Shown here: positions 1 through 64,000 of the stretch, in pieces | Layout of the letters: every line of letters starts with the position of its first letter | Position numbering within the stretch: the first letter of the stretch is position 1 | Translations under genes and position numbers: made by a program | From: Promethearchaeia archaeon | GTDB lineage: Archaea > Asgardarchaeota > Lokiarchaeia > Sigyniarchaeales > SOKP01 | Length of the DNA stretch: 64,000 nt | Assembly (NCBI GenBank): GCA_029856045.1 | Contig: JAHQWG010000047.1 | Span: 1-64,000 of the forward strand | Direction of reading: 5' to 3' | Notes under the pieces: model-generated | The model's input: the letters and a program-made list of their open reading frames with translations, nothing else | Database searches by the model: none | Told to the model about the DNA's origin: nothing

Positions 1-1
1 G

Positions 2-469
2 GTTGGTGAATGGTTAAATACCAAAAAGATTAATGATGAAAATGCAATAAAACCTTGCCATAGACTTGGATGGTGCCCTTATGGCCCCCTAGTCGAAGAA
101 TTCAAATTGAGAGATGAAAATGAGAGAAATAAATTTTCTTGTAATCTTTTTGGTCATGATTGTCCTGTTTTTTATCATAAGGAAAATGAAGCAGAAGATT
201 TTGGTCTGACAGATTATGAGAAAGAGATTGAAAATTTACTACAAAAGGGAGGATACTCTGCAGTTTTTAAAGAAGACCCTGTATCAGAGTACTGGTATGA
301 TAAAGGATATGATGAAAGTACCCAAAATAATATTCAATGGGTGCATTGTGCCTTGGATAAATTAATAGAAGAGGGAGAAATAAAAGATAAGGATATTATG
401 AGTAAATTGCGCAAGAAAATAACGTCCACTACTACAGAAGAATTAGATCAATGGGTTTCTACTCAATAA
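2..469 (+). CDS. Hypothetical Cys-containing protein, 5' end probably outside the window (frame is open back to base 2; TTG at 107 is the first canonical start)
   Basis: ORF track 107..469. Manual back-translation shows the same frame is open to the window edge with motif HRLGWCPYGPLVEEF...CNLFGHDCP. No recognisable family. Confidence 0.35.
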   Translation, partial: VGEWLNTKKINDENAIKPCHRLGWCPYGPLVEEFKLRDENERNKFSCNLFGHDCPVFYHKENEAEDFGLTDYEKEIENLLQKGGYSAVFKEDPVSEYWYDKGYDESTQNNIQWVHCALDKLIEEGEIKDKDIMSKLRKKITSTTTEELDQWVSTQ

Positions 470-509
470 AAAAATTAAAAAGAAAAAGTGTTTTAAATTT
501 AGTTTTAAA

Positions 510-1193
510 TTAAAATAGGTTTGGAACTACTGAAAAACCAAAAATCCACAGCGAAAATCCCTGTATGAAGCAGTATAACATTATTATCAAGGCTATTGGA
601 GGCCAAGAAAGCACTTTCGATATTGCCATCAGCCCGGAAATGTAGAATTTTACAGTTAAGGCAACGATAGCTACTATTAAAACAAATAATATCCCTAACA
701 CCCAACGTGGGTCAATAAAAACAGCAATTACTTCCACAAGTTGATCTGGAACAGATATTGCAATGAAAAATGTTATTATGCCACCAACGATTAAGCCAAT
801 TATGCCAGCCCAAGGTAAATCATTTATTGGTTTTAGAAAGCAAATTAAGCCAATTACAATTAAGCTTATTGAAGTAAAGATATTAGCTCCTGCATTAGGG
901 CCATATAATTCCTCATATTTGAAACTTGGAGGAAGATTTCGAAGCAGGCTAACTGCTCCAGAAAAAATACAAAATACTCCCACAATTATTCCTATGTACG
1001 ATAAAATTCTTAAAAATTTAGTAACATTAAACTCATACTCATCTACTTTCCTTTTAGTAATGCTACGACGTCGCTTACTTTCATAGCCAAACCATGTAAT
1101 TGCTATCAAACCCGCTAAGATTAACATGATTGCGCCTGATTCTGCAATCCAATCAAAAAAATCTTGAAAAATATCCCAAATTTGAAAAATCAT
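510..1193 (-). CDS. Polytopic membrane protein, unknown function
   Basis: 227 aa, several long hydrophobic segments, no catalytic motif recognised. Confidence 0.4.
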   Translation of the reverse strand: MIFQIWDIFQDFFDWIAESGAIMLILAGLIAITWFGYESKRRRSITKRKVDEYEFNVTKFLRILSYIGIIVGVFCIFSGAVSLLRNLPPSFKYEELYGPNAGANIFTSISLIVIGLICFLKPINDLPWAGIIGLIVGGIITFFIAISVPDQLVEVIAVFIDPRWVLGILFVLIVAIVALTVKFYISGLMAISKVLSWPPIALIIMLYCFIQGFSLWIFGFSVVPNLF

Positions 1194-1289
1194 TAAACAT
1201 CACATTTTCTAAAATATTATAATTTTAAGTATTAGATGAATTTTTAATTTTAAATATTTATTGCGTCCGATTTTTGTCACAATGAAAAT

Positions 1290-2975
1290 TTAAAAAAAGA
1301 TGGTTTTTTTGATGTGGTCAAGATGGGTTTTGATTTCCTCACTTTTTTTTTCTTCATTCCATCCATATTCTTTAGCCATAATTTCAGCGACTTTTTGGGC
1401 GATGATTTTCTGTTTTTTATGATGTATTAAGATTGCCATTTCAGTTCGTCTGCAAAATATATCAATCAAATGGGGAACTTGCTCATTTCTAAGCGAATAC
1501 ACAATTTCTCCGGTAATAAAGGGATGTTCAGGTAAGAGGCGCTCTTTTAAGGCATTATCTTTTAGACATAATTCTATTATTTTAATGGCACCATGTCCAT
1601 ATTGTTGATAAAGGTGGTTTAAAATATCTTGATCTAATTTTGGACTATTATTTTCTATAAATTTTTGCCATTCAGACTTTTCTAGGCCGATAATGAATTT
1701 TTGTTTGGAGAAATTCTTCTTTCTTCTAATGCCGCTAAAAACTTTATGTTTTATAAGTTCTCTAAATAAATCTTCAGCCATTTTTCTATTAGTAGTTAAT
1801 TTACCGCCAGTGATTGTAAGTAAACCATCATTGGACCAAAAAATCAAATGATCTCTTGAAAGTTCACTTTCAGATTTTCCTTTTTGCATCACTAAAGGTC
1901 GAATTCCTGCAAATGTAGAAATAATGTTTTCATATCCTAATTCTGATTGAGGAAATATATTTTTCACAGCTCTAATTACATAATCTGCATCCTCCTTAGT
2001 ACAGTATGGATTATCAAGGTCTTCTTCATAATCTGTATCCGTAGTTCCTATTAAAGCGATATTTCCTCGACGCAATAAAAACATCCCGCGATTATCATCA
2101 ATTGACCGAATAGGTATTGCATTATTTACTTTTATTTTATCAATAGGGTATACCAAATGAACTCCTTTTGTAGGTCTAATAACGGGTTCTGGAATATCAT
2201 CTGGATAATTTTCAACGATATTATCGGTCCATATTCCAGTTGCATTTACGATTTGTTTTCCTTTTATTTCGAATTTATTATTTTTTTCAAGATCCGAGCA
2301 TTTAATTCCAACAATTTTTCCGTTTTCCTTAATAAAAGATTTAAATTCAACATAGTTAAGTGCGTCAGTTCCTCTAATAATTGCTTCCTTAATAGATTCC
2401 AATACTAATCTTGCATCGTCCACAAATGTATCATAATATGAAGCGCCTCCTAAAAGACCATCCTTTTTCATAGCAGGTTCGAGCTCTATGATTTCTTCCG
2501 GTTCTAAGAATTCATGTTTTTTATAAGTTTTAAATTTAGAGAATGAATTGCTTAAAAAGTCGTAAATCCGGACACCTAAATGAACTCGAGATACACTATC
2601 TTTTCCACCCTTCCATGCAGTTGGTATTAATCGAATTGGTCTAATTAAATGAGGAAGATGAGCCATTAACCAATTTCTTTCGGTAGTTGCTTCGCGAACT
2701 AATCTAAATTCATAACTTTCCAAATATCTAATCCCACCATGTGCCATTTTAGTGCTTCTAGAAGAAGTTCCTGCAGCAAAATCTTGTTTATCGATTAAAG
2801 CAACTTTTAAGCCCCTTAGGGCAGCTTCTCTTGCAACTCCAGCTCCTGTGATGCCTCCACCGATAATAATAATATCGTAAGTTTCTTTCTGCAATTTGTC
2901 AATAAGAGCGTCTCTGTTTTTAAAATTCCATTTCTCTTCATACAATTTTTTACGTAAGGATTCTGTTATTTCCAA
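1290..2975 (-). CDS. FAD-dependent glycerol-3-phosphate dehydrogenase (GlpA/GlpD family)
   Basis: N-terminal Rossmann FAD motif DIIIIGGGITGAGVAREAALRGLKVALIDKQDFAAGTSSRSTKMAHGGIRYLE is typical of GlpD/GlpA. 561 aa, no C-terminal Cys cluster, so closer to GlpD-like. Confidence 0.85.
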   Translation of the reverse strand: MEITESLRKKLYEEKWNFKNRDALIDKLQKETYDIIIIGGGITGAGVAREAALRGLKVALIDKQDFAAGTSSRSTKMAHGGIRYLESYEFRLVREATTERNWLMAHLPHLIRPIRLIPTAWKGGKDSVSRVHLGVRIYDFLSNSFSKFKTYKKHEFLEPEEIIELEPAMKKDGLLGGASYYDTFVDDARLVLESIKEAIIRGTDALNYVEFKSFIKENGKIVGIKCSDLEKNNKFEIKGKQIVNATGIWTDNIVENYPDDIPEPVIRPTKGVHLVYPIDKIKVNNAIPIRSIDDNRGMFLLRRGNIALIGTTDTDYEEDLDNPYCTKEDADYVIRAVKNIFPQSELGYENIISTFAGIRPLVMQKGKSESELSRDHLIFWSNDGLLTITGGKLTTNRKMAEDLFRELIKHKVFSGIRRKKNFSKQKFIIGLEKSEWQKFIENNSPKLDQDILNHLYQQYGHGAIKIIELCLKDNALKERLLPEHPFITGEIVYSLRNEQVPHLIDIFCRRTEMAILIHHKKQKIIAQKVAEIMAKEYGWNEEKKSEEIKTHLDHIKKTIFF

Positions 2976-3016
2976 AATTATATCACTAATTAATTGAAAT
3001 TTTCATTAATTTTATT

Positions 3017-4210
3017 TTATTTCATTTTAAAATCTAGATTCTCATTTTTTAAATAATCCATATAATTTTTCATAAATGCTTTCATATGTTTAAATCTCGG
3101 GGATTCTCCGGTTCTCACGAATATTGCAGTATTAATATTACCAAATAATATTGCTTCAGCTGGATCTAAATTTAGAACCAGTCCAGCTAAGGTTGCTCCG
3201 TTAAAATGATCTCCCGCACCAGTACTAAATCTTGGTGTACTTGTATAAGCTTGAGACACCCAAGAATGGTCTTTCTTACTTGTAATAGTAGCAAAATGTG
3301 ATTCATGAATGATCAAATAAGAGAAATTCAAGATTTCATTAATTTTTTTACCCGCTTCAATATAACCTTCAAAATTTGGCTGATTAGGATCAATCTCATC
3401 AACTCCGTCAATTACCCTTGAAATATCAATTGCTTCTTTATCATTTAAACTAAGACATATTGGGACTTGATCTTCAAGTTCTAATAGTAAATCGATCATT
3501 TTTTTTATATCTTCATCTTTCCGTTTCCTGAGATCAGCTAAATCAATAAAAAAGATTTTTTCTCTTAGATTTGAAACAGATGGAAATATTTCAGTCTTGA
3601 TTTTCATCCATATATTATTCATTTCAAGCAATAATGACCAATGCCCAAAACCATATCCATCACAAATATTAAATCTATCAATTAATTTTGGGATTTTCAA
3701 TTTTTTGATAATTCTATCCCAAGAGATATCATAAATGTTGTGGAAATCGGTAATCATAACCTTACCATCATTAAATTCTAAACCTACAGTTCGTCCAGGT
3801 TCGTTTATAGATATATCTTCCACGAATTCTGGGTAGATCTTAAAGATCTCCTTAGCTTTTGGAAGACCCATAGCAGCTACTAAAAAAACTCGAAGTCCCA
3901 AATTCCATAATGCTTTTCCTGTATTTGGTGCAAAACCCCCCGCAACTTTTCGCTTCAAAACCCGCTCAATATTCGTCGAACTTCCAGCTGAATCAATAAT
4001 ACGCTCAGCCATCTGCGTCATTGAATTCATTAACGTCCAATTACTAACATCTTCTCGATTTGCAACTAAAGAATAGAGAGAATCTATATAACCATCAAAT
4101 CCAAGAAAAATGTATTTATTTGAAGCAGATTCTTCCATGGCATCGATTTTTGATTTAACTCCATCTAATGCCTTTTGGGTCACATCATACTTGTTATGCG
4201 GAATCTCCAT
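3017..4210 (-). CDS. Ribokinase-superfamily sugar kinase, probably ADP-dependent glucokinase/phosphofructokinase family
   Basis: Motifs RKVAGGFAPNTG (GG anion hole), C-terminal STGAGDHFNGATLAG (GXGD catalytic-base motif) and N-terminal LGFDGYIDS resemble ADP-PFK/GK (PF04587-like). 41 bp upstream of the G3P dehydrogenase on the same strand. Confidence 0.5.
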   Translation of the reverse strand: MEIPHNKYDVTQKALDGVKSKIDAMEESASNKYIFLGFDGYIDSLYSLVANREDVSNWTLMNSMTQMAERIIDSAGSSTNIERVLKRKVAGGFAPNTGKALWNLGLRVFLVAAMGLPKAKEIFKIYPEFVEDISINEPGRTVGLEFNDGKVMITDFHNIYDISWDRIIKKLKIPKLIDRFNICDGYGFGHWSLLLEMNNIWMKIKTEIFPSVSNLREKIFFIDLADLRKRKDEDIKKMIDLLLELEDQVPICLSLNDKEAIDISRVIDGVDEIDPNQPNFEGYIEAGKKINEILNFSYLIIHESHFATITSKKDHSWVSQAYTSTPRFSTGAGDHFNGATLAGLVLNLDPAEAILFGNINTAIFVRTGESPRFKHMKAFMKNYMDYLKNENLDFKMK

Positions 4211-4378
4211 AATATATTCTAACTAATATTTCTTAAAATTTATTATATTTTATTTTTTGATTATTAAATTTTTTATTTTCGATAAAAAAGTAAAAATTTA
4301 AATATAGCTCAATTCAATAATCAATCGTTTTAGAATCCAATTTAATTAAAAATAATTTAAAAAAGAGGTAAAATGTGA

Positions 4379-4684
4379 ATGATTATTATGGCAACTCAGT
4401 GGTATCCAACTAATAAGGCGAAAGAGATAATGGAACTATTTCTTAAAGCAATTAAAGGTCCATTGCCTTCTTTTATAAAGAAATGGCAGATTTTTACTTG
4501 TCCCGACAGTGAGCGTGGATTTAAGGGATATAATCTTATAATGACGGAGAAGGATAAGGGAGATGAAACCTTGATGCATATAACAAAAACGTTTCAGCCA
4601 TTCTGGGATATTGAAGGGTTTTCATTGAGAATAGAAAGTTTATTGGGAGTTAAAGATGTGTTTAAAGTAATGGGTAAAACATAA
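4379..4684 (+). CDS. Hypothetical small protein
   Basis: 101 aa ORF, no recognised motif. Followed by a T-tract. Confidence 0.3.
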   Translation: MIIMATQWYPTNKAKEIMELFLKAIKGPLPSFIKKWQIFTCPDSERGFKGYNLIMTEKDKGDETLMHITKTFQPFWDIEGFSLRIESLLGVKDVFKVMGKT

Positions 4685-4715
4685 AAAAAAATTTTTAAAA
4701 TACTCTCATAATTCC

Positions 4716-4726
4716 AAATTCTTTTT
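4716..4726. terminator. T-tract between convergent genes (archaeal-type oligo-T terminator candidate)
   Basis: Run of 10 T between the 3' ends of 4379..4684(+) and 4730..5683(-). Confidence 0.3.
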
Positions 4727-4729
4727 TTT

Positions 4730-5683
4730 TTAAAATTTAAGCATTACATCTAATATTAGGGGCAGATTTTTCACATCATTATAATTATGCTCAATACAAG
4801 CTTGAATTAATCCACAATATTTTTCCGGATTTTGGGAATACATATCATAAAAATGCCCCATATATGCACCCGGGACATCATCATCTCTTTTTAATTCTAA
4901 AACTTCTTGCTCGATTGTTGATAATTTATAATTAATATATTTTCCCTTCCACAATCGCCTACTATTATGGAATAAATCGACATGGTGATATAATGTGTTA
5001 TTTTGTTCATATGGGTCATCATCTTCAGAAATCATTGGATTTTCATCAAAAAAATATAAAAATCTGTCAGCTAAGACAGGAATATCAAATGATTTACCGT
5101 TATAAGATACAAAACATTTAAATTTTTTAAAAAAATGCTTTAACCTCTCAAATATTGAAATTTCATCATCTAATGTTCTTGCAAAATATTGTTTGATTTT
5201 AAATATTCTATTTTTAAAATATCCTAAACCTATGAGAAAAACACTCGATCCGTACAATCCAGTGCTTTCTATATCTAGAAATAGTAAATCTTCCAATTTA
5301 AAGCAAAATAATAAGTCAATATCTTTGATATAATAGTTTTTTTCAAGGAGTTGAAAATTTTTTTCCTTAATCATATTAATAAGTTTCATTGCGTTTTTTT
5401 GATATCCACAGTGTCCAATTAAATCAAATAGATTATTGACGCCACGTTTTTTTAGATATGATTCTGTCTTCTCCCCAATTTGATGAACAGTTTTTAAATT
5501 TCTAAGCAATCGTTTTCTAGTAGAAGAAATCTTTGAATTAAAAGGAAGTTTTTCCTCCCAAAAAATATCAAGGAAGGAACCCATTTCATTATTTTTAACT
5601 TTATGGTTTGTGAAAATCTCTGTTATTAATTTTCCTTCATATTTTTCAATGAACTCAGTAATATTTATACCGTAGAACTCCAC
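4730..5683 (-). CDS. RNase H-like superfamily 3'-5' exonuclease (YprB/COG3359-like)
   Basis: Motif LLFLDIESTGLYGSSVFLIGLGYF matches the DIETTGL exonuclease motif of RNase H-like/DnaQ-like predicted exonucleases. 317 aa. Confidence 0.45.
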   Translation of the reverse strand: MEFYGINITEFIEKYEGKLITEIFTNHKVKNNEMGSFLDIFWEEKLPFNSKISSTRKRLLRNLKTVHQIGEKTESYLKKRGVNNLFDLIGHCGYQKNAMKLINMIKEKNFQLLEKNYYIKDIDLLFCFKLEDLLFLDIESTGLYGSSVFLIGLGYFKNRIFKIKQYFARTLDDEISIFERLKHFFKKFKCFVSYNGKSFDIPVLADRFLYFFDENPMISEDDDPYEQNNTLYHHVDLFHNSRRLWKGKYINYKLSTIEQEVLELKRDDDVPGAYMGHFYDMYSQNPEKYCGLIQACIEHNYNDVKNLPLILDVMLKF

Positions 5684-6011
5684 AAATAAATAAAAAGAAC
5701 TTCAGTATTTAAATATGATATCATTGTAGATTTTTAATTTTTTAATATCCATAAAAAAAAAAGAAAATTGCATACTGCATCATCTTAATTCTAATTTAAT
5801 AAAATCAATATACACTACTAATATCCCTATTACTATAAATATCCCAGTTAAGAAGAAATAGATTGAAAGACTTAAGATTTCTATCACAAAAGAAATTTGA
5901 TCAAATAGGAAACACAATAAAGCGAATATAAAACACAATAGTATTATTGACAATGTTAAAAACTTAGCCTTATAAACAAATTAAGCTAATATTTTTATAA
6001 AATCTTTATAA

Positions 6012-7778
6012 GTGATTAAGATGTTTGAAAATTTTAAAAAAAAAATTAGAATTAGACCACGATATTTGGTTTTAATTCTTAGTATTGTGGTTCTTTTGAT
6101 TGGAACAACTATTGCCGGTGGAATACAGAGTAATTTTGGAAATGTCAATGTTGTGGAGGTTGATTTTCAAACTGCAGGAGATGGATCTTGGATCCATAGC
6201 ACCCTTCAGGTTCCAACATATGCTTCAGGATCTAACCCTTTACCTGGTGTTGTTGTTATTCATGGTTCTTTACAGAGTAAGGAATGGCTTATGGGGTTTG
6301 GAATAGAGTTGGCACGACGTGGTTTCGTTGTACTTACAATCGATGCAAATAGTCATGGCAACTCTGAACCTGGTACCGGAAGTGGTACTGCAGCACTTGA
6401 ATTTATATCTAGTCTACCTTACGTAGATAGTTCTTCTATTGGTCTTATTGGACATAGCATGGGCGGTGGAATCTCCTGGAGCGCAATCGAAGATTCAACA
6501 ATCATGGTCAATTCACTCGTTCTTGTAGGTGCTGGTGTCAGATCAACAGCTAATGCAACCTATCCACACAACATGCTCGTTGCTACAGGTCAGTTCGATG
6601 AATTGTCATCTTATCCCATAGATATCTCTTCACTAGAAATTTCCTTTAATATATCTTCAATCGAGTTGAATACTTTATATGGGGATTTCAGCGATGGAAC
6701 AGCACGAAAAATCATCCTCCCCAAGACAAATCATCTGTTCGTTACTATAGATCCTATTGTAATTAGTGAAACAGTTGAATGGATGAAAAATAGTTTAAAA
6801 GGAGGTGCTGAAGATGAGTATTGGCTACCGAAAGAGAATTTATTTTACCCATTCTTCATGATTGGGGGTTTAATCGCTTCTATTGGAGTATTCGTGTCAA
6901 TTTTCCCACTTCTTCTAATTTTAATTAATCTTCCATTTTTCAAGGATCTTAAGAATAAAAAGAAGTTAGCTGAAGGTGAATATATTTTAAGTACCAAGTC
7001 ATATTTTGGGTTAGGTTTAATCTATGGAGGTATAGGATTTGGTTTATATATTCCATTAATGGTGATTGGTCTACTTATAGGAAGTATTATAGTAATCCCT
7101 CAGAGTTATGGAACTTCAATCCTTACATACTTCTTAGGAGTAGGGCTTATATCTGCAGGAATATTTTATCTAATCCTTCATTTTCGGCCTAAAATAAGAC
7201 ACAATATCCAATTTAAGGAAAAACAAGGTGAATCTCATGAAGTTTCACGAGTTATCATAAAAAGTGCCTTATTATCACTATTGGTTATATTCTGGTTATA
7301 TGCCTGGACTCTCTTGCTAGATGTTGTCTTAGCACTCGATTTTCGCTGTTTCCTGCCTATACTTAATGATTTGACCCCAAACCGAGCTTTAATTGCTCCA
7401 ATTTACCTAATTTGTTTCATTCCATACTTTTTAGTTGAAGGTATGTGGTTGATGGGAGCCATGAGAACCAAAATTAAAAAAAAATGGATGTATACCCAAT
7501 TATCTTGTAGCTTTAAAGCAATATTTTTCAAATGTTTGTTTTATGCCGTTCTCATTGCTATTCAAATTGGTGTGGGATATATCGCTGGCATTGTTGTCTT
7601 ACCTGGTATGATTGGTTATGTCTTCCTATTCTTCTACATGTTCACCCCAATGTTTGCTATTGCAGTAATTATTACCGTGTGGAGCTATCATATCAGTTCC
7701 CGCTATTACGTGGGCGCATTTCTCAATGCATTCCTATTTAGCTGGATTTTAGCATCAATCCTATCAACTTCGATCTGA
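6012..7778 (+). CDS. Alpha/beta-hydrolase domain fused to a C-terminal polytopic membrane domain
   Basis: N-terminal signal/TM segment, then VVIHGSLQSKEW...HGNSEPGTG and nucleophile elbow GHSMGG (GxSxG). The C-terminal half (about 300 aa) has at least 8 hydrophobic helices. Confidence 0.6.
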   Translation: MIKMFENFKKKIRIRPRYLVLILSIVVLLIGTTIAGGIQSNFGNVNVVEVDFQTAGDGSWIHSTLQVPTYASGSNPLPGVVVIHGSLQSKEWLMGFGIELARRGFVVLTIDANSHGNSEPGTGSGTAALEFISSLPYVDSSSIGLIGHSMGGGISWSAIEDSTIMVNSLVLVGAGVRSTANATYPHNMLVATGQFDELSSYPIDISSLEISFNISSIELNTLYGDFSDGTARKIILPKTNHLFVTIDPIVISETVEWMKNSLKGGAEDEYWLPKENLFYPFFMIGGLIASIGVFVSIFPLLLILINLPFFKDLKNKKKLAEGEYILSTKSYFGLGLIYGGIGFGLYIPLMVIGLLIGSIIVIPQSYGTSILTYFLGVGLISAGIFYLILHFRPKIRHNIQFKEKQGESHEVSRVIIKSALLSLLVIFWLYAWTLLLDVVLALDFRCFLPILNDLTPNRALIAPIYLICFIPYFLVEGMWLMGAMRTKIKKKWMYTQLSCSFKAIFFKCLFYAVLIAIQIGVGYIAGIVVLPGMIGYVFLFFYMFTPMFAIAVIITVWSYHISSRYYVGAFLNAFLFSWILASILSTSI

Positions 7779-7885
7779 GAATCTAGATAAATAATATGAT
7801 TAAGTGCTTGATATTACTAATCAAATCTTTTTTTTTAAATAAATTAATGAGTATTTAAAAGTAGAAGTGCGAAATATTTAATAAA

Positions 7886-8176
7886 TTACAATTTCGCTTT
7901 AATTTCCTCTAATTTCCCTTGAAAATGTTCTATTTGATCTTTTGTAACCGAACCCTTATTTATCTTTTTTACAATTGAAACAAAATCAGAGACCAAAGGA
8001 GATTGAATTACAACGATATCATGCCTTTTAGGTATCATATTAACCTCCAAAACTAATGCATTATTTAATTCAACTTTCTCCCCAAGAATTCCATAAAATG
8101 CAGAAGTTCCTGTATCTTCATCATATTTGAAAACCAAAATCTCGTCCGCAACTTGATTTAAATCATTCCCTTCCAT
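7886..8176 (-). CDS. Hypothetical small protein (possibly roadblock/LC7-like alpha-beta fold)
   Basis: 96 aa, no motif. Weak resemblance to roadblock-type small proteins only. Confidence 0.3.
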   Translation of the reverse strand: MEGNDLNQVADEILVFKYDEDTGTSAFYGILGEKVELNNALVLEVNMIPKRHDIVVIQSPLVSDFVSIVKKINKGSVTKDQIEHFQGKLEEIKAKL

Positions 8177-8618
8177 TTTTAATACTTTAAATTCACAAAT
8201 GATAAATCACTTCTTTTTTTTTTCTCTTTTTTACTAAAATCACTAAGAGAAAGTAATATAATAAGTATTTTAAAATTAGTGGTGATAAAATATTTAAAAA
8301 AGGTATTTAAAGATAAATATTAATTCTTGCTGTGCTCGGATCTGACAAATTTAAGATATTATCCAAAGAAAATCAATATTAAAATGATAATTACCAATAT
8401 AATAACTACACAACAACAAATTTCATAATGAGGCATATCCTCAGAATATACTTTGTCTATTTTCTCTCTTTAGACCTCCCAATCCTTATTGAAATTGGAT
8501 TTATTATTATTTTCATTTAACCCTATTATGTAATAGTTAAATGTAGGTATATAAAGATCAGTTCTTTTAATTAAAAGTTATATCAACTAAGAAGAAAAAA
8601 AAAAGATTAATTTAAATT

Positions 8619-9518
8619 TTAAAGTTCCCATAAAATCGGTGTATTTTCTCCAATTATGAGATATGAAGAATCGTGTTCTAATATCGCTTGAATCCAAAGA
8701 TATGTAAGCAATTCTGTGCTATTTAATCCAATAGCAGCTGCAAGCTCGGCTAATAATAATCCCTCTGCCGTAAGAGTTATATTCAATGCATCTGCTGCAG
8801 CTTGAGCGTCAATAATGGTTATATTCGCATCTGCTTGAGCTTGAATGATTAAGGTCTGTGCTTCAATAATTGTAGCTTCCTGTGCGTATTGTGCAATTTG
8901 AATTTGTATTCTTGCAACTTCCAGTTCTTCAGTTGCTGCTTCAAACGAATCCGGTAAATCTATATCTCTCAGCTGAAATTCTCCTACTTCAATTAAAGAT
9001 GCTAAAGAATCATTAAGAGAGGTTTTCATTACTAAATTTACTATTGAACGATTGGCATAAAATTCTATTGCCGAAAATTCACCACAAACCTCCCTTAATG
9101 CAGAACGAGAAACCCTTATAAAATAATCTTTATAATCCATACCATATGAAGAATATAATATAAGCAAATCCTGTTTTCTTAGTCGGAATTGAAAACTCAC
9201 ATCAACAGTTACTTCAAGACCATCTTTAGTTTGAGTACTTAATGGAATATCATCAGAATAAAAATCGGGAGTAAATTCAATGGTTTGCCAAGTACTCGGA
9301 AATCGTAAAAAAGTATGTAATGGATCAATATAATATAATCCTTCTTCATAAATTTCTTCACTAAATTCTCTCGTCCAAATATTTTGCTTTAATCCATATT
9401 CATTAAAATCTATTTGCTCAAAGGAACATACTAAAATTGAAACACTTGTAATTCCTAAAACTAATACAAAAATAGCAAAAATTCCTTTTAATTTATAATG
9501 ACGAAAAAATCGACCCAT
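8619..9518 (-). CDS. SPFH/band-7 (stomatin/prohibitin-like) membrane protein
   Basis: N-terminal TM helix, an SPFH-like core (TVDVSFQFRLRKQDLLILY...) and a C-terminal coiled-coil with Q/A/I-rich pseudo-repeats (QIQIAQYAQEATIIEAQTLIIQAQADANITIIDAQAAADA). Confidence 0.65.
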   Translation of the reverse strand: MGRFFRHYKLKGIFAIFVLVLGITSVSILVCSFEQIDFNEYGLKQNIWTREFSEEIYEEGLYYIDPLHTFLRFPSTWQTIEFTPDFYSDDIPLSTQTKDGLEVTVDVSFQFRLRKQDLLILYSSYGMDYKDYFIRVSRSALREVCGEFSAIEFYANRSIVNLVMKTSLNDSLASLIEVGEFQLRDIDLPDSFEAATEELEVARIQIQIAQYAQEATIIEAQTLIIQAQADANITIIDAQAAADALNITLTAEGLLLAELAAAIGLNSTELLTYLWIQAILEHDSSYLIIGENTPILWEL

Positions 9519-9597
9519 ATTTATTCCCTCCTTTTTTTTTTATATTCATATTTAGAAGGCTTAATTGTCTCCTAATTTTTTTTTAAACTTTTATTTT

Positions 9598-9717
9598 ATT
9601 TTCTATTATAATATACGATAATCTTGGCGTTTGCTCCATTTGATTTCTATTTTCTTTGTTTTTTATTATAATATATGATAATCTGGACTTTTTTTCCATT
9701 ATTTCTTTCTCTCGAAT
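9598..9717. repeat. Two tandem units of about 60 bp (core tattataatata[c/t]gataatct at 9604-9624 and 9664-9684) in a 490-bp AT-rich intergenic region
   Basis: Direct inspection: 21-bp cores differ at one position. Flanking tccatttgatttct / tccattatttcttt are also similar. Confidence 0.6.
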
Positions 9718-10010
9718 CATAATATTTACCTCTTTTTTTAATATTAAATTAATGTTTATGGGTTTGGAAGAGTTTGCATTTTATTTATTTTCAAATTCAA
9801 TTAATAAATAATTGTCCATATTTATAAATCTTGTGGTCATCTCAACGTTTGTCTATGGGCATCTTTTATAAGTATTTGAACATTATTATATAATATATTG
9901 AAAATAATTTTAAAAGAAAATATTTTAAATCTTTATGATGATATTTTTATAATCTATGTTCATAATTTGATATAATATTGAACATATTCTAAGATAATTA
10001 GGTGAAGTAA

Positions 10011-10637
10011 TTGAGTAAAAATACGGAAAAACAGAAAATGGAACAAAATAGGGATAAGAGTGAGAGAAAATCTATTCATACAACTATTTCTAATGAAAGT
10101 TATGAATTACTAGAAAATTATGCGAAATTGGAGGATAAACATAACCAAAAAATCTTTGGAAATAAATCAAAAGTTATAGAAAAAGCATTAGAATTACTTG
10201 ATAAACATTATAATCCCGAAAAAAATGAGTCTCAGCAAACTTGGAATAGAATAAAAGAGGAACTTAATATGGTTTTAGTTGGTAAAACAACTTTTCTTTC
10301 TTATATATCTGGAGATTACGAAAAAGCATTTAAAAAAAATATTGCGATTGAACTCATAGAATGGTATAGGGGGAAAAATATTGATGATTTAACCCTCAGC
10401 GAGCTTTTAAAATCAATTAAAAATATTTGGTTAGTAGCAAATTATTTTTATAAAATTGATATTGAAATTGGGAGTAAGGGAACCTATCAAATGTCTTTCT
10501 ATCACGATTTTCATAAAAAAAAATTTAGCGATTTCTGGGGAAATTATTTCAGTGAGTTATTAAGGACTCAAAAAGAGTGTGAAGTCGAATTTTTTTCAAG
10601 AAATGAATCATTAGTTCTAAGAATTACTCCTACTTAG
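10011..10637 (+). CDS. Ribbon-helix-helix (CopG-like) domain protein with an unknown C-terminal domain
   Basis: TTG start with AGGTGA 8 nt upstream. N-terminal KSIHTTISNESYELLENYAKLEDKHNQKIFGNKSKVIEKALELL fits the beta-alpha-alpha RHH pattern. Confidence 0.4.
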   Translation: MSKNTEKQKMEQNRDKSERKSIHTTISNESYELLENYAKLEDKHNQKIFGNKSKVIEKALELLDKHYNPEKNESQQTWNRIKEELNMVLVGKTTFLSYISGDYEKAFKKNIAIELIEWYRGKNIDDLTLSELLKSIKNIWLVANYFYKIDIEIGSKGTYQMSFYHDFHKKKFSDFWGNYFSELLRTQKECEVEFFSRNESLVLRITPT

Positions 10638-10897
10638 AGATAAATTTGAATTAAATTCACTTTATCAAAATTTGACAATTAGAATGCGACCAAGTTAATT
10701 GAGATTAGAGTTTTCAACTTTAACTAATAATTCCAATATTATAAGAAAAAAAATACACTTATAATATATTTTAATTGTTGAAAATTCAAATTTCGATGTC
10801 ATTATTGTGCATAAAAACAATTTTTTTAAACAATTGACAATTGATTTTTAACAATAGATTTGAAAAATTTTTAATGATTTACTGAGATAATACAAAA

Positions 10898-11428
10898 ATG
10901 GTTAAACCCTACCAAAAACCAAATATAAACCCCGATATGGGGGTTACAGTCTTCGAACCGGAGACTATGGCAAATATCTTAAAAGTTCAAGGAAAACGTA
11001 AGCTTTTTATAATTGGCGCAGAATCTTTAACTTGGGAACTCGATGGTAAAAAACTCGTGGATTATTTCATCGAAATTGTTAAAAAATTAGATGTGCCGGT
11101 CGTTGCTACAGGGCATTCATATAAATATTTATCTGAAAAACTCGGGAAGGACAAAGTTACAATGATGTCTCTAATCAATATCACGCAAAGACTCTCAGAC
11201 CCAAACTGGAAAGGAATCGATGGTAATGGTCAATATGACATGGCTATTTTTGGAGGACATATTGTTTTTTATGTGAGTCAAACCTTAAGTAATCTGAAAA
11301 ATTTTACCACATATTTAAGAACAATTGACTTGGATAAATATGCCCATCCAAATGCGAGATTCTCCCTAGCTAATTTAAGCGACGAAGAATGGAAAGAATT
11401 TTTAGAAAAATTAACCGTAAATTTGTGA
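10898..11428 (+). CDS. cdhB: Acetyl-CoA decarbonylase/synthase epsilon subunit (CdhB)-like
   Basis: 176 aa, placed directly upstream of cdhC. Motif LSDPNWKGIDGNGQYDMAIFGG resembles what I recall of CODH epsilon subunits (DPNW.G.DGNG.YD). The call is from memory and not checked. Confidence 0.5.
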   Translation: MVKPYQKPNINPDMGVTVFEPETMANILKVQGKRKLFIIGAESLTWELDGKKLVDYFIEIVKKLDVPVVATGHSYKYLSEKLGKDKVTMMSLINITQRLSDPNWKGIDGNGQYDMAIFGGHIVFYVSQTLSNLKNFTTYLRTIDLDKYAHPNARFSLANLSDEEWKEFLEKLTVNL

Positions 11429-11485
11429 ATGAATGAATTAATTAAAAATCTTTATTATTAAAAAAATAAAAAAAGGTAAAGAAAG

Positions 11486-12883
11486 ATGAGTTTTAGTGAT
11501 TTACCCGTAGATGTTGGACCCGTATATGAAGGAGAAAGAATTAGAGCTAAGCAAATGTATGTTGAACTGGGCGGTCCAAAAATTGAAAAGAAATTTGAAC
11601 TCGTTAGAGTTAAAGATCCAAAAGAGATAAAAGATGGAGATGTAAAAATAGTTGGACCCGACCTTTCAGATATGGAAGAAGGAAAATCATATCCCATTGG
11701 AATTCTTGTTGAAACCGCCGGTCCAGAATTAGAGATAGATATTGAAGCCGTTCTTGAAAGAAGAATACATGAATTTTGTAATTTCGTTAATGGGATTATG
11801 CATCTCAATCAAAGATATACAAACTGGTTACGATTATCCAAAAAAGCTTATGAGGATGGATTCAATTCTTTGAAGTTTTTAGGGACAATTCTCATCCGTT
11901 TATATAAAGCGGAACTTCCAATTGTAAAACAAGCACAAGTAACATTTTTTACAGATAAAGATTCAATAGCTAAACCACATGAAGAAGCAATGAAAATTTA
12001 TGACCAGAGAGATGAACGAGCCCGTGGATTGCACGATGAGGATGTTGATATGTTTTACGGTTGTGTGCTCTGTCAGAGTTTCGCTCCGAGCCATTGCTGT
12101 TGCATAACACCAGATAGAACCAGTTCATGTGGTTCAATCAGTTGGTTTGATGCAAGAGCTGCGGCGAAAGTCGATCCGAAGGGACCTATCTTTGAAATTC
12201 CACCCGGTGAATGTTTAGATGATTTTGCCGGAGAATATACGGGAGTAAATGAAACATTAAAAAAAAGATCTTTGGGTGAAGTCGATAGGATTTGGATCTA
12301 TTCTTCGATGACTAATCCGCATACAAGTTGCGGTTGCTTTGAGGCGGTATATTTTTACATTCCCGAAGTAGATGGATTTGGAGTTGTTGATCGAGGGTTT
12401 GATGGTCCCGCAATTAATGGGCTTCCCTTTAGCGCGATGGCAAACCAGACCGGTGGGGGCAAGCAATTACCAGGCTTTAACGGTATTTCGGTGCAATACC
12501 TAGCCTCTCCAAAGTTTCAACAGGTTGATGGGGGATTCTCGCGATGTGTTTGGATGGTAACTAATGTTAAAGAACGTATGTACGACCTTTTACCTGAAGA
12601 ATGGCGTGATTTAATTGCAACAGAGAAAGAAGTTGATGATTTAAGCAAATTGAAAGATTGGCTAAGAGAAAAAAAACATCCGATTGAGGAACGTTGGGAA
12701 GAAGAGGAAGAGGAGGAAGAGTGGGAAGAGGAAGGAGCAATGATTCCGGCGGGGACGCAGACGATGATGATTCCTGGAGCTGGTGGAATTGGTGGTTTCA
12801 AAGTAACTCTTATAAATTGCAAAATACATGCAGAGAAGGTAATAATTCAGAAACTTGAACGAGGTAAAAAGAAAAAGAAATAA
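11486..12883 (+). CDS. cdhC: Acetyl-CoA decarbonylase/synthase beta subunit (CdhC, A-cluster Ni-Fe-S acetyl-CoA synthase)
   Basis: 465 aa. Cys-rich A-cluster region CVLCQSFAPSHCCCITPDRTSSCGSISWFD and the CGC motif HTSCGCFEAV. C-terminal poly-Glu/Trp low-complexity insertion (EEEEEEEWEEEGA). Confidence 0.85.
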   Translation: MSFSDLPVDVGPVYEGERIRAKQMYVELGGPKIEKKFELVRVKDPKEIKDGDVKIVGPDLSDMEEGKSYPIGILVETAGPELEIDIEAVLERRIHEFCNFVNGIMHLNQRYTNWLRLSKKAYEDGFNSLKFLGTILIRLYKAELPIVKQAQVTFFTDKDSIAKPHEEAMKIYDQRDERARGLHDEDVDMFYGCVLCQSFAPSHCCCITPDRTSSCGSISWFDARAAAKVDPKGPIFEIPPGECLDDFAGEYTGVNETLKKRSLGEVDRIWIYSSMTNPHTSCGCFEAVYFYIPEVDGFGVVDRGFDGPAINGLPFSAMANQTGGGKQLPGFNGISVQYLASPKFQQVDGGFSRCVWMVTNVKERMYDLLPEEWRDLIATEKEVDDLSKLKDWLREKKHPIEERWEEEEEEEEWEEEGAMIPAGTQTMMIPGAGGIGGFKVTLINCKIHAEKVIIQKLERGKKKKK

Positions 12884-13091
12884 TTTTTATTTTATTTTAA
12901 TTTTTTTTATATTTTAAGCAACCTATTTTTAACTACTTATTCATAAATATTAGGTTTTACAATTAAAAAATTCAAAAAGTAAGAAGATGTAAATACAAAA
13001 ATAAAAAGGATTATTAACAAAAAGATTTTTTTTCCATTTTTTTTAAAATGAAATAAAATTTATATCACTTAAAAGAATATTTCATTAAAAT

Positions 13092-13535
13092 TTAGATGTA
13101 GTAGCCAGTAGAGTCTTCGTCTTCTCCAGGATCTGGATCATCATCTTCTTGATTGAAGTATTTATCCAGAAAACCTTTCAGCATATCCTGAATATCCCCT
13201 TCCATATTTTTCAGATCTTTAAAATCAGAGGCGTCAATTTTAATTATACCTCCTTGTTTTAGAGGAATTATTCTACTTTTCTTTCTAAGTTCTTTTTCCT
13301 TTTTTTTAATGTCAATTAATTCTTTCTGCATTAATTTTCGAAGTTCAACGCCGATTAATTCTTCTAAATAATCAGGATCCATTTCAGTTAGGTTTTCAGA
13401 ACCAAATTCTTTTTCTAATTTTAAAATAGCTTTTTGTTTTTTATATTCCGGAATTTGTTCGATAGAATCTAATGAAAGCATTTGAACTATTTTAAGCCAA
13501 TCAATTTTAAATGTCCAATTTTTATTGTTTTGCAT
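13092..13535 (-). CDS. Hypothetical protein with acidic C-terminus
   Basis: 147 aa, charged, C-terminal DDDPDPGEDEDSTGYYI. No family recognised. Confidence 0.35.
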   Translation of the reverse strand: MQNNKNWTFKIDWLKIVQMLSLDSIEQIPEYKKQKAILKLEKEFGSENLTEMDPDYLEELIGVELRKLMQKELIDIKKKEKELRKKSRIIPLKQGGIIKIDASDFKDLKNMEGDIQDMLKGFLDKYFNQEDDDPDPGEDEDSTGYYI

Positions 13536-13667
13536 TAATGTAAGCTCGTGTCACGTAATTTAATATTTAAATTAAAATATTTAATTTCTCATGTAATTTA
13601 ATATTTTTATTAATTATAATTTTTTATATTTTAAAATATAAAATCTTAAAAAGGATTGGATGATTAA

Positions 13668-14150
13668 TTGCGACCATTTTATTGGTCAGTGGAAGAAAAT
13701 AAGCATAGAGCAGACCCTTTTAATTGGATAATTAGGGGGAAAATGGCTGCTTCTTGGTGGCCTGATAGAGAAGTTTTTCAAATTTATAAAAACGAAGGCA
13801 TAAAGGTAATTATTAATTGCAGCGAGTTTGACAATCGTAACGATATCCCGGGTAATTTTAATTATTATCACATCAATATCCCGGATTTTGGATTGCCAAC
13901 TGAATCACAAATATTGAAATATATTGAGATCACAGATAAACACGGCACAAATGGAGAAGCAATGGTTACGCACTGTGTGGCTGGCTGTGGTAGAACCGGT
14001 CAAATGATTATCGTGTGGGCATCTAAAAATAATCAAATTCCAAAGGACATGGATCCAGTAAAGTGGTTGAGAAAAAAAAGACCATGCTCACTTGAAACTA
14101 AAAAACAAGAAGATTTCGCTAGAAAAATTTATCAATATTATCAAAAATAA
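13668..14150 (+). CDS. Dual-specificity/protein-tyrosine phosphatase (CX5R)
   Basis: Signature HCVAGCGRTG (HCxxGxxR P-loop). 160 aa, TTG start. Confidence 0.75.
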   Translation: MRPFYWSVEENKHRADPFNWIIRGKMAASWWPDREVFQIYKNEGIKVIINCSEFDNRNDIPGNFNYYHINIPDFGLPTESQILKYIEITDKHGTNGEAMVTHCVAGCGRTGQMIIVWASKNNQIPKDMDPVKWLRKKRPCSLETKKQEDFARKIYQYYQK

Positions 14151-14391
14151 GTAATATAAAAAAATTCCATTCTTATCCAATAAGAATTAATCCGTAGCAA
14201 CTATTAATAGAATAAAAGTACGTTTTGATAATTATTGTTGTTGTTTGGATTGGACCAATATGGGTTGGAGTTCTGTAAATTATTAAATGTTTTATTTTTT
14301 TCCCTCTTTTTTTAACTTTGTTATAGAAAGAAATTAAAATTGGAAAAAACAATAATTAAATCAATACAAACAAAATCTAATAGTAGTAAAA

Positions 14392-15330
14392 ATGTCTCGT
14401 CAAATATCTGATGAAGTTTATTTAAAATATCTTTTATTATCCTTAAATAAAGATGAATTAATGGAAATATGTAGATCTTTTAATATAAAAGGCTTTTCAA
14501 AGTTTGGTAAGGTAGATTTGACTAATTTTTTAATTGATAGTTTGGCTGAAGAAGAAGTAGCGGAATTACTAAAAGAAAGAGAAATGGATATTGTTACTAG
14601 GGAAATAAATAGGGCATTTGATATCATTAGAGGTAATGAACGTGAATCCGTGCAAAATATTAAGATAATAAATCCTAAAGAACATGAAATTGAGATTAAA
14701 TTTAAGGGCTTTAAATGGATGAATGAATTTTATCTTAGTATTAAAGATATAAATATTTCCGATCCAGAGAGAATTTGTGAATGTCGAATTGGGTCCGCTG
14801 GAGGTTTTTGTCCTCATTTTTGGGTTGGATTTATTGTTTCATTAAAAAAAGGGTTTTTTGATTTGAAAAATTGGACTACTACTAAATTACCTAAAGATTT
14901 CGGAAAGCGAATAAAAAATATTCAAATTTCTACTATATCAAAAGATAAATCAATAGAACAATTAAGGATTTTTGATGAAACTTCTGATGATGCAAAACTT
15001 TTAAAATTTTTAAATTCAAGAACAACTGTGTATGATGGAACTGTCTCCGATTTAGAGTTTAAGGAGGACGATTTTCAAGGTAATATTACTAGATACTATA
15101 TTGCAACACTAAAAGACGGTAAGTTAGGGCCTCAAATAAAAAAAAAATCAGATTTTAATGAAAATGAATTAGAAGAGTTTGAAGAAATTAAAGCAAGAAT
15201 CAGCGAAAAAAAGCAAATTGATGCAGATTTAAAGGTAGGAGATAAAACATCCTTAAATGGTTCCCTTACTAAAGATAATTTTTTGGATGCTCTTGTATTA
15301 AAAAGAGTAACAAAAATTCAAAAAAAGTAA
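14392..15330 (+). CDS. SWIM zinc-finger protein with an N-terminal Rho_N/HeH-like helix-extension-helix motif
   Basis: CECRIGSAGGFCPHF matches CxCxnCxH SWIM. N-terminal LSLNKDELMEICRSFNIKGFSKFGKVDLTNFLIDSL resembles a Rho-N/SAP-like motif. Confidence 0.5.
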   Translation: MSRQISDEVYLKYLLLSLNKDELMEICRSFNIKGFSKFGKVDLTNFLIDSLAEEEVAELLKEREMDIVTREINRAFDIIRGNERESVQNIKIINPKEHEIEIKFKGFKWMNEFYLSIKDINISDPERICECRIGSAGGFCPHFWVGFIVSLKKGFFDLKNWTTTKLPKDFGKRIKNIQISTISKDKSIEQLRIFDETSDDAKLLKFLNSRTTVYDGTVSDLEFKEDDFQGNITRYYIATLKDGKLGPQIKKKSDFNENELEEFEEIKARISEKKQIDADLKVGDKTSLNGSLTKDNFLDALVLKRVTKIQKK

Positions 15331-15419
15331 ATTAAAAATTATAAAGCATTCTCTCCTAATCTAATTAATAATTTTAAATAATCTAACATCAATTAATGAA
15401 TTATTAATGAGGAATAAAA

Positions 15420-16451
15420 ATGTTTTTTAAAGATAGATGTACCGTTTGTGGAGAATGTTTGATGAAATGCCCCTATTTGGCATATTCCGAGGAGAAAGCT
15501 AAGGAAGAGTTTAAAAAATTAATAGATGGTGAACCTACGCCAATAACTGCGGAGTGTATTACGTGTGCTGCCTGTAATATGTTCTGTCCTGAAGGTGCCA
15601 ATCCTTTTGATTTAATTAACGATAGGCAAGAAGAGACAGGAACATTTAAAGTTACCGATGACTGGATTGGAATGATGAAAATGGCGTCAAAAATGCCATC
15701 CAAAGTTATTAAAGGTGATCCTGAAAAGCCAATTATGAATCTCTGTTCAGTAGGAGATATACTTCCTGGAGTTATTGAAGGGCAGCTCTTCGATGGAATG
15801 ACATTTCTTAAAGGAGGTGATTTTTTTTGTTATTTTGGGTGGATCCATGCAGGAAAGCCAAGTATGGTTATTGAAAATGCCCAAATCTTTGTAGATAATC
15901 TCGCAAAAATTGGTGCTGAGGAAATAATATGTTATCACGACGATTGCTATGCGATGCTAACCAATAAGGTCAAAGAATTCGGAATAGATTTGCCATTTAA
16001 ACCGATTCATATATTAGAATATCTAAGAGATTATGTTAAGGAACATAATAACCAAATAAAAAAATTAAACATGAAAGTTGCCTACCAGCAACCCTGCGCA
16101 TCAAGATATGCCTTTGAAGAAAATGACAAAATACTTGATGAACTGTTTGAACTTATAGGGGTTGAAAGAGTAGATAGAAAATACGATCGAATTGATGCCC
16201 AGTGCTGTGGAGGAGTAATAAGTGTGATGTTAAATTTAGGTAAAGAAGAATCAAATAAAAGGCGGATGAGTAATATTATGGATGCAAAGGAAGCGGGAGC
16301 TGAAGCAATGGTTTTCTTATGTCCATTATGCGTTCTTCCCCTTAGAAGTCGAGCAAAAGCTCAAGGATTGGAACCATACATCATTAGCAACTTAGTGAGA
16401 TTAGCATTAGGGGAAAAACTCACACATGGAGGAGCTGGAAAGATCTATTAA
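15420..16451 (+). CDS. Fe-S oxidoreductase with two 4Fe-4S ferredoxin motifs and a CCG domain (HdrD/GlpC/GlcF-like)
   Basis: CTVCGECLMKCP and CITCAACNMFCP (CxxCxxCxxxCP x2). Later PCAS...AQCCGG...FLCPLC matches the CCG-domain pattern. Confidence 0.7.
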   Translation: MFFKDRCTVCGECLMKCPYLAYSEEKAKEEFKKLIDGEPTPITAECITCAACNMFCPEGANPFDLINDRQEETGTFKVTDDWIGMMKMASKMPSKVIKGDPEKPIMNLCSVGDILPGVIEGQLFDGMTFLKGGDFFCYFGWIHAGKPSMVIENAQIFVDNLAKIGAEEIICYHDDCYAMLTNKVKEFGIDLPFKPIHILEYLRDYVKEHNNQIKKLNMKVAYQQPCASRYAFEENDKILDELFELIGVERVDRKYDRIDAQCCGGVISVMLNLGKEESNKRRMSNIMDAKEAGAEAMVFLCPLCVLPLRSRAKAQGLEPYIISNLVRLALGEKLTHGGAGKIY

Positions 16452-16510
16452 TAAATAACTTTTTTTATTTTAAAAACTACTATTTTTTTTAATAAAATTG
16501 AAAAAAGGAT

Positions 16511-17902
16511 TTGATTAGTATTAATCCTATTATTCCTAAAAGTGGTTTTTTAACTGATAATAATATTATTTTAGCAACTGATTTTTATGAATTAACAATG
16601 AGTGCCGGATATTTTCAATATAATTTAGAGAATTCTATTGATGATCAAAATGACATATCAACTTTTGAAATATTTGTAAGAAAACTTCCTCGAAACAGAA
16701 ATTATCTAATTTTTGCTGGGCTTGAACAAGTCATACATTATTTAAAAAATGCACGATTTAATGAAAGAACGATCGAATATTTCCGAAGTAGAGAAGATTT
16801 TAATAATATAAATCCTAAATTTTTCGACGAGTATCTACCTAATTTTAAATTTGATCTCGATGTGTGGTCAATCCCAGAAGGACAATTTTTTTTCCCAAAT
16901 GAGCCAATCATGAGAATTGAGGGGCCAACAATTCAAGCACAGTTAGCTGAAACATACATACTGAATGTGATTACTTATCAAACTGCAGTAGCATCTAAAG
17001 CGTCAAGAATAAGAAATGTGTCTGGAAACCGAATAATTTTAGATTTTGGAACGAGACGTTCTCATAGCCCATTAGCAGGAATTTATGCTGCCCGTGCAAG
17101 TTATATTGCAGGATTTAATGGTACGAGCAACTGTGTGGCTGATTTGGAGTTGGGTATTAAAGCATCTGGAACAATGGCTCATTCATGGGTTCAAAGATTC
17201 CCTACAGAGCTAGAGAGTTTTAAAGCTTTTTATAAAATTTATGGAAAGAACTCAATTCTACTCATAGATACATATGATATTAAAAAAGGTACATTAAATG
17301 CATGTAAGACAGCTAAGGATATAAAAGGTGTGAGGATTGATTCGGGTGATCTTGCGGAAAATTCGAAAATTGTGAGAAAAATATTGGATGAAAATGGTCT
17401 TAAGAATGCAATTATTACATTAAGTAGCGATTTAAATGAGCATAAAATAAAAGATTTAATCGAAAAAGGGGCGCCCGCTGATGCTTTTGGTGTAGGTACT
17501 GAAATGGTTACAAGTCGGGATGATCCTGTTGTGAATAGCGTTTACAAACTGATACAACATAATGGAATTCCTAAGATTAAAATTAGCGAAGGAAAAATCA
17601 CATATCCTGGAAAAAAACAGGTTTATAGAGTATATGATGAGAATGGAAAATTTACAAAAGATATACTAATGCTAAAAAATGAAACTTCGCCTGAAGAAAC
17701 CGAGCCAATTATGATCCCAATTATGAAAAAAGGAAAATTGATCTATGAATTACCGGCTTTGGATGAGATCCAACAATTTTATTTTAAAAATATGGAAAAA
17801 TTACCGGAAGAATATAAAAAATTAGAACAATTAAACCTTTTTAGATTAAAATTATCAAATGGTATTAAAGAATTAACCCAAAAATTAAAGAATCAATATT
17901 AG
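16511..17902 (+). CDS. pncB: Nicotinate phosphoribosyltransferase (NAPRTase family)
   Basis: N-terminal LATDFYELTM, then ILDFGTRRSHS, GTSNCVA, AHSWVQ and RIDSGDL motifs, all typical of NAPRTase. TTG start. Confidence 0.8.
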   Translation: MISINPIIPKSGFLTDNNIILATDFYELTMSAGYFQYNLENSIDDQNDISTFEIFVRKLPRNRNYLIFAGLEQVIHYLKNARFNERTIEYFRSREDFNNINPKFFDEYLPNFKFDLDVWSIPEGQFFFPNEPIMRIEGPTIQAQLAETYILNVITYQTAVASKASRIRNVSGNRIILDFGTRRSHSPLAGIYAARASYIAGFNGTSNCVADLELGIKASGTMAHSWVQRFPTELESFKAFYKIYGKNSILLIDTYDIKKGTLNACKTAKDIKGVRIDSGDLAENSKIVRKILDENGLKNAIITLSSDLNEHKIKDLIEKGAPADAFGVGTEMVTSRDDPVVNSVYKLIQHNGIPKIKISEGKITYPGKKQVYRVYDENGKFTKDILMLKNETSPEETEPIMIPIMKKGKLIYELPALDEIQQFYFKNMEKLPEEYKKLEQLNLFRLKLSNGIKELTQKLKNQY

Positions 17903-17921
17903 ACTGCCTATTCTTAGACTG

Positions 17922-19355
17922 TTATGTAATAAAGCTTTTCAAAAAATTGATAATAAAATCATAAACAGTAGGTCCTACAAATATTAATAGTAAGATTATG
18001 ACTATCGGAAAAATAACGCTTAATAGCCCCCATAATATTTTTACTTTTTTGCTGGGAGGTTTCCAATCTCTGTATTTTTTCTTTTCTTGTGTTACTGTTC
18101 TAAATTCCCGCGTGATTGCTCTATTATACTGTTTCTTTCCTTTATCAGTTAAAGAGGTTTTATTATCTTTCTCAATGAATAGACCTCTTTTTTCCATAAG
18201 GTTTAAAATTTTATAAATTCCATATTTTTTAATATCATAGAGACCAAACATTGCCCAGATATCATAAATTTCATAACCCTTTTCAATAGCTTCAATGAAT
18301 CTATTATTTAATTTTTCCTTAGATAAGGATTTTTCATGAATAGTTATCAAAATCCAATGAGCTATCTTAAATTCAAATGCTTCATCTATTTTTAATTTAA
18401 AAGTATCAATTTCGATTTTATCTCCCGATTTAATTAACTCTTTTAAGGTTTCAGCGCCATCGTAGATAATTAGAGAAGCAATAAAAATACCAATAAGAGC
18501 ATCTATGAAATATATTTCAAATATAGCAAAAAATAACCCAATAATAACACCTATTGATAATCTAATATTATTTCGATTATCTTTTGCATCGGAAAGCAAT
18601 GAAAAATTTCCTGACAATTTACCAACAAAATTTTTAAGAAACAATAATATAAAATTTATTATAATTGAAAGGAACATTAACACAAATGTAAAATAATTAG
18701 GGGTAATAATCTCGGTATTAATTAGCGAAAAAAAAGAGGAAATTACAAGACTTATTCCAGTAAACAGCATTAAGATTATTATTATTAGAGAACCCTGTTT
18801 ATCTTTCTTAAATTTTATACTAAAGAAGATTATGAAAACTTTTATGATATCGGTAAAATTTTCAATACCTTCGTTAAACAAGGCATCACTTCCACTATTT
18901 AATCCTATTATAATTTTTAGAGAAGACATAATAATTAGACAAATCAAGGAAAATGCTAAAACAACTTTTTCATTAAAGAAAAACCTTAGAAATTTTGATT
19001 CAGTTAAAATTACTTTTCTACCTTTAATTAAAATTTCCTTTCCTTTTTCAGATAATGAAAGAATTTCACCCTCTTTTTGAATTAGGCTATTATTAATCCC
19101 TCCTTGAATTAGCTCATCCAATATAGTTTGAGTTAACTTTATATAACTCATCTCATTACTGTAAAAAACCTTAAAATAATCGTAAATCTTTTCAAGAGTA
19201 TTTTTCCCTTTATAAATTGAAACCATCACAGCGTATAATGGAGATCGACTTGAATCACCTTGAAGAAAAGGCATAATTTCATATGAATACTTTGTCGCTT
19301 CTTTATGGGAAGCACTTTCCACATTCTCTAATTTTTCGAGACTCAGTTTTTTCAC
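17922..19355 (-). CDS. Membrane protein; central 6-TM core is weakly cation-diffusion-facilitator-like, flanked by soluble N- and C-terminal domains
   Basis: Segments LNSGSDALFNEGIENFTD and LSDAKDNRNNIRLSIGVIIGLFF resemble the CDF TM2/TM5 metal-site regions. Low certainty. Confidence 0.35.
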   Translation of the reverse strand: MKKLSLEKLENVESASHKEATKYSYEIMPFLQGDSSRSPLYAVMVSIYKGKNTLEKIYDYFKVFYSNEMSYIKLTQTILDELIQGGINNSLIQKEGEILSLSEKGKEILIKGRKVILTESKFLRFFFNEKVVLAFSLICLIIMSSLKIIIGLNSGSDALFNEGIENFTDIIKVFIIFFSIKFKKDKQGSLIIIILMLFTGISLVISSFFSLINTEIITPNYFTFVLMFLSIIINFILLFLKNFVGKLSGNFSLLSDAKDNRNNIRLSIGVIIGLFFAIFEIYFIDALIGIFIASLIIYDGAETLKELIKSGDKIEIDTFKLKIDEAFEFKIAHWILITIHEKSLSKEKLNNRFIEAIEKGYEIYDIWAMFGLYDIKKYGIYKILNLMEKRGLFIEKDNKTSLTDKGKKQYNRAITREFRTVTQEKKKYRDWKPPSKKVKILWGLLSVIFPIVIILLLIFVGPTVYDFIINFLKSFIT

Positions 19356-19367
19356 CTAAATTTAAAA

Positions 19368-20207
19368 TTAAATTGAAGATAGCAATAATATGGGAATCAC
19401 TATTATGATAGAAATTATCCCATATAATATGCAAAAATACCCAAATTGTATCTTTTGAGCAACTCTAATTAAAAATTCAATAGTTAAGTATCCGACTCCA
19501 AAACTAATCAATGTTGATAGAATTATAATTATCGGATCTAAAGTTCCCAAGATAGATCCCTCTCCAAATATAATATCTACTCCAATGGAAGCAATAGCTA
19601 CAGGAGCAGACATTAAAAAACTCAGCTTCAATGCAGAAGAATGCTCGTATTTTTCTCCAAGTATTGTCGAAACGGTGACACCAGAACGAGATATACCTGG
19701 CAAAATTGAACATCCTTGAATTAAACCAGCTAAGAAGCTATGTTTAAAGATTTTTTGATCTTCAATGTCATTTATTGTATTCTTTCCATAATCTTTTCTT
19801 ATTTTTAGTAAAATAATACCAGTAATAATTAGAAATCCTGAAATGATTAAAGTTATTAAATCTCCTTGAAATGCAGAAAAACTATCCTTAATTAAGAAAT
19901 AGAGTGGTAAAGCCGTAATAGCCGTACCAATGGTTGCAAAGATCACCCAATTTCTTTTTTTAATATCAATATCCTCTACTTCAAATATATTGGGCAAAAA
20001 AGATTGAATTATTTTTGTATAATCAGTCCTAAATTTCAAAAGAACCGCAATTGTCGTTCCTAAATGAAGCCATATGGCCAAACTGAATGCTTGATCTGGA
20101 GGTATTCCAAAAACGTTGATTGAAAAGATCATAACCTGTCCAGAGGAGGAAATGGGGAGCCATTCAAAAAGCCCTTGAAGAATTGCCAATATTATATACT
20201 CAATCAT
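19368..20207 (-). CDS. uppP: Undecaprenyl-diphosphate phosphatase (UppP/BacA)
   Basis: N-terminus ILAILQGLFEWLPISSSGQ matches the UppP signature (EGLTEFLPVSSTGH). 279 aa, polytopic. Confidence 0.8.
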   Translation of the reverse strand: MIEYIILAILQGLFEWLPISSSGQVMIFSINVFGIPPDQAFSLAIWLHLGTTIAVLLKFRTDYTKIIQSFLPNIFEVEDIDIKKRNWVIFATIGTAITALPLYFLIKDSFSAFQGDLITLIISGFLIITGIILLKIRKDYGKNTINDIEDQKIFKHSFLAGLIQGCSILPGISRSGVTVSTILGEKYEHSSALKLSFLMSAPVAIASIGVDIIFGEGSILGTLDPIIIILSTLISFGVGYLTIEFLIRVAQKIQFGYFCILYGIISIIIVIPILLLSSI

Positions 20208-20385
20208 AATATATTCAATTAAAATTAATTATTTCCTCTTAAAATTTTTGTAATATTTTTAAGACAATTTTGAAAATACTTTAAAAAAAAGAATAGTAAT
20301 TTTAAATGATTATATTAATTCGGTTTAAATAATTATATATTTCTAAAAAAATCAATTAATTATCTCCAAGTTTTAAATCTAACTT

Positions 20386-22593
20386 TTAATAAGCACCATG
20401 TTCTGTTCTTTCAATGATTTCATTTTGTAAATCAACACCAAGATTAACATAATAATCACTATAACCAGCAACTCGCACTATCAAATTTCTATATTTTTCT
20501 GGATTTTTTTGAGCTTCGCGTAAAGTCTCTGCTGAGACTACATTAAATTGAACGTGATGTCCATCCATTTTAAAATAAGCTCTGATTAAATGCGCCAGTT
20601 TTTCAATACCAATATCGTCAGCTAATAATTTTGGTGTAAATTTTTGATTTAGTAATGTACCTCCAGTTCTAAGATGATCAATCTTTGCTGCGGATTTTAT
20701 AACGGCTGTAGGACCATGGGTATCTGCCCCTTGAACAGGTGAAATTCCTTCGGATAATGGAGTATATGCCTTTCGACCATCAGGAGTTGCCCCAATTACG
20801 CTACCAAAGTAAATATGTACCGTTGTTGGAAGAAGATTCACGCGATGATGACCGCCTTTAGTGTTAGGTCGTCCATCAATTGCTTTATAATATAATTCAA
20901 AAATTTGTTGCATAGTCTCATCTGCATAATCATCATCGTTTCCATATTTCGGTGTATCAGTTATAAATAGTTGTCGTAAGGTTTCCGAATTCTTGAAATT
21001 ATCTTTTAAAATCCTTAACATTTGCTGCATATTTATCCGTTTCTTATCAAATACGTTATATTTAATTGAAACTAAAGAATCAGTTATACTACCCAAACCA
21101 ACGCCTTGAATATAGGATGTATTATATCTGGCTCCACCATTATTATAATCTTTTCCTTTTAAGATACAATCATTTATTAATAAGGACATAAAAGGTGCTG
21201 GCAGTGTTTGAGCCCATAGCTGCTCGATAATATTATTTCCTTTAATTTTAATATCAATAAAATAATTTACTTGTTTTGAAAATGCTTCAAAGACTTCCTT
21301 AAAAATTTGAAATTTTGTTGGATCACCAGTTTTCAACCCGATCTCTTTACCAGTTATTGGATCAATACCATTATTCAATGTAATCTCTAATATCTTTACG
21401 AGATTGAAATAACCCGTAAGAATATAAGCCTCCTTTCCAAAAGCACCTGCTTCAACACAACCGCTGGCACCACCAGTTCGAGCATCAATTATTGATTTCC
21501 CTTGCCTAGTTAATTCTTGAATAATAGCATCAATATTAAATATAGATGGTTGTCCGAATCCTGTTTTGACGATTTGAAGAGCCCGTTTTAAAAATTCATT
21601 CGGTGTTTTTTTGCTGATTTGCACATTGGAACTTGGTTGAACAATTCTCATCTCCTCTATAACATCAAGAATCATATATGAAAGTTCATTAACAGCATTT
21701 GTTCCATCTTCTTTTAAGCCACCCAAGTTTATATTGCAAAAATCCGTATAAGTATTACTTTCCTCAGCTGTAACCCCCACTTTTGGAGGAGCAGGTTGGT
21801 TATTAAATTTGACCCAGAAAGCTTCTAATAATTCTTTTGCATCTTCATATGTGATTGTTCCATTCTCTCGATCTTTCTTATAGAAGGGATATAAATGTTG
21901 ATCAAGATGACCTGGATTAAAGGAATCCCATGTGTTATATTCTGTGATCACCCCAAGATGAATAAACCAATAATGTTGCAGTGCCTCCCATATAGTTCTA
22001 GGTGCATGTGCCGGAACATATTCGCAAATCTCTGCTATTTTTTCTAATTCATGCTTTCTCTTGACATTTTCTTCATCTCTTGCTAAATCTTTTGCTTTTT
22101 CAGAATGGAGTTTAGCAAAGATTATTAACGCATCTGCACAAATATCCATTGCTTTTAATTCTTCTCTTTTATTGAAAGCGTCGGGATCATTATAAAAATC
22201 TAAATTTTCAATACTTTCTTTAATTTCCTTTTTTAAATCCAGAAATCCTTTCGTAAAGATTTTTTTATCGCCCACTGTGTGACCAGGTGCTCTTTGTTCC
22301 ATAAATTCAGTAAAAACTCCTGCTTCATATGCTTCTATCCATTCTGAATCTAGTTTTTCAAAAATCTTATCTCTAATTGAACGCCCTTTCCAAAACGGGA
22401 TAATAATATCCTTAGTTAATTGTTTTGTCTCATCACTTACTATAAAAGAAATCTTTTCTCGAGAGTTGAGAATATCAAGGTCTTTAAGACTATGACAACA
22501 TACTTCCGGATATGTTGGTGTAGCTTTTGGTTCGGGACCTCTTTCTCCTACAATAAGCTCCTCATCGTTAATACAGATTTTTTTATGTTCCAA
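20386..22593 (-). CDS. Glycyl-radical enzyme, PFL-like dehydratase/lyase class (PflD/YbiW-like). The true N-terminus probably extends to about 22752 (see finding)
   Basis: C-terminal glycyl-radical motif RVAGYSDYYVNLG. Active-site GASGCVEAG (Cys-x-Glu, the eliminase/dehydratase type, not the PFL Cys-Cys pair). Conserved N-terminal homology continues upstream of the TTG at 22593. Confidence 0.85.
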   Translation of the reverse strand: MEHKKICINDEELIVGERGPEPKATPTYPEVCCHSLKDLDILNSREKISFIVSDETKQLTKDIIIPFWKGRSIRDKIFEKLDSEWIEAYEAGVFTEFMEQRAPGHTVGDKKIFTKGFLDLKKEIKESIENLDFYNDPDAFNKREELKAMDICADALIIFAKLHSEKAKDLARDEENVKRKHELEKIAEICEYVPAHAPRTIWEALQHYWFIHLGVITEYNTWDSFNPGHLDQHLYPFYKKDRENGTITYEDAKELLEAFWVKFNNQPAPPKVGVTAEESNTYTDFCNINLGGLKEDGTNAVNELSYMILDVIEEMRIVQPSSNVQISKKTPNEFLKRALQIVKTGFGQPSIFNIDAIIQELTRQGKSIIDARTGGASGCVEAGAFGKEAYILTGYFNLVKILEITLNNGIDPITGKEIGLKTGDPTKFQIFKEVFEAFSKQVNYFIDIKIKGNNIIEQLWAQTLPAPFMSLLINDCILKGKDYNNGGARYNTSYIQGVGLGSITDSLVSIKYNVFDKKRINMQQMLRILKDNFKNSETLRQLFITDTPKYGNDDDYADETMQQIFELYYKAIDGRPNTKGGHHRVNLLPTTVHIYFGSVIGATPDGRKAYTPLSEGISPVQGADTHGPTAVIKSAAKIDHLRTGGTLLNQKFTPKLLADDIGIEKLAHLIRAYFKMDGHHVQFNVVSAETLREAQKNPEKYRNLIVRVAGYSDYYVNLGVDLQNEIIERTEHGAY

Positions 22594-22752
22594 AATATAT
22601 TTGAAAGCAAGAGCTCTTGCAACTGGAGCAGAAAGTTTATGTGCTGCACCACTTTTATAAAAATCTGTAATTAATAACGCTCTCTCGTGGGAAAAGCTTG
22701 GTATTGCCTTACGACTCTGCTCACGTAGTTTTATTATTCTTTCATTAATAAT

Positions 22753-23562
22753 TTATCCACCTATTTTCACTTGAAAACCAAAATTTTCAAAATAATTTTT
22801 TATTTCCTCCATTTTTTCATTCGTTGGAGATTGTATGTCCTTCATTTTGTATTCCATCTTCAATTTATCGTACTTATTTTTTCCGATTCGATGATAAGGT
22901 AAAAGATTTACTCTTTTAACGTTATTTAAGGAGGAGATAAATTCTCCAAGTTGTGTAATATTTATTGCTGTATCAGTAATTTCTGGAATTATAGGAATCC
23001 TAATCAATGTTTGCTTCCCATTTTGTGATAAATACTTTAAATTTTTAATAATCTGTTTGTTGGACACTCCTGTATATTTAATATGGTTTTGATCTTCCAT
23101 GATTTTCAAATCATATAGATATAAGTCAACAAAATTATTAATTTTCTTTAGATCTTCTAAAGATGAATATCCAGAAGTATCCAAGGCGGTATGGATGTGC
23201 TGCTTTTTGCATTCATGTAATAATGAATATAAAAATTCAAGTTGCATTAAAGGTTCTCCCCCAGAAAATGTGACTCCTCCATTTGATTCCTCATAAAAAA
23301 TAATATCTTTTTCAATTTCTTCCATTATCTCATTTACAGACATTTCCCGTCCGATTATCTCTTGAGTTTCCCAGAATGCAGGTTTTTCTTTTTTATTATT
23401 GTTTTCAATAGTTATTTTTTGAGGTTCTAATCTAAGACCTTCAGGGTTATGACACCACCAGCAACTTAATGGACACCCTTTTAGAAAAATTGTAGTTCGA
23501 ATACCGGAACCATCATGAATTGCGAATTTTTTGATGTTAAATATTATTCCGGTCTCTTTCAT
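22753..23562 (-). CDS. Glycyl-radical-enzyme activating enzyme (radical SAM)
   Basis: CPLSCWWCHNPE (CxxxCxxC radical-SAM cluster in the PflA-type context), 269 aa, immediately upstream of the GRE and in the same frame. Confidence 0.85.
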   Translation of the reverse strand: MKETGIIFNIKKFAIHDGSGIRTTIFLKGCPLSCWWCHNPEGLRLEPQKITIENNNKKEKPAFWETQEIIGREMSVNEIMEEIEKDIIFYEESNGGVTFSGGEPLMQLEFLYSLLHECKKQHIHTALDTSGYSSLEDLKKINNFVDLYLYDLKIMEDQNHIKYTGVSNKQIIKNLKYLSQNGKQTLIRIPIIPEITDTAINITQLGEFISSLNNVKRVNLLPYHRIGKNKYDKLKMEYKMKDIQSPTNEKMEEIKNYFENFGFQVKIGG

Positions 23563-23779
23563 AATATATGATCTTAATTTTCAGCTTTGTTTTCTCAGTA
23601 AATCTAAGAAAATATTAATCAATTCAATTTAAATTTATTTCCTATATTAAAATCTTATAAAATATTTTGAAAATAATTAAAGAAATTTCCAATTTTAAAT
23701 GATTATACTTAAAACTTTTTCATTCTAATATTTTTTATACACTTAAATATAAAACTATAAACTCTGAGGAGCGATTATA

Positions 23780-25114
23780 ATGATGGAAAAAGAAAGTGAA
23801 ACACCACAATTAAAACGAAGAGTTTCTTTATTCGCTGTTACAATGTATGGAGTTGGAAATATTTTAGGAGCTGGTATTTATGCCCTAATAGGTGAAGTAG
23901 TAGGTATCACGGGAAATTTATCTTGGCTATCTTTCGTTTTAGCTGCAATTACTGGAGCTTTAACTGGCTTATCTTATGCCGAACTTTCAGCCATGTACCC
24001 AAAAAGTGCTGCTGAATTTGTATATGCGGAGAAAGCTTTCAACATACGAGTTTTATCGTTCATTTTAGGATGGATTATAATTTTTTCAGGTCTTTTCTCT
24101 AGTGCTACAGTTGCACTGGGCTTTGCGAATTATTTAGCTGCGTTGCTCAACATAGATTCTATATTTCTAATCGTTCCATTAGCAATAATTTTGGTTGGAA
24201 TTCTTAGCATGATAAACTTTGCGGGTATAAAAAGTTCAACATGGACAAATATTTTATTTACTTTAATAGAAGCTGCCGGTCTTGTATTTATTATTATAAT
24301 AGGAATACCTTATTTTGGTTCAGTTAATTATATTGAGCTTCCAGTTGGAGTAACTTTTACAGCTGTATTCTCTTCAATCGCACTAATTTTCTTCGCGTAT
24401 ATTGGCTTTGAGGATATTGCCAATATAGCAGAAGAAGTTAAGAAACCGGAGAAAAATTTACCTAAAGCAATAATCTATTCTTTAATTATTACAACAATTT
24501 TATATTGTTTAACCGCAATTTCCGTCGTAAGTATCTTGCCTTTTTCAGAAATTGCTGCATCACCTGATCCTTTAAGTGCTGTTACAACAGCTGCCTTAGG
24601 TCCCGTTGGGGGTTTAATAATGTCATTGATTGCACTTTTTGCAACCGCTAATACGGTTTTAATAATGTTAATAGTTACCTCTCGTATGATGTATGGAATG
24701 GCTAGAGATAAAGCCCTACCAGAATCTCTATGTAAGCTATCGGAAAAACATAGAACACCAATTATCTCTGTGTTTTTAACAATGATACTAACAATGGTCT
24801 TTACATTTTTTACTGATATTTCTATTGTAGCAAGTGCAACTGTATTTGGAGTATTAATCAATTTTCTTATAGTGAACATATGCGTTATTGTGCTAAGAAA
24901 GAAGAATCCTGATGATAAAAGACCTTTTAAACTTCGACCAAATATTGGTTGGGTGCCTATTGTGGCGCTATTGGGCTCTGTCGTTTGTATCGGACTACTT
25001 TTCACTTTTGATTGGCTAATAATCCTAATCCAAGGCATTATAATTTTAATTGGACTCATAATTTTCTATCTATTAAGAGGAAAAATCGAAACAAAAGCAT
25101 CTGCGTTAAAATAA
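23780..25114 (+). CDS. Amino-acid/polyamine/organocation (APC) superfamily permease
   Basis: 444 aa, about 12 TM helices. N-terminal FAVTMYGVGNILGAGIYALIG is typical of APC transporters. Confidence 0.75.
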   Translation: MMEKESETPQLKRRVSLFAVTMYGVGNILGAGIYALIGEVVGITGNLSWLSFVLAAITGALTGLSYAELSAMYPKSAAEFVYAEKAFNIRVLSFILGWIIIFSGLFSSATVALGFANYLAALLNIDSIFLIVPLAIILVGILSMINFAGIKSSTWTNILFTLIEAAGLVFIIIIGIPYFGSVNYIELPVGVTFTAVFSSIALIFFAYIGFEDIANIAEEVKKPEKNLPKAIIYSLIITTILYCLTAISVVSILPFSEIAASPDPLSAVTTAALGPVGGLIMSLIALFATANTVLIMLIVTSRMMYGMARDKALPESLCKLSEKHRTPIISVFLTMILTMVFTFFTDISIVASATVFGVLINFLIVNICVIVLRKKNPDDKRPFKLRPNIGWVPIVALLGSVVCIGLLFTFDWLIILIQGIIILIGLIIFYLLRGKIETKASALK

Positions 25115-25144
25115 AGAAGAAAAAAAATCAAAAAAAAATATATT

Positions 25145-26353
25145 TTAAATATTTTCAATAATCGTCGCTTCTGAAACACCGCCTCCACCACATAATGTGG
25201 CTAGACCATAAGAAAGATTTCTTTTTTTCATCTCATGAATCAAAGTTACTATTATTCTTGCACCTGTACAACCCACTGGATGCCCTAAACCCATTCCTGA
25301 ACCATTTACGTTAGTTTTTTCAATATTCCAATTTAATTGTTTTGCAACGGCCATATATTGTGCAGCGAACGCTTCATTACATTCAACCAAATCGATATCC
25401 TTATATTCCATATTTGCTTGTTTAAGAGCTTTTGGAGCTGAATACATTGGTCCCATACCCATGTATGCCGGATCATTACCTGTTAGTGAGATCGTGATTA
25501 TTTTTGCTAAAGGAGTCAGTCCCAGTTCTCCTGCTCGATCTTTAGTCGTTAAAAGTGTCATACACGCACCGTCATTAATTCCCGAAGAATTGCCAGCAGT
25601 TACCGTTCCATCTTTACTAAATACAGGTCTTAATGCTTGTAAAGCTTCCATAGTTAAACCTGGTCTAAAGTGTTCATCTTTATCAAATATATATGTTTTT
25701 TTCCTAGTTTTTACTTCAATTGGGATAATTTCATCCTTAAATCTTCCCGACACTGTTGCATTTTCTGCATTATTATGAGATCTTAAAGCCGCTTCGTCTT
25801 GCATTTCACGCGTGATTCCATATTTTTCAGCACAACTTTCTGCAGTAAGGCCCATAATATAACCAGGTGGAGCAAAAGCTTTACTCCCAGCATGCAAACC
25901 TTCCATCAGTCCACATTTTGCTTCTGTATTTCTTAATCTTGCTCCAAATCGCAAGGAGGGAAGATAATACGGAACATTACTCATTGATTCAACACCACCC
26001 GCTAAAACAACATCAGAATAACCCATTTGTATATCAACCATTCCGGCTCTTATAGCTTCCATAGCAGATGTACAGACTCTATTAATTGTCATAGCTGGTA
26101 CTTCTTGTGGAATTCCTGCTATAAGCGCACCTACTCTAGCAGTATTCATTTCTTCTTGATGTTCCATACAACACCCTGATTTTATATCGGAAATGATGGA
26201 TGGATCAATTCCAGTGGATTCAACACAATCCTTTATCACAAAACTTAGTAACTTTCCCGCATTATATGGCAAAAGACCTCCGCCAAAGGTACCAATAGCA
26301 GTTCTTTTAGCATAACATATATAAACATCTTTTCTTTCCATTAAAATCATCAA
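25145..26353 (-). CDS. Acetyl-CoA C-acetyltransferase (thiolase II)
   Basis: RTAIGTFGG N-terminus, active-site NRVCTSAMEA, C-terminal GHPVGCTGARI and LCGGGG thiolase signatures. Confidence 0.85.
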   Translation of the reverse strand: MMILMERKDVYICYAKRTAIGTFGGGLLPYNAGKLLSFVIKDCVESTGIDPSIISDIKSGCCMEHQEEMNTARVGALIAGIPQEVPAMTINRVCTSAMEAIRAGMVDIQMGYSDVVLAGGVESMSNVPYYLPSLRFGARLRNTEAKCGLMEGLHAGSKAFAPPGYIMGLTAESCAEKYGITREMQDEAALRSHNNAENATVSGRFKDEIIPIEVKTRKKTYIFDKDEHFRPGLTMEALQALRPVFSKDGTVTAGNSSGINDGACMTLLTTKDRAGELGLTPLAKIITISLTGNDPAYMGMGPMYSAPKALKQANMEYKDIDLVECNEAFAAQYMAVAKQLNWNIEKTNVNGSGMGLGHPVGCTGARIIVTLIHEMKKRNLSYGLATLCGGGGVSEATIIENI

Positions 26354-26537
26354 CTCAGATTTATTATCTTTAAGATTTAACTTAACTTTTAAATTGAATT
26401 ATGTGATAGAATTAAAGATAATATTATTATTTTTTTAAATTTAAAGAAAAAAGAATGAGTTGTTTTTGATGAGATTTCAAGTGAGTTGCTTTATTTTCAT
26501 TGAATCCTACTTTAAAATTTTGTACCCTTGGTATAAA

Positions 26538-27023
26538 TTATCTTGGAATCCATTTTGGAACTTCATTTTTATATTTTAGATATTCCTCTCCGAATATCTT
26601 TTCAAGATCCTTCTCTTCATAGGTTGCCATAATATTATAGGGGATGATGATAAATATCCAATGAATAATGCAGATAATCGATATTGATAAAAAGATAAAT
26701 GCTATATAAATTAAAAGAATACCAAGGTACATAGGATGACGAACATGAGCAAAGATACCATTTGTTATTAGTGTTGGAGTCTCTTGTTTTCCTTGAAATA
26801 AAGCTTTACTCACTAATCCCATTAATGTAAAAGAAATAATCATTGTAATAATGAATATAATTATTCGAATCACTTCAGGGATAAATAAGTTAAGTCCTGT
26901 TGAGAATTGAAAAACAAAAGTATCTAATATCCATATTATTGTAAAAATAATTGGAAGGATAGTATGTATAAGATGCGCGCGAGGGAACTCTTTACCTACG
27001 GGAGGTCCATGTTTTTCTTTCAA
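26538..27023 (-). CDS. Isoprenylcysteine carboxyl methyltransferase (ICMT)/phospholipid methyltransferase family membrane protein
   Basis: GIFAHVRHPMYLG (RHPxY motif) and a C-terminal E...Y..Y...VP pattern. 161 aa, polytopic. Confidence 0.6.
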   Translation of the reverse strand: MKEKHGPPVGKEFPRAHLIHTILPIIFTIIWILDTFVFQFSTGLNLFIPEVIRIIIFIITMIISFTLMGLVSKALFQGKQETPTLITNGIFAHVRHPMYLGILLIYIAFIFLSISIICIIHWIFIIIPYNIMATYEEKDLEKIFGEEYLKYKNEVPKWIPR

Positions 27024-27223
27024 TTTGTATTCAACAATTTATTTTAAAATTCTTTAATTTTAGATTTAAATTCTTTTTTCATTTTATAATTTTTCAATTT
27101 AATTTTTTTTAACAAATTTTCAAATTGTTTTTTATATTAAAATTGTAATAAGAGTATATTTTATTAAACCTTGATTAATTATATTTGGAAATATTAAGAA
27201 AATTAAAATAAGGTAATAAGGTC

Positions 27224-30163
27224 TTGGCTCAACCCAAAAAGAAAGGTAAAAAGGAAACGAGGAAAGTGAGAGAACAGGTATCTCTTTCTTCATTTATTGA
27301 AAAAAAAAAACCTAAAAAAGGAATTATTGAAGAAGAACAGCCGCAAATAGTTACCAAAGAACAAATCGAAAGGGAAATTCTAGGGATAAAGGAACCGTTA
27401 AAAATTGTTGAAAAAAAAGAGCTCGATGTTGTAGAACCTTGGGAAAAAGTTTCACAAAAAGAAGCATTAGGAGAGATTCCTAGAAATTTATATTATAAAC
27501 TTAAATCCACTAATTTTGGATTACTTGAAAAAAACACTCAATTCAAAAAGAAGGAAAGAGAATCTCCAGAAGCTGCTTATGTTAGGTTTTTAATTGAAAA
27601 TAGAATAATTACCACGAATTTAGAAAATGGGGTTTTACTAGATGTTGATTATGATGGAGGGCAAAATAAGGCATACTGTAAATTTTATGATTTAGAATCA
27701 AAGGAGATTAAAATTTGGATTGACACAACTGGTCATACACCTTACTGTTTAAGTAAAAGAAGCAAAAATGAACTTGATAACGATATTGATCTAACGAATT
27801 TCGATGGATTTGTAAGAAATGAGACAGTTAAACGATATGATTTATTACTTGATAAGGAAATTGATATGACAAAAGTCTACGGAAAAACACCCACAAGTAT
27901 CGGTGCTCGAGGAAAAGCTATAAGGGATATTTTAGGTAAAGAAAATGCTTGGGAAGCTGATATTAGATATCATCAAAATTATATTTATGATGAGGGATTA
28001 ATACCAGGATTGATTTATGAAATAAAAAATAATAAATTAATTAAAAAAGATTTTAGCGGAAGTACAAAGGAGACAATTGAAAGAGCGAAAGAACTTTCAG
28101 ATATCTTTAAAGATGAGAGTAAAGCACTAAAAGATTTTGCTAATAGGTATCTTGAGATTTTTAATACGCCCATTATTGATTTAAAAAGGGTTGCGATTGA
28201 TATCGAAATATATATGAATCCTGATGAGAAGAGAATACCAGATGCAAGTAAATCTAAAAACAGTATTATTAGTATATCTTTTGTTGGGATAGATGGATTA
28301 AAAAAGGTCTATGTATTAGAAAGAGAAGGTTTTTCAATGGGAGAAAGAATTCAGGATACTCCCAATGACTTGGAAATTGTATTTTTTAAGGATGAAAAGG
28401 ATTTGTTGATAGAAACTTTTCGAATCTTGTGGAAATATCCCGTAATTATAACATTCAATGGTGATAATTTTGATCTTAATTATTTATTCCATAGAGCAAA
28501 AAAGCTTAAAATTCCTGAACTATTAAATCCTATTCTTGTTAGAGCCGGATTTGGACCTATGCGGAACGCTGAATGTAATTTAAAGAAAGGATTACATATT
28601 GATTTATATAGCTTTTTTTCAAATCGGAGTATTAAAGGTTATGCTTTTGGAGGGGCATATGAAAGAAACTCTTTAGATTTGATAACTACAGCTTTATTAG
28701 GTGAAGGAAAATATAAGCATGAGGTAGAGATACATGAAATGCAATACAATAAATTAATCTATTATAATTATAAAGATTCTGAAATTACATTGGAATTAAC
28801 AAGGTTCAATGATTCAGTAGTGATGAACCTTATTACTATCCTTTTGAGAATGACAAAAATGCCTCTTCATGATTTAATTCGACACCAAATTTCTGCTTGG
28901 ATAAAAAATATATTTTTTTTTGAACATAGGGAAAAAGATTATCTAATCCCAAGAAGATCTGAAATAAGTGAATTAAAAAAGGGAGGGACATCGAAGTCAA
29001 TAATTGAAGGGAAAGGATTTCAAGGTGCTTTAGTTATAGATCCTGTTCCTGGCATACATTACAATGTGGTTGTATTAGATTTTGCTAGTCTGTATCCTTC
29101 GATTATAAAAGAATATAACTTATCTTACGAAACAGTTCAGTGTCCCCATGAAACTTGTAAAGATAATTTAATAAAAGGAATTTCTTATCACGTTTGCAAT
29201 AAAAGAACCGGCATATTTTCTTATGTAACTGGATTTTTCAGAGATGTTAGAGTTAAATATTTTAAACCAAAATCATCGGATAAAACCATACCACAAAAAC
29301 AGAGAAATATATACCAAGTTTTACAACAAGCACTAAAAGTGTTTATTAATGGTTCATATGGTGTATTTGGAAGTCCAAATTTCCCCTTATTTTGTTTGCC
29401 AGTTGCTGAAAGCACAACAGGTATTGGTCGATATTCGATTCAATCTGCAGCAAAGAAAGCGGAAACCCTCGATATTCAGGTTCTTTACGGCGATACTGAC
29501 TCAATTTTCTTAAAAAGTCCAACAAAGAGCCAATTAAATGAAATTTCTAATTGGAGTAAAGATGAATTGGATTTAGATTTAGAAGAAGAAAAAACTTATC
29601 AATTTTTAGCATTATCAAAACGAAAAAAGAATTATATAGGAGTATATGCAGATACAAAAACTATTGATATTAAAGGGATGACTGCTAAAAAGAGCAATAC
29701 TCCTAACTTTATTAAGAAGACTTTTGGTCAATTAACGGAAATATTAAGAGAGATTACTAATAACGAAGAATTTGATAAATCGCGCCAAAAAATTATTGAT
29801 ATTATCAGAAAAGATCGAAATGCAATTGGGAAAAAGAATGGATTTACTTTAGATGATTATATGATCTCTTTAGAATTACAAAGATCATTGGATAAATATA
29901 TCAAAACAACTCCTCAACACGTAAAAGCTGCACGAATCCTAAAAAATGTTACTAAAAAAGAACTACAAGAGAGAGATATAGTTTCATTTGTTAAAACAAG
30001 AGATAGTGAAGGAGTTAAACCATTAGAATTAGCCAAACTCGAAGATATTGATGGGAAAGCGTATAAAAATTTGTTAAAAAGTGCAGTTGAACAACTTCTT
30101 GACGCATTAGGCATATCTTATGAAGAAATTAGAGGAATAAAGAAAATGGATTCCTTTTTTTAA
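27224..30163 (+). CDS. polB: Family B DNA polymerase (catalytically intact)
   Basis: Exo I VAIDIEIY, Exo II FNGDNFDLNYL, Exo III YNYKDSEITLEL, motif A DFASLYPSII, motif B KVFINGSYGVFG, motif C YGDTDS. N-terminal K/E-rich extension of about 115 aa. C-terminal KKMDSFF is PIP-like. Confidence 0.9.
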   Translation: MAQPKKKGKKETRKVREQVSLSSFIEKKKPKKGIIEEEQPQIVTKEQIEREILGIKEPLKIVEKKELDVVEPWEKVSQKEALGEIPRNLYYKLKSTNFGLLEKNTQFKKKERESPEAAYVRFLIENRIITTNLENGVLLDVDYDGGQNKAYCKFYDLESKEIKIWIDTTGHTPYCLSKRSKNELDNDIDLTNFDGFVRNETVKRYDLLLDKEIDMTKVYGKTPTSIGARGKAIRDILGKENAWEADIRYHQNYIYDEGLIPGLIYEIKNNKLIKKDFSGSTKETIERAKELSDIFKDESKALKDFANRYLEIFNTPIIDLKRVAIDIEIYMNPDEKRIPDASKSKNSIISISFVGIDGLKKVYVLEREGFSMGERIQDTPNDLEIVFFKDEKDLLIETFRILWKYPVIITFNGDNFDLNYLFHRAKKLKIPELLNPILVRAGFGPMRNAECNLKKGLHIDLYSFFSNRSIKGYAFGGAYERNSLDLITTALLGEGKYKHEVEIHEMQYNKLIYYNYKDSEITLELTRFNDSVVMNLITILLRMTKMPLHDLIRHQISAWIKNIFFFEHREKDYLIPRRSEISELKKGGTSKSIIEGKGFQGALVIDPVPGIHYNVVVLDFASLYPSIIKEYNLSYETVQCPHETCKDNLIKGISYHVCNKRTGIFSYVTGFFRDVRVKYFKPKSSDKTIPQKQRNIYQVLQQALKVFINGSYGVFGSPNFPLFCLPVAESTTGIGRYSIQSAAKKAETLDIQVLYGDTDSIFLKSPTKSQLNEISNWSKDELDLDLEEEKTYQFLALSKRKKNYIGVYADTKTIDIKGMTAKKSNTPNFIKKTFGQLTEILREITNNEEFDKSRQKIIDIIRKDRNAIGKKNGFTLDDYMISLELQRSLDKYIKTTPQHVKAARILKNVTKKELQERDIVSFVKTRDSEGVKPLELAKLEDIDGKAYKNLLKSAVEQLLDALGISYEEIRGIKKMDSFF

Positions 30164-30203
30164 AAAAAATAATTAATTTAATTCTCTTAGAAATAAGTTT
30201 CTT

Positions 30204-30536
30204 TTAGCCATTTCTGACTAAAGCTTTTTTTATTTCATCTAATAATAAGGTTTTTTCTGCTATAAACCAATGCAATTTTGATTTCTCTGGAGAGTTATGA
30301 TAAATTTTTTCTGCAGATTCTGCAATATCATCACGGCTTGGCTCTATAAACGTATCATTTTTTAAAAAGAAAACTAAATTATCAGACTCTAAAGCTTCGA
30401 TGTCATGTCCATTAGTAATATTTTTCTTTATAGTCTCTGTTAGTTCAGCTAAACGCCAGCAAATATGTTCGTAAGATTCATTATATTTATATTGCCGGTA
30501 TGCCAGAATTTGTATATCTTCTTTCTTAATAGGCAA
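30204..30536 (-). CDS. Hypothetical protein
   Basis: 110 aa ORF, no motif. Confidence 0.3.
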   Translation of the reverse strand: MPIKKEDIQILAYRQYKYNESYEHICWRLAELTETIKKNITNGHDIEALESDNLVFFLKNDTFIEPSRDDIAESAEKIYHNSPEKSKLHWFIAEKTLLLDEIKKALVRNG

Positions 30537-30874
30537 ATATATCCTCTTTCTTAATTATTTTTCCTATACTAAATTCCTAATAATTGAAGTAAGTTTACTA
30601 TATATTTGTTACGATTTTAAGCAAAGTTTTTGGTGTTATAACAAATTAGTAATTTAATCAGTAGTTTCCTTAATTTTTAATATAAATTACCAAACTAAAA
30701 ATCTTTTTGATATTTAATTTCCTTTTCTGTAAATAGATGTTTAAATAGTGAAATAAGGCAGAAAATTCAATAAGAAAACAAAAATTAATAGATATTAAAT
30801 CTCTAAATTATTATAGAATTTAGATTTGATCAGAAAAATTATATGAATTAAAAAGTGTTTAATTTTAAAAATAT

Positions 30875-30946
30875 GCCTCCGTAGCTTAGCTGGTAGAGCG
30901 TCAGACTTGTAATCTGACGGTCAGGGGTTCAAATCCCTTCGGGGGC
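30875..30946 (+). tRNA. tRNA-Thr (anticodon TGT)
   Basis: Manual fold: acceptor GCCTCCG/CGGGGGC (one G-U pair), anticodon stem TCAGA/TCTGA with loop CTTGTAA, T-arm GGGGTTCAAATCCC. No encoded CCA. Confidence 0.8.
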
Positions 30947-30990
30947 TTCTCTTATTAATTTTTAAATTAAGGGGCGGCAAAACAAAAAAT

Positions 30991-32571
30991 TTGAATAAAA
31001 TAAATCGCGTAATTTTATGCATAATTGATTGTCTTCGAGCAGAACATTTGTTTAAATTTATCAATAGCGGTCTTCTTCCGAATTTTAAAAGGTTAAAGGA
31101 TGAAGGTATTTTTTCTAAAAATTGTATTACTGATTTTCCATCTGTAACGTTGCCTACTCAACCAACGATAATAACGGGCACATATACTGGAGATTATCGG
31201 AAAGAATATTGCCATGGAATCCCTTGTTTTAAATGGATGGATCGCGATTTTTCACCTCCAATCCTTAGAGATTATGGTTCCAAGAGCATACAAATTTTTA
31301 AAATGAATGAGGATTTGGGCAAAAATTGCAAAACTCTTCTTGAAATGGTTGGAGATGGAAATAAAACAAGTATCACTCAGTTTTGTAATCGGGGAACATC
31401 TTATTTCTTCCCCAAATCCAAAATAAGAATAGGATTTTATTATTTATTATTAAAATATTACCCAAATTTGAAAAAAGCAATTGCTAGATTCAATTCAAAA
31501 GTGATACATTTACTGTTAGATAATTTTAAAAACCCAAAAAATTATTTTCGAAACAAAGAACCTCCAATTGGGAGTTTAATCTATTTTTTATCTTCTGATC
31601 TTTTAATGCATGTTTTTGGATACGATAGCCAATTGTATAAGCTAAATTTAATGCATATTGATAAAGTTGTGGGTGTTCTATTAGATGGATTAGAGGAATT
31701 GGGTTATTTAGAAGAAACTGCAATAGCAATTACATCTGATCATGGAAATTATCGAGCGAGTAAAGTTGGAGATTTAAATTCTTTTTATTTAAAAAACGGT
31801 TTGAAGCAATATGAACCACGTGCAAGTTATAAAGGGAATTTTAATTTGGCTGAATTTGGTGGCGTTGGCTTTTTTTATTTCAGAGGACGCAATAATTTAC
31901 TTCAAGAGAATAAATATCAATGGACACTGCCTATTTTGAAGGAACTTGAAAATTTTGGACCAAAACGGGTTAATCTATTAGATAAATTATTTAATATTGA
32001 ACACAGTCAATTGATGTATTATAAAGATGATAACAATACTCATCGTAAAGGGATTGTATATTTAAAACGAAAAGATAAGAAAACTGGAAAGATATACATT
32101 GGTAAAATAGAATATAAAGGGACAAACATAGATTATAAGACTAAATACACTTCTGAAGATGGTGATAATGATATATTTGGTTATTTAAAGGATAAAACTG
32201 CTAGTAAATTACTAGATGGTAAATTTCATTCAAATAGCGAATGGATGGACGGCACATATCATCTTGATTTTCCAATGTATCCTGATTTAATTCCACGTCA
32301 TTTTAAAAACCCTCGAAGTGGTGATATTATCCTAAGCACCGATGGGAGTGTTATTTTTAATATTACCCATGGTAAGCGAAAAAGTGAAAATATTTATTTC
32401 CATGATTTGGGTCTTAGAGACTGTGCAATTGTGCCTTTATTAATTGGAGGTTCTTCAGAAATTTCTCATAAAGAAATTCCTTATTGTGCAACAACAGATA
32501 TTGTTCCAACATTATTACAAATGCTAGGTAGAAAAGCACATCCAAGCATGGTTGGAAGCTCTTTGATTTAA
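30991..32571 (+). CDS. Alkaline-phosphatase-superfamily metalloenzyme (type I phosphodiesterase/nucleotide pyrophosphatase-like)
   Basis: N-terminal VILCIIDCLRAEHL (metal-ligand Asp in a beta-strand) and ITSDHGN (DHG motif). No CxPxR sulfatase motif. Confidence 0.55.
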   Translation: MNKINRVILCIIDCLRAEHLFKFINSGLLPNFKRLKDEGIFSKNCITDFPSVTLPTQPTIITGTYTGDYRKEYCHGIPCFKWMDRDFSPPILRDYGSKSIQIFKMNEDLGKNCKTLLEMVGDGNKTSITQFCNRGTSYFFPKSKIRIGFYYLLLKYYPNLKKAIARFNSKVIHLLLDNFKNPKNYFRNKEPPIGSLIYFLSSDLLMHVFGYDSQLYKLNLMHIDKVVGVLLDGLEELGYLEETAIAITSDHGNYRASKVGDLNSFYLKNGLKQYEPRASYKGNFNLAEFGGVGFFYFRGRNNLLQENKYQWTLPILKELENFGPKRVNLLDKLFNIEHSQLMYYKDDNNTHRKGIVYLKRKDKKTGKIYIGKIEYKGTNIDYKTKYTSEDGDNDIFGYLKDKTASKLLDGKFHSNSEWMDGTYHLDFPMYPDLIPRHFKNPRSGDIILSTDGSVIFNITHGKRKSENIYFHDLGLRDCAIVPLLIGGSSEISHKEIPYCATTDIVPTLLQMLGRKAHPSMVGSSLI

Positions 32572-32592
32572 TTTTTTGGTTGCATTAATATT

Positions 32593-35310
32593 TCATATTT
32601 TAATAATGAAGCTCAATATCTCTTGTGGATTTGATTCATAAGTAAATGAATTGTCATTCTCAATCTTCATCTCCTCAATTGGTAATTCTAATAAATTTAC
32701 TTTTTTAACATTCTTAATTTTTTGATTGAATTTTACTGTACCTTTTGATTTTTTTCCAGATGTTTCTAATAATCTAATTAAGAGTCCATTATTTCCATCT
32801 TCAGGTTTTTTAATTGATGTTACTATAAAATTTTCGGGTTCAATTGAAAAAAGACTAAATTCACTTCCTAATTTGCCCTTATTATGCTTGATCTTCCGAA
32901 CAATCAAGGGTATGTTAAAATTTTGAGCTTCTCTAGCTATTAGGTTATTAGAAAAATCACCATTGTGTAAATATAAAGAGTATTTAAATGTATGATCTCC
33001 AATTGCATAAGCTTTAGGAATCCTATAAAAAGGTCCAGCCATGGCGGGAACAGTTCCATATATTATATTTGTAAGTAATCCAGTACTTCGCATTAGAGTC
33101 AGGAGGCAGGAGTCTTTATTTTTGCCAATTTCATATTCTGGTATTCCATAATTTATAATTGAAACTCCTTTTTTCTCCTTAATATTCGAAAAGTCCATCC
33201 AATTAATAACAGGTTTTATTCTATCATAATGTTCAAAATGTTTATTTATTTCCTTCCATGATTTTCCCACTTTTGGTTCAATATTTCGCTCAATAAATCC
33301 ATATGGAATTTCAGATCTTATAGTAGGGTTTGATATAGGTATTGGAAAACATGCTTGAATACGAATGTTTCTTATGTTATTGTAAAATATAGTAATAAAA
33401 TCAATTCTTACATCACCAAAATTAGGCATTATGATATATTGAGTGATTTCGTTAATTGATTTAAATAAAATCTTACTTTTGCATTTTAATTTCGCATTTA
33501 ATTTAACGACGGTTCTAACTGGTCCTTTTTCGAGAACTTCCAGTTGAAGATCATACATATGATGGATTTTTCCAATTCTTCCAATGTAATAACCATCTCC
33601 TCGATCATTGTGTATTCTTAAACCTCCAATTGAATATTTTCCTTTAGAATTAAGCTCAAATTTATCTTTTTTATTAAAAATACTAATTAATTTTCCATCT
33701 TTAAAACTCAATCTAAGAATATTATTTTCAATAGTTAGGGTGCTGATTTTTTTTTTTTCTAATATAGATTGCCCCTGATTTAAAGATTGGTTTTTCCTAA
33801 TGGAATATGAGGTATAACCGATTGGAGGAATATCTTTAGCCAAGAAAATGTAAGAATTTTCTTTCTCATTGATTTTTTCTTTTTGATAAGGGATTTGTTT
33901 ACCAATTTGATTTAATATACTAAATTCTTTTATTTCATTGGGTATTTTTATCTTTTCAATGCTTGTGCGTTCCCAAGAGAGTGGATTGAAGATTAAAAGG
34001 GGCATATCATTTTTTAAGATATTAGATGTATCTATATTTTTAATGAAATAACTTAATGCACTTTTAAATAGTCTTTTTAATTGTAATTCCGAGAGTTTTA
34101 ATTGCTTCATTATATTATCATATGCTGCATCTATATGAACTCCAGTTATTCCATCATGGAAATCACAACAAAGAATTCGATTAATAGCCTTATTAATTTC
34201 TTCTTTAGGATAAGGAATATTATTTAATAAATTGGATAATGTCGAAGATAATTCTGTTAAGTAAAATTGATTCTCTAAGAAACGTATTTGGTGCTTTAAT
34301 TTAGGTCGATTACCAAACGTTCCTGGGAATAAATCTGGAGGTCCTAAAAATTCATAGTTTTCTACAACACCAAATTTCTTCCTTGATTTTTTTAGAGCAG
34401 AGTGAAATTCTGAAGGAATTGCAATAATTACTTTATTTTTCTTATTTTTTTTGTTATAATAATCAACTGCATCAAGGATATTGGTACTCGGAGGAAGATT
34501 ATCTGTTCCATTTAAAATTAGAATATTATCAGTAGTTGACCTAACAATTCTATTTTTAATTGAAAACTTTAAGCCCCCCATATCCAATCCGAATACTGAA
34601 ATTCCTAACCCGGTGTTTGATAATCTACGAAAAATGTATTTAAATGGAGGAAAAATTTTTATTAAAAATTCATACACTCTGAAATTTTGTGGGATTACTT
34701 GGAGAGTTCCGGGAATTGGAACGAATGGAAAAATAGGAGGTAAAATCGTCATTGCAAAAGGAGGAGGTATATATGTATAAGTTGAATACATCCAATGAGT
34801 AAGAATTTTGGAACCATCGAAACTTTTCCACCAAAATTCTTGTGGGAGGCTTCTATTTCTTGCTCCTCTAACAAAAATAAAAAATTCAAAACCAGCTTTT
34901 TTTAATATCTGTGGAAGTTGGGGTGTTTGACCAAATGAATCAATAAGATATGCAATCTTTGAATCGATTCCAAAATGTTTTTTAAAATACCTACAACCAT
35001 ATAAAAATTGCCTTACAAGGCTTTCCCCGTTGGGTAAGAGAGTATCCGGAGCTACAATATCTCCTCCAATTAACTCAATTTTCCTTTCTTTCACCCGCTG
35101 TTGGAGTTCTTCCCACATATCAGGATGATTTATGCGAAAATATTCACAAGCCATCACTGAATCAATAATATAACGATATTTTTCATGTTTTCTCATAATC
35201 AGTAAGGCTTCTTTTATCAACTTAGCATTTTTGCTGCCCATTCCATCAGGTGTATCACACCATAAATAATCATAGTGAGAATGTGGAGATAAAAATATTT
35301 TTTTTCCCAT
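32593..35310 (-). CDS. Glycoside hydrolase family 38 alpha-mannosidase-like
   Basis: N-terminal LSPHSHYDYLW (GH38 HxHxDxxW metal-binding motif), 905 aa multi-domain. Confidence 0.7.
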   Translation of the reverse strand: MGKKIFLSPHSHYDYLWCDTPDGMGSKNAKLIKEALLIMRKHEKYRYIIDSVMACEYFRINHPDMWEELQQRVKERKIELIGGDIVAPDTLLPNGESLVRQFLYGCRYFKKHFGIDSKIAYLIDSFGQTPQLPQILKKAGFEFFIFVRGARNRSLPQEFWWKSFDGSKILTHWMYSTYTYIPPPFAMTILPPIFPFVPIPGTLQVIPQNFRVYEFLIKIFPPFKYIFRRLSNTGLGISVFGLDMGGLKFSIKNRIVRSTTDNILILNGTDNLPPSTNILDAVDYYNKKNKKNKVIIAIPSEFHSALKKSRKKFGVVENYEFLGPPDLFPGTFGNRPKLKHQIRFLENQFYLTELSSTLSNLLNNIPYPKEEINKAINRILCCDFHDGITGVHIDAAYDNIMKQLKLSELQLKRLFKSALSYFIKNIDTSNILKNDMPLLIFNPLSWERTSIEKIKIPNEIKEFSILNQIGKQIPYQKEKINEKENSYIFLAKDIPPIGYTSYSIRKNQSLNQGQSILEKKKISTLTIENNILRLSFKDGKLISIFNKKDKFELNSKGKYSIGGLRIHNDRGDGYYIGRIGKIHHMYDLQLEVLEKGPVRTVVKLNAKLKCKSKILFKSINEITQYIIMPNFGDVRIDFITIFYNNIRNIRIQACFPIPISNPTIRSEIPYGFIERNIEPKVGKSWKEINKHFEHYDRIKPVINWMDFSNIKEKKGVSIINYGIPEYEIGKNKDSCLLTLMRSTGLLTNIIYGTVPAMAGPFYRIPKAYAIGDHTFKYSLYLHNGDFSNNLIAREAQNFNIPLIVRKIKHNKGKLGSEFSLFSIEPENFIVTSIKKPEDGNNGLLIRLLETSGKKSKGTVKFNQKIKNVKKVNLLELPIEEMKIENDNSFTYESNPQEILSFIIKI

Positions 35311-35339
35311 TTTTAAAAACCTTACTTCATTACATTCTT

Positions 35340-35720
35340 TTAATCATAGTATACAATCATTTGAATTACACCTAAAATAGCAAGGCTCAAATCTATAAAA
35401 AAGTCTGCTGTAAAAGATAAAGTAAACAAATTAATGATTACAATTATTGGAAAATAAATTGCACAATAAAATAAAAATGGTTGGGAAATTATTCCACCCC
35501 AACCCCAGCGATCCTTCCTTAAAAACTCACAAATTGCCCAGAACCCCAAGATTGGCCAAAATAGACCTATAATATCTATAAATTCGGAATAGGGAAAAAA
35601 TTTAAATAATAATAATATACAATTAGCAAAATAAATCCCGCTTAAAGTAAAGGTATATTTCTTGGATTCACTCATAGTTAAAGATAAGTTTGAGAATATA
35701 TTAATTTGTTTAAGTTTCAT
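35340..35720 (-). CDS. Small membrane protein
   Basis: 126 aa, 3-4 hydrophobic helices. Confidence 0.3.
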   Translation of the reverse strand: MKLKQINIFSNLSLTMSESKKYTFTLSGIYFANCILLLFKFFPYSEFIDIIGLFWPILGFWAICEFLRKDRWGWGGIISQPFLFYCAIYFPIIVIINLFTLSFTADFFIDLSLAILGVIQMIVYYD

Positions 35721-35784
35721 TCAATAAAATTAAAATAAATGTGAAATTAAAAAAAACAATTAGAAATAGAAATTATTGGTTTAA

Positions 35785-36228
35785 ATGTCTGTCAATGAAG
35801 AAAGAGATAAACAAATCAAGGAAAAACTTCGGGGAATAGAAGATTATATTGAAGTTGCTGTGAGAGCTGAAGATGTAGATTTTATGTCCATCGTGCATTT
35901 TAATGAATATCTAAATTATTTTGATTTTGGATTTGTGAGTATTACCTCTAAATTAAATTTTAATGTATTCGAATCTGTTAAAAGTGGCATCGTATTTCCT
36001 GTGAAAAAAGTTGAAATTGAATATGTAAATTCTGCCATTTTTGGGGATATTATAAAAGTTCATAGTCGTCTTTTAAAAATTGGTAATAATTCTATGACAT
36101 TTAATCATGAATGTTATAGGAAATCAGATAATGTATTATTAACAAAAGGTGTAATGGTAAGATTAATTATGGATATGAATACTAATAAATTGATTAAAAT
36201 TTCCGATTTTTTTAACGACATCATATGA
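35785..36228 (+). CDS. Hotdog-fold thioesterase-like protein
   Basis: 147 aa. The pattern around VHFNEYLNYFD and size are consistent with the 4HBT/acyl-CoA thioesterase fold. Weak. Confidence 0.4.
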   Translation: MSVNEERDKQIKEKLRGIEDYIEVAVRAEDVDFMSIVHFNEYLNYFDFGFVSITSKLNFNVFESVKSGIVFPVKKVEIEYVNSAIFGDIIKVHSRLLKIGNNSMTFNHECYRKSDNVLLTKGVMVRLIMDMNTNKLIKISDFFNDII

Positions 36229-36386
36229 ATTTTAAAATTAAATTCAAATATTGAACAATTTTTGTTTTTAAAACTAATTTAAAATAAATTTAATTGAAAA
36301 AATTATATCAATTTTAGGGTAAAATTTTAGTTTTATTTAAAAACATAGATATTGATGAAACAAAAAAGAACTATGATTTGATTTAA

Positions 36387-36632
36387 TTGTCAGAAAATAA
36401 GAAAATGAATTTTAACAGCGAAAACTCTAAAAAAAAAAGCGCCATAATTGCCAACCGAATGGAAGAGCATTGGTCGGGTAATGGTGGAAGTGCTTCAGAG
36501 ATGCATATGATTAATATCCAGTTAAAGTCTAAAGGAAATGAAAATAAAAGCCTAATAATAAAATTGAAAGCAAACAAGATTTCTGATGAAATTTTAAATG
36601 ATCTTCCAGCTTTAGTTAGGAAATTTTTCTAA
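36387..36632 (+). CDS. Hypothetical small hydrophilic protein
   Basis: 81 aa. Preferred over the overlapping antisense ORF because it shares strand with the downstream cluster. Confidence 0.25.
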   Translation: MSENKKMNFNSENSKKKSAIIANRMEEHWSGNGGSASEMHMINIQLKSKGNENKSLIIKLKANKISDEILNDLPALVRKFF

Positions 36633-36767
36633 TATTAGATATAATTAATTTTACTTGGGATTATTTTTTAAAAAAGTTAAATTTAAATATTAATTTATAT
36701 TTTTTTATTATGAATAATTATTCAGAATTAAAATAAAAAAATTAAAAAAAGGAAGTGTATGTAAAAA

Positions 36768-37184
36768 ATGCCAGGTGGAGATAGAACTGGTCCTGGTGGT
36801 TTGGGACCAATGACAGGAAGGGCTTTAGGGTATTGTGCAGGTTATTCTACTCCAGGATATACAAAAGGCGGCGGTTTGGGTCTTGGCTGGGGTAGAGGTT
36901 GGGGAAGAGGTAGAGGTTATGGAAGAGGCATGGGATGGGGTAGAGGTTATGGAAGAGGTCTTGGGATTTATCCAGGATATCCGATAACAGCTCCGGTATA
37001 TTCACCTATCACAGCAGGTTATCCTGTGGCTCCAGGAGTATCGCCTCAATCAGAATCTGCCATGCTAGAACAAGAAAGAAAATTTCTTGAGGCAGAATTA
37101 AATTCAATGAAAGGTGCGCTAGGAGATATTGATAAAAGGCTTTCAGAATTACAGAAAAACCAAACATCAGAAAAATCAGAATAA
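36768..37184 (+). CDS. DUF5320-like small protein with Gly/Arg/Tyr-rich repeats (GRGYGRGMGWGRGYGRG) and a C-terminal coiled coil
   Basis: N-terminus MPGGDRTGPGGLGPMTGRALGYCAG, then RGG/YGRG repeats, then a coiled-coil segment. From memory, this N-terminal pattern fits a family seen next to NifX-like genes. Confidence 0.5.
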   Translation: MPGGDRTGPGGLGPMTGRALGYCAGYSTPGYTKGGGLGLGWGRGWGRGRGYGRGMGWGRGYGRGLGIYPGYPITAPVYSPITAGYPVAPGVSPQSESAMLEQERKFLEAELNSMKGALGDIDKRLSELQKNQTSEKSE

Positions 37185-37186
37185 AT

Positions 37187-37198
37187 TTTTTTTTTTTT
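37187..37198 (+). terminator. Oligo-T tract after the Gly-rich gene
   Basis: About 12 consecutive T immediately after the stop at 37184. Confidence 0.3.
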
Positions 37199-37255
37199 AT
37201 AATTTTTTATAAGAAAATTTTTAAATCATATTCAAATACAAATATTAAAAATAAA

Positions 37256-37759
37256 GTGGAATTATTAATTATGGTAGATAGAATTATTGCAGTGCCTACT
37301 TTTGGAGAAGGAGGTCTTCAGTCCTTTATTAATCCACGATTTGGTAGGTGTGAATCATTTACATTTGTTAAGCTCCTCAATAATGAAATTGCATCCGTGA
37401 ATGTTGTTAGTAATGCAGCTGCAGGAGCAATGGGTGGTGCTGGAATTCAATCAGCACAGATATTAGGAAATAATGGTGCAACAGAAGTTATTGTTGGACA
37501 GTTAGGTCCAAATGCATTTTATGGACTTAATTCATTAAATTTAACAATATACCAAATAGGGCAACAAAATATAACGGTTAATGAAGCAATTAAATTACTT
37601 ATTGAAGGAAAACTTACTCCTTTAAGTAATGCAAATGTTGGAGCACATTATGGAGTTGGTGGAGGCATGGGCGGTGGTGGAGGCATGGGCGGTGGTCGAG
37701 GCATGGGCGGTGGTCGAGGCATGGGTGGCGGGGGCGGTATGGGACGACGCCAATCTTAA
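37256..37759 (+). CDS. Dinitrogenase FeMo-cofactor-binding (NifX/NifB-C-terminal-like) domain protein with a Gly-rich C-terminal repeat tail
   Basis: IAVPTFGEGGLQSFINPRFGRCESFTFVKL is the classic Nitro_FeMo-Co fold start. C-terminal GGGMGGGGGMGGGRGMGGGRGMGGGGGMG is encoded by an 18-bp tandem repeat. Confidence 0.75.
   Translation: MELLIMVDRIIAVPTFGEGGLQSFINPRFGRCESFTFVKLLNNEIASVNVVSNAAAGAMGGAGIQSAQILGNNGATEVIVGQLGPNAFYGLNSLNLTIYQIGQQNITVNEAIKLLIEGKLTPLSNANVGAHYGVGGGMGGGGGMGGGRGMGGGRGMGGGGGMGRRQS
37669..37745 (+). repeat. Tandem 18-bp coding repeat (ggcatgggcggtggtcga, about 4 copies) encoding (GMGGGR)n
   Basis: Direct inspection of 37669-37745. Confidence 0.7.
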
Positions 37760-37797
37760 CTATTTTTTCATATTAGATACAAAAAAGAATAAACGTT

Positions 37798-38718
37798 ATG
37801 AAACCAAAAATAATTGCTGTAACCGGTGGGAAAGGAGGAACCGGAAAGACTTTAATTGCCGTTAATTTTGCTATAATGTTTAAAAATCTTGGTAAGAAGG
37901 TATTATTAATCGATTGTGATGTTGATAATCCCAATACTTATTTGTTATTAAGTGGAAAATTAGAAAATCAAAAAGAAGTGCCTTTTTTTCTTCCTGAATT
38001 TAATAACGATATATGCACGAAATGTGGATTATGTTCAGAAAATTGCATGGCTCATGCAATACTTCAGGTAAAAGATCAATATCCTATTCCAATGTTAACA
38101 TTATGTTCAGGATGCAAATTGTGTTATAAATTATGTCCAGTCAAGGCGATTATATCTAGTTCAAAAATAATCGGATGGACATATGAAACAAAAATTAGAG
38201 ATATAGATTTATGGGTTGGGGAATTAAAAGTTGGAGAAGCACGTTCAGCTGCAATTATAGAAAAATTAATTGACAACATGGAAAAGGAAATAGAAACAAA
38301 TCCTGACAAATATGATATTGTTATTTTAGATACAGCGCCAGGAGCCCATTGTGATGTTGAGAAAGGAATCTCAACCGCAGATTATGTAATCAGTGTAACG
38401 GAACCAACTCCTTTTGGTGCTCTTGACTTAAGAAGAATAATAAAACTCATAAAATTATTAGGTAAATCGACTAAAGTTATACTAAATCGTTCATCATTAC
38501 TTGGAAATAAAGAAATTTTTTTAAGAGAATTAAGTAGTGATGGAATAAACGCATTAGGAGATATTCCATTAGATAAGGAAATTGTCAATTCCTATGCAAT
38601 TGGCGTGCCAATAATGGATGAAAATACTAAATTTGATACTAATGGAAAAGGATATATAGGTTTCGAAAGGGTTTTTAATAATTTACTTGAATGGACAAAT
38701 ATCAAAGGAGAGGCGTAA
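37798..38718 (+). CDS. MinD/ParA-superfamily P-loop ATPase with an inserted 4Fe-4S ferredoxin domain (COG1149-like)
   Basis: Deviant Walker A AVTGGKGGTGKT, then CTKCGLCSENC and CSGCKLCYKLCP ferredoxin motifs. Confidence 0.75.
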   Translation: MKPKIIAVTGGKGGTGKTLIAVNFAIMFKNLGKKVLLIDCDVDNPNTYLLLSGKLENQKEVPFFLPEFNNDICTKCGLCSENCMAHAILQVKDQYPIPMLTLCSGCKLCYKLCPVKAIISSSKIIGWTYETKIRDIDLWVGELKVGEARSAAIIEKLIDNMEKEIETNPDKYDIVILDTAPGAHCDVEKGISTADYVISVTEPTPFGALDLRRIIKLIKLLGKSTKVILNRSSLLGNKEIFLRELSSDGINALGDIPLDKEIVNSYAIGVPIMDENTKFDTNGKGYIGFERVFNNLLEWTNIKGEA

Positions 38719-39653
38719 TAAAGCTGAGTCAGAGTGAACCATTTAAAATAGGTATCTTAAGCGGAAAGGGAGGAGTCGGAAAAACTTCTATTGCTGCATC
38801 TTTGGGATATCTGGCAAGGAAAGATCCAGAGATTAAAGGTGTAATTTTATTAGATTGTGATGTAGATGCACCAAATTTAGCTTTACTATTCAAATCGAAG
38901 AGTGATATTGTGAACAAAGACTTATATACTACATTAAAAGCTAATTTTCTGGAAGAGAAATGTGTGCATTGTAAAAAATGTATTGACGAACATTATTGTG
39001 AATTTAATGCACTAAATTGGAATGATGAACAACAAATTCCAATTATAGATTATCTTTCATGTGAAGGCTGTGGAGCGTGCGCATATTTATGTCCTGAAAA
39101 AGCATTTTTAATTGAAGCAGTAAAGAGTGGAGCAATTAAATCTTATACAACAATAAATGATATACCTTTAATATACGGCGAAACTATATTAGGCTCTACA
39201 ACTTCAGGTAAGACGGTTACTGAATGTAAGAATTTTGCTGAAGAAGTAAATAAATCAATTTCTGCACAGTTAGAAGTAATAGACGGACCACCTGGAATTG
39301 GATGCCCGGTAATTGCAACAATTTCCGGACTTAACTATGTTATTGCTATTGTAGAACCTACACCCTCTGCTTTACACGATGTGATACGAGTGATTGAAGT
39401 AGCTAATCAATTTAAAATTCCATTTAGTATTATTGTAAATAAAGCAGATTTAGAAAGTGAATTTCAAGAAAAATTTAAGCAATATATAAGAGAAAATAAC
39501 TATAATGTTATTGGGAGAATTCCTTTTGATTTTTCCGTGGCACGGGCCATTTCAAATGCACAACCAGTTGTTGAATATGCCCCAAACTCAAGCGCAAGTA
39601 TTGCTATAAAAGGGATATATAAAAATATTAAAAATATAATACAAAAAGCATAA
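38691..39653 (+). CDS. Second MinD/ParA-type P-loop ATPase with ferredoxin insert (paralog of the preceding gene)
   Basis: Walker A ILSGKGGVGKTS, then CVHCKKCIDEHYC and CEGCGACAYLCP. The true start may be a little downstream of 38691. Confidence 0.7.
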   Translation: MDKYQRRGVIKLSQSEPFKIGILSGKGGVGKTSIAASLGYLARKDPEIKGVILLDCDVDAPNLALLFKSKSDIVNKDLYTTLKANFLEEKCVHCKKCIDEHYCEFNALNWNDEQQIPIIDYLSCEGCGACAYLCPEKAFLIEAVKSGAIKSYTTINDIPLIYGETILGSTTSGKTVTECKNFAEEVNKSISAQLEVIDGPPGIGCPVIATISGLNYVIAIVEPTPSALHDVIRVIEVANQFKIPFSIIVNKADLESEFQEKFKQYIRENNYNVIGRIPFDFSVARAISNAQPVVEYAPNSSASIAIKGIYKNIKNIIQKA

Positions 39654-39724
39654 TTATTTTTTATAAAAATTGAATATAAATAAAATTGTAAATTTATAAA
39701 TTTAAAATATAAGGTGTAAATAAT

Positions 39725-40105
39725 ATGAGAGTTGCAATTAGTACAGATTCTGGAACAGTTTCTGCACATTTTGGAAGATGCCCTTCCTATACTTTATTAG
39801 ATATCGAAAATGGAGAAATAATTAATCGAACTGAGATTGGTAATCCAGGTCACGCTACTGGAGCTATTCCTCAATTTTTGAGCCAAAATGGAGTAAATGT
39901 TATGATCGCGGGTGGGATGGGATGGCGTGCTCAAGATTTTTTCAAACAATATGGAATAGATGTAATTCTTGGAATTACTGGAAGAATCGATAATGTCATC
40001 CAAAAAATAAAAGATGGAACATTAGAAGGAGGAGAAAGTTTGTGTTCTCCAGGTGGTGGAAAGGGTTACGGAATTGCAAAAGAAGATGGACATTCTCATG
40101 AGTAA
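39725..40105 (+). CDS. Dinitrogenase FeMo-cofactor-binding (NifX-like) domain protein
   Basis: MRVAISTDSGTVSAHFGRCPSYTLLDIENGEI. Confidence 0.7.
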   Translation: MRVAISTDSGTVSAHFGRCPSYTLLDIENGEIINRTEIGNPGHATGAIPQFLSQNGVNVMIAGGMGWRAQDFFKQYGIDVILGITGRIDNVIQKIKDGTLEGGESLCSPGGGKGYGIAKEDGHSHE

Positions 40106-40162
40106 AATATAAAGGAAATATTTAAAGACAAAATTTTTATTTTTCTTTAATTTCTTTTTACT

Positions 40163-40609
40163 ATGAATAATCTGAATGATCAATTCGAAGAATTCATCAA
40201 AAACCTCCAAAAGGAGATTGACGAAGAAGAGTCCAAGATATTTTCTAGACGAGTGATTGAGTTATCTCATAATCCTAAAAATTGGGGAAAAATGGAAAAT
40301 CCAACAGTCGAAGATAAATTCTTAGGACCTTGCGGAGATACAATGCAATTTTTTTTAAAAATCAACAAAAAAGAGAATATTATAGAGAAAATAACTTTTG
40401 TAACTGATGGTTGTGGGCCCTCAGTTGCTTCGGGAAGCCAACTCACGATTATGGCAGAAAATAAAAGTATTGAAGAGACCTTAAAAATTACACCTGATGA
40501 TATTTTAAAAGTACTAGAAGGATTACCTTCAAGTCATACTCATTGTCCTGTTCTCGCTATAAATACATTACAGAAAGTATTAAAAAAATATCTTGAAAGT
40601 AAAAAATAG
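40163..40609 (+). CDS. IscU/NifU N-terminal-like Fe-S scaffold domain protein
   Basis: Conserved Cys pattern GPCGDTM...GCGPSVASG...HCPVL (three scaffold Cys). Confidence 0.65.
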   Translation: MNNLNDQFEEFIKNLQKEIDEEESKIFSRRVIELSHNPKNWGKMENPTVEDKFLGPCGDTMQFFLKINKKENIIEKITFVTDGCGPSVASGSQLTIMAENKSIEETLKITPDDILKVLEGLPSSHTHCPVLAINTLQKVLKKYLESKK

Positions 40610-40610
40610 C

Positions 40611-41054
40611 TTAAGGCATTTGTTGCAACAAATCTTTTTTTAAAAAATACACATTTTTTGATTTACATTCAGGACATACTAAAGATTCTTTATTGATTTC
40701 TGATGCTTGTTTATCTTCCCATTCGTTCATACAATTCAAACAACCGTATCCAAAAAAGAATTTTTTTATTCCGATGGAACCACCTGCAATTCGAATTGCC
40801 TTACCGTGTATTAATGCCTCTGCAATTTTTTTATGGGCCAAATCTAATACTCGAGAGAAAGTAGGTTGTGAGATATTCATCAGTTCAGCACATTCTATCT
40901 GTGTTTTTCCTTCATGATGTTTCAATCTCATTGCCTCAAATTCTGCAACAGTTAAAATTACTTCAAAACCTTTTTGAAAAGTATCACCGTGGGGTCTAAA
41001 ATACGTAAAATCTGGAAATTTTTCAATGTGGCGAATTCTATGAGGTCTTCCCAT
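40611..41054 (-). CDS. DUF134 (UPF0251) predicted DNA-binding protein with a C-terminal Zn-ribbon
   Basis: MGRPHRIRHIEKFPDFTYFRP...LTVAEFEAMRLKHHEGKTQIECAELMNISQPTFSRVLDLAHKKIAEALIHGKAIRIAGG is the DUF134 sigma-region-4-like pattern. C-terminal CLNC...CPEC. Confidence 0.75.
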   Translation of the reverse strand: MGRPHRIRHIEKFPDFTYFRPHGDTFQKGFEVILTVAEFEAMRLKHHEGKTQIECAELMNISQPTFSRVLDLAHKKIAEALIHGKAIRIAGGSIGIKKFFFGYGCLNCMNEWEDKQASEINKESLVCPECKSKNVYFLKKDLLQQMP

Positions 41055-41327
41055 ATCCCATCATTTAGAAATATAAAATTACTATTTTTTTTTTTTTAAA
41101 AATTTAATACTTACTATCTTTTTATCTATACAAGTTATAAATTAAAAATTTATATCTTATAAAATAAAAAAGTATTATCAAACTTATTATTTTAATTATT
41201 TATAGTCAGATTTTTTATTAATTCGGCACCTCTAAGAAATAAAAAATTAATTTTTAATTAATAAGTCATTGAAGTAAAATATTTAATAGTTCTCACATAT
41301 TTCATCTTCAAATTTTTAACTTTTAGG

Positions 41328-42512
41328 GTGTTTAGTATAAAAATTGAATTAGCAGATCGTGTTAAAAAATTACCTGAATACATTTTTACGGCAATAAAAG
41401 AACTCAAGTTGAAAAAAGAAAGAGAGGGAATGGATTTAATTTCACTCGGGATAGGAGATCCAGATTTAACAACTCCCGAATTTATACTTAATGAAATGAT
41501 TGAACAAGTTAAATTACCAAAAAATCAGAATTATCCAGCAAGTATGGGAGAGGAAGATTTTAGAACTGCAGTAGCTAATTGGTATAAAGTACGGTTTGGA
41601 TTGGATTTTAACCCCGAAAATGAGATTTCAAATTTAATAGGTGGAAAAGAAGGAGTTGCAAATATAGCCAGAGCTTTTATTAACCCGGGCGATATAGTTT
41701 TATGTCCAAATCCTGGGTATCCGGTTTATGAAAATGGTGCCACAAAATTCTGTGATGGTAAGCCATATCTAATGCCATTATTAAAAGAAAATAATTTTCT
41801 TCCGGATTTAGAGATAATAGAGACAAATATTCTCAGAAAAGCTAAAATGATGTATTTAAATTACCCAAATAACCCAACTGGGGCGATTGCACCAATAAAT
41901 TTCCTTAAAAAAGTTGTTGATTATGCGGAAGATTATAATTTTTTTATTGTCTATGATAATCCCTATTCTGAATTCACATTTAACGATTATATCGCCCCAA
42001 CCCTTTTACAAATTAACCAGAATCATATAGAGATTAACTCTGCTTCAAAAATGTTTTGTATGACTGGATTTAGATGTGGTTGGGCAGCTGGAGATGATTA
42101 TTTAATTAGTGGATTAAGGAAGATAAAATCTCAAATTGACTCAGGGTGTCCTATTTTTATCCAGAAGGCTGTTATCAAAGGTTTAAATGAATATAAATCG
42201 GAAAAAAAACCAAAATTTGTGGAAAAAAATATGAAAATATATGAAAAAAGACGAGATGTCTTAATAAATGGATTAAATGAAATTGGATGGAAAACTGAAA
42301 AACCACAAGCAACTTTTTATGTTTGGACACCAATCCCTCCAGGTAAAAAGAGTTGCATGGATTTTGTGAAAAATCTGATAGAAGTTGGTGTTGTTATTAC
42401 TCCAGGAATTGGATTTGGTCAATATGGAGAAGGTTTTGTTAGATTTGCGTTAACTCAACCAATAGAGAGAATCAAAGAAGCATTAGAAAGAATTTCACAA
42501 ATTATTAATTGA
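41328..42512 (+). CDS. Class I/II PLP-dependent aminotransferase (aspartate/LL-DAP aminotransferase-like)
   Basis: NSASKMFCMTGFRCGW (SxSK PLP-lysine motif) and N-terminal LSLGIGDPDL. 394 aa, GTG start. Confidence 0.8.
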   Translation: MFSIKIELADRVKKLPEYIFTAIKELKLKKEREGMDLISLGIGDPDLTTPEFILNEMIEQVKLPKNQNYPASMGEEDFRTAVANWYKVRFGLDFNPENEISNLIGGKEGVANIARAFINPGDIVLCPNPGYPVYENGATKFCDGKPYLMPLLKENNFLPDLEIIETNILRKAKMMYLNYPNNPTGAIAPINFLKKVVDYAEDYNFFIVYDNPYSEFTFNDYIAPTLLQINQNHIEINSASKMFCMTGFRCGWAAGDDYLISGLRKIKSQIDSGCPIFIQKAVIKGLNEYKSEKKPKFVEKNMKIYEKRRDVLINGLNEIGWKTEKPQATFYVWTPIPPGKKSCMDFVKNLIEVGVVITPGIGFGQYGEGFVRFALTQPIERIKEALERISQIIN

Positions 42513-42567
42513 AGTTTAAAAAAATTCCTGATAAAAGATTTCTTAATACAAAATAGGATGTAAATTT

Positions 42568-43245
42568 ATGTCTAAAGACCTATTATTCGAAATGTATCTA
42601 GACCATTTTAGAGAAAACTTTAATAAATATACAAGAAAAGCATTTCGACTGCTTCCTGAATTGGAAAATCCACGTATTCTTGATATAGGGTGTGGTTCGG
42701 GTGTTGCAACTATTGAATTGGCAAAGTTGAGTAATGGTGAAATAATTGGAATAGATATCGACCAATCTCTCCTAGATAAACTGAATAGAAAGATTGATGA
42801 AAAAGGCTTTTCAAATCGAATGAAAGCTTTAAAATGCTCTTTATTCGAGATCGATTTCCCTGATGATAGCTTCGATATCATCTGGTCTGAAGGTTCAATA
42901 TTTATAATTGGTTTTGAAACAGGTCTTAAGGAATGGAGTCGGTTACTTAAAACTAACGGTTTCTTAGTTGTCCATGATGCGAGAAAAAATATTTCAAATA
43001 AGCTTAAGAAGATACCTAACTATGGCTATAAACTTATAAATTATTTTTCATTGCCCGAGGATGTTTGGTGGACAGAATATTATAATCCTCTAGAAAAACG
43101 AATCAAAGAACTACGTAAAAAATATGATAATGATCCAGAAACTCTTAAGATATTTAAAAAGCATCAAAATGAAATAGATATGGTTAAAAAGAATTCTAAA
43201 GATTATAGCTCAATATTTTATATAATGCAAAAATTAATCCATTAA
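42568..43245 (+). CDS. Class I SAM-dependent methyltransferase
   Basis: ILDIGCGSGVATIELA (motif I GxGxG). Confidence 0.7.
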   Translation: MSKDLLFEMYLDHFRENFNKYTRKAFRLLPELENPRILDIGCGSGVATIELAKLSNGEIIGIDIDQSLLDKLNRKIDEKGFSNRMKALKCSLFEIDFPDDSFDIIWSEGSIFIIGFETGLKEWSRLLKTNGFLVVHDARKNISNKLKKIPNYGYKLINYFSLPEDVWWTEYYNPLEKRIKELRKKYDNDPETLKIFKKHQNEIDMVKKNSKDYSSIFYIMQKLIH

Positions 43246-43339
43246 GATGTAAAATTCAAAATTATGTTAAACAATTAAACAAAACTAAGAATTGGTTTTA
43301 CTTCAATATTAATTGGAACTTTTGTTGTTTCTTTTAATT

Positions 43340-43714
43340 TTATTTTTTTATATTTTTAATACTCTCTTTACCATTCTTTTTTCTCTTTTTACTCAAGTCC
43401 AATACCTGCTTCATCTTTTTCCGATAATCTTCGAAGGCGTTTCTTCCCACCCCAGTGAGTTTATACATTGTATGTGGCTTTTTTCCCTTGAATTCCTTTT
43501 TAACTATGATATAGTTCGCATCCTCGAGTTTGCTCATGTGCGAAGATAAATTACCATCTGTCAGACCAGTTTGCCCTCTTAAAAATACGAAATCTGCTTC
43601 TTTGCTAATATATAGATACGCCAAAATCATTACGCGGGCGGGCGCGTAGAATATTTTGTCAATGTCGGTTAGAGATTTCAGTCCTTCACTGCTATTTATT
43701 TCGTTTTCGCTCAT
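43340..43714 (-). CDS. Winged-helix transcriptional regulator (PadR/ArsR-like)
   Basis: 124 aa. ARVMILAYLYISKEADFVFLRGQTGLTDGNLSSHMSKLEDANYIIVKK fits wHTH. Basic C-terminal tail. Confidence 0.5.
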   Translation of the reverse strand: MSENEINSSEGLKSLTDIDKIFYAPARVMILAYLYISKEADFVFLRGQTGLTDGNLSSHMSKLEDANYIIVKKEFKGKKPHTMYKLTGVGRNAFEDYRKKMKQVLDLSKKRKKNGKESIKNIKK

Positions 43715-43718
43715 TGAT

Positions 43719-44351
43719 CTACTCCTCTTTTGGTAATGGATATTTTCGAAAAAAGCGGATTAAAACTACAACTCCCATAATTAATATAATACTTCCCGAA
43801 ATACTAAACGCTATAGCAAAGTGAAAAGGGCTATCGATAAAGGGGTGAATTAGTTCAGAGACAAGCAAACTTAATCCCATAACTATCGCCGTTATATATA
43901 ATCGTGGCGTTTTTAAAAAATAGGCTAAACCACTCATTGGTAAAGTTAAGAATAATAAACCTATGACTAACATAGTAAGTATGGGGTCTGTTTGAATCCC
44001 AAATGGTCTTATTAGCGTAAAAATGAATATAATAAAGGTGATGATTACATTGATTAATAGAAATAACAATAACCTTTTGCTAGTCGGGCTTGTTTTAACG
44101 CTGATTTTAGCAATACCTGTGCGGGGAGCGGCAATATATTTCTTAGCAAAGTAATAAAATGGGAACGCTATCGAAATTATGATAGAATATAATAAAACAA
44201 TATTCCAGGGTAGTGGGATCAACTCCCAAAATACTCCAAAAAATCCCATTCCAATGAATAAAATTGCTAAATAAATATCTAATATCCCATCTTCGCCGCT
44301 AGTCTTGAAAATCTTTTTCTCAACCGTCTTTAAATCGATATTTTCTTCCAT
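43719..44351 (-). CDS. Membrane protein, paralog A of a tandem pair
   Basis: 210 aa. N-terminus DLKTVEKKIFKTSGEDGILDIYLAILFIGMGF is nearly identical in pattern to the next gene. Confidence 0.45.
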   Translation of the reverse strand: MEENIDLKTVEKKIFKTSGEDGILDIYLAILFIGMGFFGVFWELIPLPWNIVLLYSIIISIAFPFYYFAKKYIAAPRTGIAKISVKTSPTSKRLLLFLLINVIITFIIFIFTLIRPFGIQTDPILTMLVIGLLFLTLPMSGLAYFLKTPRLYITAIVMGLSLLVSELIHPFIDSPFHFAIAFSISGSIILIMGVVVLIRFFRKYPLPKEE

Positions 44352-44360
44352 TTTTTCATC

Positions 44361-45017
44361 TCATTCATTAATTGGCTCACTATTTTTTAACGGATATTTT
44401 TTAATAAATCGAGATAAAACAACTAATCCCATAACTATTATAGACCCCCCGGTAATGCTAAAAGCTATGAGGCTATCAAGAGGGCTACCGACTACGGGAT
44501 AAAAGATTTCGGTGAGAAAAAAACCCAACCCCAATACTATTGCAATTATGTACCAGCGAGGCGTTTTCGAAAAATAAGCTAATAAGCTTATAGGTAGAGC
44601 AATGATACCTAATCCAATAGATAACGTAAAAATAATTGGATCAATTTGAACGAATTGAAATAAATCTAAAAACGTCAAAATGAAAAAGATAAAGGAAACG
44701 ACTACATTAATACTTAGGGTTATTACTAATTTCTTCTTGGTTGGACTCGTTTTTACGCTGAGTTTAACGATACCCATACGGGGGGTGGTAATTTTTTTCT
44801 TGCCTATGATTAAAAATGTAAATGCAAAAGCTATTAAAATTAAATATATTCCTAAATATCCCATAACTCCAGGCAATATATCACGAAAAAGTGCTTGTAT
44901 CCCCAAGCTCATAAATAAAATGCCAAAATAGATATCCATTAAACCATCCTCGTTGGTTGTTTTAAATATTTTTTTATCGAGCGCCTTTAAATCAACATTT
45001 TCAGCCATATTTTCCAC
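44361..45017 (-). CDS. Membrane protein, paralog B of a tandem pair
   Basis: 218 aa. DLKALDKKIFKTTNEDGLMDIYFGILFMSLGI and a C-terminal PLK motif are shared with paralog A. Confidence 0.45.
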   Translation of the reverse strand: MENMAENVDLKALDKKIFKTTNEDGLMDIYFGILFMSLGIQALFRDILPGVMGYLGIYLILIAFAFTFLIIGKKKITTPRMGIVKLSVKTSPTKKKLVITLSINVVVSFIFFILTFLDLFQFVQIDPIIFTLSIGLGIIALPISLLAYFSKTPRWYIIAIVLGLGFFLTEIFYPVVGSPLDSLIAFSITGGSIIVMGLVVLSRFIKKYPLKNSEPINE

Positions 45018-45019
45018 AT

Positions 45020-45262
45020 TTAACTTATATTTTTAACTTGTATAATATTGCCGCTTTTATACAATTTTGCTATCTTATTTACTTTTACGAGATAATATAT
45101 CAAAAACCCGATTATTACCCCATTAACTATTGTAAATAAAAATCCTAATAATTCGTTTGCAAAAAACATGTTAAATGGCATCTCCATACATACAAAAATG
45201 CACGTAAAAGACGCTAGAGCAAGCAATTTGCGCTCTTCTTCGCTGTATTCTTTTTTTACCAT
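45020..45262 (-). CDS. Small membrane protein
   Basis: 80 aa with two hydrophobic helices. Upstream (5') of the paralog pair on the minus strand with a 2-bp gap. Confidence 0.3.
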   Translation of the reverse strand: MVKKEYSEEERKLLALASFTCIFVCMEMPFNMFFANELLGFLFTIVNGVIIGFLIYYLVKVNKIAKLYKSGNIIQVKNIS

Positions 45263-45386
45263 TCTTTTCTATTCACCTCCTTTTTCATTATCAACTTTCA
45301 TTTCCATTGCCATGCTTAACCGAAACGATCAAGAATCGACGGAAATAAAAAAAAATAAAAATTGGTATTTATTAATTTTTCAGATT

Positions 45387-47075
45387 TCACTCTAACTTAT
45401 TCAATTTCTTCATGCCAAAATATAACAGTGGAAGGCTAACCCCAATATTGTAGAGAAATACACTCCCATGCATAATAAACATCATTGATTCGCCTGGTAA
45501 TCTCAGGAACATGTCCAACATAATTCCCAGACCAATCGGCAGAAATAATAATGGTTGCAGTAAAAGCATTGATATCATAGTGTTTCCTTTCATTTTTGAG
45601 TCTTTTTCTCCAAATGCAGGAGATATACATTGAATACCCATAGCTGAACACATGGAGATTTGCGAAAATGCCAAAAACTCGCCAAAGAAGATCACCACTC
45701 TTACGATATCGAGATTTGCCAGAATTGAGAATATAGTTGTAATGACAGTTGCTAAGATAATGTTAAATACAAACAATGCTAACAAGTATGAATAAACAAG
45801 TCCTTTTAATCCTCTTGGAGATCTTTTGTAAACCCATATTAGATCTTTAGAATCGACGAAAGCTAGATGTCCGAGAATTATGCTTCCTATGCCTCCACCA
45901 ATTGCAATTAACATTGCTGTTCCAAATCCGAATCCAAAGATATCAGATGCCATACTTGAGATAAACCATGTCATAAATCCTAGAAGACCGACTACATAAG
46001 CAACTCTACCTAAGTTTGCTTTTTTCCTAAAAAACCTCTTTAACTGCATGACAATTAAGCCACCCCACTTGCGCCCTGACGCTTTTCTTACGAGCTTATA
46101 AAACGCATTTTCGTGTTCAACAACAGTTATACTGCTCATCTCGCCTTCACCTTCTAAGCTATAAAAAGATTCAGCTTTTTTATAAGAAACATATAGAATT
46201 GCTAATGGAACGCTGACAGCGAGTAAAAGGTTAACCCATATATTTAAAATGAATGCATCAAGTAAAATCGGATCTATGCTATACAAGATAATATTTGAAT
46301 ACCACAGAGATGGGTAAAACGCTAACCAATTTTTAAGTTCGGGATGTGCCATCAGTTCGTTAAGGAAAAACATTACCCCATACATTATAACAATCGAGAC
46401 AATCGTTAAAACCCATATTAACGCCTTTCCATAATCTCTTGCTTTCTCGCTCTTCGAAATTTTATGTTCAATCCAACTCGCTATAATTGAACCAACCAGA
46501 TTAGCAAAATATACGGTTGCAAAAACACACCCGTATATCGCCACATATTGTATGAAAGTCAAATCTATGATAGGATTTATCAAACCAACTACTATTGGAG
46601 CAAATATTAAAACAAACATCGTATATATCGGCATCTTACCTAAAAATTCTCCTAGAAAGATGTCGTTTGGCTTAACAGGTGTCGCTAACAATGATTCTTT
46701 AAAACCAGTTTCGCTTCTACTATACACATTGTTTAACGGATACATCAAAAGAAATAAAAACATCATCATCATAATCGATTCGATGAGTATCGCAACAACA
46801 GGTTTGAAAATATCGGAGTATTGCACAGCTAAAGTCGGCATAAACAAATCAAATAGGAGTGGTGCGACTATAAACGCCCACAAGAGTAGTAGCGAATATA
46901 ATGAAGTAAAAAATAATATTCGATGGTTTCGGACGCCGCTTGTTCTAATTCTTATCTCGTTTTTCGCAATAGGCTTCCATAAACTCTTCTTTTTATATCT
47001 TATATCAATTGTGCGTTGTTTACTTTCATCGCTGACAGAAGTTTCCAACATTTCTTCTGTGGTTAATAATGTCAT
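45387..47075 (-). CDS. ABC transporter permease (large polytopic)
   Basis: 562 aa, more than 10 TM helices. Start is 7 bp downstream of the ABC ATPase stop. Confidence 0.55.
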   Translation of the reverse strand: MTLLTTEEMLETSVSDESKQRTIDIRYKKKSLWKPIAKNEIRIRTSGVRNHRILFFTSLYSLLLLWAFIVAPLLFDLFMPTLAVQYSDIFKPVVAILIESIMMMMFLFLLMYPLNNVYSRSETGFKESLLATPVKPNDIFLGEFLGKMPIYTMFVLIFAPIVVGLINPIIDLTFIQYVAIYGCVFATVYFANLVGSIIASWIEHKISKSEKARDYGKALIWVLTIVSIVIMYGVMFFLNELMAHPELKNWLAFYPSLWYSNIILYSIDPILLDAFILNIWVNLLLAVSVPLAILYVSYKKAESFYSLEGEGEMSSITVVEHENAFYKLVRKASGRKWGGLIVMQLKRFFRKKANLGRVAYVVGLLGFMTWFISSMASDIFGFGFGTAMLIAIGGGIGSIILGHLAFVDSKDLIWVYKRSPRGLKGLVYSYLLALFVFNIILATVITTIFSILANLDIVRVVIFFGEFLAFSQISMCSAMGIQCISPAFGEKDSKMKGNTMISMLLLQPLLFLPIGLGIMLDMFLRLPGESMMFIMHGSVFLYNIGVSLPLLYFGMKKLNKLE

Positions 47076-47082
47076 TTGAAAT

Positions 47083-47850
47083 CTACCTCGATTTTTTGTT
47101 TTTTTTCTTTCTTTTTCTTTCCTTCTTATTATTGTATTCGTAATTATTAGAGTTTTCGTCTCTCCAAGCTAATAAATCATCGATATGAGACGCACCGGTA
47201 ATTTTTAAGTACGCTTCTTCCAAGTCTTTAGCACCAACAGATTCAATTATTTCTTTTGGAGTACCTTCAACTTTTAGTTCTCCGTCAATAATAATACCAA
47301 TCATATCGCATAATTCTTCAGCCGCATCGAGAAAGTGAGTACAAATGAAAATGGTCTTGTCCGCTTTTTTAGCGAGTTCAGAAATAAGGTCTTTTACCAT
47401 TCTGGCAGCAGCAGGGTCTAAATTCGATGTCGGTTCGTCTAAAAAGATTATTTCAGGATCTTGGATCAACGCTGCACATAAACAAACCTTCTGTTTCATA
47501 CCCCTAGAATAACTCTCTAAAAGATCGTTTTCTCGACCTTCTAAGTCAAACATCTCTAATAACTCATCAATGCGAGTGGAAATCACATCTTTCGGTAAGT
47601 AATACAACTCACCGATAAATTCTAAGAATTCTCTCGCACTAAGTTTAGAATATAAACCAGGAGATTCTGGTAAAAATCCGCAAATCCTTCTTATATCATC
47701 GCTTTGAGTAATTAAATTATACCCGCCAACCGATGCATTCCCAGAAGTTCTAGAAATAATTGCGTTAAGTACTCTTACAGTTGTGGTTTTACCTGCCCCA
47801 TTTGGTCCTAATAGACCATAAGTTTTTCCGTAAGGAATCTGTAAATTCAA
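47083..47850 (-). CDS. ABC transporter ATP-binding protein. The real N-terminus probably extends to about 47930 (no canonical start; see finding)
   Basis: Walker A GPNGAGKTTT, signature YSRGMKQK, Walker B IIFLDEPTSNLD, H-loop. The in-frame upstream ITESYAIRTQNLTKNFGNVLAVNN contains the A-loop aromatic residue but no ATG/GTG/TTG. Confidence 0.85.
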   Translation of the reverse strand: MNLQIPYGKTYGLLGPNGAGKTTTVRVLNAIISRTSGNASVGGYNLITQSDDIRRICGFLPESPGLYSKLSAREFLEFIGELYYLPKDVISTRIDELLEMFDLEGRENDLLESYSRGMKQKVCLCAALIQDPEIIFLDEPTSNLDPAAARMVKDLISELAKKADKTIFICTHFLDAAEELCDMIGIIIDGELKVEGTPKEIIESVGAKDLEEAYLKITGASHIDDLLAWRDENSNNYEYNNKKERKRKKKNKKSR

Positions 47851-48174
47851 ATTATTAACTGCAAGAACATTCCCAAAATTTTTTGTAAGGTTTTGGGTCC
47901 TTATAGCATAACTTTCAGTAATTTTTGACCACCTTATTTTTTTTTGATTTTTTGGTAATTTAATTTAATTTATAATTATAAAGCACTCTGTGATATATAA
48001 GGCTTTGCATCCCAAAGTCATTTGCAATTATTAATTTTTTTATTAAAATATTTACTTCCTTTCTAACGTCCAAAATTAGGGCGTAAAAATATTTATCATA
48101 AAAAAGAAACAAGATTTTCAGAATTAAAACGAAAATTTAAATAAAATGATAAAAAATGGCATTTTATTAAAGAA

Positions 48175-48371
48175 ACTTAAACAAAATTCAGAAGAGTCTC
48201 TTGGAATTTTTTTTTTTCATTTCTCGATTTTATTGAATTTTCCAGATCTGACAATTCAAAGGGGAAGATATTTTCAAATGCACGAGTTAGGAGTTCTTTA
48301 TATTTTTTCTTATCATATTGATGTTTTTTGGAGTCGTACAATTCTGTGAGGATCATTTTTTTATACGCCAT
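48175..48371. repeat. Direct repeat copy A (about 195 bp, about 85% identical) of the PolB2 3'-end coding region at 49082-49278. Retains a 64-aa ORF (48177..48371, minus strand)
   Basis: DNA alignment by eye. Encoded MAYKKMILTELYDSKKHQYDKKKYKELLTRAFENIFPFELSDLENSIKSRNEKKKFQETLLNFV versus the PolB2 C-terminus AHKKVILSELYNPKKHQYDKEKYKELLTRAFKNIIPFELPDLENSIKSRNEERKLQKTLLNFA. Confidence 0.8.
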
Positions 48372-48373
48372 AT

Positions 48374-49027
48374 TTAATTGAATGTTTTAATTAGCCTGAC
48401 ATAATATATTATTATTAATGTTATTAAAAAACTGAAGAAAATAAGGATAAACGGATAAAAAATAAAAAAAAATAATATTGGGAAATATTCTAGCTGATAG
48501 AAACGAAAAATTTGTAATAAGAATACATAAAGAACAACTATTAATAAAAAAATTCCAATGTTTACTCTTCTTTGATATTTATTATAGCATTTTTTACAAT
48601 AATAGCCCTTAGTTGAAAAAAATGTTTTGGGTTTAATGAATTGTCTATTTTTATTCCTAAATATTTCGTTAGAAATAATAACTCCGCAACCTCTACAAAA
48701 TGTTTCATTTCCTAATTCTATGTGAACTTTATTGCTTACATTTCTATAATAACGGATGTGATATATTGATGCATTCTTTCTCATAAAATATGATAAAAGG
48801 AACTTAATGATACAGAGTAAACAGACGGAAATCCATAAAAAATCTACTACAACTCTAGGATCATACATAATAAAGTTAAAACTCTCAAGATGAATAAAAA
48901 GAATTAAACAACCTAATATAGTCAATATAGTATAGAGAATAAAAGCAAGAATTGGTTCAGATGAACCATATTTTTGTTGGGGAATTTCTTTAAATTTTTG
49001 GACTTCCTGAATTTCAATTTTTTGCAT
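48374..49027 (-). CDS. Membrane protein with a CxxC...CxxC zinc-ribbon, bracketed by the PolB 3'-end duplication
   Basis: 217 aa. TM helices at both ends, central CRGCGV...CKKCYNK. Confidence 0.4.
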   Translation of the reverse strand: MQKIEIQEVQKFKEIPQQKYGSSEPILAFILYTILTILGCLILFIHLESFNFIMYDPRVVVDFLWISVCLLCIIKFLLSYFMRKNASIYHIRYYRNVSNKVHIELGNETFCRGCGVIISNEIFRNKNRQFIKPKTFFSTKGYYCKKCYNKYQRRVNIGIFLLIVVLYVFLLQIFRFYQLEYFPILFFFIFYPFILIFFSFLITLIIIYYVRLIKTFN

Positions 49028-49081
49028 AGCTCACATTCTTTTTAGTAAATAGGCTATTTAATAATTAGCATTCTTAACAAA

Positions 49082-51475
49082 TTAAGCAAAATTCAACAGC
49101 GTCTTTTGAAGTTTTCTTTCTTCATTTCTCGATTTTATTGAATTTTCCAAATCTGGCAATTCAAAGGGGATGATATTTTTAAATGCACGAGTTAGGAGTT
49201 CTTTATATTTCTCCTTATCATATTGATGTTTTTTTGGGTTGTACAGTTCCGAAAGGATTACTTTCTTATGTGCTGAACCTGGGTCAGCTTCAGCGTTTGT
49301 AATGATAAATTTTACTTTTTGACCCGCAGACACTGGCACCCCTGCCTTCTCCTTTTGGTTAGCAGCAACTGCTTGATATGAATTTACTTTGTACTGCGAA
49401 GGTTTTCGGGAAACTCTTATTATGACGCTAAGCTCTTCAGTCGTTACATTTCCACTATCAATTTTATCTAAATAATGATATAAAACGCGTTTTGCTTCAG
49501 GGATCTTTGACAAAAATTGTTCTTTGGTTTTCACATTCAAAAAGACATTAATCATTGCCTTCTGTGCCTCTTTCACGATTCTTGGTGTATCTCTGCGTCT
49601 AATATCAATTCCTCTCAGTTTAGTTGTCCCATCGACTCTTACCCCCCAGTAATGATTGAGTGTAGGTATTTTTGGATTCGCACGAGAGGGCATGAATACA
49701 ATGAAATTATATATTCCTTCAATATTAATTGGAATTTTTGTTGCTTCTTCTATTCTTTTGCAAATTTCTTCGCAATCTTTACTAAATTGCTCACTTGAGG
49801 TACCTTTTTTATTTTCTATGAATAGGGAGTCTACAATGCCGTGAATTATTTTATAGCCATATTCACGAGCAATTTCTGCCGATTGCAGTAAGAACTCACG
49901 AGAATACGCACAAACAGTTTGATGCGCCTCTATTCGCCCAAATCGTGAATTCTTGAATCCCAAATATCCAAATGAAACAACGAGTATCCATTTTAACGCT
50001 TTCTGCATATATTTGTACTTAATATCTCCAGTCTCTTTCGCGATTCGTTTGTATACTAATCTTTTTCTCAAAGGAATCTCAATTGATTTTGAAACAATAC
50101 CCCGTCGTTTCTTACAGATATGAAAGTTCAATCCCGGAACTTGAATTGCTGAAGGATCATCTTTGCAACATTTACAATTGAGGGTTTCGGGTGAGATATT
50201 ATATATACTCATTAATGAGGGGTACATTGAAGCAAAATCTAATTCAGCAACATTATTAAACACTCCGATCTTTGGCTCAAAGATATGCCCACCCCTATCT
50301 GCTAAAATTAAATCGAGAGCTGTTTTGAAGTCTTCTGCATTACTTTTTAAAGGTGGAATAAGAATATCCGACTGATAAGCGTTATAGAATTGAATTGATT
50401 GTAGGGCGCCACCAATTGTAACTCGGGTAAGTCGTTGTATTGGAACTCGGGACACTCGCGCAACTTCAAGGACCCCTGGTATGTTGCCATCGATGAAATG
50501 AAGGCTTCCGTAGGCTGAAGAGTCCAAATGAAATCGACCAGTTAAATAACATTGGGTTTGCGAACGACGATATATGATCCCGTAGGAAAAAAAATGGTCC
50601 TCACCATTTAACTTGAATATTCCGCTCTTAAGGGGAGTTTTAGTCCGAGAGAGATAAAATCTTCTTGTAATTCGATTTGTTGAAGCCCGGGCAACTAAAT
50701 AGGGCATTCCAAATTCGTCACCCCTTGTTGTAAGAATAATATCTGGATCAATTCTTTCGATAGTTCGGACTATCTCCAACAAATTTTCCTCCTCGTCACC
50801 ATTATCAATAAGTATGGTTCTTCTAATCGGAGAATCGGCTCTAGGCATGTCTGCCTTTCTTTCATTCTCGACAATTCCTATTTCCGCGTATGCCATTGGC
50901 TCATTGAATTGTGGTTTCAAACCCTTCTGCTGGACTTTGATCTCCAACCAAACCGCCCTCAAGGGAGGCGTCTCATAAAACAAATCTTCGTTGTTATCCT
51001 TTAACTCATAAGAGAGCAAATACATTTCATTATTTTCACCCAAACTCACTGAAAAGCAACACAAAGCCATTGGAAAGAGACTATTCACGTAGAAATACAT
51101 TTGAGCAATTGGAATGTCAGTATTATATAACGTGAAATAATCAAGTTTTTCGATATCTTTTATTGTAGATTTAAATACAGAAGGCTTTTTTACTGACACC
51201 CCAAAAATCATCCTTTTTTCGCAATCGTCAATCGAGACATACTTACTGCAAAGTCTTGCTCTGACAATATTTGGGTGGGATTTGAGGATCTGCTTCAGCC
51301 TTGGAAAATCGCTTCCAAATCGCCCTTTTTTTGGAACTGCGAAAAATTCTGGCTGAAACTCAGATTTAATCTGAACTACTTGGTTTTCTTTTTTTGTTTT
51401 GACCCATAAAATAATCCCACTTGCATATGTGGTGACGTCCAATATCCATCCGTAGAAGTTCTTTATCTCAGTCAT
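49082..51475 (-). CDS. Family B DNA polymerase paralog with degenerate exonuclease and motif-C residues (PolB2-like)
   Basis: Motif A DFASMYPSLM is intact. Exo I changed to WLEI, Exo II FD changed to FG (RGDEFGMPYL), motif B KWILVVSFGYLG (N changed to V), motif C HGIVDS instead of YGDTDS. Confidence 0.8.
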   Translation of the reverse strand: MTEIKNFYGWILDVTTYASGIILWVKTKKENQVVQIKSEFQPEFFAVPKKGRFGSDFPRLKQILKSHPNIVRARLCSKYVSIDDCEKRMIFGVSVKKPSVFKSTIKDIEKLDYFTLYNTDIPIAQMYFYVNSLFPMALCCFSVSLGENNEMYLLSYELKDNNEDLFYETPPLRAVWLEIKVQQKGLKPQFNEPMAYAEIGIVENERKADMPRADSPIRRTILIDNGDEEENLLEIVRTIERIDPDIILTTRGDEFGMPYLVARASTNRITRRFYLSRTKTPLKSGIFKLNGEDHFFSYGIIYRRSQTQCYLTGRFHLDSSAYGSLHFIDGNIPGVLEVARVSRVPIQRLTRVTIGGALQSIQFYNAYQSDILIPPLKSNAEDFKTALDLILADRGGHIFEPKIGVFNNVAELDFASMYPSLMSIYNISPETLNCKCCKDDPSAIQVPGLNFHICKKRRGIVSKSIEIPLRKRLVYKRIAKETGDIKYKYMQKALKWILVVSFGYLGFKNSRFGRIEAHQTVCAYSREFLLQSAEIAREYGYKIIHGIVDSLFIENKKGTSSEQFSKDCEEICKRIEEATKIPINIEGIYNFIVFMPSRANPKIPTLNHYWGVRVDGTTKLRGIDIRRRDTPRIVKEAQKAMINVFLNVKTKEQFLSKIPEAKRVLYHYLDKIDSGNVTTEELSVIIRVSRKPSQYKVNSYQAVAANQKEKAGVPVSAGQKVKFIITNAEADPGSAHKKVILSELYNPKKHQYDKEKYKELLTRAFKNIIPFELPDLENSIKSRNEERKLQKTLLNFA

Positions 51476-51732
51476 TTACTTTTTTCCAATTCGCTTATTC
51501 TTTTTTCTAATTCCTCAATTCTTTTCTCTTGTTCAAGTGCTACTGAGAAAAAGAGAAATTCAGATAACACAGGTCTAGCTGCCATACTCCCAGCATCAGC
51601 ATGAATTCGAGCGTGATCCATTACTTGATCGAAAAATTTTCTCTCTTCAGGGCTTAGAGCCCTTTTGAAATCTTTCCAGCTCTCAATCTCCATTTCAAGC
51701 GCTGGACGGAAAGACGGAACTGTTCTACCCAA
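51472..51732 (-). CDS. Hypothetical small protein, translationally coupled (4-bp overlap) to PolB2
   Basis: 86 aa. C-terminal coiled-coil EQEKRIEELEKRISELEKSK. Confidence 0.4.
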   Translation of the reverse strand: MGRTVPSFRPALEMEIESWKDFKRALSPEERKFFDQVMDHARIHADAGSMAARPVLSEFLFFSVALEQEKRIEELEKRISELEKSK

Positions 51733-51765
51733 TTATTTCACCTCAATTTTTATTTTAGCTTGGTT

Positions 51766-52515
51766 TTAGGAAAACCAAAAATCTAATGTCGTATTTTTTA
51801 AGGTTTTAGATCTATCTACTTTTTGCTTGCGGGCTTTCCATCTGACAACCTTTTTATTAGGCAAGTATGGATGTTGGATTAGTCGATACTCAGTAAAGCG
51901 ATCCTCATCGTTAATCAGAACTAATACATTTGCGAAATGAGAGAGTATATTACCCCCCTTTACTCGAACATAAGAATATTCATGAAGTGGTGCCGTTAGA
52001 ATAACCAATGATTTCGTTTTTTGTGCGACTTTCTTTATGCCATTTATAGCCCTTGATAAGTCTTCAAATGTACTTTGTTCATAATTCCCAAATAGCTTGG
52101 TTATTCCAGAAACCAGAACCATTCTTATATCATCAATCTTTAATAACTTATTCTCTAAGATTTCGACCATTTGAGGCCATGTGAATGCCCGAGAGATCAA
52201 AATATTGCCTAACACTAATGAAGGACTTAATCGCATTGATAAGGCTAGAGTACTTATTTTATAGGGACTGAATCTATTTGTTGCATCGATGTAGGCGATT
52301 CTCCCACCGAGACCGTCATCAAGAAATCTTTTTTGAAAACTTACCGCCGTCGAATGCAAAATATCATTTGTGATTTTTTTGGAGCCATATAGTAAATATA
52401 TTAATTCTTTGTGAAATCCTCCTTGTAATAATTCATCTAGTTTAGAATCCCCACTCGGAATTAAAGGATATTTGCTGTTTTCTTTGTGATATGCGTAGCC
52501 TGAAAGCAACTCCAT
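51766..52515 (-). CDS. RecA-superfamily RadB-like protein with degenerate Walker A/B (probably non-catalytic)
   Basis: IPSGDSKLDELLQGGFHKELIYLLYGSKKIT parallels RadA/RadB (STGSK.LD.LLGGG...G..GSGKT), but the P-loop is YGSKKIT and no Walker B aspartate is evident. Confidence 0.5.
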   Translation of the reverse strand: MELLSGYAYHKENSKYPLIPSGDSKLDELLQGGFHKELIYLLYGSKKITNDILHSTAVSFQKRFLDDGLGGRIAYIDATNRFSPYKISTLALSMRLSPSLVLGNILISRAFTWPQMVEILENKLLKIDDIRMVLVSGITKLFGNYEQSTFEDLSRAINGIKKVAQKTKSLVILTAPLHEYSYVRVKGGNILSHFANVLVLINDEDRFTEYRLIQHPYLPNKKVVRWKARKQKVDRSKTLKNTTLDFWFS

Positions 52516-53108
52516 CTTATTAAAGAATTTTCACTAAGATTTATTATTTAACCCCTCGACAAATTTTTAATTTTTCCTCAGTCTTCTTTAAAATAAATTA
52601 TTTTTATTGATTTACAAATCTGGGTGATTATTACATTTAAAGTGAACAATTGTCTATAGAGAGGGGGGTCATTAAAAATAAAAAATAGAATAAGTAAGGG
52701 AATTTAAGATTTACACCGACAAAACTATAGTATCAATGAAATATAACTGAAATCAGTGATATTGCAGTTAATATTACAGATTATATTAAATTTTAGAATC
52801 AAATTTATATAAAAGTCTGAAACAGTCCAATTTATTCCCATCGATCTATTTATTTTTCATATTGAAAACGTTTATATCTTTATTTTATAATTTTGGACTG
52901 GGAATTATTAGAGGTAATCAATTCAGAGATTTTTAATTATAATACTATTAAAATTCTGTTTTAGATGAAAAGTATTAAAAGTATTATAAAAATAATACCT
53001 TATACAAATAAGTTATTATTTGAATTAATTTAGCCAGTTCCAAGGCTAGATTTTAATAAAAATTTGCAAATTTTTTAATAAATTTCTCAAAATAGAGAAA
53101 AACAAATA

Positions 53109-53900
53109 ATGAAACGCGATCAAGAACTCATTGAACGACTTCAAAGGCATAATATTAAGGGAGTTATATTTGATTTTGATGGAGTGCTCCTTGACGTTAG
53201 AGAACCTCTTAATGAAGCAGTTGATAAGGTTTTCAATAAACGCTCTATTAATGTAAACATGGATGTTGCATTACAACAAATCGGTGCAGTTTTAGAATCA
53301 GTTCAAGGATATCCAATGTCCCAAATAATACTCCAATCTTACCAAATGTTCAAATACGTTACCGTGCTTGAAAATTACCGGTTATTTAAAAAATTAAGGA
53401 TTGCTATAGAAATTTTTGCTAAATATCAAGAACTTACAAAAGAAGCAAAATTCCATCTAGGCTCAAAATTACTTTTAGAAACTCTCTCAAAACATTGTGA
53501 TCTTTTTATTATATCACATAATATTACAGAAAGTGTCTTACGCCATTTAAAGCGGGAAGAACTTGAGGGTTATTTTCTAGATATTTACGGTCAAGATAAG
53601 CTCCCAGCACTAAAACCAGACCCTGCAAGTGTTGAACCTCCCTTGAATCATTACAAATCCTACACCAAAGAGGATTTTATTGTTATTGGAGATATGCCTT
53701 CAGATATTGAAGCAGGTAAAAAAGCAGGTTTCTGGACAATAGGAGTATTGAGTGGTCTTTGTAATAGGGAGCTTTTAGCTGAATACGAGCCAGATTTACT
53801 ATTAGAATCAATTGCTGATATCCTTACTTTGCTTGGAGTCGATACTGGTCGCATTACTAAATCTCAAGCTCATAAAAAGTTAAAAACAGAATCATCATGA
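53109..53900 (+). CDS. HAD-superfamily phosphatase (phosphoglycolate/PGP-phosphatase-like)
   Basis: Motif I VIFDFDGVLLD, motif IV GDMPSDIEAGKKAG. Confidence 0.75.
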   Translation: MKRDQELIERLQRHNIKGVIFDFDGVLLDVREPLNEAVDKVFNKRSINVNMDVALQQIGAVLESVQGYPMSQIILQSYQMFKYVTVLENYRLFKKLRIAIEIFAKYQELTKEAKFHLGSKLLLETLSKHCDLFIISHNITESVLRHLKREELEGYFLDIYGQDKLPALKPDPASVEPPLNHYKSYTKEDFIVIGDMPSDIEAGKKAGFWTIGVLSGLCNRELLAEYEPDLLLESIADILTLLGVDTGRITKSQAHKKLKTESS

Positions 53901-53911
53901 GGTAATAAAAA

Positions 53912-55585
53912 ATGGAAATGGAAGAAATCGATCTCGAAAGTTTGTCTATACAAACAACTAAAGCAGAAGAAATTAAAGATGAGAAGAAGCATGTCTCTGG
54001 CGCTTCAAAACAATTTCAAGAAATACTTAATTTTATCTTGAAATATAATCCGATTGATCCTTTAAATAGGCTGGTTAGGAAATTTTTCGGGACATTTGAT
54101 CTATTAGATAAAACCGATAGACTGTTTTATTGGGGTGCATTTCCAATAATTCGAAATATTTGTCGAATGTATTGGAATATGCGAGTTGAAGGAGAAATGT
54201 TTCCAGATTACGGTGGCGGAATAGTTGCATCAAATCATGTTTCACATTTAGATCCTTTCTTTGTCAGTTCAGCCGTTCAGAGACGAATTCGTTGGATGAG
54301 TAAAATTGAAAATTTTGAAACACCATTAGTGACGACACTCTTTACAAATCTTGGAGCTTTCCCCTTACATCGTGGGGAGCAAGATTTGAAAGCTTATAGT
54401 ACAGCAACAAAGATTATTTTAAACGGTGAATACTTAGGTATGTTTCCAGAAGGAACTCGTTCATATGATGGTATTCTCAAAGAAGAATTTCATACAGGTA
54501 CAATTCGATTAGCGGTAGAAACAGGTTGTCCAATTGTTCCAGCTTGCGTATTAGGAACCGCTGGTGCTTTGGCTAAGGGTAAATTATTAATGAAACCTAC
54601 ACAAGTGCTTGTTCGCATTGGAAAACCAATATATTACACTGATTACTACGCAAAAGAACTCACCTATCCAGATGCTAAGAAATTATCGGATGATCTCAGA
54701 GAAAAAATCAAAGATTTAATTCAAATGGGGTATAGCAAGGGATTAGAGAAAGATCCTGAGCTCTCTATAGAAAATCTATCAGATATGATAAAATTCCAAA
54801 AAAATGATGCATTGAAAAGTCATTTAAAACCCAAAACTACTGCTAAAAAAATTCTAAAATTCATCGATGATACATGGTATGGATTTTTGAGAGCTTTAGA
54901 AGTTTTTGATTTGCGAACACACTTTCAAGAAGCAATACAAATGTTTTCTGGAAACCTCGTGCATCAGTTGTGTAATACTTTAATTCCATATAAAACCATT
55001 GACTTCGATAAATATATTCCAAAAGAAGGAGCCGCCGTGATTGCTCCAAGTCATAATTCTGAATGGGACGTAATTATGATTGCTACAGCTATTACTCAAA
55101 AACCAAAACGAATATTACATCAGATGTCTAAACAATCACTATTCAGAACTCCGATTGTAAATGCATGGGTTAGGAATCATCATGCTTTCCCACTTAAACG
55201 AGGTGGACATGATGTAGAGAGTTTTCTTTATGCTAAAGAACTGCTAGAAGCCGAACAACTTGTGTGTACATATCCGGAGGGAACTACAAATCCTGGTAAT
55301 GGTCAACTTTTAGAAGGACATACAGGAGCTGTTCGATTAGCAATAGAGGCAAAAGTTCCAATCATTCCAGTTGGAATTACTGGTACTGAGAATATATACC
55401 CCAAACACGCAAAGATGCTCAATTTCGGAAAATCATGTGTATTGAAAGCGGGAGAACCTTTTATGGAACATGCAAAATATTGGGATGCACCAGAAATGCC
55501 ATCATTTGAAGTGTTAAAGGATTTAACAAGTAAAATGATGGCTCGAATTAAGGATTTACAAGTTTACAACTCACCAGGTCTGTAA
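53912..55585 (+). CDS. Tandem fusion of two lysophospholipid (1-acyl-sn-glycerol-3-phosphate) acyltransferase PlsC-like domains
   Basis: Domain 1: NHVSHLD (HxxxxD), FPEGTRS, CPIVPACVLG. Domain 2: SHNSEWD, YPEGTTNPG, VPIIPVGITG. Both carry full motif I-IV sets. Confidence 0.8.
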   Translation: MEMEEIDLESLSIQTTKAEEIKDEKKHVSGASKQFQEILNFILKYNPIDPLNRLVRKFFGTFDLLDKTDRLFYWGAFPIIRNICRMYWNMRVEGEMFPDYGGGIVASNHVSHLDPFFVSSAVQRRIRWMSKIENFETPLVTTLFTNLGAFPLHRGEQDLKAYSTATKIILNGEYLGMFPEGTRSYDGILKEEFHTGTIRLAVETGCPIVPACVLGTAGALAKGKLLMKPTQVLVRIGKPIYYTDYYAKELTYPDAKKLSDDLREKIKDLIQMGYSKGLEKDPELSIENLSDMIKFQKNDALKSHLKPKTTAKKILKFIDDTWYGFLRALEVFDLRTHFQEAIQMFSGNLVHQLCNTLIPYKTIDFDKYIPKEGAAVIAPSHNSEWDVIMIATAITQKPKRILHQMSKQSLFRTPIVNAWVRNHHAFPLKRGGHDVESFLYAKELLEAEQLVCTYPEGTTNPGNGQLLEGHTGAVRLAIEAKVPIIPVGITGTENIYPKHAKMLNFGKSCVLKAGEPFMEHAKYWDAPEMPSFEVLKDLTSKMMARIKDLQVYNSPGL

Positions 55586-55608
55586 GTGGTTCGAGGTTTT
55601 CAACTAGA

Positions 55609-56727
55609 ATGCAGTCGAAGAAAACGACAAACCAACGAGAACTAAAACATTTAAAAGATGCATTGGAATCTTATCGATATGACCAGAAATCGAAGATCAA
55701 AGTGGGCATTCCCCGAGCTCTTCATTTTTATAGGTTTTTTCCTTTTTGGAAAAAATTATTGGAAGAGTTAGGTTGCGAACTTATACTTAGTCCTCACACT
55801 AATAAACAAATAGTGGAAGAAGGGGCTTTTCAAGGATTTGGGGAACTCTGCTTGCCTGTAAAAGTATATTATGGGCATACATTATATTTAATTAGAGAAC
55901 ATCCCGAATTGGATTATATTTTTGTCCCACGATATGTATCCGAGCGAGTAGAGGGATATTTTTGTCCTAAGTTTTTATCACTCCCCGACGTTATTAGAAC
56001 CTTGCCAAATATCCCCAAAATCTTAACCTTTACTGTTAATGTGAAAGAAAATCCAATCTCAAATTCAATTATTTCACTTGCTAAAACGCTTGGAAAAGGA
56101 CAACGCGAAGCCTTACAGGCATATGAAATAGCAAAAAAATACCATAAACAATATCAAGACTTCTTGAGAAAAGAAATCCCCGTCGGATATGCATTAAAAC
56201 TTGTAGAAAAAGACAAACCTTTTAAAATACTTAAAAAGAAAAGCCCTAAAAATATCAAATTTCTCTTACTTGGGCATGGATATAATATTTTTGATACCTT
56301 TGTAAATCTAGATTTTCAGAAAAAACTAACTAAACATGGAGTAGATGTGCTAACTATTGAAAATTTACCAGAAATTCTATTCAAGGAGCCAGTAATTATT
56401 AATAAGCAATTTAGACCGTATTGGCTTCATGAAGATGAAATCTTAGCCGCAGTTAGATATTTTCTAGTCCAAGGACGTAAAGAGATTGACGGAGTCATAT
56501 TTCTAATCAGCTTTGCGTGTGGTCCTGACAGTTTGATAGCTGAGTTAATTATGAGAGACATGAAAGTGATCGGGCTTCCTTTCTTGCAGATAATAATGGA
56601 TGAGCATACAGGTGAAGCTGGACTGCTAACAAGAATCGAAAGTTTCGTGGAAATGATTAAGCGGAAAAAAAGAAAACTAGATGCAATGAAAGAAAAGCAA
56701 GATTTAAAAATCTTTGAAGTAGCATAG
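55609..56727 (+). CDS. DUF2229-like 'CoA-substrate-specific enzyme activase-associated' protein (a)
   Basis: FLISFACGPDS motif. Paralogous to the next gene (HAYPFTCMPE) and directly upstream of a BadF/BcrA/HgdC-type activase. Confidence 0.55.
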   Translation: MQSKKTTNQRELKHLKDALESYRYDQKSKIKVGIPRALHFYRFFPFWKKLLEELGCELILSPHTNKQIVEEGAFQGFGELCLPVKVYYGHTLYLIREHPELDYIFVPRYVSERVEGYFCPKFLSLPDVIRTLPNIPKILTFTVNVKENPISNSIISLAKTLGKGQREALQAYEIAKKYHKQYQDFLRKEIPVGYALKLVEKDKPFKILKKKSPKNIKFLLLGHGYNIFDTFVNLDFQKKLTKHGVDVLTIENLPEILFKEPVIINKQFRPYWLHEDEILAAVRYFLVQGRKEIDGVIFLISFACGPDSLIAELIMRDMKVIGLPFLQIIMDEHTGEAGLLTRIESFVEMIKRKKRKLDAMKEKQDLKIFEVA

Positions 56728-56986
56728 AAAAAAACGAAGGGAAATAAATTTATATGCAAAAAATTTATGGCAATTTAAATTTAAAGCGTCATTTTCTAAG
56801 AATTCTAAAAATATGAAATAATTCATAATTTTTTTATATGATCTTACCTATTTGTATAGAAAGTTATTTGAGAAAATATGTTTGCATTTAATTATTAAAA
56901 AACTCGAGAAAATAAAGTCTAATAGAGATATAGCTTAGAGCTAATGATTCAAAGTATAAAGATAGAAGAGGAGCAATAAGAATTTA

Positions 56987-58177
56987 ATGATAGTATCATT
57001 TCCAAACATGGGATATAGTTGGCCTGCTTTCAAGACTCTCATTGAGTGTATGGGTGTGAAAGTGGTATTACCAGATCCCACAAATCGTGAAGCTGTGAAA
57101 ATCGGAGTCAAATACTCTCCTGAGTTTGTCTGCTTTCCCTTTAAAGCAACTCTTGGAGATTTTGTAAGTGCGATTAAAAAGGGAGCGGATACTTTGGTTA
57201 TGGCTATAGATTGTGGCCCCTGTAGATTTGGATTTTACCATGCTGTTCAAGAACGTATTTTACATGATATGGGATATAAAGATGTCCGTGTGATACCTCT
57301 TGACCAAGCAGACTTATTAGAATTTAAATGGGTAAAAACCTTGTTTGAAGTAACTCCAACAAAAAATCTATTTCTATATACAAAAGCTGTTAAAGCAGTT
57401 CAATATTTTATAAAAAAAACCAAATATATTGATGATATTTCGACCGCAGAGGGATTAATCCGATGCTATGAACGAAATAAGGGGGATACCACTCGGGTTG
57501 TAAAGAAACTCCTAATAAAACTTGATGAAACTAATAAAATAAATGAATTACGCAAATTCAAATCTGTTATCACAAATGAGTTTAAAAAAATTGATATAGA
57601 CCGAAGCCGCAACCCTTTGAAAGTGGCATTATCAGGAGAGATCCATATCACATTAGAGCCAAATGATAATCTCGATATTCGTCGCAAACTCGGTGAAATG
57701 GGAGTTCAATTATATCAAAACCTAAGTGTTTACGATTGGGTTATTCATAAATTTCATTTAAATTATCATAGAAAATGGTTGGAATATTTAGCGCGTCCTT
57801 ATATGCCAATGGATATCGGGGGTGAAGCCGTATGGGTTATTGGCGAGTACATCGACAGAGCAAGGTCTGGTTTCGATGGTTTCATCCATGCATATCCTTT
57901 CACCTGTATGCCTGAGATCAGTGCTAGAACCATTATAACGAACGTATTACATAAAAAATATGATTTGCCAATAATTTACTTCTCATTTGATGAACATGCT
58001 GCTGAAAGTGGCTTCAGAACACGTTTAGAAGCGTTTGTAGATTTAATTCAAGGAAGGAGAGAACAAAAAAAACATAAGAAGGAAATTAAATTAGAAGAGA
58101 AATCAAAAGAGCCCTTATATGAGATTCATGGGGGTAGTCTATATAATAACATAGTGCAATTTATTCAAACAGGATAG
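56987..58177 (+). CDS. DUF2229-like activase-associated protein (b)
   Basis: AYPFTCMPEISARTII. Same architecture as gene a. 13 bp upstream of the activase. Confidence 0.55.
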   Translation: MIVSFPNMGYSWPAFKTLIECMGVKVVLPDPTNREAVKIGVKYSPEFVCFPFKATLGDFVSAIKKGADTLVMAIDCGPCRFGFYHAVQERILHDMGYKDVRVIPLDQADLLEFKWVKTLFEVTPTKNLFLYTKAVKAVQYFIKKTKYIDDISTAEGLIRCYERNKGDTTRVVKKLLIKLDETNKINELRKFKSVITNEFKKIDIDRSRNPLKVALSGEIHITLEPNDNLDIRRKLGEMGVQLYQNLSVYDWVIHKFHLNYHRKWLEYLARPYMPMDIGGEAVWVIGEYIDRARSGFDGFIHAYPFTCMPEISARTIITNVLHKKYDLPIIYFSFDEHAAESGFRTRLEAFVDLIQGRREQKKHKKEIKLEEKSKEPLYEIHGGSLYNNIVQFIQTG

Positions 58178-58190
58178 GTATTTATGAAAT

Positions 58191-59219
58191 ATGGTTCAAG
58201 TTAACGAAAAAATACACGTGTCAAAAGATGGAAAGCGTGATAGTTATCTAGGTATAGATGTTGGGTCGGTTACTCTCAAATTTGTATTAATGGATAATGA
58301 TCAAAGGGTTTTATCTAATGTTTTTTTGCGAAATCAAGGCAGTCCAATAGATTCCGTCAAACTTGGAATGGCAGAAATGAGGAGTAAAATTGAGAAAAAT
58401 CCAGAGCTGCAGGAATATGCAATAAGAGCTTGCGGAACAACAGGGTCAGCAAGATATTTAACCAAGGCGGTGGTCGGAGGAGACCTTGCCAAAACGGAGA
58501 TTATAGCTCACGCGGTAGCAACCCAATCGATGTACCCTGATGTGAGAACGATCTTGGAAATTGGGGGTCAGGACTCTAAAATAATAATTTTAAGAGATGG
58601 AATCATTGTGGACTTCGCTATGAATTCTGTATGTGCAGCTGGGACTGGTAGTTTTCTCGATCACCAAGCAACTCGCCTTAATATTCCAATTGAGGATTTT
58701 GGTGATTATGCCGTGAATTCAAAAAATCCTGCTTCAATTGCTGGTCGATGCACGGTGTTTGCAGAATCGGACATGATTCACAAGCAAAATGCTGGATATT
58801 CAAAGGAGGATATTATTGCTGGGTTATGCGATTCTTTAGTAAGGAATTATTTAAATAATTTATCAAAAGGAAAAGATTTGGAAGAGCCTATTGTATTTCA
58901 AGGAGGAGTTTCATCTAATAAGGGTATTATTAAATCATTTGAACGACATTTAGGTTGTAAAATAACTGTTCCTGGGGGAGGTTTGAATGTATTAATGGGA
59001 GCGCTTGGAATGGCAATTCTTTCACGAGAATATTATATAAATAATGAAATTGATACAGTGTTTAGAGGGCTTAGAATGACTGATATTGATTTTAGGACGA
59101 GAACATTCAATTGTGGGGATTGCCCTAATAATTGTTCCATAGTAGAATGCTCCATCGTTGAAACTAATGAAGTTATTGCCAGATGGGGTAGCAGATGCGG
59201 TAAATGGGAAGTATTCTAA
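58191..59219 (+). CDS. BadF/BadG/BcrA/BcrD-type ATPase (2-hydroxyacyl-CoA-dehydratase activator HgdC-like) with a Cys-rich C-terminus
   Basis: Actin-fold phosphate-1 YLGIDVGSVTLKFVL, then ACGTTGSARYL, EIGGQDSKII, CAAGTGSFLD. C-terminal CGDCPNNCSIVECS. Confidence 0.8.
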   Translation: MVQVNEKIHVSKDGKRDSYLGIDVGSVTLKFVLMDNDQRVLSNVFLRNQGSPIDSVKLGMAEMRSKIEKNPELQEYAIRACGTTGSARYLTKAVVGGDLAKTEIIAHAVATQSMYPDVRTILEIGGQDSKIIILRDGIIVDFAMNSVCAAGTGSFLDHQATRLNIPIEDFGDYAVNSKNPASIAGRCTVFAESDMIHKQNAGYSKEDIIAGLCDSLVRNYLNNLSKGKDLEEPIVFQGGVSSNKGIIKSFERHLGCKITVPGGGLNVLMGALGMAILSREYYINNEIDTVFRGLRMTDIDFRTRTFNCGDCPNNCSIVECSIVETNEVIARWGSRCGKWEVF

Positions 59220-59344
59220 GGAGGAGAGAAACGATAGAGAGATTTAATATTATTTCCAGAATTATAGATTATTTTTCGGTCAATAAATTCTTTATATATA
59301 TTGTAAGGTTAAAAAAAAATGAATAAAAAAGAGTTGTTTTAGAG

Positions 59345-59539
59345 ATGTCCAAATTTTTTGAACAATTAATTGATATGGGAAAAGAATATTTAGACACTTT
59401 AAAGCATAAGACAAAATTATCAACCATATTTGATTATTTTACGGAAACAGTGATACCGAATTTTGTATCTGAGAAAGATTTAAAATCATTTTATGAAAAA
59501 CGTATGGATGAATTAAATGAATTTATATATAAATTGTAA
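59345..59539 (+). CDS. Hypothetical small protein
   Basis: 64 aa, between the activase and the acyltransferase-like gene. Confidence 0.3.
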   Translation: MSKFFEQLIDMGKEYLDTLKHKTKLSTIFDYFTETVIPNFVSEKDLKSFYEKRMDELNEFIYKL

Positions 59540-59555
59540 AGAGAGGTAAAGAAAT

Positions 59556-64000: not shown

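Follow-up and report, generated by a model that had tools for sequence, protein, structure and literature searches.

The AUU codon is the native start of the bacterial genes infC and pcnB in E. coli and cvfC1 in S. aureus. Bacterial start selection is policed by IF3, and Asgard archaea use the eukaryote-type factors aIF1, aIF1A and aIF2. In S. aureus, AUU and AUA starts placed behind an extended Shine-Dalgarno (SD) sequence give about 10% of the expression obtained from AUG (PMC13009471), and the E. faecalis gene ebpA has an ATT start and was mis-annotated at an ATG 120 bp downstream (PMC4447247). For E. coli, expression from AUU is put at 0.3% of that from ATG (Hecht 2017, as quoted in PMC10666635), and it has been shown in vitro that archaeal aIF1 discriminates against non-canonical starts (PMC8211752). 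Termination-reinitiation coupling in archaea works at gaps of up to about 10 nt (PMC10666635, PMC6728339). Lokiarchaea have been described as having few SD sequences (PMC12993045). A natural start-codon polymorphism is known from E. coli lacI, where GTG versus ATG tunes expression with measured fitness effects (PMC11445065). Our literature searches turned up neither a described archaeal AUU start nor anything specific on trans-4-hydroxy-L-proline dehydratase (HypD) in Asgard archaea.

The hypD reading frame and its start codon

The window analysed here is a 64-kb stretch of DNA from a Lokiarchaeota (Promethearchaeota) lineage, and its minus strand carries a glycyl-radical enzyme (GRE) gene of 787 codons and a stop (20386..22749) whose product is identified as HypD. 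It scores 1343.8 bits against the NCBIfam HypD equivalog NF043068 (cut-off 1100; residues 2-784 on profile positions 1-782 of 784), and the C. difficile HypD (PDB 6vxc) aligns with it end to end at 1090 bits. The Pfam matches are PF02901 (PFL-like barrel, 762 bits) and PF01228 (glycine-radical domain, 131 bits), and both the GCVE loop with the catalytic Cys (SGCVEAG) and the glycyl-radical site (RVAGYS, of the form RVxG[FY]) are present and align to the motifs of 6vxc. Given its NF043068 score and how closely the characterised C. difficile enzyme aligns with it, the protein would be expected to dehydrate hydroxyproline to P5C.

In the hypD frame the earliest ATG, GTG or TTG is a TTG at 22591..22593, an internal Leu codon in LEHKK, from which the ORF listing and the public gene callers derive a 735-aa product, and which has no SD-like motif upstream. 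The frame is open well beyond it, up to the stop codon TAA (22753..22755) of a radical-SAM GRE activase (22753..23562, minus strand, 269 aa; Pfam Radical_SAM and Fer4_12). This TAA lies in the hypD frame, 3 nt ahead of the ancestral start, and past it the strand reads ATT ATT AAT GAA AGA, with the first ATT at 22752-22750, the second at 22749-22747 and no further stop until 20388-20386. The 53 codons preceding the TTG translate to IINERIIKLREQSRKAIPSFSHERALLITDFYKSGAAHKLSAPVARALAFKYI and include a conserved N-terminus of 51 codons (NERIIKLREQ...AFKYI, 22594..22746). The Pfam PFL-like profile matches the extended translation from residue 4 (profile positions 3-647 of 647), the alignment with 6vxc likewise begins at residue 4 and that of the NCBIfam HypD model at residue 2, and the entire 53-codon stretch is aligned by 120 homologues, which shows that it is coding and not open by chance. 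The original prediction had placed the GRE N-terminus upstream of any canonical start, directly abutting the activase TAA in the same frame, and our reading of the window recovers the same frame, junction and translation.

Start-less stretches were compared across the 50 open frames in the window that reach 150 codons, and no other frame to which a protein family can be assigned has one as long as that of hypD (53 codons). It is exceeded once, by a stretch of 74 codons in an antisense frame within a thiolase gene. Other long start-less stretches in the window (37136, 45387, 61606 and others) have neither an SD followed by an in-frame ATT nor a domain match whose start lies in the extension.

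The second ATT (22747..22749) sits exactly at the start codon of the homologues, nearly all of which begin MNERI. Among the best 120 homologues the start residue falls exactly here in 114 (111 Met, 2 Leu and 1 Val); of the other six, four are called from further upstream and read on through NERI, P0118 is offset by one residue and P0109 has a downstream call. The last of these (761 aa) was considered as a second independent case and rejected, as its DNA has a normal ATG and the JGI caller took a downstream Met. Met is the first residue in all 13 full-length members of the same 90% cluster. The position of the TTG is not where homologues start; in relatives it is an internal Leu codon 52 codons into the protein. 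Relatives that are 98-99% identical read GGTGGATAAATTATGAATGAA where the window reads ...ATTATTAATGAA, a single G-to-T change at 22747. The junction of L011, for example, is GGTGGATAAATTATGAATGAAAGA against ...ATTATTAATGAAAGA in the window, and L012, L016, L101 and L102 likewise carry ATG at the hypD start. Apart from this base the junction is the same in the ATG relatives, save one change 28 nt upstream in some of them, and the start codons of 12 other compared orthologous genes of the neighbourhood are unchanged. We also considered a homopolymer indel, in which a lost A would have put aATGaaaga out of frame and the protein would begin MKRIIKL, but relatives show a plain G/T substitution at the same length and homologues read MNERI. 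Across 80 species-level relatives hypD starts with ATG in 75, GTG in four and TTG in one; a non-canonical start was seen in 0/80 of these and in 0/13 close relatives, so it seems that ATT alleles of hypD do not persist.

The T at 22747 was found in nine distinct contigs (among L001-L010) with an identical junction, and these ATT loci match the window at 99.7-100% identity. Because nine independent metagenome assemblies share the T, the sequencing error at the junction that had been suggested earlier is excluded. The base call stands, though close relatives carry ATG, and the hypD ATT is a real, strain-specific point mutation. Polymorphism among the ATT haplotypes was examined for traces of selection after the mutation, but L006 and L008 depart from the window in flanking genes alone and no SNP falls in either hypD or the activase; the allele may be very young. 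A metagenome-wide search for the alleles by DNA pattern returned two contigs only, both ATG, too few for allele frequencies.

Initiation context and a second gene with an ATT start

The two C-terminal Gly codons of the activase contain an SD-like AGGTGG (22757..22762, minus strand), with GGTGG standing 7 nt ahead of the second ATT, and both the motif and its spacing are the same as in the ATG alleles. An equivalent arrangement, GGAGG or GGTGG and then the stop codon, is seen in most of 59 related operons. SD-like 5-mers precede 8/44 window genes against a background of 3.9%, in agreement with the rarity of SD sequences in Lokiarchaea (PMC12993045). At the junction, RNA folding is predicted to be weak (-11.9 kcal/mol across 100 nt) and is hardly altered by the mutation. 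The sole hit of Rfam and tRNA searches over the window was a tRNA-Thr.

The activase is a short form without the ferredoxin-like insert and ends in ...KIGG (last codons GGT GGA TAA). It scores 296.9 bits against TIGR02494, above the cut-off of 174, and 336.9 bits against the HypD-activase equivalog, under the cut-off of 425. It had earlier been regarded as unusual that the activase comes first; in this HypD clade it is not, as the activase lies directly upstream of hypD in 59/80 species-level relatives. Activase-first order with a ribosome-binding site in the last Gly-Gly codons is, from these comparisons, the normal arrangement of the clade. The gap between the two genes in relatives is mostly 1-4 nt, and in 57/59 related operons it falls within -4 to +10 nt. 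The two genes share one frame in 21 of the 59, which equals the chance expectation (gaps of 1, 2 and 4 nt are equally common), and the shared frame in the window is judged to be incidental. Archaeal coupling has been associated with gaps between about -8 and +10 nt and with an SD located where the first gene ends (PMC10666635), and the window pair has both genes on the same strand, 3 nt between the activase stop and the ancestral start, and AGGTGG in the last two activase codons. It is thus plausible that translational coupling aids the initiation of HypD. An out-of-frame mini-ORF, ATG AAA GAA TAA (22734..22745, minus strand), begins 4 nt past the ATT; it is created by the codons AAT GAA and is also present in the ATG alleles, and its ATG could compete for ribosomes.

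A second gene in the window, about 25 kb from hypD, begins in the same manner. An ABC-transporter ATPase of 279 codons (47083..47922, minus strand) has an ATT at its conserved start (47922-47920), and gene callers start it at an internal TTG, giving 255 aa. Among 120 homologues, 110 begin at the position of this ATT, typically with M(T/S)(E/K)xYAI where the window has ITESYAI, and four more have a short extension that runs through it. An extended SD-like AGGTGGTC (47927..47934, minus strand) places GGTGG 6 nt before the ATT; it would be expected to pair with the 16S rRNA 3' end GAUCACCU. The ATT is kept in 19 loci of two lineages separated by a dS of 0.35 with a dN/dS of 0.12, and in one of the two the frame is closed by a stop 8 codons before the ATT, with no canonical start between. 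Comparison of these sequences shows a conserved AUU start under purifying selection, which points to an ability of this archaeon to initiate translation at AUU. Both ATT genes have an SD motif although SD sequences are uncommon in the genome, the 6-bp motif of hypD being weaker than the extended 8-bp motif of the ABC gene.

Considering these observations together, we think it most likely, with modest confidence, that the AUU still yields HypD, though less of it. In one Lokiarchaeon strain the G in the third position of the hypD start codon has been replaced by T (22747), turning ATG into ATT, and full-length HypD (787 aa, Met first) would be produced from the AUU less efficiently than from AUG. 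The AGGUGG formed by the two final Gly codons of the activase, 7 nt upstream, would help the ribosome to find the AUU, and ribosomes that end on the activase UAA 3 nt upstream could be coupled to it. The apparent tolerance of the organism for AUU, seen in the ABC ATPase behind the same GGUGG, would further aid HypD. That hypD uses its AUU, how much HypD is made and whether coupling contributes are inferences. The hypD ATT aligns with the Met of the homologues, the first canonical codon lies 52 codons downstream and AGGTGG stands within range; conservation of the ATT among orthologues is seen for the ABC ATPase and not for hypD. Of the earlier proposals, initiation at ATT or ATA is favoured, at the second ATT where relatives have ATG, and from the proposal of readthrough or coupling it is coupling that stays plausible (a gap of 3 nt, the ribosome-binding site, and 57/59 operons with similar spacing), while readthrough finds no support, as the frame is shared only at chance level.

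It is also possible, though we suggest it tentatively, that AUU is a regularly used and selectable start in this Lokiarchaeota clade and not a one-off lesion, as an ATT at a conserved start behind GGUGG occurs in 2 of about 46 window genes. If so, an Asgard archaeon with proofreading by aIF1, aIF1A and aIF2 would accept AUU when a strong SD fixes the ribosome, and Asgard gene catalogues would systematically shorten genes with AUU starts.

Alternative explanations

The main rival to reduced translation from AUU is a young null allele, and the pseudogenising error that was proposed earlier survives in this form. Here the G-to-T change would abolish useful translation of hypD, the frame would be unbroken only because the change is recent, and the strain would in effect have lost hydroxyproline dehydration; we regard this as rather unlikely. 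It would be consistent with the lack of non-canonical starts among the 80 species-level and 13 close relatives, with the near-identity of the ATT haplotypes and the absence of SNPs from their operon, with the 0.3% quoted for AUU in E. coli and the proofreading of start codons by aIF1, and with the out-of-frame ATG 4 nt downstream. Sequence evolution around the allele argues the other way in hypD. All 787 codons are free of frameshifts and stops, and compared with L011, L012 and L016 the changes on the window branch are 8 synonymous ones and C785G; in addition, residue 63 is Glu in the window and Gly or Asp in all relatives. Both sites, 63 and 785, are variable within the family, and pairwise dN/dS of hypD is 0.12-0.19. 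The signs of a pseudogene, further lesions or a dN/dS near 1, are thus not seen, with 8 synonymous changes against 2-3 replacements when the start codon is excluded. The activase shows the opposite, 6 replacements versus 1 synonymous change on the window branch, which could reflect relaxed constraint on the operon. The signal is weak, and we rejected it as a mark of operon decay because all six sites, including R33 in CPLxCWWC, are variable over 62 activases. That nine assemblies, whose accessions bear several different prefixes, carry the ATT also speaks against a null allele. Finally, the same genome keeps AUU on the ABC ATPase gene under strong purifying selection, and AUU initiation behind GGUGG thus appears to work in this organism.

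A start at the internal TTG (22593), giving a 735-aa enzyme without its first 52 residues, is very improbable. The TTG is the first canonical codon in frame and the choice of every public gene caller, but all homologues conserve the missing residues, which also align to solved structures of HypD and glycerol dehydratase, and the codon is an internal Leu in relatives and has no preceding SD-like motif; the 735-aa product is an annotation artefact. Still less credit can be given to recoding, either by readthrough of the activase UAA into an activase-HypD fusion or by a frameshift from the ATG AAA GAA mini-ORF. The TAA is indeed the sole stop between two genes in one frame, and the ATG 4 nt past the ATT stands in the +1 frame. 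Against this, the frame is shared in related operons only as often as expected by chance and relatives have an ATG start of their own; by inspection of the sequence there is no slippery heptamer and -1 re-pairing (AAA to GAA, GAA to AGA) is poor, and no stimulatory RNA structure is predicted at -11.9 kcal/mol over 100 nt. Least credible of all is a sequencing or assembly error at 22747 with G as the true base, for although the window is a single base from the canonical ATG of its relatives, the change is a substitution and not a homopolymer length error, and the same T stands in nine contigs from different samples and three assembly sources (JGI, Logan and ENA).

Consequences and comparison with described systems

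The public protein collection holds only shortened forms of both proteins (735 versus 787 aa for HypD and 255 versus 279 aa for the ABC ATPase), and the Met-starting full-length proteins are absent from its 15 billion sequences; therefore metabolic reconstructions of this Lokiarchaeon carry damaged models. The ATG and ATT forms of hypD provide a natural allele pair in near-identical strains, with which near-cognate initiation in Asgard archaea, and its rescue by an SD and by upstream termination 3 nt away, could be tested. The conserved AUU of the ABC ATPase suggests that AUU initiation in Asgard archaea is not zero. If, on the other hand, the hypD allele is null, it would document that a strain of sediment Lokiarchaeota has lost hydroxyproline catabolism.

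As to the enzyme, the window pair shares with C. difficile HypD (6vxc) the GCVE loop, the RVAGY motif and an adjacent radical-SAM activase. The order of genes in C. difficile is presumably GRE and then activase, whereas in the window the activase comes first with a gap of 3 nt, the host is an archaeon and the activase is a short form of 269 aa. With the bacterial AUU genes (infC, pcnB, ebpA and cvfC1) hypD has in common the near-cognate start, an SD at normal spacing and gene callers that go downstream. In those genes the SD is good or extended and expression is attenuated relative to AUG, as is proposed for hypD. Their AUU is conserved across strains or species. The hypD AUU is, in contrast, a recent allele of a single lineage, and the conserved counterpart in the window is the AUU of the ABC ATPase. 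The coupled gene pairs of Haloferax volcanii (Huber et al. 2019, and the 2023 follow-up) resemble activase and hypD in lying on the same strand with a short gap and an SD in the 3' end of the upstream gene, and in having partners that function together. However, the pairs studied there overlap (ATGA or TGATG) and have canonical starts, while hypD has a 3-nt gap and an AUU, and coupling here is what the arrangement would allow. In lacI as in hypD one nucleotide of the start codon separates strains and would alter the dose of a metabolic gene product, but the lacI case concerns a canonical GTG in a regulator, and that of hypD a non-canonical codon in a catabolic enzyme.

Start position of hypD

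The glycyl-radical enzyme gene hypD (20386..22749, minus strand) lies directly downstream of a gene for a radical-SAM activase of 269 aa (23562..22753, minus strand), which ends ...GGT GGA TAA. After this TAA the same frame reads ATT ATT AAT GAA AGA ATA ATA AAA... and meets its next stop only at 20388-20386, and since its earliest ATG, GTG or TTG is the TTG at 22593, a mechanical listing gives an ORF of 735 aa. The original prediction that the 53 codons before this TTG code for the enzyme's N-terminus holds, as we obtained the same translation and both profile and structure-sequence alignments agree with it. The Pfam PFL-like match covers all 647 profile positions and begins at residue 4 of the extended translation, as do the alignments with C. 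difficile HypD (PDB 6vxc, 1090 bits) and B12-independent glycerol dehydratase, and with the NCBIfam HypD equivalog model the alignment begins at residue 2 and scores 1343.8 bits (cut-off 1100 bits). By these alignments the 53 codons are coding sequence and the enzyme, which has GCVE in its catalytic loop and RVAGYS as its glycyl-radical motif, is assigned as a trans-4-hydroxy-L-proline dehydratase (HypD).

The best 120 homologues come chiefly from Asgard-archaeal MAGs, namely Promethearchaeota (Lokiarchaeota), Heimdall-, Hod-, Hermod-, Thor- and Odinarchaeota, and in 114 of them the start residue is exactly at one conserved position. It is Met in 111, Leu in two and Val in one, and most of these proteins open MNERIKKLR or a near variant. 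A further four have a start called upstream, so that NERI is read through, and one (P0118) is offset by one residue. The protein P0109 was considered as an exception and rejected, as its DNA has the ATG and a downstream Met was called instead. Because homologues start MNERI and the window reads I-N-E-R-I-I-K-L-R from the second ATT, the ATT at 22749-22747 is, by alignment, at the conserved start-codon position. Among 80 species-level relatives from bacteria and archaea (66-77% identical) this position holds ATG in 75, GTG in four and TTG in one, and a non-canonical codon in none.

Thirteen full-length proteins in the 90%-identity cluster of the window protein all start with Met, and 7-16 other residues differ from the window protein. 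At the junction, close relatives read GGTGGATAAATTATGAATGAAAGA and the window GGTGGATAAATTATTAATGAAAGA; the two differ solely at window position 22747, where the last base of the start codon has changed from G to T. Gene order is kept in the close relatives (divergent amino-acid permease, activase, 3-nt gap, hypD, BacA), and when 13 orthologous genes were compared between the window and L012, a close relative with ATG, the start codon was changed in hypD only. One protein of the cluster is labelled Candidatus Lokiarchaeota archaeon, assembly GCA_030606485.1 holds one syntenic relative, and the window G+C of 30% is consistent with a Lokiarchaeota origin.

Probable translation of the ATT allele

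It is most likely that full-length HypD would still be made by AUU initiation at the ancestral position. An AGGUGG 7 nt upstream would position the ribosome on this AUU, ribosomes finishing at the activase UAA 3 nt upstream may feed it, and an out-of-frame ATG 4 nt downstream (ATG AAA GAA TAA) may draw off some ribosomes. Termination-reinitiation coupling is documented in Haloferax, where it requires overlaps or very short gaps and frequently uses a Shine-Dalgarno (SD) motif inside the upstream gene (PMC6728339, PMC10666635). Expression from the ATT allele is probably much lowered, because start codons are proofread by archaeal aIF1 (PMC8211752, PMC7531240) and AUU is weak where it has been measured: in E. 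coli it reaches about 0.3% of ATG (Hecht 2017, cited in PMC10666635), and in S. aureus, behind extended SD motifs, about 10% of AUG expression (PMC13009471).

The hypD ORF is unbroken across 787 codons. Compared with three close relatives, the window branch has M1I, C785G and eight synonymous codon changes of its own; at residue 63 the window has Glu where every relative has Gly or Asp, and residues 63 and 785 both vary across the family. With the intact ORF, the mainly synonymous changes and a pairwise dN/dS of 0.12-0.19, the window branch evolved for most of its length under purifying selection. It is possible, if rather doubtful, that the hypD ATT is instead a young null allele that arose through start loss, as a non-canonical start is tolerated in no other hypD lineage and the ATT haplotype is without diversity: in L006 and L008, the two ATT haplotypes unlike the window, SNPs are confined to flanking genes. 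The activase shows six replacements on the window branch (R33S, K55N, E57K, L61P, K84E, D257Y) against one synonymous change, compared with 0:2, 2:3 and 2:2 in three sister alleles, and three of the six are bunched in codons 55-61. As all six sites are variable among 62 related activases, this excess hints only weakly, if at all, at relaxed constraint.

The differences between otherwise identical strains fall in tight clusters in the genes flanking the operon, 11 SNPs in 225 bp in L006 (window 23756-23980) and, in L008, 5 in 216 bp (19606-19821) and 5 in 301 bp (17167-17467), a pattern that resembles short recombination tracts more than scattered mutations.

Translation from the TTG at 22593 is very unlikely, as the 52 residues it would omit are conserved and no SD precedes it. 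Readthrough fusion with the activase, which the original prediction had allowed, or a frameshift out of the ATG AAA GAA TAA mini-ORF, is slightly less probable still: there is no slippery site, the RNA structure is predicted to be weak, and the shared frame is not conserved. An activase ORF ends just upstream of hypD in 59 of the 80 relatives, with a gap within -4 to +10 nt in 57 of these (commonest 1-3 nt), yet the two genes share a frame in 21 of the 59, the chance expectation; the in-frame abutment therefore lends a fusion no support and is incidental. A sequencing error at 22747, also raised originally, is next to impossible, as the change is a substitution and not a homopolymer length change, and the identical ATT junction occurs in all nine independent contigs (loci L001-L010; 99.7-100% identity to the window), of which four stem from JGI metagenomes, four from SRA runs assembled by Logan and one from an ENA assembly.

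The activase-first order had been regarded as unusual, but in this HypD clade that order and the tight spacing are the rule, and the SD-like motif for hypD comes from the codons of the activase C-terminal ...IGG (GGAGGxTAA or GGTGGxTAA). The window activase is of a short form, having the CX3CX2C cluster motif only and lacking the Cys-rich ferredoxin-like insert, and scores 336.9 against the HypD-activase equivalog, under the cut-off of 425. Activases of the related operons fall into two size classes (about 251-290 and 298-328 aa), each found in bacteria and archaea. The relatives themselves belong to Asgard archaea, Bathyarchaeia and many bacterial phyla (Aminicenantes, Calditrichota, Ignavibacteria, Bacteroidota, Anaerolineae), and because they are so scattered and commonly share the same junction, horizontal transfer of the two-gene unit as a whole is suggested. 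Several Promethearchaeota loci (L022-L029 and others) have an AT-rich region in place of the upstream activase.

The ABC-transporter ATPase gene

Scanning the long open frames of the window for stretches without a start codon flagged an ABC-transporter ATPase gene (47083-47934 including the SD, minus strand; ATT at 47922-47920), which gene callers give as 255 aa from an internal TTG, its first canonical start. Of 120 homologues, 110 start 24 codons upstream of this TTG, typically with M(T/S)(E/K)xYAI..., and four have a short N-terminal extension passing through that position, where the window reads ATT ACT GAA AGT TAT GCT ATA (ITESYAI). A GGTGG within AGGTGGTC ends 6 nt ahead of the ATT, and AGGTGGTC could make eight pairs with GAUCACCU, the generally conserved 16S rRNA 3' end.

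The ATT is maintained in evolution, being kept in 19 of 19 loci obtained (L103-L121), representing two lineages; run SRR9700625 has hypD with ATG (L013) together with the ABC gene with ATT (L117). Between the lineages dS is 0.35 and dN 0.042 (dN/dS 0.12), and in the more distant one the frame is closed by a TAA eight codons before the ATT, none of the codons between being ATG, GTG or TTG. Because the gene is under strong purifying selection yet has no canonical start codon, it must initiate at a non-canonical one, and the candidate that stands out is the ATT, which occupies the homologous position and follows a strong SD. In its first 24 codons (window 47851-47922 versus L103) dS is 0.07, from one synonymous difference, versus 0.39 elsewhere in the gene, which would fit added constraint on the initiation region, the sample being very small.

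SD-like motifs precede 8 of 44 window genes (background 3.9%), in agreement with their reported rarity in Lokiarchaea (PMC12993045), and such a motif stands ahead of each of the two ATT genes. A collection of 15 billion proteins contains neither HypD nor the ABC ATPase as a full-length protein starting with Met; no annotation pipeline represented there recognised these starts. Elsewhere in the window, an ORF at 61606-62244 (minus) is open for 45 codons ahead of its first canonical start (TTG), with neither a Pfam match nor an SD-like motif, so that these codons may be a true N-terminus or a chance opening, and two genes of about 979 and 797 aa (27212-30163, plus; 49082-51475, minus) are family-B DNA polymerases, so named only from Pfam labels on orthologues in related loci.

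Comparison with known AUU starts

In bacteria, AUU starts behind strong SD motifs, with attenuated expression, are found in infC, pcnB, ebpA and cvfC1. For AUU starts in archaea, our literature search found no report, which is not proof of absence. The annotation of ebpA wrongly took a downstream canonical codon (PMC4447247), and the same preference has left two mis-annotated genes here, hypD and the ABC ATPase. The present case differs from the bacterial ones in three ways: it concerns an Asgard archaeon, whose initiation factors are of eukaryote type; at hypD the ATT is a recent allele at strain level, found beside ATG alleles; and a second gene of the same genome has a conserved ATT start. 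The natural ATG/ATT pair of hypD offers a test of start-codon stringency in Asgard archaea.

Follow-up and report, generated by a model that had tools for sequence, protein, structure and literature searches.

An Asgard archaeal gene cluster of the ORP/IssA type and its proposed role in Fe-S storage and transfer

Results

Gene content of the cluster

The window analyzed here is a stretch of 64,000 nucleotides from an Asgard (Promethearchaeota/Lokiarchaeia) archaeon, and the ORF listing places a cluster of seven ORFs (ORF1-ORF7) at positions 36768-41054, where the original prediction had placed seven genes. The features of the cluster are:

36768..37184, + strand: ORF1, DUF5320 protein (PF17253, 82 bits)
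37185..37270, + strand: ORF1-ORF2 intergenic region (letters read directly)
37271..37759, + strand: ORF2, IssA-like NifX-domain protein (PF02579, 60 bits)
37798..38718, + strand: ORF3, A-type MinD/SIMIBI ATPase with a 2x[4Fe-4S] ferredoxin insert (Pfam)
38691..39653, + strand: ORF4, B-type MinD/SIMIBI ATPase with a ferredoxin insert (Pfam)
39725..40105, + strand: ORF5, second NifX-like protein, of the MrpORP C-terminal-domain type (PF02579, 74 bits)
40163..40609, + strand: ORF6, IscU/NifU_N-type Fe-S scaffold (PF01592, 93 bits)
40611..41054, - strand: ORF7, DUF134 putative regulator (PF02001, 80 bits)

Profile searches bore out the DUF5320, NifX-like (two genes), IscU-like, and DUF134 assignments of the original prediction, with all five family calls above the curated Pfam gathering cut-offs (DUF5320, 27 bits; Nitro_FeMo-Co, 26; NifU_N, 22; DUF134, 27), and its paired MinD-type ATPases with ferredoxin inserts were recovered as Pfam CbiA/ParA plus 4Fe-4S matches in ORF3 and ORF4. 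The window also proved nitrogenase-free, as predicted, with none found among its larger ORFs; MrpORP, plain Mrp, DtxR, FeoA, and cysteine desulfurase are all absent from the window. The same cluster lies on six independent metagenome contigs.

Two proteins with Gly/Arg-rich regions

The product of ORF1 (138 aa, pI 9.4, single Cys) carries an N-terminal motif, MPGGDRTGPGGLGPMTGRALGYCAGY..PGY, with an invariant Cys23. Next comes a (G-x)n repeat, GLGLGWGRGWGRGRGYGRGMGWGRGYGRGLG (aa 34-66, nt 36867-36965), and a linker rich in Pro and Tyr connects this to the helix at the C-terminus (aa 93-137, nt 37044-37178). Motif, repeat, and helix are all kept in an alignment of 20 relatives, and AlphaFold (AF2) predicts residues 1-87 to be disordered and residues 93-137 to form a single long helix (pLDDT ~90). 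The underlying DNA has a tandem repeat of period 18/30 (36891-36967), and the five sister contigs that hold the complete gene all encode an identical protein. The intergenic region past ORF1 is 8% GC, with a T13 run immediately after the stop; there may be an archaeal oligo-T terminator here together with a TATA-like element, although such motifs are frequent between genes where GC is ~10%, and if so, ORF1 may be a partly separate transcription unit.

ORF2 probably starts at ATG 37271 (162 aa) rather than at GTG 37256, where the ORF opens. Its globular PF02579 (Nitro_FeMo-Co) domain has its sole Cys in FGRCE, a residue kept in 119/121 relatives, and the best solved relatives are MTH1175 (68 bits) and the Desulfovibrio gigas ORP (51 bits). 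The domain is followed by a 36-aa tail of Gly, Met, and Arg (nt ~37649-37756), for which an 18-bp tandem repeat of 4.8 copies (37657-37743) codes. It is scarcely credible that the Gly-rich tails are a mis-assembly of this repeat, the artefact that the original prediction had named as its own undoing, or the product of wrong ORF calls. Repeat copy number in the window does differ from that in other assemblies, so the exact count could be off by one unit, but the tail is in frame in six independent contigs, being exactly one 18-bp unit shorter in the sister contigs, and a relative with 93% identity has two units fewer. Moreover, a tail of 13-41 aa is present in 120/120 of the nearest ORF2 relatives, where diverse sequences keep a constant composition (pooled: Gly 60%, Arg 13%, Met 12%, acidic residues 0), and such tails also occur in Thermococcus paralogues and in fusion proteins. 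Only the copy number of the Gly-Arg repeats varies, and the repeats themselves are real.

Gly-Arg tails on cofactor carriers had been predicted to be unusual, but they have a characterized precedent in IssA of Pyrococcus furiosus, a thioferrate-binding protein whose NifX-like domain bears a cationic tail of Gly, Arg, and aromatic residues (PMC5524996). The paper on IssA also names an uncharacterized mesophilic clade with Gly-rich tails, 'IssX'. ORF2 agrees with the published IssA criteria in its pI of 9.0-9.4, its one Cys, and the 60% Gly of its final 40 residues, and it aligns with Thermococcus IssA at 38% identity over 104 aa (E 2e-11). In Thermococci, a GMGR-tailed paralogue adjoins issA and is closer to ORF2 (63-66 bits) than IssA is. 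The nearest reference to ORF2 fell in the MTH1175/IssA/paralogue/ORP group in 993/1000 column bootstraps, with ORP slightly more distant from ORF2 than MTH1175, IssA, and the IssA paralogue are. On the other hand, the ORF2 tail is without the aromatic residues, Pro-rich linker, and Cys of the IssA tail, and the conserved Cys in its globular domain has no equivalent in IssA.

The ORF1 repeat closely resembles the Thermococcus IssA tail in composition (Gly 55%, Arg 18%, aromatic 15%, compared to Gly 45-47%, Arg 22-23%, aromatic 19-23%), in motif counts (6 GRG and 5 G[WYF]G, compared to 6 and 5-6), and in an LGYC motif common to both. Comparison by hhalign gave a probability of 97% over 47 columns, a score that rests on low-complexity sequence; PF17253 matched a single IssA protein out of three, at no more than 15 bits, and BLASTP gave no match. 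These sequence comparisons do not establish that DUF5320 and the IssA tail are homologous. In Palaeococcus pacificus, SipA/IssA, an adjacent FeMo-co-binding paralogue, and two 'CobQ/Fe-S-binding' genes are in the top ten S0-induced genes (PMC6981617); only their annotation text links these 'CobQ' genes to the MinD-ferredoxin family.

Paired ATPases, second carrier, scaffold, and regulator

ORF3 is Orp3/Orp4-like, with a deviant Walker A (GGKGGTGKT), ferredoxin motifs CTKCGLCSENC and CSGCKLCYKLCP, and Pfam matches to CbiA, ParA, AAA_31, and Fer4 families. Its paralogue ORF4 (109 bits), which overlaps it by 28 nt, has the Walker A SGKGGVGKT, ferredoxin motifs CVHCKKCIDEHYC and CEGCGACAYLCP, the first an atypical CX2CX2CX5C compared to the canonical CX2CX2CX3C, and matches to CbiA, ParA, and Fer4. 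The A type comes first in 17/18 conserved loci, a gene order consistent with an A/B heterodimer. Our structure searches found no solved structure of the fused MinD-ferredoxin architecture, matching only separate MinD and ferredoxin pieces.

The best solved-structure matches of ORF3 and ORF4 are MinD and FleN, and for the ORP complex of Desulfovibrio the morphology of the orpR mutant has led to the proposal of a role in cell division, with MrpORP localized to the poles (PMC6345978, PMC8359166). Both would fit MinD-like positioning or cell division, in which the A/B ATPases would provide spatial regulation and the Fe-S and NifX-like components would sense redox state, but we consider such a function improbable. 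The structural matches cover the N-terminal P-loop only, MinD similarity being confined to the first ~50 residues; MinC, MinE, FtsZ, and other division genes are absent from the window and the loci examined; the partners that recur throughout are carriers and scaffolds of metalloclusters; and later ORP papers stress Fe-S biogenesis and call the role 'still unclear'.

The product of ORF5 (126 aa, pI 5.5) has an HFGRC motif and a C-terminus with Cys/His, and over positions 265-361 of the NCBIfam MrpORP model it scores 91 bits compared to 22 for ORF2. Its best PDB matches are PH0822 and the 1t3v/1o13 chains, and its orthologues lie at BLOSUM62-based distances of 0.33-0.39 in loci of GC 0.36-0.54. 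ORF6 (148 aa) has three scaffold cysteines, in GPCGD, DGCGP, and HC, and reaches 90 bits against the NCBIfam equivalog TIGR03419, under the cut-off of 188. ORF7 belongs to DUF134, which has a sigma-70 region-4-like HTH; its predicted Zn-ribbon is present as a putative metal-binding CxxC-x20-CxxC ribbon at the C-terminus, but the Zn_ribbon_8 and HypA matches are sub-threshold. The gene had been described as divergent, but it is convergent with ORF6, tail-to-tail and 1 nt past the ORF6 stop, with its promoter side toward an aminotransferase gene.

Neighborhoods and fusions of DUF5320

The original prediction had proposed a co-occurrence analysis, and around DUF5320 in other genomes the association held. 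Among 17 well-flanked loci (at least 4 kb on either side), a NifX-like gene was near DUF5320 in 16 and a MinD-ferredoxin ATPase likewise in 16, with two such ATPase genes in 11/17, DUF134 within 5 kb in 7/17, and NifU in 3/17. The contigs with DUF5320 loci span GC 0.28-0.72. Overall, a minority of loci (L036, L039, L042, L063, L067, and L085) have NifU near DUF5320, and so do the Asgard genomes L091 and L095. In three Asgard genomes besides that of the window, a DtxR-type iron repressor directly follows DUF5320, with NifU (2/3), a plain Mrp/ParA ATPase, MinD-ferredoxin genes, and DUF134 nearby, and in the Thor genome among them, NifX-like genes and FeoA are also near DUF5320.

Fusions above the Pfam cut-offs join NifX and DUF5320 (L042, L065), NifX, DUF5320, and Fer4 (L053), and DUF5320 and Fer4 (L067). 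Another joins DUF134, the DUF5320 N-motif, and a Zn-ribbon (L036, 5335-5892), with DUF134 and DUF5320 above the cut-offs, and the fusions include the arrangement of NifX, a GMGR tail, and the DUF5320 coil. Since these fusions, the NifX and MinD-ferredoxin adjacency, and the DtxR and FeoA neighbors point the same way, we tie DUF5320 and the Gly-Arg modules to Fe-S handling, not nucleic acids.

The eukaryote-like RGG reading in the original prediction, with nucleic-acid binding or condensates, finds no contextual support, the partners of DUF5320 and the tails, whether fused or neighboring, being NifX-like, ferredoxin, DUF134, DtxR, and FeoA genes or domains. That these proteins act like RGG boxes in binding nucleic acids (e.g., G-quadruplexes) or form condensates, with a regulatory link to the Fe-S genes, appears slightly less probable even than a role in cell division. 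ORF1 and ORF2 do have an RG/RGG-type composition, L036 joins the DUF5320 N-motif to DUF134, which has an HTH, and a motif scan in Methanosarcina mazei flagged one DUF5320 protein and one DUF134 protein for a putative G4-binding RG motif (PMC7565180). However, this G4 proposal is a motif match alone, an RRM, KH, helicase, or other RNA/DNA-binding domain is fused or adjacent in 0/80 loci, the fusion partners are NifX-like and ferredoxin domains, and the one such tail that has been characterized is a thioferrate binder (PMC5524996). Condensation may still be conceivable as a physical mode, since IssA particles around thioferrate are a kind of assembly.

Relation to the ORP gene set

The cluster is the Asgard counterpart of the ORP gene set, which is specific to anaerobes and was described from Desulfovibrio vulgaris (PMC6345978, PMC8359166), and its combination of genes has precedent. 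Common to both are the A/B MinD-ferredoxin ATPase pair and NifX-like proteins, along with the DUF5320 and DUF134 genes found beside bona fide MrpORP on bacterial contigs. These contigs read DUF5320, NifX, A, B, MrpORP, DUF134; their Mrp-NifX fusions score 533 and 513 bits compared to the MrpORP equivalog cut-off of 450 (NCBI), and contigs with these fusions are among the loci with A-then-B order.

In Desulfovibrio, Orp3, Orp4, and Orp8 co-purify and take Fe-S clusters from MrpORP, and ORP itself holds an anionic Mo-Cu cluster, [S2MoS2CuS2MoS2]3-, non-covalently (PMC6345978). By analogy, the cationic, Met-rich tails could bind thiomolybdate, thiotungstate, or Cu(I)-sulfide anions, with the cluster handling a heterometallic or non-iron metal sulfide for cofactor supply or detoxification; we regard this as unlikely, if the most plausible of the alternatives. 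The ORF2 match to the D. gigas ORP speaks for it, as do the Met-containing tails of the 120 relatives, Met being a soft-metal ligand. On the other hand, the physiological relevance of the Mo-Cu cluster is itself uncertain, and ORF2 leans slightly away from ORP. In addition, Mo/W transport and molybdopterin genes were not seen beside the cluster in the window or the examined Asgard loci, where the neighbors are instead DtxR-type iron repressors, FeoA, NifU, and Mrp, and a Moco riboswitch is absent.

Discussion

The original prediction is partly supported: its idea of a self-contained, regulated module for handling metalloclusters, with a function not established, holds. The family memberships, conserved neighborhood, A-then-B order, fusions, tail conservation, and IssA similarity are direct observations. 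We consider it reasonably probable that the cluster is the Asgard form of an ORP/IssA-type set with which strict anaerobes hold and pass on pre-formed Fe-S (metal-sulfide) material. Its function would be the ATP- and electron-driven storage of anionic Fe-S material and its mobilization onto the IscU scaffold. We count against this explanation that the bound species could be a Mo/W/Cu-sulfide, as in orange protein, that NifU is found in a minority of related loci, and that the window is without MrpORP, Mrp, DtxR, FeoA, and cysteine desulfurase.

In the proposed Fe-S route, ORF2, through its NifX domain and cationic tail, and ORF1, through its disordered cationic Gly/Arg/Trp/Tyr repeat and invariant Cys, would electrostatically bind and stabilize an anionic Fe-S species, with the coiled coil multimerizing ORF1. 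Formed from sulfide and Fe2+, this species would resemble thioferrate, (FeS2-)n, or consist of small FeS clusters. ORF3 and ORF4, as an A/B heterodimer of deviant-Walker-A ATPases with two [4Fe-4S] each, would dock the NifX-like carrier in the manner of Orp3-Orp4-Orp8 and load or reductively release the material via ATP-dependent dimer switching and electron transfer. ORF7, with its DUF134 domain and Cys4 ribbon, may tune expression to metal or cluster status. ORF5, with the Cys/His ligands of the MrpORP C-domain type, and the IscU-like ORF6 would then take up fragments and turn them into [2Fe-2S] and [4Fe-4S] clusters for the Fe-S enzymes of the cell, a route in which cysteine desulfurase would be unnecessary. 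Since the window also encodes CODH/ACS, a glycyl-radical enzyme activase, and HdrD-like, BcrAD-type, and radical SAM proteins, this archaeon can be expected to have a demand for Fe-S.

Gene content and layout of the cluster

Profile searches confirmed that all seven predicted ORFs are present in 36768-41054 and placed every family call above its curated cut-off.

Genes of the cluster, with strand and profile-search result
36768-37184, + strand: ORF1, DUF5320 (82 bits against a cut-off of 27)
37256/37271-37759, + strand: ORF2, Nitro_FeMo-Co domain, PF02579 (60 bits)
37798-38718, + strand: ORF3, CbiA/ParA-type P-loop ATPase with an inserted 4Fe-4S ferredoxin domain (profile search)
38691-39653, + strand: ORF4, CbiA/ParA-type P-loop ATPase with an inserted 4Fe-4S ferredoxin domain (profile search)
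39725-40105, + strand: ORF5, PF02579 (74 bits)
40163-40609, + strand: ORF6, NifU_N, PF01592 (93 bits against a cut-off of 22)
40611-41054, - strand: ORF7, DUF134 (80 bits)

Six of the genes run in one direction. The seventh, the DUF134 gene, encodes the candidate regulator; it had been described as divergent but is in fact convergent with ORF6, their stop codons lying 1 nt apart. The start of ORF2 is most probably the ATG at 37271, as implied by gene calls on sister metagenome contigs that carry the same cluster. Three of the finer assignments held in part. In ORF7, the DUF134 domain stood and a C-terminal CxxC-x20-CxxC is present, but matches to Zn-ribbon profiles were sub-threshold. The IscU-like call for ORF6 was upheld as NifU_N, with three cluster-ligand cysteines in GPCGD, DGCGP, and HC, but not at the level of an NCBIfam equivalog, where the best model, TIGR03419, gave 90 against 188 bits. 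Finally, the predicted 2x[4Fe-4S] inserts have both motifs canonical in ORF3 but only one in ORF4, whose first motif reads CX2CX2CX5C; the two ATPases score 109 bits against each other. We found no solved structure for the MinD-plus-ferredoxin architecture or for DUF134.

As predicted, no nitrogenase was found among the window ORFs scanned, and NifEN and NifB were likewise not found. The same scan recovered no class-V aminotransferase or cysteine desulfurase, the aminotransferase neighboring the cluster being of class I/II. Searches of the window returned no extra copies of the seven families and no DtxR, FeoA, or Mrp/NBP35-type genes, and Rfam reported no riboswitch or other RNA in 36200-41400.

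The flank of ORF1 has several features of its own. An 81-aa ORF without a Pfam family match lies directly upstream (36387-36632, + strand) and is called as an 82-aa gene on sister contigs. A T13 run at 37186-37198, directly after the ORF1 stop, resembles an archaeal oligo-T terminator, suggesting that ORF1 may have partly its own transcription, perhaps above the level of the rest. Between the 4HBT thioesterase gene and this small ORF, the window has only 158 nt (36229-36386), whereas sister contigs carry about 1.8 kb extra (L001 5943-7893; also L003 and L006), with genes for a 102-aa TIR-like protein (PF10137) and a 265-aa alpha/beta hydrolase. The difference points to a strain-level indel, and the additional DNA is possibly a small defense-type insertion.

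The glycine-rich repeats and tails

Tandem Repeats Finder located an 18/30-bp repeat in ORF1 (36891-36967) and an 18-bp repeat in ORF2 (37657-37743; 4.8 copies, 89% matches). Using an alignment of 20 relatives, AlphaFold2 predicted residues 1-87 of ORF1 to be disordered (pLDDT below 50) and residues 93-137 to form a single helix (pLDDT about 90), which fits the earlier description of Gly-Arg repeats plus a coiled coil. The repeat-coding DNA (36867-36965 and 37649-37756, coding strand) is G-rich, at 58-67% GC against a genome of about 30% GC.

An alternative raised with the original prediction is that the tails are assembly artefacts of the 18-bp repeat. At least 22 contigs encode a protein identical to ORF3, and the six that we fetched (L001-L006, from different samples) share the cluster; ORF1 is identical in the 5 of these that hold the whole gene, while the ORF2 tail is in frame in all six and exactly one 18-bp unit shorter than in the window (142 vs 160 nt). 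Tail length is therefore 36 aa in the window and 30 aa in the sister contigs, and it is 24 aa in a 93%-identity relative (P0259) that has two repeat units fewer. Among the 120 nearest relatives of ORF2, all 120 have a tail, of 13-41 residues (median 28), with a pooled composition of 60% Gly, 13% Arg, and 12% Met and essentially no Asp, Glu, or Lys. ORF2-type tails keep their composition and charge, whereas their sequence varies and their length changes in steps of whole repeat units, a pattern that defeats the artefact explanation and leaves it a negligible probability, although the exact repeat count in the window may be wrong by one unit.

The cluster as an archaeal version of the ORP gene set

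Carriers of the PF02579 family (NifX, NafY, and the NifB C-domain) hold pre-formed metal-sulfide clusters non-covalently, and NifX-type carriers partner with SIMIBI-class dimeric [4Fe-4S] ATPases that couple ATP to electron delivery. Compared with FeMo-co biosynthesis, the window lacks nitrogenase, NifEN, and NifB, and in place of the subunit-bridging cluster of a NifH-type protein, ORF3 and ORF4 carry an inserted 2x[4Fe-4S] ferredoxin domain. ORF2 and ORF5 did not group with the NifX/NafY NCBIfam models.

A closer counterpart is the ORP complex of Desulfovibrio vulgaris Hildenborough, which comprises the paralogues Orp3 and Orp4, with two [4Fe-4S] ferredoxin motifs each, together with Orp5, the NifX-like "orange protein" Orp8, and Orp9/MrpORP, a fusion of an Mrp/NBP35 ATPase with a NifX-like domain (PMC6345978, PMC8359166). 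Its genes form two operons, orp5-orp4-orp3 and orp7-orp8-orp9, under OrpR and sigma-54; Orp3, Orp4, and Orp8 co-purify and are able to accept Fe-S clusters from MrpORP, yet the physiological role of the system is called "still unclear" by its authors (PMC6345978, PMC8359166). An archaeal origin has been suggested for it (PMC8359166).

Both systems are anaerobe-specific, clustered gene sets that share an A/B pair of MinD-type ATPases with ferredoxin motifs (ORF3/ORF4 and Orp3/Orp4; A denotes ORF3-like and B ORF4-like) and single-domain NifX-like PF02579 proteins (ORF2 and ORF5; Orp8). A MinD-like cell division system, to which the ATPase family could also point, strikes us as very unlikely. ORF2 matches the D. 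gigas ORP structure 2wfb (51 bits, E 2e-12), and a cluster that handles Mo, W, or Cu sulfide, as the orange protein does with its Mo-Cu cluster, is an alternative that we regard as improbable.

The two sets also differ. Desulfovibrio has the Mrp/NBP35-NifX fusion, whereas the window lacks MrpORP and ORF5 resembles only the C-terminal domain of that protein, scoring 91 bits against the NCBIfam MrpORP cut-off of 450 over positions 265-361. Of the motifs published for the NifX-like domain of MrpORP, CxHFGHCE and CDH, ORF5 has HFGRC and lacks CDH. ORP genes are under sigma-54/OrpR/IHF control from divergent promoters, while the window ORFs scanned include no sigma-54 enhancer-binding protein and the candidate regulator is the Cys4-ribbon DUF134 protein. 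Sigma-54 is a bacterial system, and such control is not expected in an archaeon. Beyond the ORP set, the window has an IscU scaffold, and one of its NifX-like proteins bears a Gly/Met/Arg tail.

Two bacterial metagenome contigs, L075 and L077, have the gene order DUF5320, NifX, A, B, Mrp-NifX, DUF134, and their Mrp-NifX proteins score 533 and 513 bits against the MrpORP equivalog cut-off of 450 and carry HFGHC...CDH. DUF5320 proteins of the L077 type occur in Sedimentisphaerales (Planctomycetota), e.g., Anaerobaca lacustris. Since contigs that bear MrpORP hold the same families and the conserved A/B pair, we take the window cluster to be an archaeal version of the ORP-type set. The locus is an ordinary member of a known and widespread gene set and not a new kind of system.

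Relationship to IssA

Gly-Arg tails on cofactor carriers had been called unusual, but they have been known on NifX-like proteins since the description of IssA in 2017. IssA of Pyrococcus furiosus (SipA, PF2025) consists of an IPR003731/PF02579 domain and a 70-residue disordered tail, in which a Pro-rich stretch is followed by cationic, aromatic, and Gly residues and which holds the only Cys of the protein; it binds thioferrate, an anionic (FeS2-)n polymer, in particles of 20-300 nm, can reconstitute the [4Fe-4S] cluster of ferredoxin, and is induced by sulfide plus iron (PMC5524996). The same paper names MTH1175 as a member of the IssA clade and a mesophilic, uncharacterized "IssX" clade with Gly-rich tails (PMC5524996).

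Like IssA, ORF2 has an IPR003731/PF02579 domain at its N-terminus and a C-terminal tail that is Gly-rich, cationic, and disordered. The published criteria for IssA ask for a pI of 9 or more, under 5 Cys, and a Gly content of 20% or higher over the last 40 residues (Vaccaro 2017, Suppl. Fig. 7). By these, ORF2 classifies as IssA-like, with a pI of 9.42 from the ATG start or 8.98 from the GTG start, 1 Cys, and 60% Gly, and 93 of the 121 sequences formed by ORF2 and its 120 nearest relatives pass as well.

For comparison, issA loci were retrieved with the published PF2025 primer in codon-degenerate form, which yielded four Thermococci loci and did not recover P. furiosus itself; the exact primer sequence had 0 matches in the genome collection. 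The globular domain of ORF2 is 38% identical to Thermococcus IssA (E 2e-11), and ORF5 is 28% identical. In a numpy column bootstrap on distances, the nearest reference of ORF2 fell in the MTH1175/IssA/IssA-paralogue/ORP group in 993 of 1000 replicates. MTH1175, the IssA paralogue, and IssA came nearest, but with identities of no more than 34-41% and ORP almost equally near, a place for ORF2 in the IssA clade is tentative. By identity, the subfamily of ORF5 split 592 to 408, and its assignment rests on the NCBIfam domain score.

In 4/4 Thermococci, the gene adjoining issA encodes a second NifX-like protein with a Gly/Met/Arg tail (GMGRGRGMGGGRG...) of the ORF2 type, and ORF2 scores 63-66 bits against this GMGR-tailed paralogue compared to 49-57 bits against IssA. 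We rejected ORF2 as an orthologue of SipB (PF2026), which is annotated as "ATPase C-terminus" and is not the NifX paralogue. MinD-ferredoxin ATPases were not found near issA and its paralogue within the fetched flanks of the four Thermococci contigs. In one Thermococcus genome (L088), a radical SAM gene lies directly upstream of issA (5795-6835, - strand), an arrangement reminiscent of a NifB split into its radical SAM part and its NifX domain. The same locus encodes, some 4 kb away from issA, a DUF134 protein (263-610, - strand) that begins MPRGMGWGRGRGRRRK; with this N-terminus, the regulator itself carries a short Gly/Arg/Trp stretch of the IssA-tail kind.

The part of IssA that ORF2 lacks has its likeness in ORF1. 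The IssA tail, GLGWGRGRGRGFGRGWGRG...ARLGYCPW, closely resembles the ORF1 repeat, GLGLGWGRGWGRGRGYGRGMGWGRGYGRG. The two are alike in their proportions of Gly, Arg, and aromatic residues, and over some 32 residues each contains 6 GRG and 5-6 G[WYF]G motifs. Both the IssA tail and DUF5320 contain "LGYC", which in DUF5320 holds the invariant cysteine. Searches for direct homology gave mixed results: PF17253 reached a sub-threshold 15 bits on 1/3 IssA proteins, and BLASTP with composition adjustment gave no match between the repeat and the tail. An hhalign comparison of DUF5320 with the IssA tail returned a probability of 97% (E 2.7e-11, 47 columns), a score inflated by low complexity, and we therefore call the tails the same kind and make no claim of homology. 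Judged by their residues and motifs, the ORF1 repeat and the IssA tail appear to be similar in kind.

Features that IssA unites in one protein are thus split here, with the aromatic/Arg repeat and Cys in ORF1 and the NifX domain in ORF2. The ORF2 tail differs from that of IssA in being Met-rich and free of Pro, Cys, Trp, and Phe; its one Tyr stands at the start, and there is no Pro-rich linker. The ORF2 globular domain has a conserved Cys (119/121 sequences) that IssA lacks. The hosts differ as well, that of the window being mesophilic.

DUF5320 neighborhoods and domain fusions

DUF5320 is a large family (3,037 representatives at 50% identity), and its N-terminal motif, MPxGDxTGPxGxGPxTGRxxGxC with its Cys, was present in 237/239 relatives. 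Some members, such as P0082 (168 aa) and several of 160-190 aa, carry a tandem double N-terminal MPGxDGTGP...GYC motif.

A metagenome scan anchored on DUF5320 gave 80 loci, annotated by iterated HMMs built from the window's proteins, of which 17 had at least 4 kb on each side of DUF5320 and were used for neighborhood counts within 5 kb (contig GC 0.28-0.72). We found a NifX-like gene in 16 of these 17 and a MinD-ferredoxin ATPase also in 16 (two copies in 11), with DUF134 in 7 and NifU in 3. Adjacent ATPases were ordered A then B in 17/18 cases, MrpORP-bearing loci included, an arrangement that points to an old and fixed pairing such as a heterodimer would lead one to expect. Across all 80 loci, DtxR was found in 7 and FeoA in 8; radical SAM genes recur near DUF5320 in 14. 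The S0-induced "CobQ/Fe-S-binding" genes of Palaeococcus pacificus (PMC6981617) were assigned to the MinD-ferredoxin family by annotation text only.

In the window, the gene after DUF5320 is the IssA-like one. Two Loki genomes and a Thor genome, all three from other Asgard archaea, instead have a gene for a DtxR/IdeR-type iron-dependent repressor directly after DUF5320, at a distance of about 45 nt.

DtxR/IdeR-type genes next to DUF5320 in other Asgard genomes
L091, 7439-7831
L093, 7433-7831
L095, 7413-7793

Nearby are NifU (2/3), a plain Mrp/ParA ATPase, MinD-ferredoxin genes, and DUF134, and the Thor locus also has NifX-like genes, FeoA, and metal transporters.

DUF5320 is fused to other proteins of the set. 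NifX + (GMGR)n + DUF5320 coiled coil occurs in L042 (PF17253, 48 bits) and L065 (37 bits), and the same architecture was recognized in L084 by HMM matches and sequence. A longer form that adds a 2x[4Fe-4S] ferredoxin occurs in L053 and, by HMM matches only, in L086. Further fusions join DUF134, the DUF5320 N-motif, and a Zn-ribbon (L036) and DUF5320 with a ferredoxin (L067). Those in L042, L065, L053, L036, and L067 are above Pfam gathering cut-offs.

These partners bear on the suggestion that the repeats are eukaryote-like RGG boxes. Like eukaryotic RGG/RG-box proteins, the proteins here have repeats of low complexity, made up of Gly/Arg (and aromatic) residues, for which disorder is predicted, and a motif scan of Methanosarcina mazei flagged DUF5320 and DUF134 proteins as putative G-quadruplex binders, a motif-only precedent (PMC7565180). 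However, we found no RRM, KH, or helicase domain fused or adjacent to the repeats, which are instead fused or adjacent to metallocluster proteins (NifX-like, ferredoxin, DUF134). The likeness is compositional, with nothing pointing to shared ancestry, and the IssA precedent binds an inorganic polyanion. RGG-type nucleic-acid binding seems very unlikely, and we do not regard the RGG-like tails as a eukaryote-like trait.

Iron-sulfur demand of the host

ORF1 and ORF2 have their best relatives exclusively in Asgard archaea (Promethearchaeota/Lokiarchaeota, Thor-, Hermod-, and Hodarchaeota), and the window has about 30% GC. It encodes enzymes typical of strict anaerobes: the CODH/ACS beta subunit, a PFL-type glycyl-radical enzyme with its activase, a CCG/Fer4 protein resembling HdrD, a BcrAD/HgdC-type activase accompanied by two DUF2229 proteins, and radical SAM/SPASM proteins. 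The genes for these Fe-S and radical enzymes lie at 11486-12883, 15420-16451, 20386-23562, 55609-59219, and 62267-63364. Their density indicates a high host demand for Fe-S clusters. The window also holds two family-B DNA polymerase genes (27224-30163, + strand; 49082-51475, - strand) and a Rad51/RadA-like gene (51766-52515, - strand).

Proposed function and significance

Altogether, the locus is very probably an ORP/IssA-type metal-sulfide handling cluster, and on balance we favor Fe-S storage and trafficking as its function. In the mechanism that we propose, ORF2 and ORF1 would hold anionic Fe-S species on their cationic disordered segments, with the ORF1 coiled coil multimerizing the assembly. 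A putative ORF3/ORF4 heterodimer would dock a NifX-like carrier and, drawing on ATP and on four [4Fe-4S] clusters of its own, either load Fe-S material or release it reductively. ORF5 and the IscU-type ORF6 may assemble [2Fe-2S] and [4Fe-4S] clusters and hand them on without a cysteine desulfurase, while ORF7 may sense metal or cluster status.

Through shared tails, domain fusions, and iron-regulator neighbors, this locus and its relatives appear to link the ORP and IssA systems. In the literature searched, we found no prior description of a link between DUF5320 and the IssA tail, of DUF5320 fusions with NifX-like, ferredoxin, or DUF134 domains, of the DtxR adjacency in Asgard genomes, or of the fixed A/B ATPase pair, and mentions of DUF5320 were unrelated to iron-sulfur metabolism. 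Taken together, these features turn the question of ORP function into a testable hypothesis, in which anionic Fe-S material is held by the tails and by DUF5320 and is mobilized by the A/B ATPases.

A broader and more doubtful reading, which we offer tentatively, is that DUF5320 and the GMGR/GWGR tails are one portable, disordered binder of anionic metal-sulfide polymers, which together with the A/B pair and NifX-like carriers may form a widespread ATP- and electron-driven iron-sulfur mineral store of strict anaerobes, with DtxR and DUF134 control in Asgard archaea; IssA would be the only studied example of such a module. If true, this would unify the ORP complex, of unknown function since 2011, with IssA and would explain how anaerobes rich in sulfide, among them the Asgard archaea related to eukaryotes, build Fe-S clusters without a cysteine desulfurase. 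Many anaerobes have the ORP gene set and DUF5320, for which no function is agreed, and IssA-type storage has been studied only in Thermococcales. If confirmed, the hypothesis of Fe-S binding by the tails and DUF5320 and mobilization by the ATPases would give several large DUF families a function and would account in part for the way in which strict anaerobes, Asgard archaea among them, meet the needs of their very large Fe-S proteomes from sulfide.

Follow-up and report, generated by a model that had tools for sequence, protein, structure and literature searches.

The duplicated 3' end of a family-B DNA polymerase gene in a Lokiarchaeia-like archaeon probably records DNA exchange between related lineages

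Introduction

The window analysed here is a 64-kb stretch of DNA from a Promethearchaeota (Lokiarchaeia-like) MAG, in which the last part of a family-B DNA polymerase gene (PolB) occurs twice in the same orientation, once at the end of the gene itself (copy A) and once beyond a small membrane-protein gene lying downstream (copy B). Such a locus raises the question of how a polymerase gene came to possess two ends, and whether the 64-residue open reading frame contained in the spare end is a gene. An initial annotation of the sequence had regarded the duplication as an integration or recombination scar, of the kind left by site-specific integration into a protein-coding gene. The explanation favoured by the present analysis, to which we assign a probability of about 0.68, is that the repeat is the junction scar of DNA exchange between related Promethearchaeota lineages, in which the end of the gene was replaced.

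Results

The polymerase gene and its repeated end

The PolB gene (797 aa; 49082..51475, minus strand) matches the Pfam families DNA_pol_B (PF00136, 2.7e-33) and DNA_pol_B_exo1 (PF03104, 9e-10), both above cut-off, and the presence of both the polymerase and the exonuclease domain places it in family B; the match to the NCBIfam type B polymerase falls below the curated cut-off. Its closest solved structures are those of Thermococcales PolB (best PDB matches), and its motif C reads HGIVDS, that of Pfu being YIDTDG. A Rad51/RadA-like paralogue and then a small DUF8156 gene precede it, the stop of the latter overlapping the PolB start. Copy A, the resident last 64 codons (49079..49276, minus strand) as delimited by repeat search and alignments, spans the end of the thumb and a C-terminal PIP-like motif, QKTLLNFA, and is aligned to Pfu PolB from about residue 712 to residue 735, where the alignment ends. 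Among the A copies of different lineages dN/dS is 0.08–0.29.

A repeat search of the window recovered a direct repeat of 191 nt (48174-48364 and 49079-49269), ungapped and 86% identical, with the two copies 905 nt apart from start to start; it is the sole direct repeat of at least 60 nt within the 64 kb. The duplication of about 195 bp at about 85% identity claimed by the initial annotation is thus real, the local alignment score of 255 being far above that of 200 shuffles (22.5 ± 2.6, maximum 32). Gapped and weaker similarity extends about 25 nt beyond both stop codons, and the terminal 25 nt of copy A, like its 3' flank, are sharply unlike those of copy B. Copy B (48177..48371, minus strand; located by repeat search, ORF list and alignments) encodes the 64-aa frame, of which 50 of the 64 residues are identical to the PolB tail. 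Its ATG is the point where similarity begins and lies 2 nt past the stop of the preceding gene, and the frame ends in QETLLNFV.

That preceding gene (48374..49027, minus strand) is, in agreement with the initial annotation, the only ORF between the copies, and encodes an ORFan membrane protein of 217 aa with a central CxxC...CxxC ribbon (CRGC...CKKC) and hydrophobic ends. No match was obtained in Pfam, NCBIfam, PHROG or PADLOC, and viral contigs scanned with the 217-aa and 64-aa proteins returned no matches. Homologues at 80–100% identity are confined to this species cluster, where the gene always stands between PolB and copy B; its dN/dS is 0.5–1.06, and it carries a frameshift in L023 and is cut short in L025.

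A compound scar with a second cargo and a third polymerase end

The scar is compound, a circumstance missed by the initial annotation: copy B is followed by a 4.9-kb ABC-transporter cassette and then by an eroded third PolB remnant (copy C). The operon (43340..47850, all genes on the minus strand) comprises, with annotation based on Pfam, an ABC ATPase (47083-47850), an ABC-2 permease (45387-47075), an 80-aa ORF (45020-45262), two paralogous membrane proteins of 218 aa (44361-45017) and 210 aa (43719-44351) and an HTH_34 regulator (43340-43714). It is conserved across Promethearchaeota, and its permease family is widespread there, being located elsewhere in L100. PADLOC matches of the ATPase and a Csa3-like match of the HTH_34 protein were set aside as generic domain matches.

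Of copy C, alignment with its full-length counterpart in the related genome L028 (L028_C, 17162-17401, at the same position) leaves a terminal remnant, TTCTTAGTTTTGTTTAA, which holds the last PolB-end codons and the stop (43276..43292, minus strand) and is succeeded by the methyltransferase-side flank, as is the copy in L028. Most of the remaining copy is replaced by a 39-nt filler (43298..43336, minus strand) copied from the interior of PolB (49752-49714; 35/39 identical, self-BLAST E 1e-9). The thought that this match signified a copy C once spanning at least 680 nt was discarded, the alignment to L028_C showing a filler in place of a deleted 230-nt stretch. At the joint between the HTH_34 gene and copy C, homology begins at CAAAAA(A/G)TAAAATTT, overlapping the HTH_34 stop codon. 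Both junctions between cargo and polymerase fragment come to within a few nucleotides of the stop codon of the cargo, neater than random joints would usually turn out. Further on lies a convergent methyltransferase gene (42568..43245, plus strand; Pfam), the conserved right-hand flank in all arrangements (colinear in L018, L019, L023, L025, L026, L028 and L099).

Arrangements among close relatives

Comparison with lineages at about 92–95% PolB nucleotide identity to the window established that the arrangement is not fixed and varies among close relatives. Four forms occur: PolB followed directly by the methyltransferase; PolB, 217-aa gene, copy B and methyltransferase; PolB, ABC operon, copy C and methyltransferase; and that of the window, with PolB, 217-aa gene, copy B, ABC operon, eroded copy C and methyltransferase. 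L018 carries neither cassette, L019, L023, L025, L026 and L027 carry the 217-aa gene with copy B, L028 carries the operon with copy C, and L099 and L101 carry the operon alone, which follows PolB in these two as in L028 and is missing from L018 and the L019-type lineages.

Several contigs break inside the 217-aa gene or begin just upstream of copy B, as might be expected had metagenome assembly joined two strain variants through a shared PolB end. The window-type arrangement is nevertheless present in at least seven contigs of public metagenome assemblies (L006, L009-L012, L015, L017), which come from three sources (JGI, ENA and Logan) and encode identical PolB and 64-aa proteins, so that an artefact of this nature is extremely improbable. 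The 217-aa gene with copy B also recurs in five further diverged lineages, and copies differing by 14% would not collapse or chain in assembly.

The window's copy B and ABC operon are colinear with the resident PolB end and ABC operon of L099, L101 and L028, none of which has the 217-aa gene, and it follows that copy A together with the 217-aa gene is the insert. Likewise, in L019-type genomes the B tail runs continuously into the flank found after PolB in L018, and both tail and flank match those of L018; colinearity of a displaced fragment with the pre-existing downstream flank was therefore found for the window's copy B, for L028_C and for the L019-type copy B. It is this positional evidence that supports the identification of copy B as the displaced end.

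Lineages without the 217-aa cassette possess hybrid A/B ends: that of L018 is A-type to about nt 161 and continues as B-type tail and flank, the tail and flank of L028 match those of the window's copy B, and the crossover positions differ. Because the L018 end is itself a hybrid, its unoccupied site, with PolB directly followed by the methyltransferase, more likely reflects secondary loss. Copy B of the window is a mosaic as well, its 5' part resembling the B copies of relatives and its 3' part and flank resembling the resident PolB end of the lineages with PolB followed by the ABC operon.

In accordance with the suggestion that the two copies originated in different lineages, A and B have different histories. 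Six fixed residues separate them in all lineages, and at five of these B has the outgroup state and A the derived one. E33 and F36 occur in B and C and are near-invariant in 47 outgroup tails, and all resident ends, including that of the distant L101, have K33. On this account the use of outgroup residues to define B as the untouched original end was abandoned: the resident ends of L099 and L101 also carry K33, so that these residues polarise the sequence types only in part. The A–B divergence of 14–18% is too small for B to be older than the L101 split (body dS 0.5–0.57), and convergence, gene conversion or an unsampled donor must therefore be invoked.

A sister duplication with traceable parents

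The PolB gene of L028 is chimeric, with nt 1-1725 being 97–100% identical to L018 or L023 and the portion from about nt 1750 to the end being 95–100% identical to L101; against L101, dS is 0.06 in the tail and 0.39 in the body. Thus, the 5' 1.7 kb come from one lineage and the 3' 0.65 kb are near-identical to another, the one that the ABC operon likewise resembles. The original end of this gene is displaced, copy C with the methyltransferase and an aminotransferase being colinear with L018 PolB from nt 2154 to the end and the same genes, and the donor tract reaches 0.4 kb upstream of the duplicated segment. This sister duplication fits a homologous crossover inside PolB between two lineages combined with one non-homologous joint. 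The comparison shows that an event of the same type as the putative insertion of A and the 217-aa gene created copy C beside the ABC operon. Events in L028 may also have run the other way round, with the 5' part as the later import.

An anchor gene containing an internal donor tract was accordingly found in L028, where the switch from L018/L023-like to L101-like sequence falls at about nt 1750. In the window, PolB shows the patchwork of recombination tracts that is general in the species cluster, and a search of the window's own gene for a single breakpoint tied to copy A yielded nothing beyond this patchwork.

A purely local origin would need no foreign DNA: the PolB end would have been doubled in a single genome, by tandem duplication or replication slippage, before the 217-aa gene was inserted. 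Copies that are direct and close together would agree with this, and the templated 39-nt filler at copy C demonstrates that error-prone local repair happens here. We consider it very improbable. Were B a decaying local duplicate, it and not the functional A should carry the derived residues, whereas at five of the six fixed differences B has the outgroup state and A the derived one. The terminal 25 nt and flank of A also depart sharply from B, and the sister duplication in L028 is seen directly to have arisen between lineages.

Displaced ends in distant lineages and the case for site-specific integration

Displaced PolB tails, mostly without start codons, lie beside varied ordinary cargo in L046, L065, L066, L076/77/86, L080/81, L091 and L093. 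When each locus was searched with its own C-terminal peptide, L028 and L046 were the only ones outside the species cluster of the window whose contig bore a second PolB tail. The fragments start at different places in different events, at about codons 657, 717, 724, 734 and 736-749.

This recurrence bears on the mechanism offered by the initial annotation. If one or two elements had integrated at the PolB 3' end, each supplying a substitute gene end, the repeats would be attL and attR and the integrase would since have been lost. The geometry suits this proposal, with partial 3' ends bracketing cargo and the gene reconstituted; L018 offers an empty site, distant lineages show repeated hits on the same gene end, most fragments starting within codons 717-749, and the resident tail of L046 departs from its relatives in its last part. 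However, as the initial annotation had also noticed, no integrase is nearby: Pfam, PHROGs and PADLOC detected no integrase, transposase, replication or virion genes in the cargo of the window or in the bracketed inserts of L028 and L046, and for about 150 ORFs next to the PolB ends of some 60 related loci, the best 25 of the 37 matched PHROG families included none of these.

The cargo, moreover, is cellular, the ABC operon being a conserved Promethearchaeota operon, and viral contigs gave no matches. There is no fixed core, as both fragment boundaries and hybrid-end crossovers vary, and in L028 the donor tract, at 0.65 kb, far exceeds the duplicated segment in length, which is more in keeping with homologous crossing-over than with an att core. 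Two studies of Asgard mobile elements (PMC8813620, PMC11529989) do not mention PolB as a target, and our literature search turned up no account of insertions at PolB in Asgard archaea. Site-specific integration is on balance unlikely. Of the earlier interpretation, the insertion or recombination scar endures, with its reconstituted gene end and displaced older end; the attribution to site-specific integration of a mobile element is not supported.

The fate of copy B

The intact 64-aa frame starting where similarity begins, which the initial annotation had emphasized, is a property of the window lineage; in all five relatives carrying copy B (L019, L023, L025, L026 and L027) the frame is broken by a frameshift and/or premature stop before the PIP motif, with lesions of three different kinds. 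We weighed whether copy B could be a working gene, co-transcribed with the 217-aa gene, whose product, a thumb end with a PIP-like box, binds PCNA as a decoy or regulator. The open frame so close behind the upstream stop would be in keeping with this, as would the retained C-terminal motif of the Qxx[LIM]xx[FY][FYLIV] type (recognised by sequence only; related PolB tails end in QKSLESFF, QKDLSCFI and similar), the dN/dS of 0.24 against copy A and a predicted protein that is 100% identical in 18 of the 18 contigs read. Those 18 contigs represent one strain and are uninformative on selection, and dN/dS was rejected as a test of function since the A-versus-B ratio is 0.17–0.24 whether B is broken or intact. 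Between broken B copies the ratio is also below 1 (0.3–0.4 over about 60 codons), a value not fully explained by reading B as a scar.

A search of 5.8 billion proteins found no stand-alone homologues of the 64-aa protein beyond its own lineage and cluster, and thus no stand-alone family in that database at that sensitivity. With analogous fragments elsewhere mostly devoid of start codons, and with a recent resident-end origin of its 3' part accounting for the intact frame, a working gene is very unlikely. That the 3' part of B was a working PolB end until recently would explain why the frame is still open in the window. Taken together, the comparisons suggest that the duplication serves no function in its own right and that copy B is a decaying leftover of exchange between related strains.

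Discussion

Under the exchange that we favour, a segment holding a PolB 3' end (copy A) and the 217-aa gene would have recombined into a resident PolB, with one homologous crossover inside the gene and the other joint non-homologous, at resident codon 733/734. PolB would have been kept intact with the incoming end, and the resident end (copy B) shifted downstream with loss of function. This first event we infer by analogy with L028, since the donor was not found and, in every genome compared where the 217-aa gene follows PolB, copy B is there too. Also weighing against this account are the lack of one clean breakpoint in the window's PolB, the reversible order of events in L028, the outgroup-like residues shared by B and C, the small A–B divergence, the dN/dS below 1 between broken B copies and the tidiness of the two cargo joints. 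Once flanked by PolB homology on both sides, the cassette could drop out when the repeats recombine, with hybrid ends as the result, and could move into any related genome by double crossover; such a transfer is the probable route by which it entered the genome of the window, where PolB was already followed by the ABC operon.

The process would be akin to homology-facilitated illegitimate recombination, or equivalently to a Campbell-type insertion. Homology-facilitated illegitimate recombination, in which a one-sided homology anchor is combined with a non-homologous joint, has been described in naturally transformable bacteria; to our knowledge the archaeal host has no known transformation system. 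In keeping with that process, the L028 tract starts at a homologous crossover, enters foreign genes and ends non-homologously, a dedicated recombinase is not needed and the cargo is ordinary chromosomal DNA. Unlike it, the joint here would lie inside the anchor gene, downstream of the crossover, giving a partial duplicate instead of a deletion, and the duplicate would later serve as a second homology arm for loss or transfer.

Phage 21 and e14 integrate at the 3' end of icd in E. coli and carry a substitute gene end, and the present locus resembles them in its partial 3'-end copy bracketing the insert, its intact gene with a diverged replacement end and the persistence of the original end as a fragment. 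It differs in that no integrase, phage or plasmid genes were found, that boundaries and crossovers vary, and that one insert measures just about 0.7 kb and holds a lone ORFan. The series of cassettes, first the 217-aa gene and then the ABC operon, each succeeded by the same repeat and independently present or absent, recalls an integron array. Here, however, there is no integron integrase, the repeat is coding sequence and not a folded attC, and exchange apparently proceeds by ordinary homologous recombination. Integrated elements of Asgard archaea employ tyrosine integrases and attach at tRNA genes or a short AT-rich motif (PMC8813620, PMC11529989); they share with this locus the broad host group and the recognition of variable regions by comparison of close genomes, and nothing comparable to their integrases or attachment sites is seen here.

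A bolder proposition, which we hold to be quite doubtful, is that the PolB 3' end in Lokiarchaeia-like archaea may be a dedicated site of cassette exchange, with tail pieces acting as portable recombination sites for genes and operons, like an integron without an integrase and possibly aided by the RadA/Rad51 paralogue two genes upstream, and that the displaced tail might also be expressed in some lineages as a PIP-box peptide competing for PCNA.

For annotation, it is implied that the 64-aa ORF should not count as a new gene and that a repeat of the PolB tail should not serve as evidence for a prophage or integrated plasmid. From the archaeal group most closely related to eukaryotes, the locus offers a clean natural record of gene-content change beside a conserved replication gene. 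Strains in one species cluster exchange DNA often enough to make PolB itself a patchwork, and one-sided homologous events would leave partial duplicates of gene ends that become homology arms easing the loss and transfer of cassettes. To judge from the displaced PolB tails in distant lineages, genes seem to enter these genomes repeatedly by this route.

Arrangement of the locus

A repeat search of the window (G+C 31%, one tRNA, no further Rfam match) recovered an ungapped direct repeat of 191 nt with 86% identity (48174-48364 and 49079-49269), the only direct repeat of at least 60 nt in the whole 64 kb. Local alignment of its two copies scored 255 against 22.5 +/- 2.6 in 200 shuffles, bearing out the duplicated PolB 3' end claimed in the initial annotation. 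Copy A is the final 64 codons of a 797-aa PolB ORF (49082-51475, minus strand) with Pfam DNA_pol_B and DNA_pol_B_exo1 matches and Thermococcales PolB as nearest solved structures. The duplicated stretch aligns where the thumb domain of Pfu ends, and the C-terminal QKTLLNFA was read as a PIP-like box, the C-termini of more distant relatives being QKSLESFF, QKDLSCFI and similar. When motif C is aligned to Pfu, HGIVDS stands against YIDTDG, so that the first aspartate of DTD is not conserved. PolB is the last of a tight three-gene set, preceded by a Rad51/RadA-like paralogue (249 aa) and a DUF8156 protein (86 aa; both genes at 51472-52515, minus strand) whose stop overlaps the PolB start, and this set is kept in all relatives examined.

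Copy B (48177-48371, minus strand) forms an uninterrupted ORF of 64 aa that shares 50/64 residues with the PolB tail and has unique predicted peptides such as MAYKKMILTELYDSK. Its ATG lies 2 nt past the stop of a 217-aa membrane-protein gene (48374-49027, minus strand) with CRGC...CKKC, which, as stated in the initial annotation, is the sole gene between the copies. The same arrangement was recovered in seven contigs of public metagenome assemblies from three sources; source metagenomes include JGI 3300008516, 3300031275 and 3300032062, SRR9700624 and SRR9707989. Seven other contigs (L001-L005, L007, L008) end within the 217-aa gene and three (L013, L014, L016) begin just upstream of copy B; these breaks in contigs of the strain may stem from variants that co-exist at the locus or from tangles that the repeat creates in the assembly graph. 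The locus is compound, because copy B is followed by a 4.9-kb ABC-transporter operon and by a third PolB-end remnant, copy C, reduced to the last 17 nt of a PolB end (43276-43292).

Relatives were gathered by a PolB scan of species-representative genomes, which returned Promethearchaeota MAGs, by looking up the 217-aa protein as well as the ABC permease, and by one metagenome scan. Their PolB genes have about 92-95% nucleotide identity to the window, L101 being more distant (86%). What lies in the interval from PolB to a methyltransferase gene convergent with it varies among them. In L018 the methyltransferase gene comes directly after PolB; five genomes (L019, L023, L025, L026, L027) carry PolB with copy A, the 217-aa gene and copy B; L028 carries PolB, the ABC operon and copy C; and L099 and L101 carry the ABC operon without any extra fragment. 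The window combines PolB with copy A, the 217-aa gene, copy B, the ABC operon and an eroded copy C.

Probable decay of copy B and weak constraint on the 217-aa gene

The joint between the 217-aa gene and copy B (TTCAATTAAATATGGCG) is identical in every relative with that gene, and copy B is present in all of them. The intact downstream frame noted initially holds for the window and fails in all five relatives carrying copy B: L019 and L026 have a 1-nt deletion at codon 4 and an in-frame TAA ahead of the PIP motif, L025 has a TAA at codon 3 and further lesions, and L023 and L027 have a 1-nt deletion at codon 7. Between copies A and B, dN/dS comes to 0.24 in the window, and lineages with a broken copy B give 0.17-0.24, so the ratio is uninformative on function; broken B copies compared with each other also give dN/dS below 1, on about 60 codons. 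Between lineages, B copies diverge by 7-14%, several times the 0.5-5% of A copies and of about the same order as PolB synonymous divergence (0.10-0.25), which fits near-neutral decay. A protein search found no stand-alone relatives of copy B, and it is most likely a relic. The 217-aa gene, found in the window's species cluster alone, is weakly constrained: its dN/dS is 0.5-1.06, L023 has a frameshift in it and L025 a truncated version.

Original and inserted copies

Copy B and the ABC operon of the window (48368 to 45348) form one aligned block with the resident PolB end and ABC operon of L099, L101 and L028, all of which lack the 217-aa gene. In genomes of the L019 type, the copy B tail and its downstream flank correspond to the sequence after PolB in L018. 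By this colinearity, copy B occupies the original position of the gene end, and copy A together with the 217-aa gene is the inserted piece. The two copies have different histories, as proposed at the outset. There are six residues at which every A copy differs from every B and C copy. At five of these six (D13, E33, F36, K/R53, V/I64), B and C match the majority state of 47 more distant PolB tails. Residue 33 is K in all resident ends, L101 included; E33 and F36 of copies B and C are shared with outgroups. The A-B divergence of 14-18% is too low for a pseudogene predating the split from L101, to which the PolB body has a dS of 0.5-0.57. It calls for convergent change, for conversion of one copy by the other or for a donor outside the sampled genomes; no donor genome of copy A and the 217-aa gene was found among the relatives compared.

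A chimeric polymerase gene and its displaced end

The sister duplication in L028 points to a mechanism. Over nt 1-1725, its PolB shares 97-100% identity with L018 or L023 and 85-91% with L101. Between nt ~1750 and the stop the relation is reversed, with 95-100% identity to L101 and 82-91% to the others, and the dS to L101 is 0.06 in the tail versus 0.39 in the body. The gene is a chimera, and the ABC operon downstream of it is L101-like. Copy C of L028 retains 78 codons, from codon ~717 to the stop, without a start codon, and together with the methyltransferase and aminotransferase genes is colinear with nt 2154 to the end of L018 PolB and the same genes (93%). In the simplest reading, one homologous crossover within PolB and one non-homologous joint at recipient codon ~717 would have inserted the donor's PolB end and operon, leaving the recipient's own end behind as a fragment.

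In the window, a 39-nt stretch (43298-43336, minus strand) takes the exact place of some 230 nt that copy C has lost relative to L028. It is copied from within PolB 6.4 kb away (49752-49714, encoding EEATKIPINIEG; 35/39 identical) and has the look of templated filler at the joint of a deletion. The ABC operon ends in an HTH_34 winged-helix regulator (43340-43714, minus strand), whose PADLOC match to Csa3 is weak (9e-9). The regulator's C-terminus may have been trimmed by the joint, since in both L028 and the window its stop codon lies just inside the start of the PolB-derived sequence; the regulator measures 110 aa in L099 and 82 aa in L100. Adjacent in the same operon are genes for 218-aa and 210-aa membrane proteins (43719-45017, minus strand), clear paralogues by tandem duplication with no match in Pfam, PHROG or PADLOC. 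Additional genes absent from the window, a CAAX/Rce1-like protease gene and small ORFs with Zn ribbons, sit at this point of the operon in L028 and L101. Promethearchaeota widely carry the ABC permease family, which in L100 is sited elsewhere, so the ABC cargo is ordinary chromosomal DNA.

Probable recombination between repeats and proposed cassette transfer

The single PolB end of L018 is A-type to nt ~161 and B-type beyond, with a B-type flank, and that of L099 is A-type from the 5' side through the middle and turns B-type in its tail. The PolB tail and flank of L028 equal those of copy B in the window. Such hybrid ends would be the product expected of loop-out between direct repeats. Copy B of the window is a mosaic too: over the first 60 nt it is closest to the relatives' B copies, and over the last 65 nt and the flank to the PolB ends resident in L028 and L101 (61/65 and 41/45). 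We infer that the cassette of copy A, the 217-aa gene and copy B entered a PolB-ABC genome by double crossover, probably in the PolB body and between the donor's copy B and the recipient's resident end. Most of copy B in the window would thus have served as a working polymerase end until recently, which is proposed as the reason why its frame is still intact.

Integration versus recombination, and its extent

The initial annotation had read the repeat as a scar of site-specific integration or recombination, and had seen no integrase nearby. This absence stood up to a wider search: with Pfam, PHROGs and PADLOC, no integrase, transposase, replication or virion genes were found anywhere in the window cargo, in the L028 and L046 cargo or in ORFs beside stand-alone PolB fragments. 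Nor were any present among the best 25 of the 37 PHROG families matched by 150 ORFs flanking PolB ends at about 60 loci, and viral-contig scans gave no matches. The Asgard mobile elements described in two papers (PMC8813620, PMC11529989) bear integrases and use tRNA genes or a short AT-rich motif as their sites, with PolB not among them. Integrase-mediated integration at the PolB end is less favoured given the lack of a recombinase in these screens and the L028 chimera, and the evidence favours homologous and non-homologous recombination between lineages. The repeat is a scar of recombination in which the gene end was replaced, a variant of a recombination type previously known in kind.

A metagenome scan with an alignment of PolB tails gave 71 loci, among which further displaced tails were identified. 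In L046, from a lineage with 53% identity, another tail lies 3.2 kb downstream of PolB, and the first half of the resident tail is the same as in relatives, the second half being aberrant. Stand-alone tails without PolB upstream follow a LigA-like gene (L066), TPR genes (L076, L077, L086), a WD40 giant (L093) or MobA/MobB and EF-P (L091), and also occur in L065, L080 and L081. Most lack a start codon, their fragments starting from codon ~657 to 749, and some are followed by a GyrI-like gene, the usual PolB neighbour in those lineages. Two bacterial-looking genes lie directly upstream of stand-alone tails on more distant Lokiarchaeia-like contigs, namely a NAD-dependent DNA ligase C-terminus with BRCT (L066, 1-939) and elongation factor P (L091, 135-767). 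The recurrence may mark a true hotspot or may reflect ascertainment bias, since PolB tails were the sole search target.

Along the PolB gene of the window (49082-51475), sliding-window identity to L018, L023, L025, L026, L028 and L099 ranges from 88% to 99%, and successive segments have different best-matching partners. This patchwork of tracts indicates that homologous recombination is frequent within the species cluster.

Follow-up and report, generated by a model that had tools for sequence, protein, structure and literature searches.

It has been known since 2013/2014 that the archaeal family-B polymerase PolB2 is linked with an inactivated RadA and with arCOG07300 (Makarova 2014, PMC4104785), and the iRadA–PPB2–PolB2 system has been analysed in depth by Timinskas, Timinskas and Venclovas (2025, PMC11791011). 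The tables of the latter study contain Lokiarchaeota and Heimdallarchaeota operons with the order iRadA-PPB2-PolB2, and the Lokiarchaeota motif C entry in its supplement reads HGIVDSMWL/IVD. The same authors defined the 'MGRT' arm with Arg3 and Arg9 as a feature of PPB2, reported PCNA-binding motifs for some members of iRadA, and used AlphaFold to model the Lokiarchaeota trio as a complex of PolB2, iRadA and three copies of PPB2. Experimentally, PolB2 has been characterised as Dpo2 of Sulfolobus islandicus and Saccharolobus solfataricus (PMC7390963, PMC8764526). Both enzymes are robust polymerases without proofreading that extend mismatches and lesion-opposed termini (PMC8764526), and Sulfolobus Dpo2 is DNA-damage inducible and required for damage-induced mutagenesis (PMC8764526, PMC7390963, PMC11791011).

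Here we describe a locus of this kind in a 64,000-nt stretch of Asgard DNA (the window), whose closest public genome is the MAG CSMAG_2237 (96% amino-acid identity). A first-pass annotation had regarded the arrangement as not described, but it was already present in PMC4104785 and PMC11791011; the trio is the Asgard copy of the known iRadA–PPB2–PolB2 operon, a real but ordinary finding. We consider it highly probable (about 0.85) that these genes specify the three-subunit archaeal PolB2 damage-tolerance 'mutasome'.

Organization of the locus

The three ORFs, found at the coordinates originally annotated, all lie on the minus strand in the order iRadA, PPB2, PolB2, which is that of class 1a (Table 1). 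The layout first proposed can be read directly from the sequence: a 33-nt spacer separates the iRadA ORF from the 86-aa PPB2 ORF, and the PPB2 stop and the PolB2 start share ATGA, giving a 4-nt overlap. The spacer contains a Shine-Dalgarno-like element, and a GGTG element also precedes the PPB2 starts at other Asgard loci. The three genes share one orientation and are coupled in translation. The flanking genes checked encode an ABC transporter, a HAD hydrolase, an acyltransferase and a CoA-enzyme activase; none of them is an Orc1/Cdc6, SRAP or DUF72 gene.

Table 1. Features of the iRadA–PPB2–PolB2 locus and its downstream region, with positions in the window
Feature	Position	Strand	Basis and remarks
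iRadA, catalytically inactive Rad51/RadA core, 249 aa, without N-terminal HhH domain	51766..52515	-	Pfam, alignment, fold
iRadA degenerate Walker A, Y43-G-S-K-K-I-T49	52369..52389	-	Compared with GEFGSGKT of Pfu RadA; no GK[ST]
iRadA degenerate Walker B, M132-V-L-V-S136	52108..52122	-	Compared with LLIVD of Pfu RadA; Asp replaced by Ser136
iRadA C-terminal PIP-like tail, K-N-T-T-L-D-F-W-F	51772..51798	-	Putative PCNA-binding-like motif, from sequence
Shine-Dalgarno-like GAGGTGA	51738..51744	-	In spacer, 5 nt upstream of PPB2 TTG; sequence reading
PPB2 (arCOG07300 / DUF8156, PF26485), 86 aa, TTG start	51472..51732	-	N-terminal motif, PF26485, homology
PolB2, Dpo2-type family-B polymerase, 797 aa, exonuclease domain inactivated	49082..51475	-	Pfam and alignment
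PolB2 Exo I position, E178-I-K180, replacing D-I-E	50936..50944	-	Alignment
PolB2 Exo II position, R251-G-D-E-F-G256-M-P-Y-L, replacing N-G-D-x-F-D-x-x-Y-L	50696..50725	-	Alignments to Pfu PolB and window PolB
PolB2 F383-K-T-A386...D393-R394, FxxA-like segment followed by D(K/R) motif	50294..50329	-	Models predict contacts with iRadA and with the PPB2 arm here
PolB2 motif A catalytic Asp413, kept	50237..50239	-	Alignments
PolB2 motif C, H545-G-I-V-D-S550	49826..49843	-	First Asp of DxD is Ile (I547), second (Asp549) kept
PolB2 C-terminal PIP-like tail, Q790-K-T-L-L-N-F-A797	49085..49108	-	Pattern and conservation
orf217, 217 aa, membrane and Cys-rich, lineage-specific insertion just downstream of polB2	48374..49027	-	Outside the conserved system
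Repeat of the final 191 bp of polB2 (49079..49269), 86% identical	48174..48364	-	Self-blastn

PolB2 polymerase

The PolB2 product matches the Pfam families DNA_pol_B (2.7e-33) and DNA_pol_B_exo1 (9e-10). Identity to S. islandicus Dpo2 is 36% over 222 aa (E 5e-47), compared with 24% to the window's own replicative-type PolB, and by sequence the 797-aa protein appears nearer to the characterised PolB2 than to the other groups of archaeal PolB. Its top NCBIfam models are NF004416 and NF004418. The replicative-type PolB (27224..30163) is named by NF004417 (948 bits against a cut-off of 780) and has every motif present, so that its earlier description as intact is confirmed.

The motifs of PolB2 were read by alignment to this intact PolB and to Pfu PolB. 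At Exo I the first acidic residue is Glu in the window and Asp in other Asgards, and the catalytic Glu has become Lys. At Exo II, NGDNFD is changed to RGDEFG, with Gly256 in place of the catalytic Asp, and the YxxxD segment of Exo III is deleted. The loss of both the Exo I and the Exo II aspartates, as first noted, is therefore correct for Exo II, but at Exo I an acidic residue survives as Glu178. By these alignments, the 3'-5' exonuclease active site is missing.

In the polymerase domain, the alignments bear out the earlier reading that motif A is kept and that HGIVDS replaces the YGDTDS of canonical motif C; HGIVDS is invariant in Asgard orthologues, and its IVD is the counterpart of 401-IID-403 in S. 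islandicus Dpo2. Motif B is changed from KxxxNGSYG to KWILVVSFG (N to V, Y to F), and the derived form KWILVxSFGYLG is common to the window PolB2 and S. islandicus Dpo2. Asp413 of motif A, Lys495 of motif B and Asp549 of motif C are all invariant in Asgard PolB2 orthologues.

D393-R394 of PolB2 aligns with 253-DK-254 of S. islandicus, and F383xxA386 lies upstream of it; F383, D393 and R394 are invariant among 14 Asgard PolB2 sequences. The contact roles of this FxxA-like and D(K/R) region come from models in PMC11791011. Of 79 Asgard PolB2 proteins, 72 carry the pattern Q..[LIM]..[FYW] and a hydrophobic residue at the C-terminus; Q790 and F796 are invariant in the alignment of Asgard orthologues.

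iRadA and PPB2

iRadA matches Pfam Rad51 (7.7e-15) and aligns to residues 103-337 of full-length P. furiosus RadA (1pzn), as well as to isolated core constructs, so that the match covers the ATPase core alone. Structure prediction gave an AF2 model with a pLDDT of 82, for which the best Foldseek matches in the PDB were RAD51, Dmc1 and RadA (E 4e-18, TM about 0.75). Alignment to Pfu RadA upholds the earlier observation of a degenerate P-loop and no Walker B, the LLIVDS of Pfu RadA corresponding to MVLVSG. The loss of Walker A and B is also present in the alignments of Asgard iRadA orthologues, in which the Walker A site has the consensus LLYGDxx and S136 is kept in at least 90% of sequences. 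Of 56 Asgard iRadA sequences, 55 have the PIP-like motif at the C-terminus. The window protein is 57% identical to the Lokiarchaeota iRadA of the PMC11791011 models.

The protein had been labelled 'RadB-like', and RadB, a euryarchaeal RadA paralogue, is like iRadA a short RadA core without the N-terminal domain. The Walker A box is intact in RadA/RadB-type recombinases, whereas the window iRadA has lost its Walker A and B residues. RadB was rejected as an assignment: the score on TIGR02237 is 38.9 bits against a cut-off of 172.4 and that on NF006861 is 21 against 278, and there is no GKT. iRadA scores better on RadA/Rad51 models than on RadB. The predicted fold is a Rad51/RadA core, and by profile score the protein is not RadB.

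PF26485 has a precomputed match on the exact 86-aa PPB2 product, and likewise on all 120 homologues listed. The N-terminus, MGRTVPSFR, contains the 'MGRT' motif together with Arg3 and Arg9. GRT, F8 and R9 were found in all 78 Asgard PPB2 sequences extracted, and M1-T4, F8 and R9 are invariant in two Asgard PPB2 alignments. The Lokiarchaeota PPB2 of PMC11791011 is 70% identical to that of the window. The AF2 model of PPB2 (pLDDT 80) consists of helices 9-17, 20-25, 28-46 and 52-85; the predicted length of the C-terminal helix (52-85) would be compatible with a coiled coil.

Conservation in Asgard genomes

A survey of synteny in relatives, suggested at the outset, supported the association of the three genes. 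PPB2 is directly upstream of PolB2 at 78 of 80 Asgard genome loci, the remaining two being cut by contig ends. A near-full-length iRadA was found at 55 loci; at 53 of these it is a same-strand upstream neighbour no more than 5 kb away, and at two it sits on the other side. In most Asgard genomes, iRadA is outside the PPB2-PolB2 transcription unit, because opposite-strand genes intervene. PolB2 identity is about 60% across the Loki, Thor, Hermod, Hod and Odin lineages. The dN/dS values are 0.04 for iRadA (against locus L001), 0.10 for PPB2 and 0.09 for PolB2, and by this measure all three genes are under strong purifying selection.

The region downstream of polB2 is outside this conserved system. 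orf217 gave no Pfam or NCBIfam match, and a search for a viral relative found none; it is found at loci L002 and L081-L086 and is absent at L001. The duplicated end of polB2 is readable as a 64-aa ORF (48177..48371), and the 3' end of polB2 is thus duplicated around the inserted orf217.

Proposed function and alternatives

Sulfolobus Dpo2 is an active, proofreading-free extender, and therefore a PCNA-tethered translesion 'mutasome' is, by homology, the likely function here; of the functions suggested at first, a translesion or damage-response unit is the option that the literature supports. We infer that the Asgard proteins would behave like those of Sulfolobus. The AlphaFold models in PMC11791011 predict the heteropentamer architecture and the tethering to PCNA. 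PolB2, with dead proofreading and the first Asp of motif C lost, would be expected still to be active. It is predicted to grip iRadA, a Rad51 core that from its sequence would be unable to bind or hydrolyse ATP, via a segment resembling those of Rad51 oligomerisation (FxxA-type). PPB2, a small helical protein, is predicted to form a trimer whose MGRT arm would insert between PolB2 and iRadA, near DNA, and the complex would be anchored to PCNA by the PIP-like C-terminal tails of iRadA and PolB2. Following DNA damage, it would extend primer ends that are mismatched or lie opposite lesions and are unusable for the replicative PolB, and the outcome would be damage tolerance, paid for in mutations.

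It might instead be supposed that PolB2 is truly dead and that the trio is purely structural or regulatory, for example binding stalled forks or modulating the replicative PolB. In favour of this, motif C lacks its first Asp, motif B is altered and no exonuclease motif has stayed intact, and 'inactivated' was the original reading of Rogozin 2008 and Makarova 2014 (PMC4104785). However, the substitutions in motifs B and C are shared by S. islandicus and S. solfataricus Dpo2, two robust polymerases (PMC8764526). This contradicts the earlier description of the window enzyme as 'inactivated' or 'pseudo', and the three invariant residues Asp413, Asp549 and Lys495 fit a retained active site. We regard a dead PolB2 as unlikely. 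The idea of Makarova 2014 that the complex works in replication initiation or origin regulation, not in damage tolerance, draws on the enrichment of Orc1/Cdc6 (arORC2) genes near polB2 in many archaea (PMC4104785, PMC11791011). This seems very improbable for the present locus: there is no Orc1/Cdc6 gene among the flanking genes checked, and the linked Orc1-2 of Sulfolobus is a DNA-damage-response regulator, not an initiator (PMC6061795, PMC11791011).

The notion, also raised in the first-pass annotation, that the trio is left over from a self-replicating element is largely refuted, and we give it next to no credence, whether as a casposon or as a pPolB plasmid or virus. In its favour, mobile elements of archaea often carry family-B polymerases (PMC4104785), the 3' end of polB2 has a small insertion and the 191-bp duplication, and the local G+C content (0.38) is above the window average (about 0.31). 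Against it, the neighbours showed no integrase, Cas1 or terminal protein and no inverted-repeat hallmark. The trio is also kept in chromosomal settings across Asgard lineages, with the PPB2-PolB2 linkage, the identity across phyla and the low dN/dS described above. Furthermore, the 797-aa protein groups with cellular PolB2, and orf217 is without a viral relative. A PolB2 damage-tolerance complex remains the preferred reading.

Comparison with known systems

The class 1a operons of Lokiarchaeota and Heimdallarchaeota have the same gene order, orientation and HGIVDS/IVD motif C as the window, the same PPB2 N-terminus (MGRTVP(S/A)FRPALE) and the same iRadA end (KNxTLDxWF). The window differs from the Lokiarchaeota entries of PMC11791011 in being from a different species, in having Glu and not Asp at Exo I, and in that its operon is followed by the 217-aa ORF and the duplicated polB2 3' end.

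Sulfolobus Dpo2 is like the window PolB2 in its derived motif B, the change of the first Asp of motif C to Ile, the D(K/R) motif and the dead exonuclease, and the Sulfolobus system likewise includes an MGRT-arm PPB2 and a linked inactive RadA homologue. However, in Sulfolobus the genes run PPB2-PolB2-iRadA (class 3a), and the exonuclease domain is described as absent or far more diverged (PMC8764526), whereas the Asgard 797-aa protein has a recognisable exo1 domain. Sulfolobus iRadA is too diverged for a significant sequence match to Asgard iRadA, and the match of the PPB2 profile to S. islandicus PPB2 extends over no more than the 23 residues of the N-terminal arm (hhalign E 5.8e-5). The orthology of iRadA and PPB2 between Asgards and Sulfolobus therefore rests on context, motifs and the family-wide analysis of PMC11791011.

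The E. coli Pol V mutasome (UmuD'2C-RecA) and eukaryotic Pol zeta are functional analogies only, as argued in PMC11791011, the former for its RecA/Rad51-family partner and the latter for its extender role. In this analogy, each combines a specialised non-proofreading polymerase with small accessory subunits and clamp binding. Pol V differs in its Y-family catalytic subunit and ATP-bound, active RecA, and Pol zeta in its accessory subunits Rev7, Pol31 and Pol32; neither has homology to the trio beyond the level of the B-family or the RecA superfamily.

Gene organization

The first-pass annotation placed three co-oriented genes, coupled by a 33-nt spacer and a stop/start overlap, on the minus strand, and both their coordinates and this coupling are exactly as it described. 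The genes encode iRadA, PPB2 and the family-B DNA polymerase PolB2. The iRadA gene ends in ...FWFS-TAA; in the 33-nt spacer that follows, GAGGTGA lies five nucleotides before the TTG of PPB2, and ATGA comprises the end of the PPB2 ORF and the start of the PolB2 gene. The flanking genes encode ABC-transporter, HAD hydrolase, tandem acyltransferase and CoA-enzyme-activase proteins. No Rfam families were found in 47-54 kb and no tRNA in 45-56 kb. The highest G+C content of the whole window (0.379, compared with an average of ~0.31) falls in the 2-kb bin that covers PPB2, the 5' half of polB2 and part of iRadA.

Features of the PolB2 locus and of the second family-B polymerase gene (trio coordinates from the ORF list)
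Feature	Position	Strand	Description
iRadA ORF	51766..52515	minus	249 aa
iRadA PIP-like motif	51772..51798		KNTTLDFWF, C-terminal
PPB2 ORF	51472..51732	minus	86 aa, TTG start
PolB2 ORF	49082..51475	minus	797 aa
PolB2 Exo I	50936..50944		E-I-K, with Glu178
PolB2 PIP-like motif	49085..49108		QKTLLNFA, C-terminal
Highest G+C bin	50001..52000		2 kb
Repeat and orf217 region	48174..49269		3' end of polB2 and sequence immediately downstream
Direct repeat, last 191 bp of polB2	49079..49269 and 48174..48364		copies 86% identical
orf217	48374..49027		between repeat copies; 217-aa membrane protein, CxxC-/Cys-rich
orf64	48177..48371		open 64-aa frame in second repeat copy
Intact PolB	27224..30163		all motifs present
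Intact PolB N-terminal extension	27224..27530		~100 aa, Lys/Glu-rich

The two repeat copies have a dN/dS of 0.22 between them. The insertion carrying orf217 is present in L002 and L081-L086 (L numbers denote loci in relatives' contigs), occurring in several metagenomes of the same species as well as in L002, and is absent in the closest genome, L001. No family match was obtained for orf217, a search for it as a possible mobile-element gene found no viral relative, and every exact copy is located in the same genomic context. The 191-bp repeat and orf217 resemble the outcome of a tandem duplication or of a Campbell-type (single-crossover) insertion.

The three proteins

The iRadA protein matches Pfam Rad51 (7.7e-15) and, when aligned with P. 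furiosus RadA, spans the ATPase core only. The degenerate P-loop and lost Walker B noticed earlier are both evident in this alignment, with YGSKKI-T at Walker A (GEFGSGKT) and MVLVS at Walker B (LLIVD). The label 'RadB-like' does not hold, as the protein fails the NCBIfam RadB models. Its AF2 model (pLDDT 82) matches the RAD51, Dmc1 and RadA cores (E 4e-18, TM ~0.75). The RadB and KaiC-like ATPase readings were rejected on family scores, motifs, dN/dS and conservation. By profile comparison, Asgard iRadA showed no significant similarity to its S. islandicus counterpart. The PIP-like ending, KN..[LI]D.W plus a hydrophobic residue, is found in 55 of 56 Asgard sequences.

In the window, PPB2 begins M-G-R-T-V-P-S-F-R, and GRTVPSFRPALE shows virtually no variation among the 78 Asgard orthologues taken from genome contigs. 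Its AF2 monomer model is helical, and its profile matches S. islandicus PPB2 in the N-terminal arm only. Scanned against local Pfam and NCBIfam sets, the 86-aa protein gave nothing significant, the Pfam result being empty because the Pfam set lacked the PF26485 (DUF8156) model; the exact product has a precomputed PF26485 match, as do 120/120 listed homologues. The codon before the invariant GRT is not ATG in several Asgard genomes: it is ATA in L013, L015, L055, L070 and L079, ATC in L011, GTG in L067, and TTG in L001, L068 and the window. Eight loci have one extra residue between ATG and GRT, with ATG-TGT (M-C-GRT) in L026, L031, L039, L056, L062, L066 and L072, and ATG-GTC (M-V-GRT) in L048. 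The ATA and ATC codons lie 5-8 nt past a GGTG Shine-Dalgarno-like element, a placement that suggests non-canonical initiation of PPB2.

PolB2 matches Pfam DNA_pol_B (2.7e-33) and DNA_pol_B_exo1 (9e-10), and its motifs were read from alignments to Pfu PolB and to the window's intact PolB, with which it shares only 24% identity. As noted in the first-pass annotation, motif A is retained (Asp413) and motif C is HGIVDS instead of YGDTDS; motif B is KWILVVSFG instead of KxxxNGSYG. The reported loss of the catalytic Asp residues of Exo I and II stands for Exo II, where Gly256 replaces Asp, but not entirely for Exo I (E-I-K versus D-I-E), where the first acidic residue survives as Glu178. This residue is Asp in relatives, including the three other Asgard PolB2 sequences (D-I-K) in A3, the alignment used for the Exo motifs. 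The Exo III segment is deleted. Comparison by BLASTP with Dpo2, the PolB2 of S. islandicus (sequence from the supplement of PMC11791011), aligned 222 residues at 36% identity (E 5e-47); DK253-254 and IID of Dpo2 align with D393-R394 and I547-V-D549 of the window protein, and the two proteins have an identical derived motif B. PDB sequence matches did not point to Pol epsilon or Pol zeta in particular. The PIP-like ending, Q..L..F plus a hydrophobic residue, is found in 72 of 79 Asgard sequences. The other polymerase in the window is fully intact, as had been stated, and scores 948 bits against the NF004417 cut-off of 780 (NCBIfam). Its N-terminal extension precedes the conserved domains, and the protein finishes with KKMDSFF, a canonical PIP-like tail.

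Conservation and synteny

PolB2 has >1200 database homologues, and the top matches (~800 aa, ~60% identity) are from Promethearchaeota/Lokiarchaeia and Thor-, Hermod-, Hod- and Odinarchaeota. HGIVDS, D413, K495, F383 and D393-R394 are invariant in a 14-sequence alignment. A synteny scan with one genome per species yielded 80 Asgard loci, in 78 of which PPB2 is directly upstream of PolB2; contig ends cut the other two. Of the 55 loci with a near-full-length iRadA, 53 have it upstream and on the same strand (with an iRadA-PPB2 gap of 37 nt to 4.8 kb), and two have it downstream on the other strand. In most Asgard genomes (L003-L080), variable opposite-strand genes occupy 0.6-4.8 kb between iRadA and PPB2-PolB2 (for example, L010 982..5713 and L006 3473..5709); they encode a DUF3795 Cys-rich protein (37 loci), an amidohydrolase (24 loci) and membrane proteins, all unrelated. 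The trio is therefore linked in most Asgard genomes but does not form one operon, and the tight three-gene operon, common to the window, L001, L052 and L065, is a minority state in Asgards. The iRadA-PPB2 gap behaves as a hot spot for insertions would.

Comparison with L001, at 96% identity in amino acids, gives dN/dS values of 0.04 (iRadA), 0.10 (PPB2) and 0.09 (PolB2), and decay is absent from all three genes. Family scores, motifs, dN/dS and conservation led us to reject a pseudogene reading. What the analysis shows directly for the trio is its identity, motifs, linkage and selection. An Asgard-type iRadA-PPB2-PolB2 trio (57-69% identity to that of the window) also occurs in L045 (DATKTW010000160.1), a contig labelled 'Candidatus Nanopelagicaceae bacterium' (Actinomycetota MAG), which is probably a mis-binned Asgard contig.

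Likely function

Dpo2 is the only damage-inducible polymerase of S. islandicus, and damage-induced mutagenesis requires it (PMC7390963, PMC11791011). Once purified, it is a robust polymerase that lacks 3'-5' exonuclease; although poor at insertion opposite lesions, it efficiently extends mismatched and lesion-opposed termini (PMC8764526). Given that the window PolB2 shares its active-site substitutions, the reading with the best support is that it would be a proofreading-free extender polymerase. For the Asgard complex, we infer the architecture, and also that it is enzymatically active, induced by damage and able to bind PCNA: PolB2 would join a single iRadA and a trimer of PPB2, and the conservation of the PIP-like tails on iRadA and PolB2 suggests that these would tether the complex to PCNA.

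A truly dead structural complex, the view of 2008-2014, is disfavoured, because Dpo2 is active with the same substitutions and the remaining catalytic residues of PolB2 are invariant. A role in replication initiation had rested on an Orc1/Cdc6 neighbourhood; however, Orc1/Cdc6 is absent among the window flanking genes checked, and in Sulfolobus the neighbouring gene is now accounted for as Orc1-2, a regulator of the damage response. The remnant of a self-replicating or mobile element, also proposed earlier, was rejected, as the neighbouring genes include no hallmark genes and conservation of the trio in chromosomal contexts is broad.

It seems unlikely that Asgard PolB2 complexes are a distinct sub-variant of the mutasome (the proposed PolB2 complex), in which the two PIP-like tails would permit two-point docking on the PCNA trimer, the exonuclease domain would be full-length and folded but inactive, and iRadA would be transcribed apart from PPB2-PolB2 in most lineages. 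More speculatively, since no archaeal lineage is closer to eukaryotes than the one carrying this system, the system could have a link to how the eukaryotic extender polymerases that work with Rad51 paralogues arose, or to the Pol epsilon module with an inactive polymerase (the hypothesis of Makarova 2014).

Comparison with the published system

The feature is real and was accurately described, but the system is already known, and the arrangement cannot be called undescribed. Makarova, Krupovic and Koonin (2014; PMC4104785) reported PolB2 genes of many archaea and some bacteria in predicted operons with inactivated RadA-family genes and the ~90-aa alpha-helical arCOG07300. Timinskas et al. (2025; PMC11791011) renamed these partners iRadA and PPB2, classified the gene orders, and modelled a heteropentamer of PolB2, iRadA and three PPB2. 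Their signatures are replacement of the first Asp of the motif C DxD in most PolB2, a dead exonuclease site, a D(K/R) motif preceded by a Rad51-oligomerisation-like segment, an N-terminal 'MGRT' arm of PPB2 with Arg3 and Arg9, and an iRadA without the N-terminal domain and ATPase residues. The gene order in the window is their class 1a (iRadA-PPB2-PolB2), and their supplementary tables list Lokiarchaeota class 1a operons with 'HGIVDSMWL / IVD'. The Lokiarchaeota trio that they modelled is 57% (iRadA) and 70% (PPB2) identical to that of the window, and its PPB2 is identical to that of L052. A Thorarchaeota 'AsgardPolB2' was included in the alignment of the Dpo2 biochemistry study (PMC8764526).

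With operon type, three components, signature motifs and Lokiarchaeota examples all published, the discovery value is small. The value lies in annotation, where iRadA, PPB2 and PolB2 (translesion extender polymerase complex) should replace 'hypothetical protein', 'RadB-like' and 'pseudo-polymerase'. Because Asgard conservation is very strong (~60% identity in PolB2, with the first 13 PPB2 residues near-invariant), cultured Asgards would be a reasonable second test system, after Sulfolobales, for the heteropentamer and PCNA use. Only lineage-level details are mildly new: the 3'-end duplication, an iRadA that is often uncoupled from PPB2-PolB2, and the presence of PIP-like tails on the two subunits. 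In PMC11791011, clamp-binding motifs are C-terminal in iRadA, less often in PolB2, and infrequently in both within one organism, whereas in Asgards PolB2 and iRadA generally both carry PIP-like tails.
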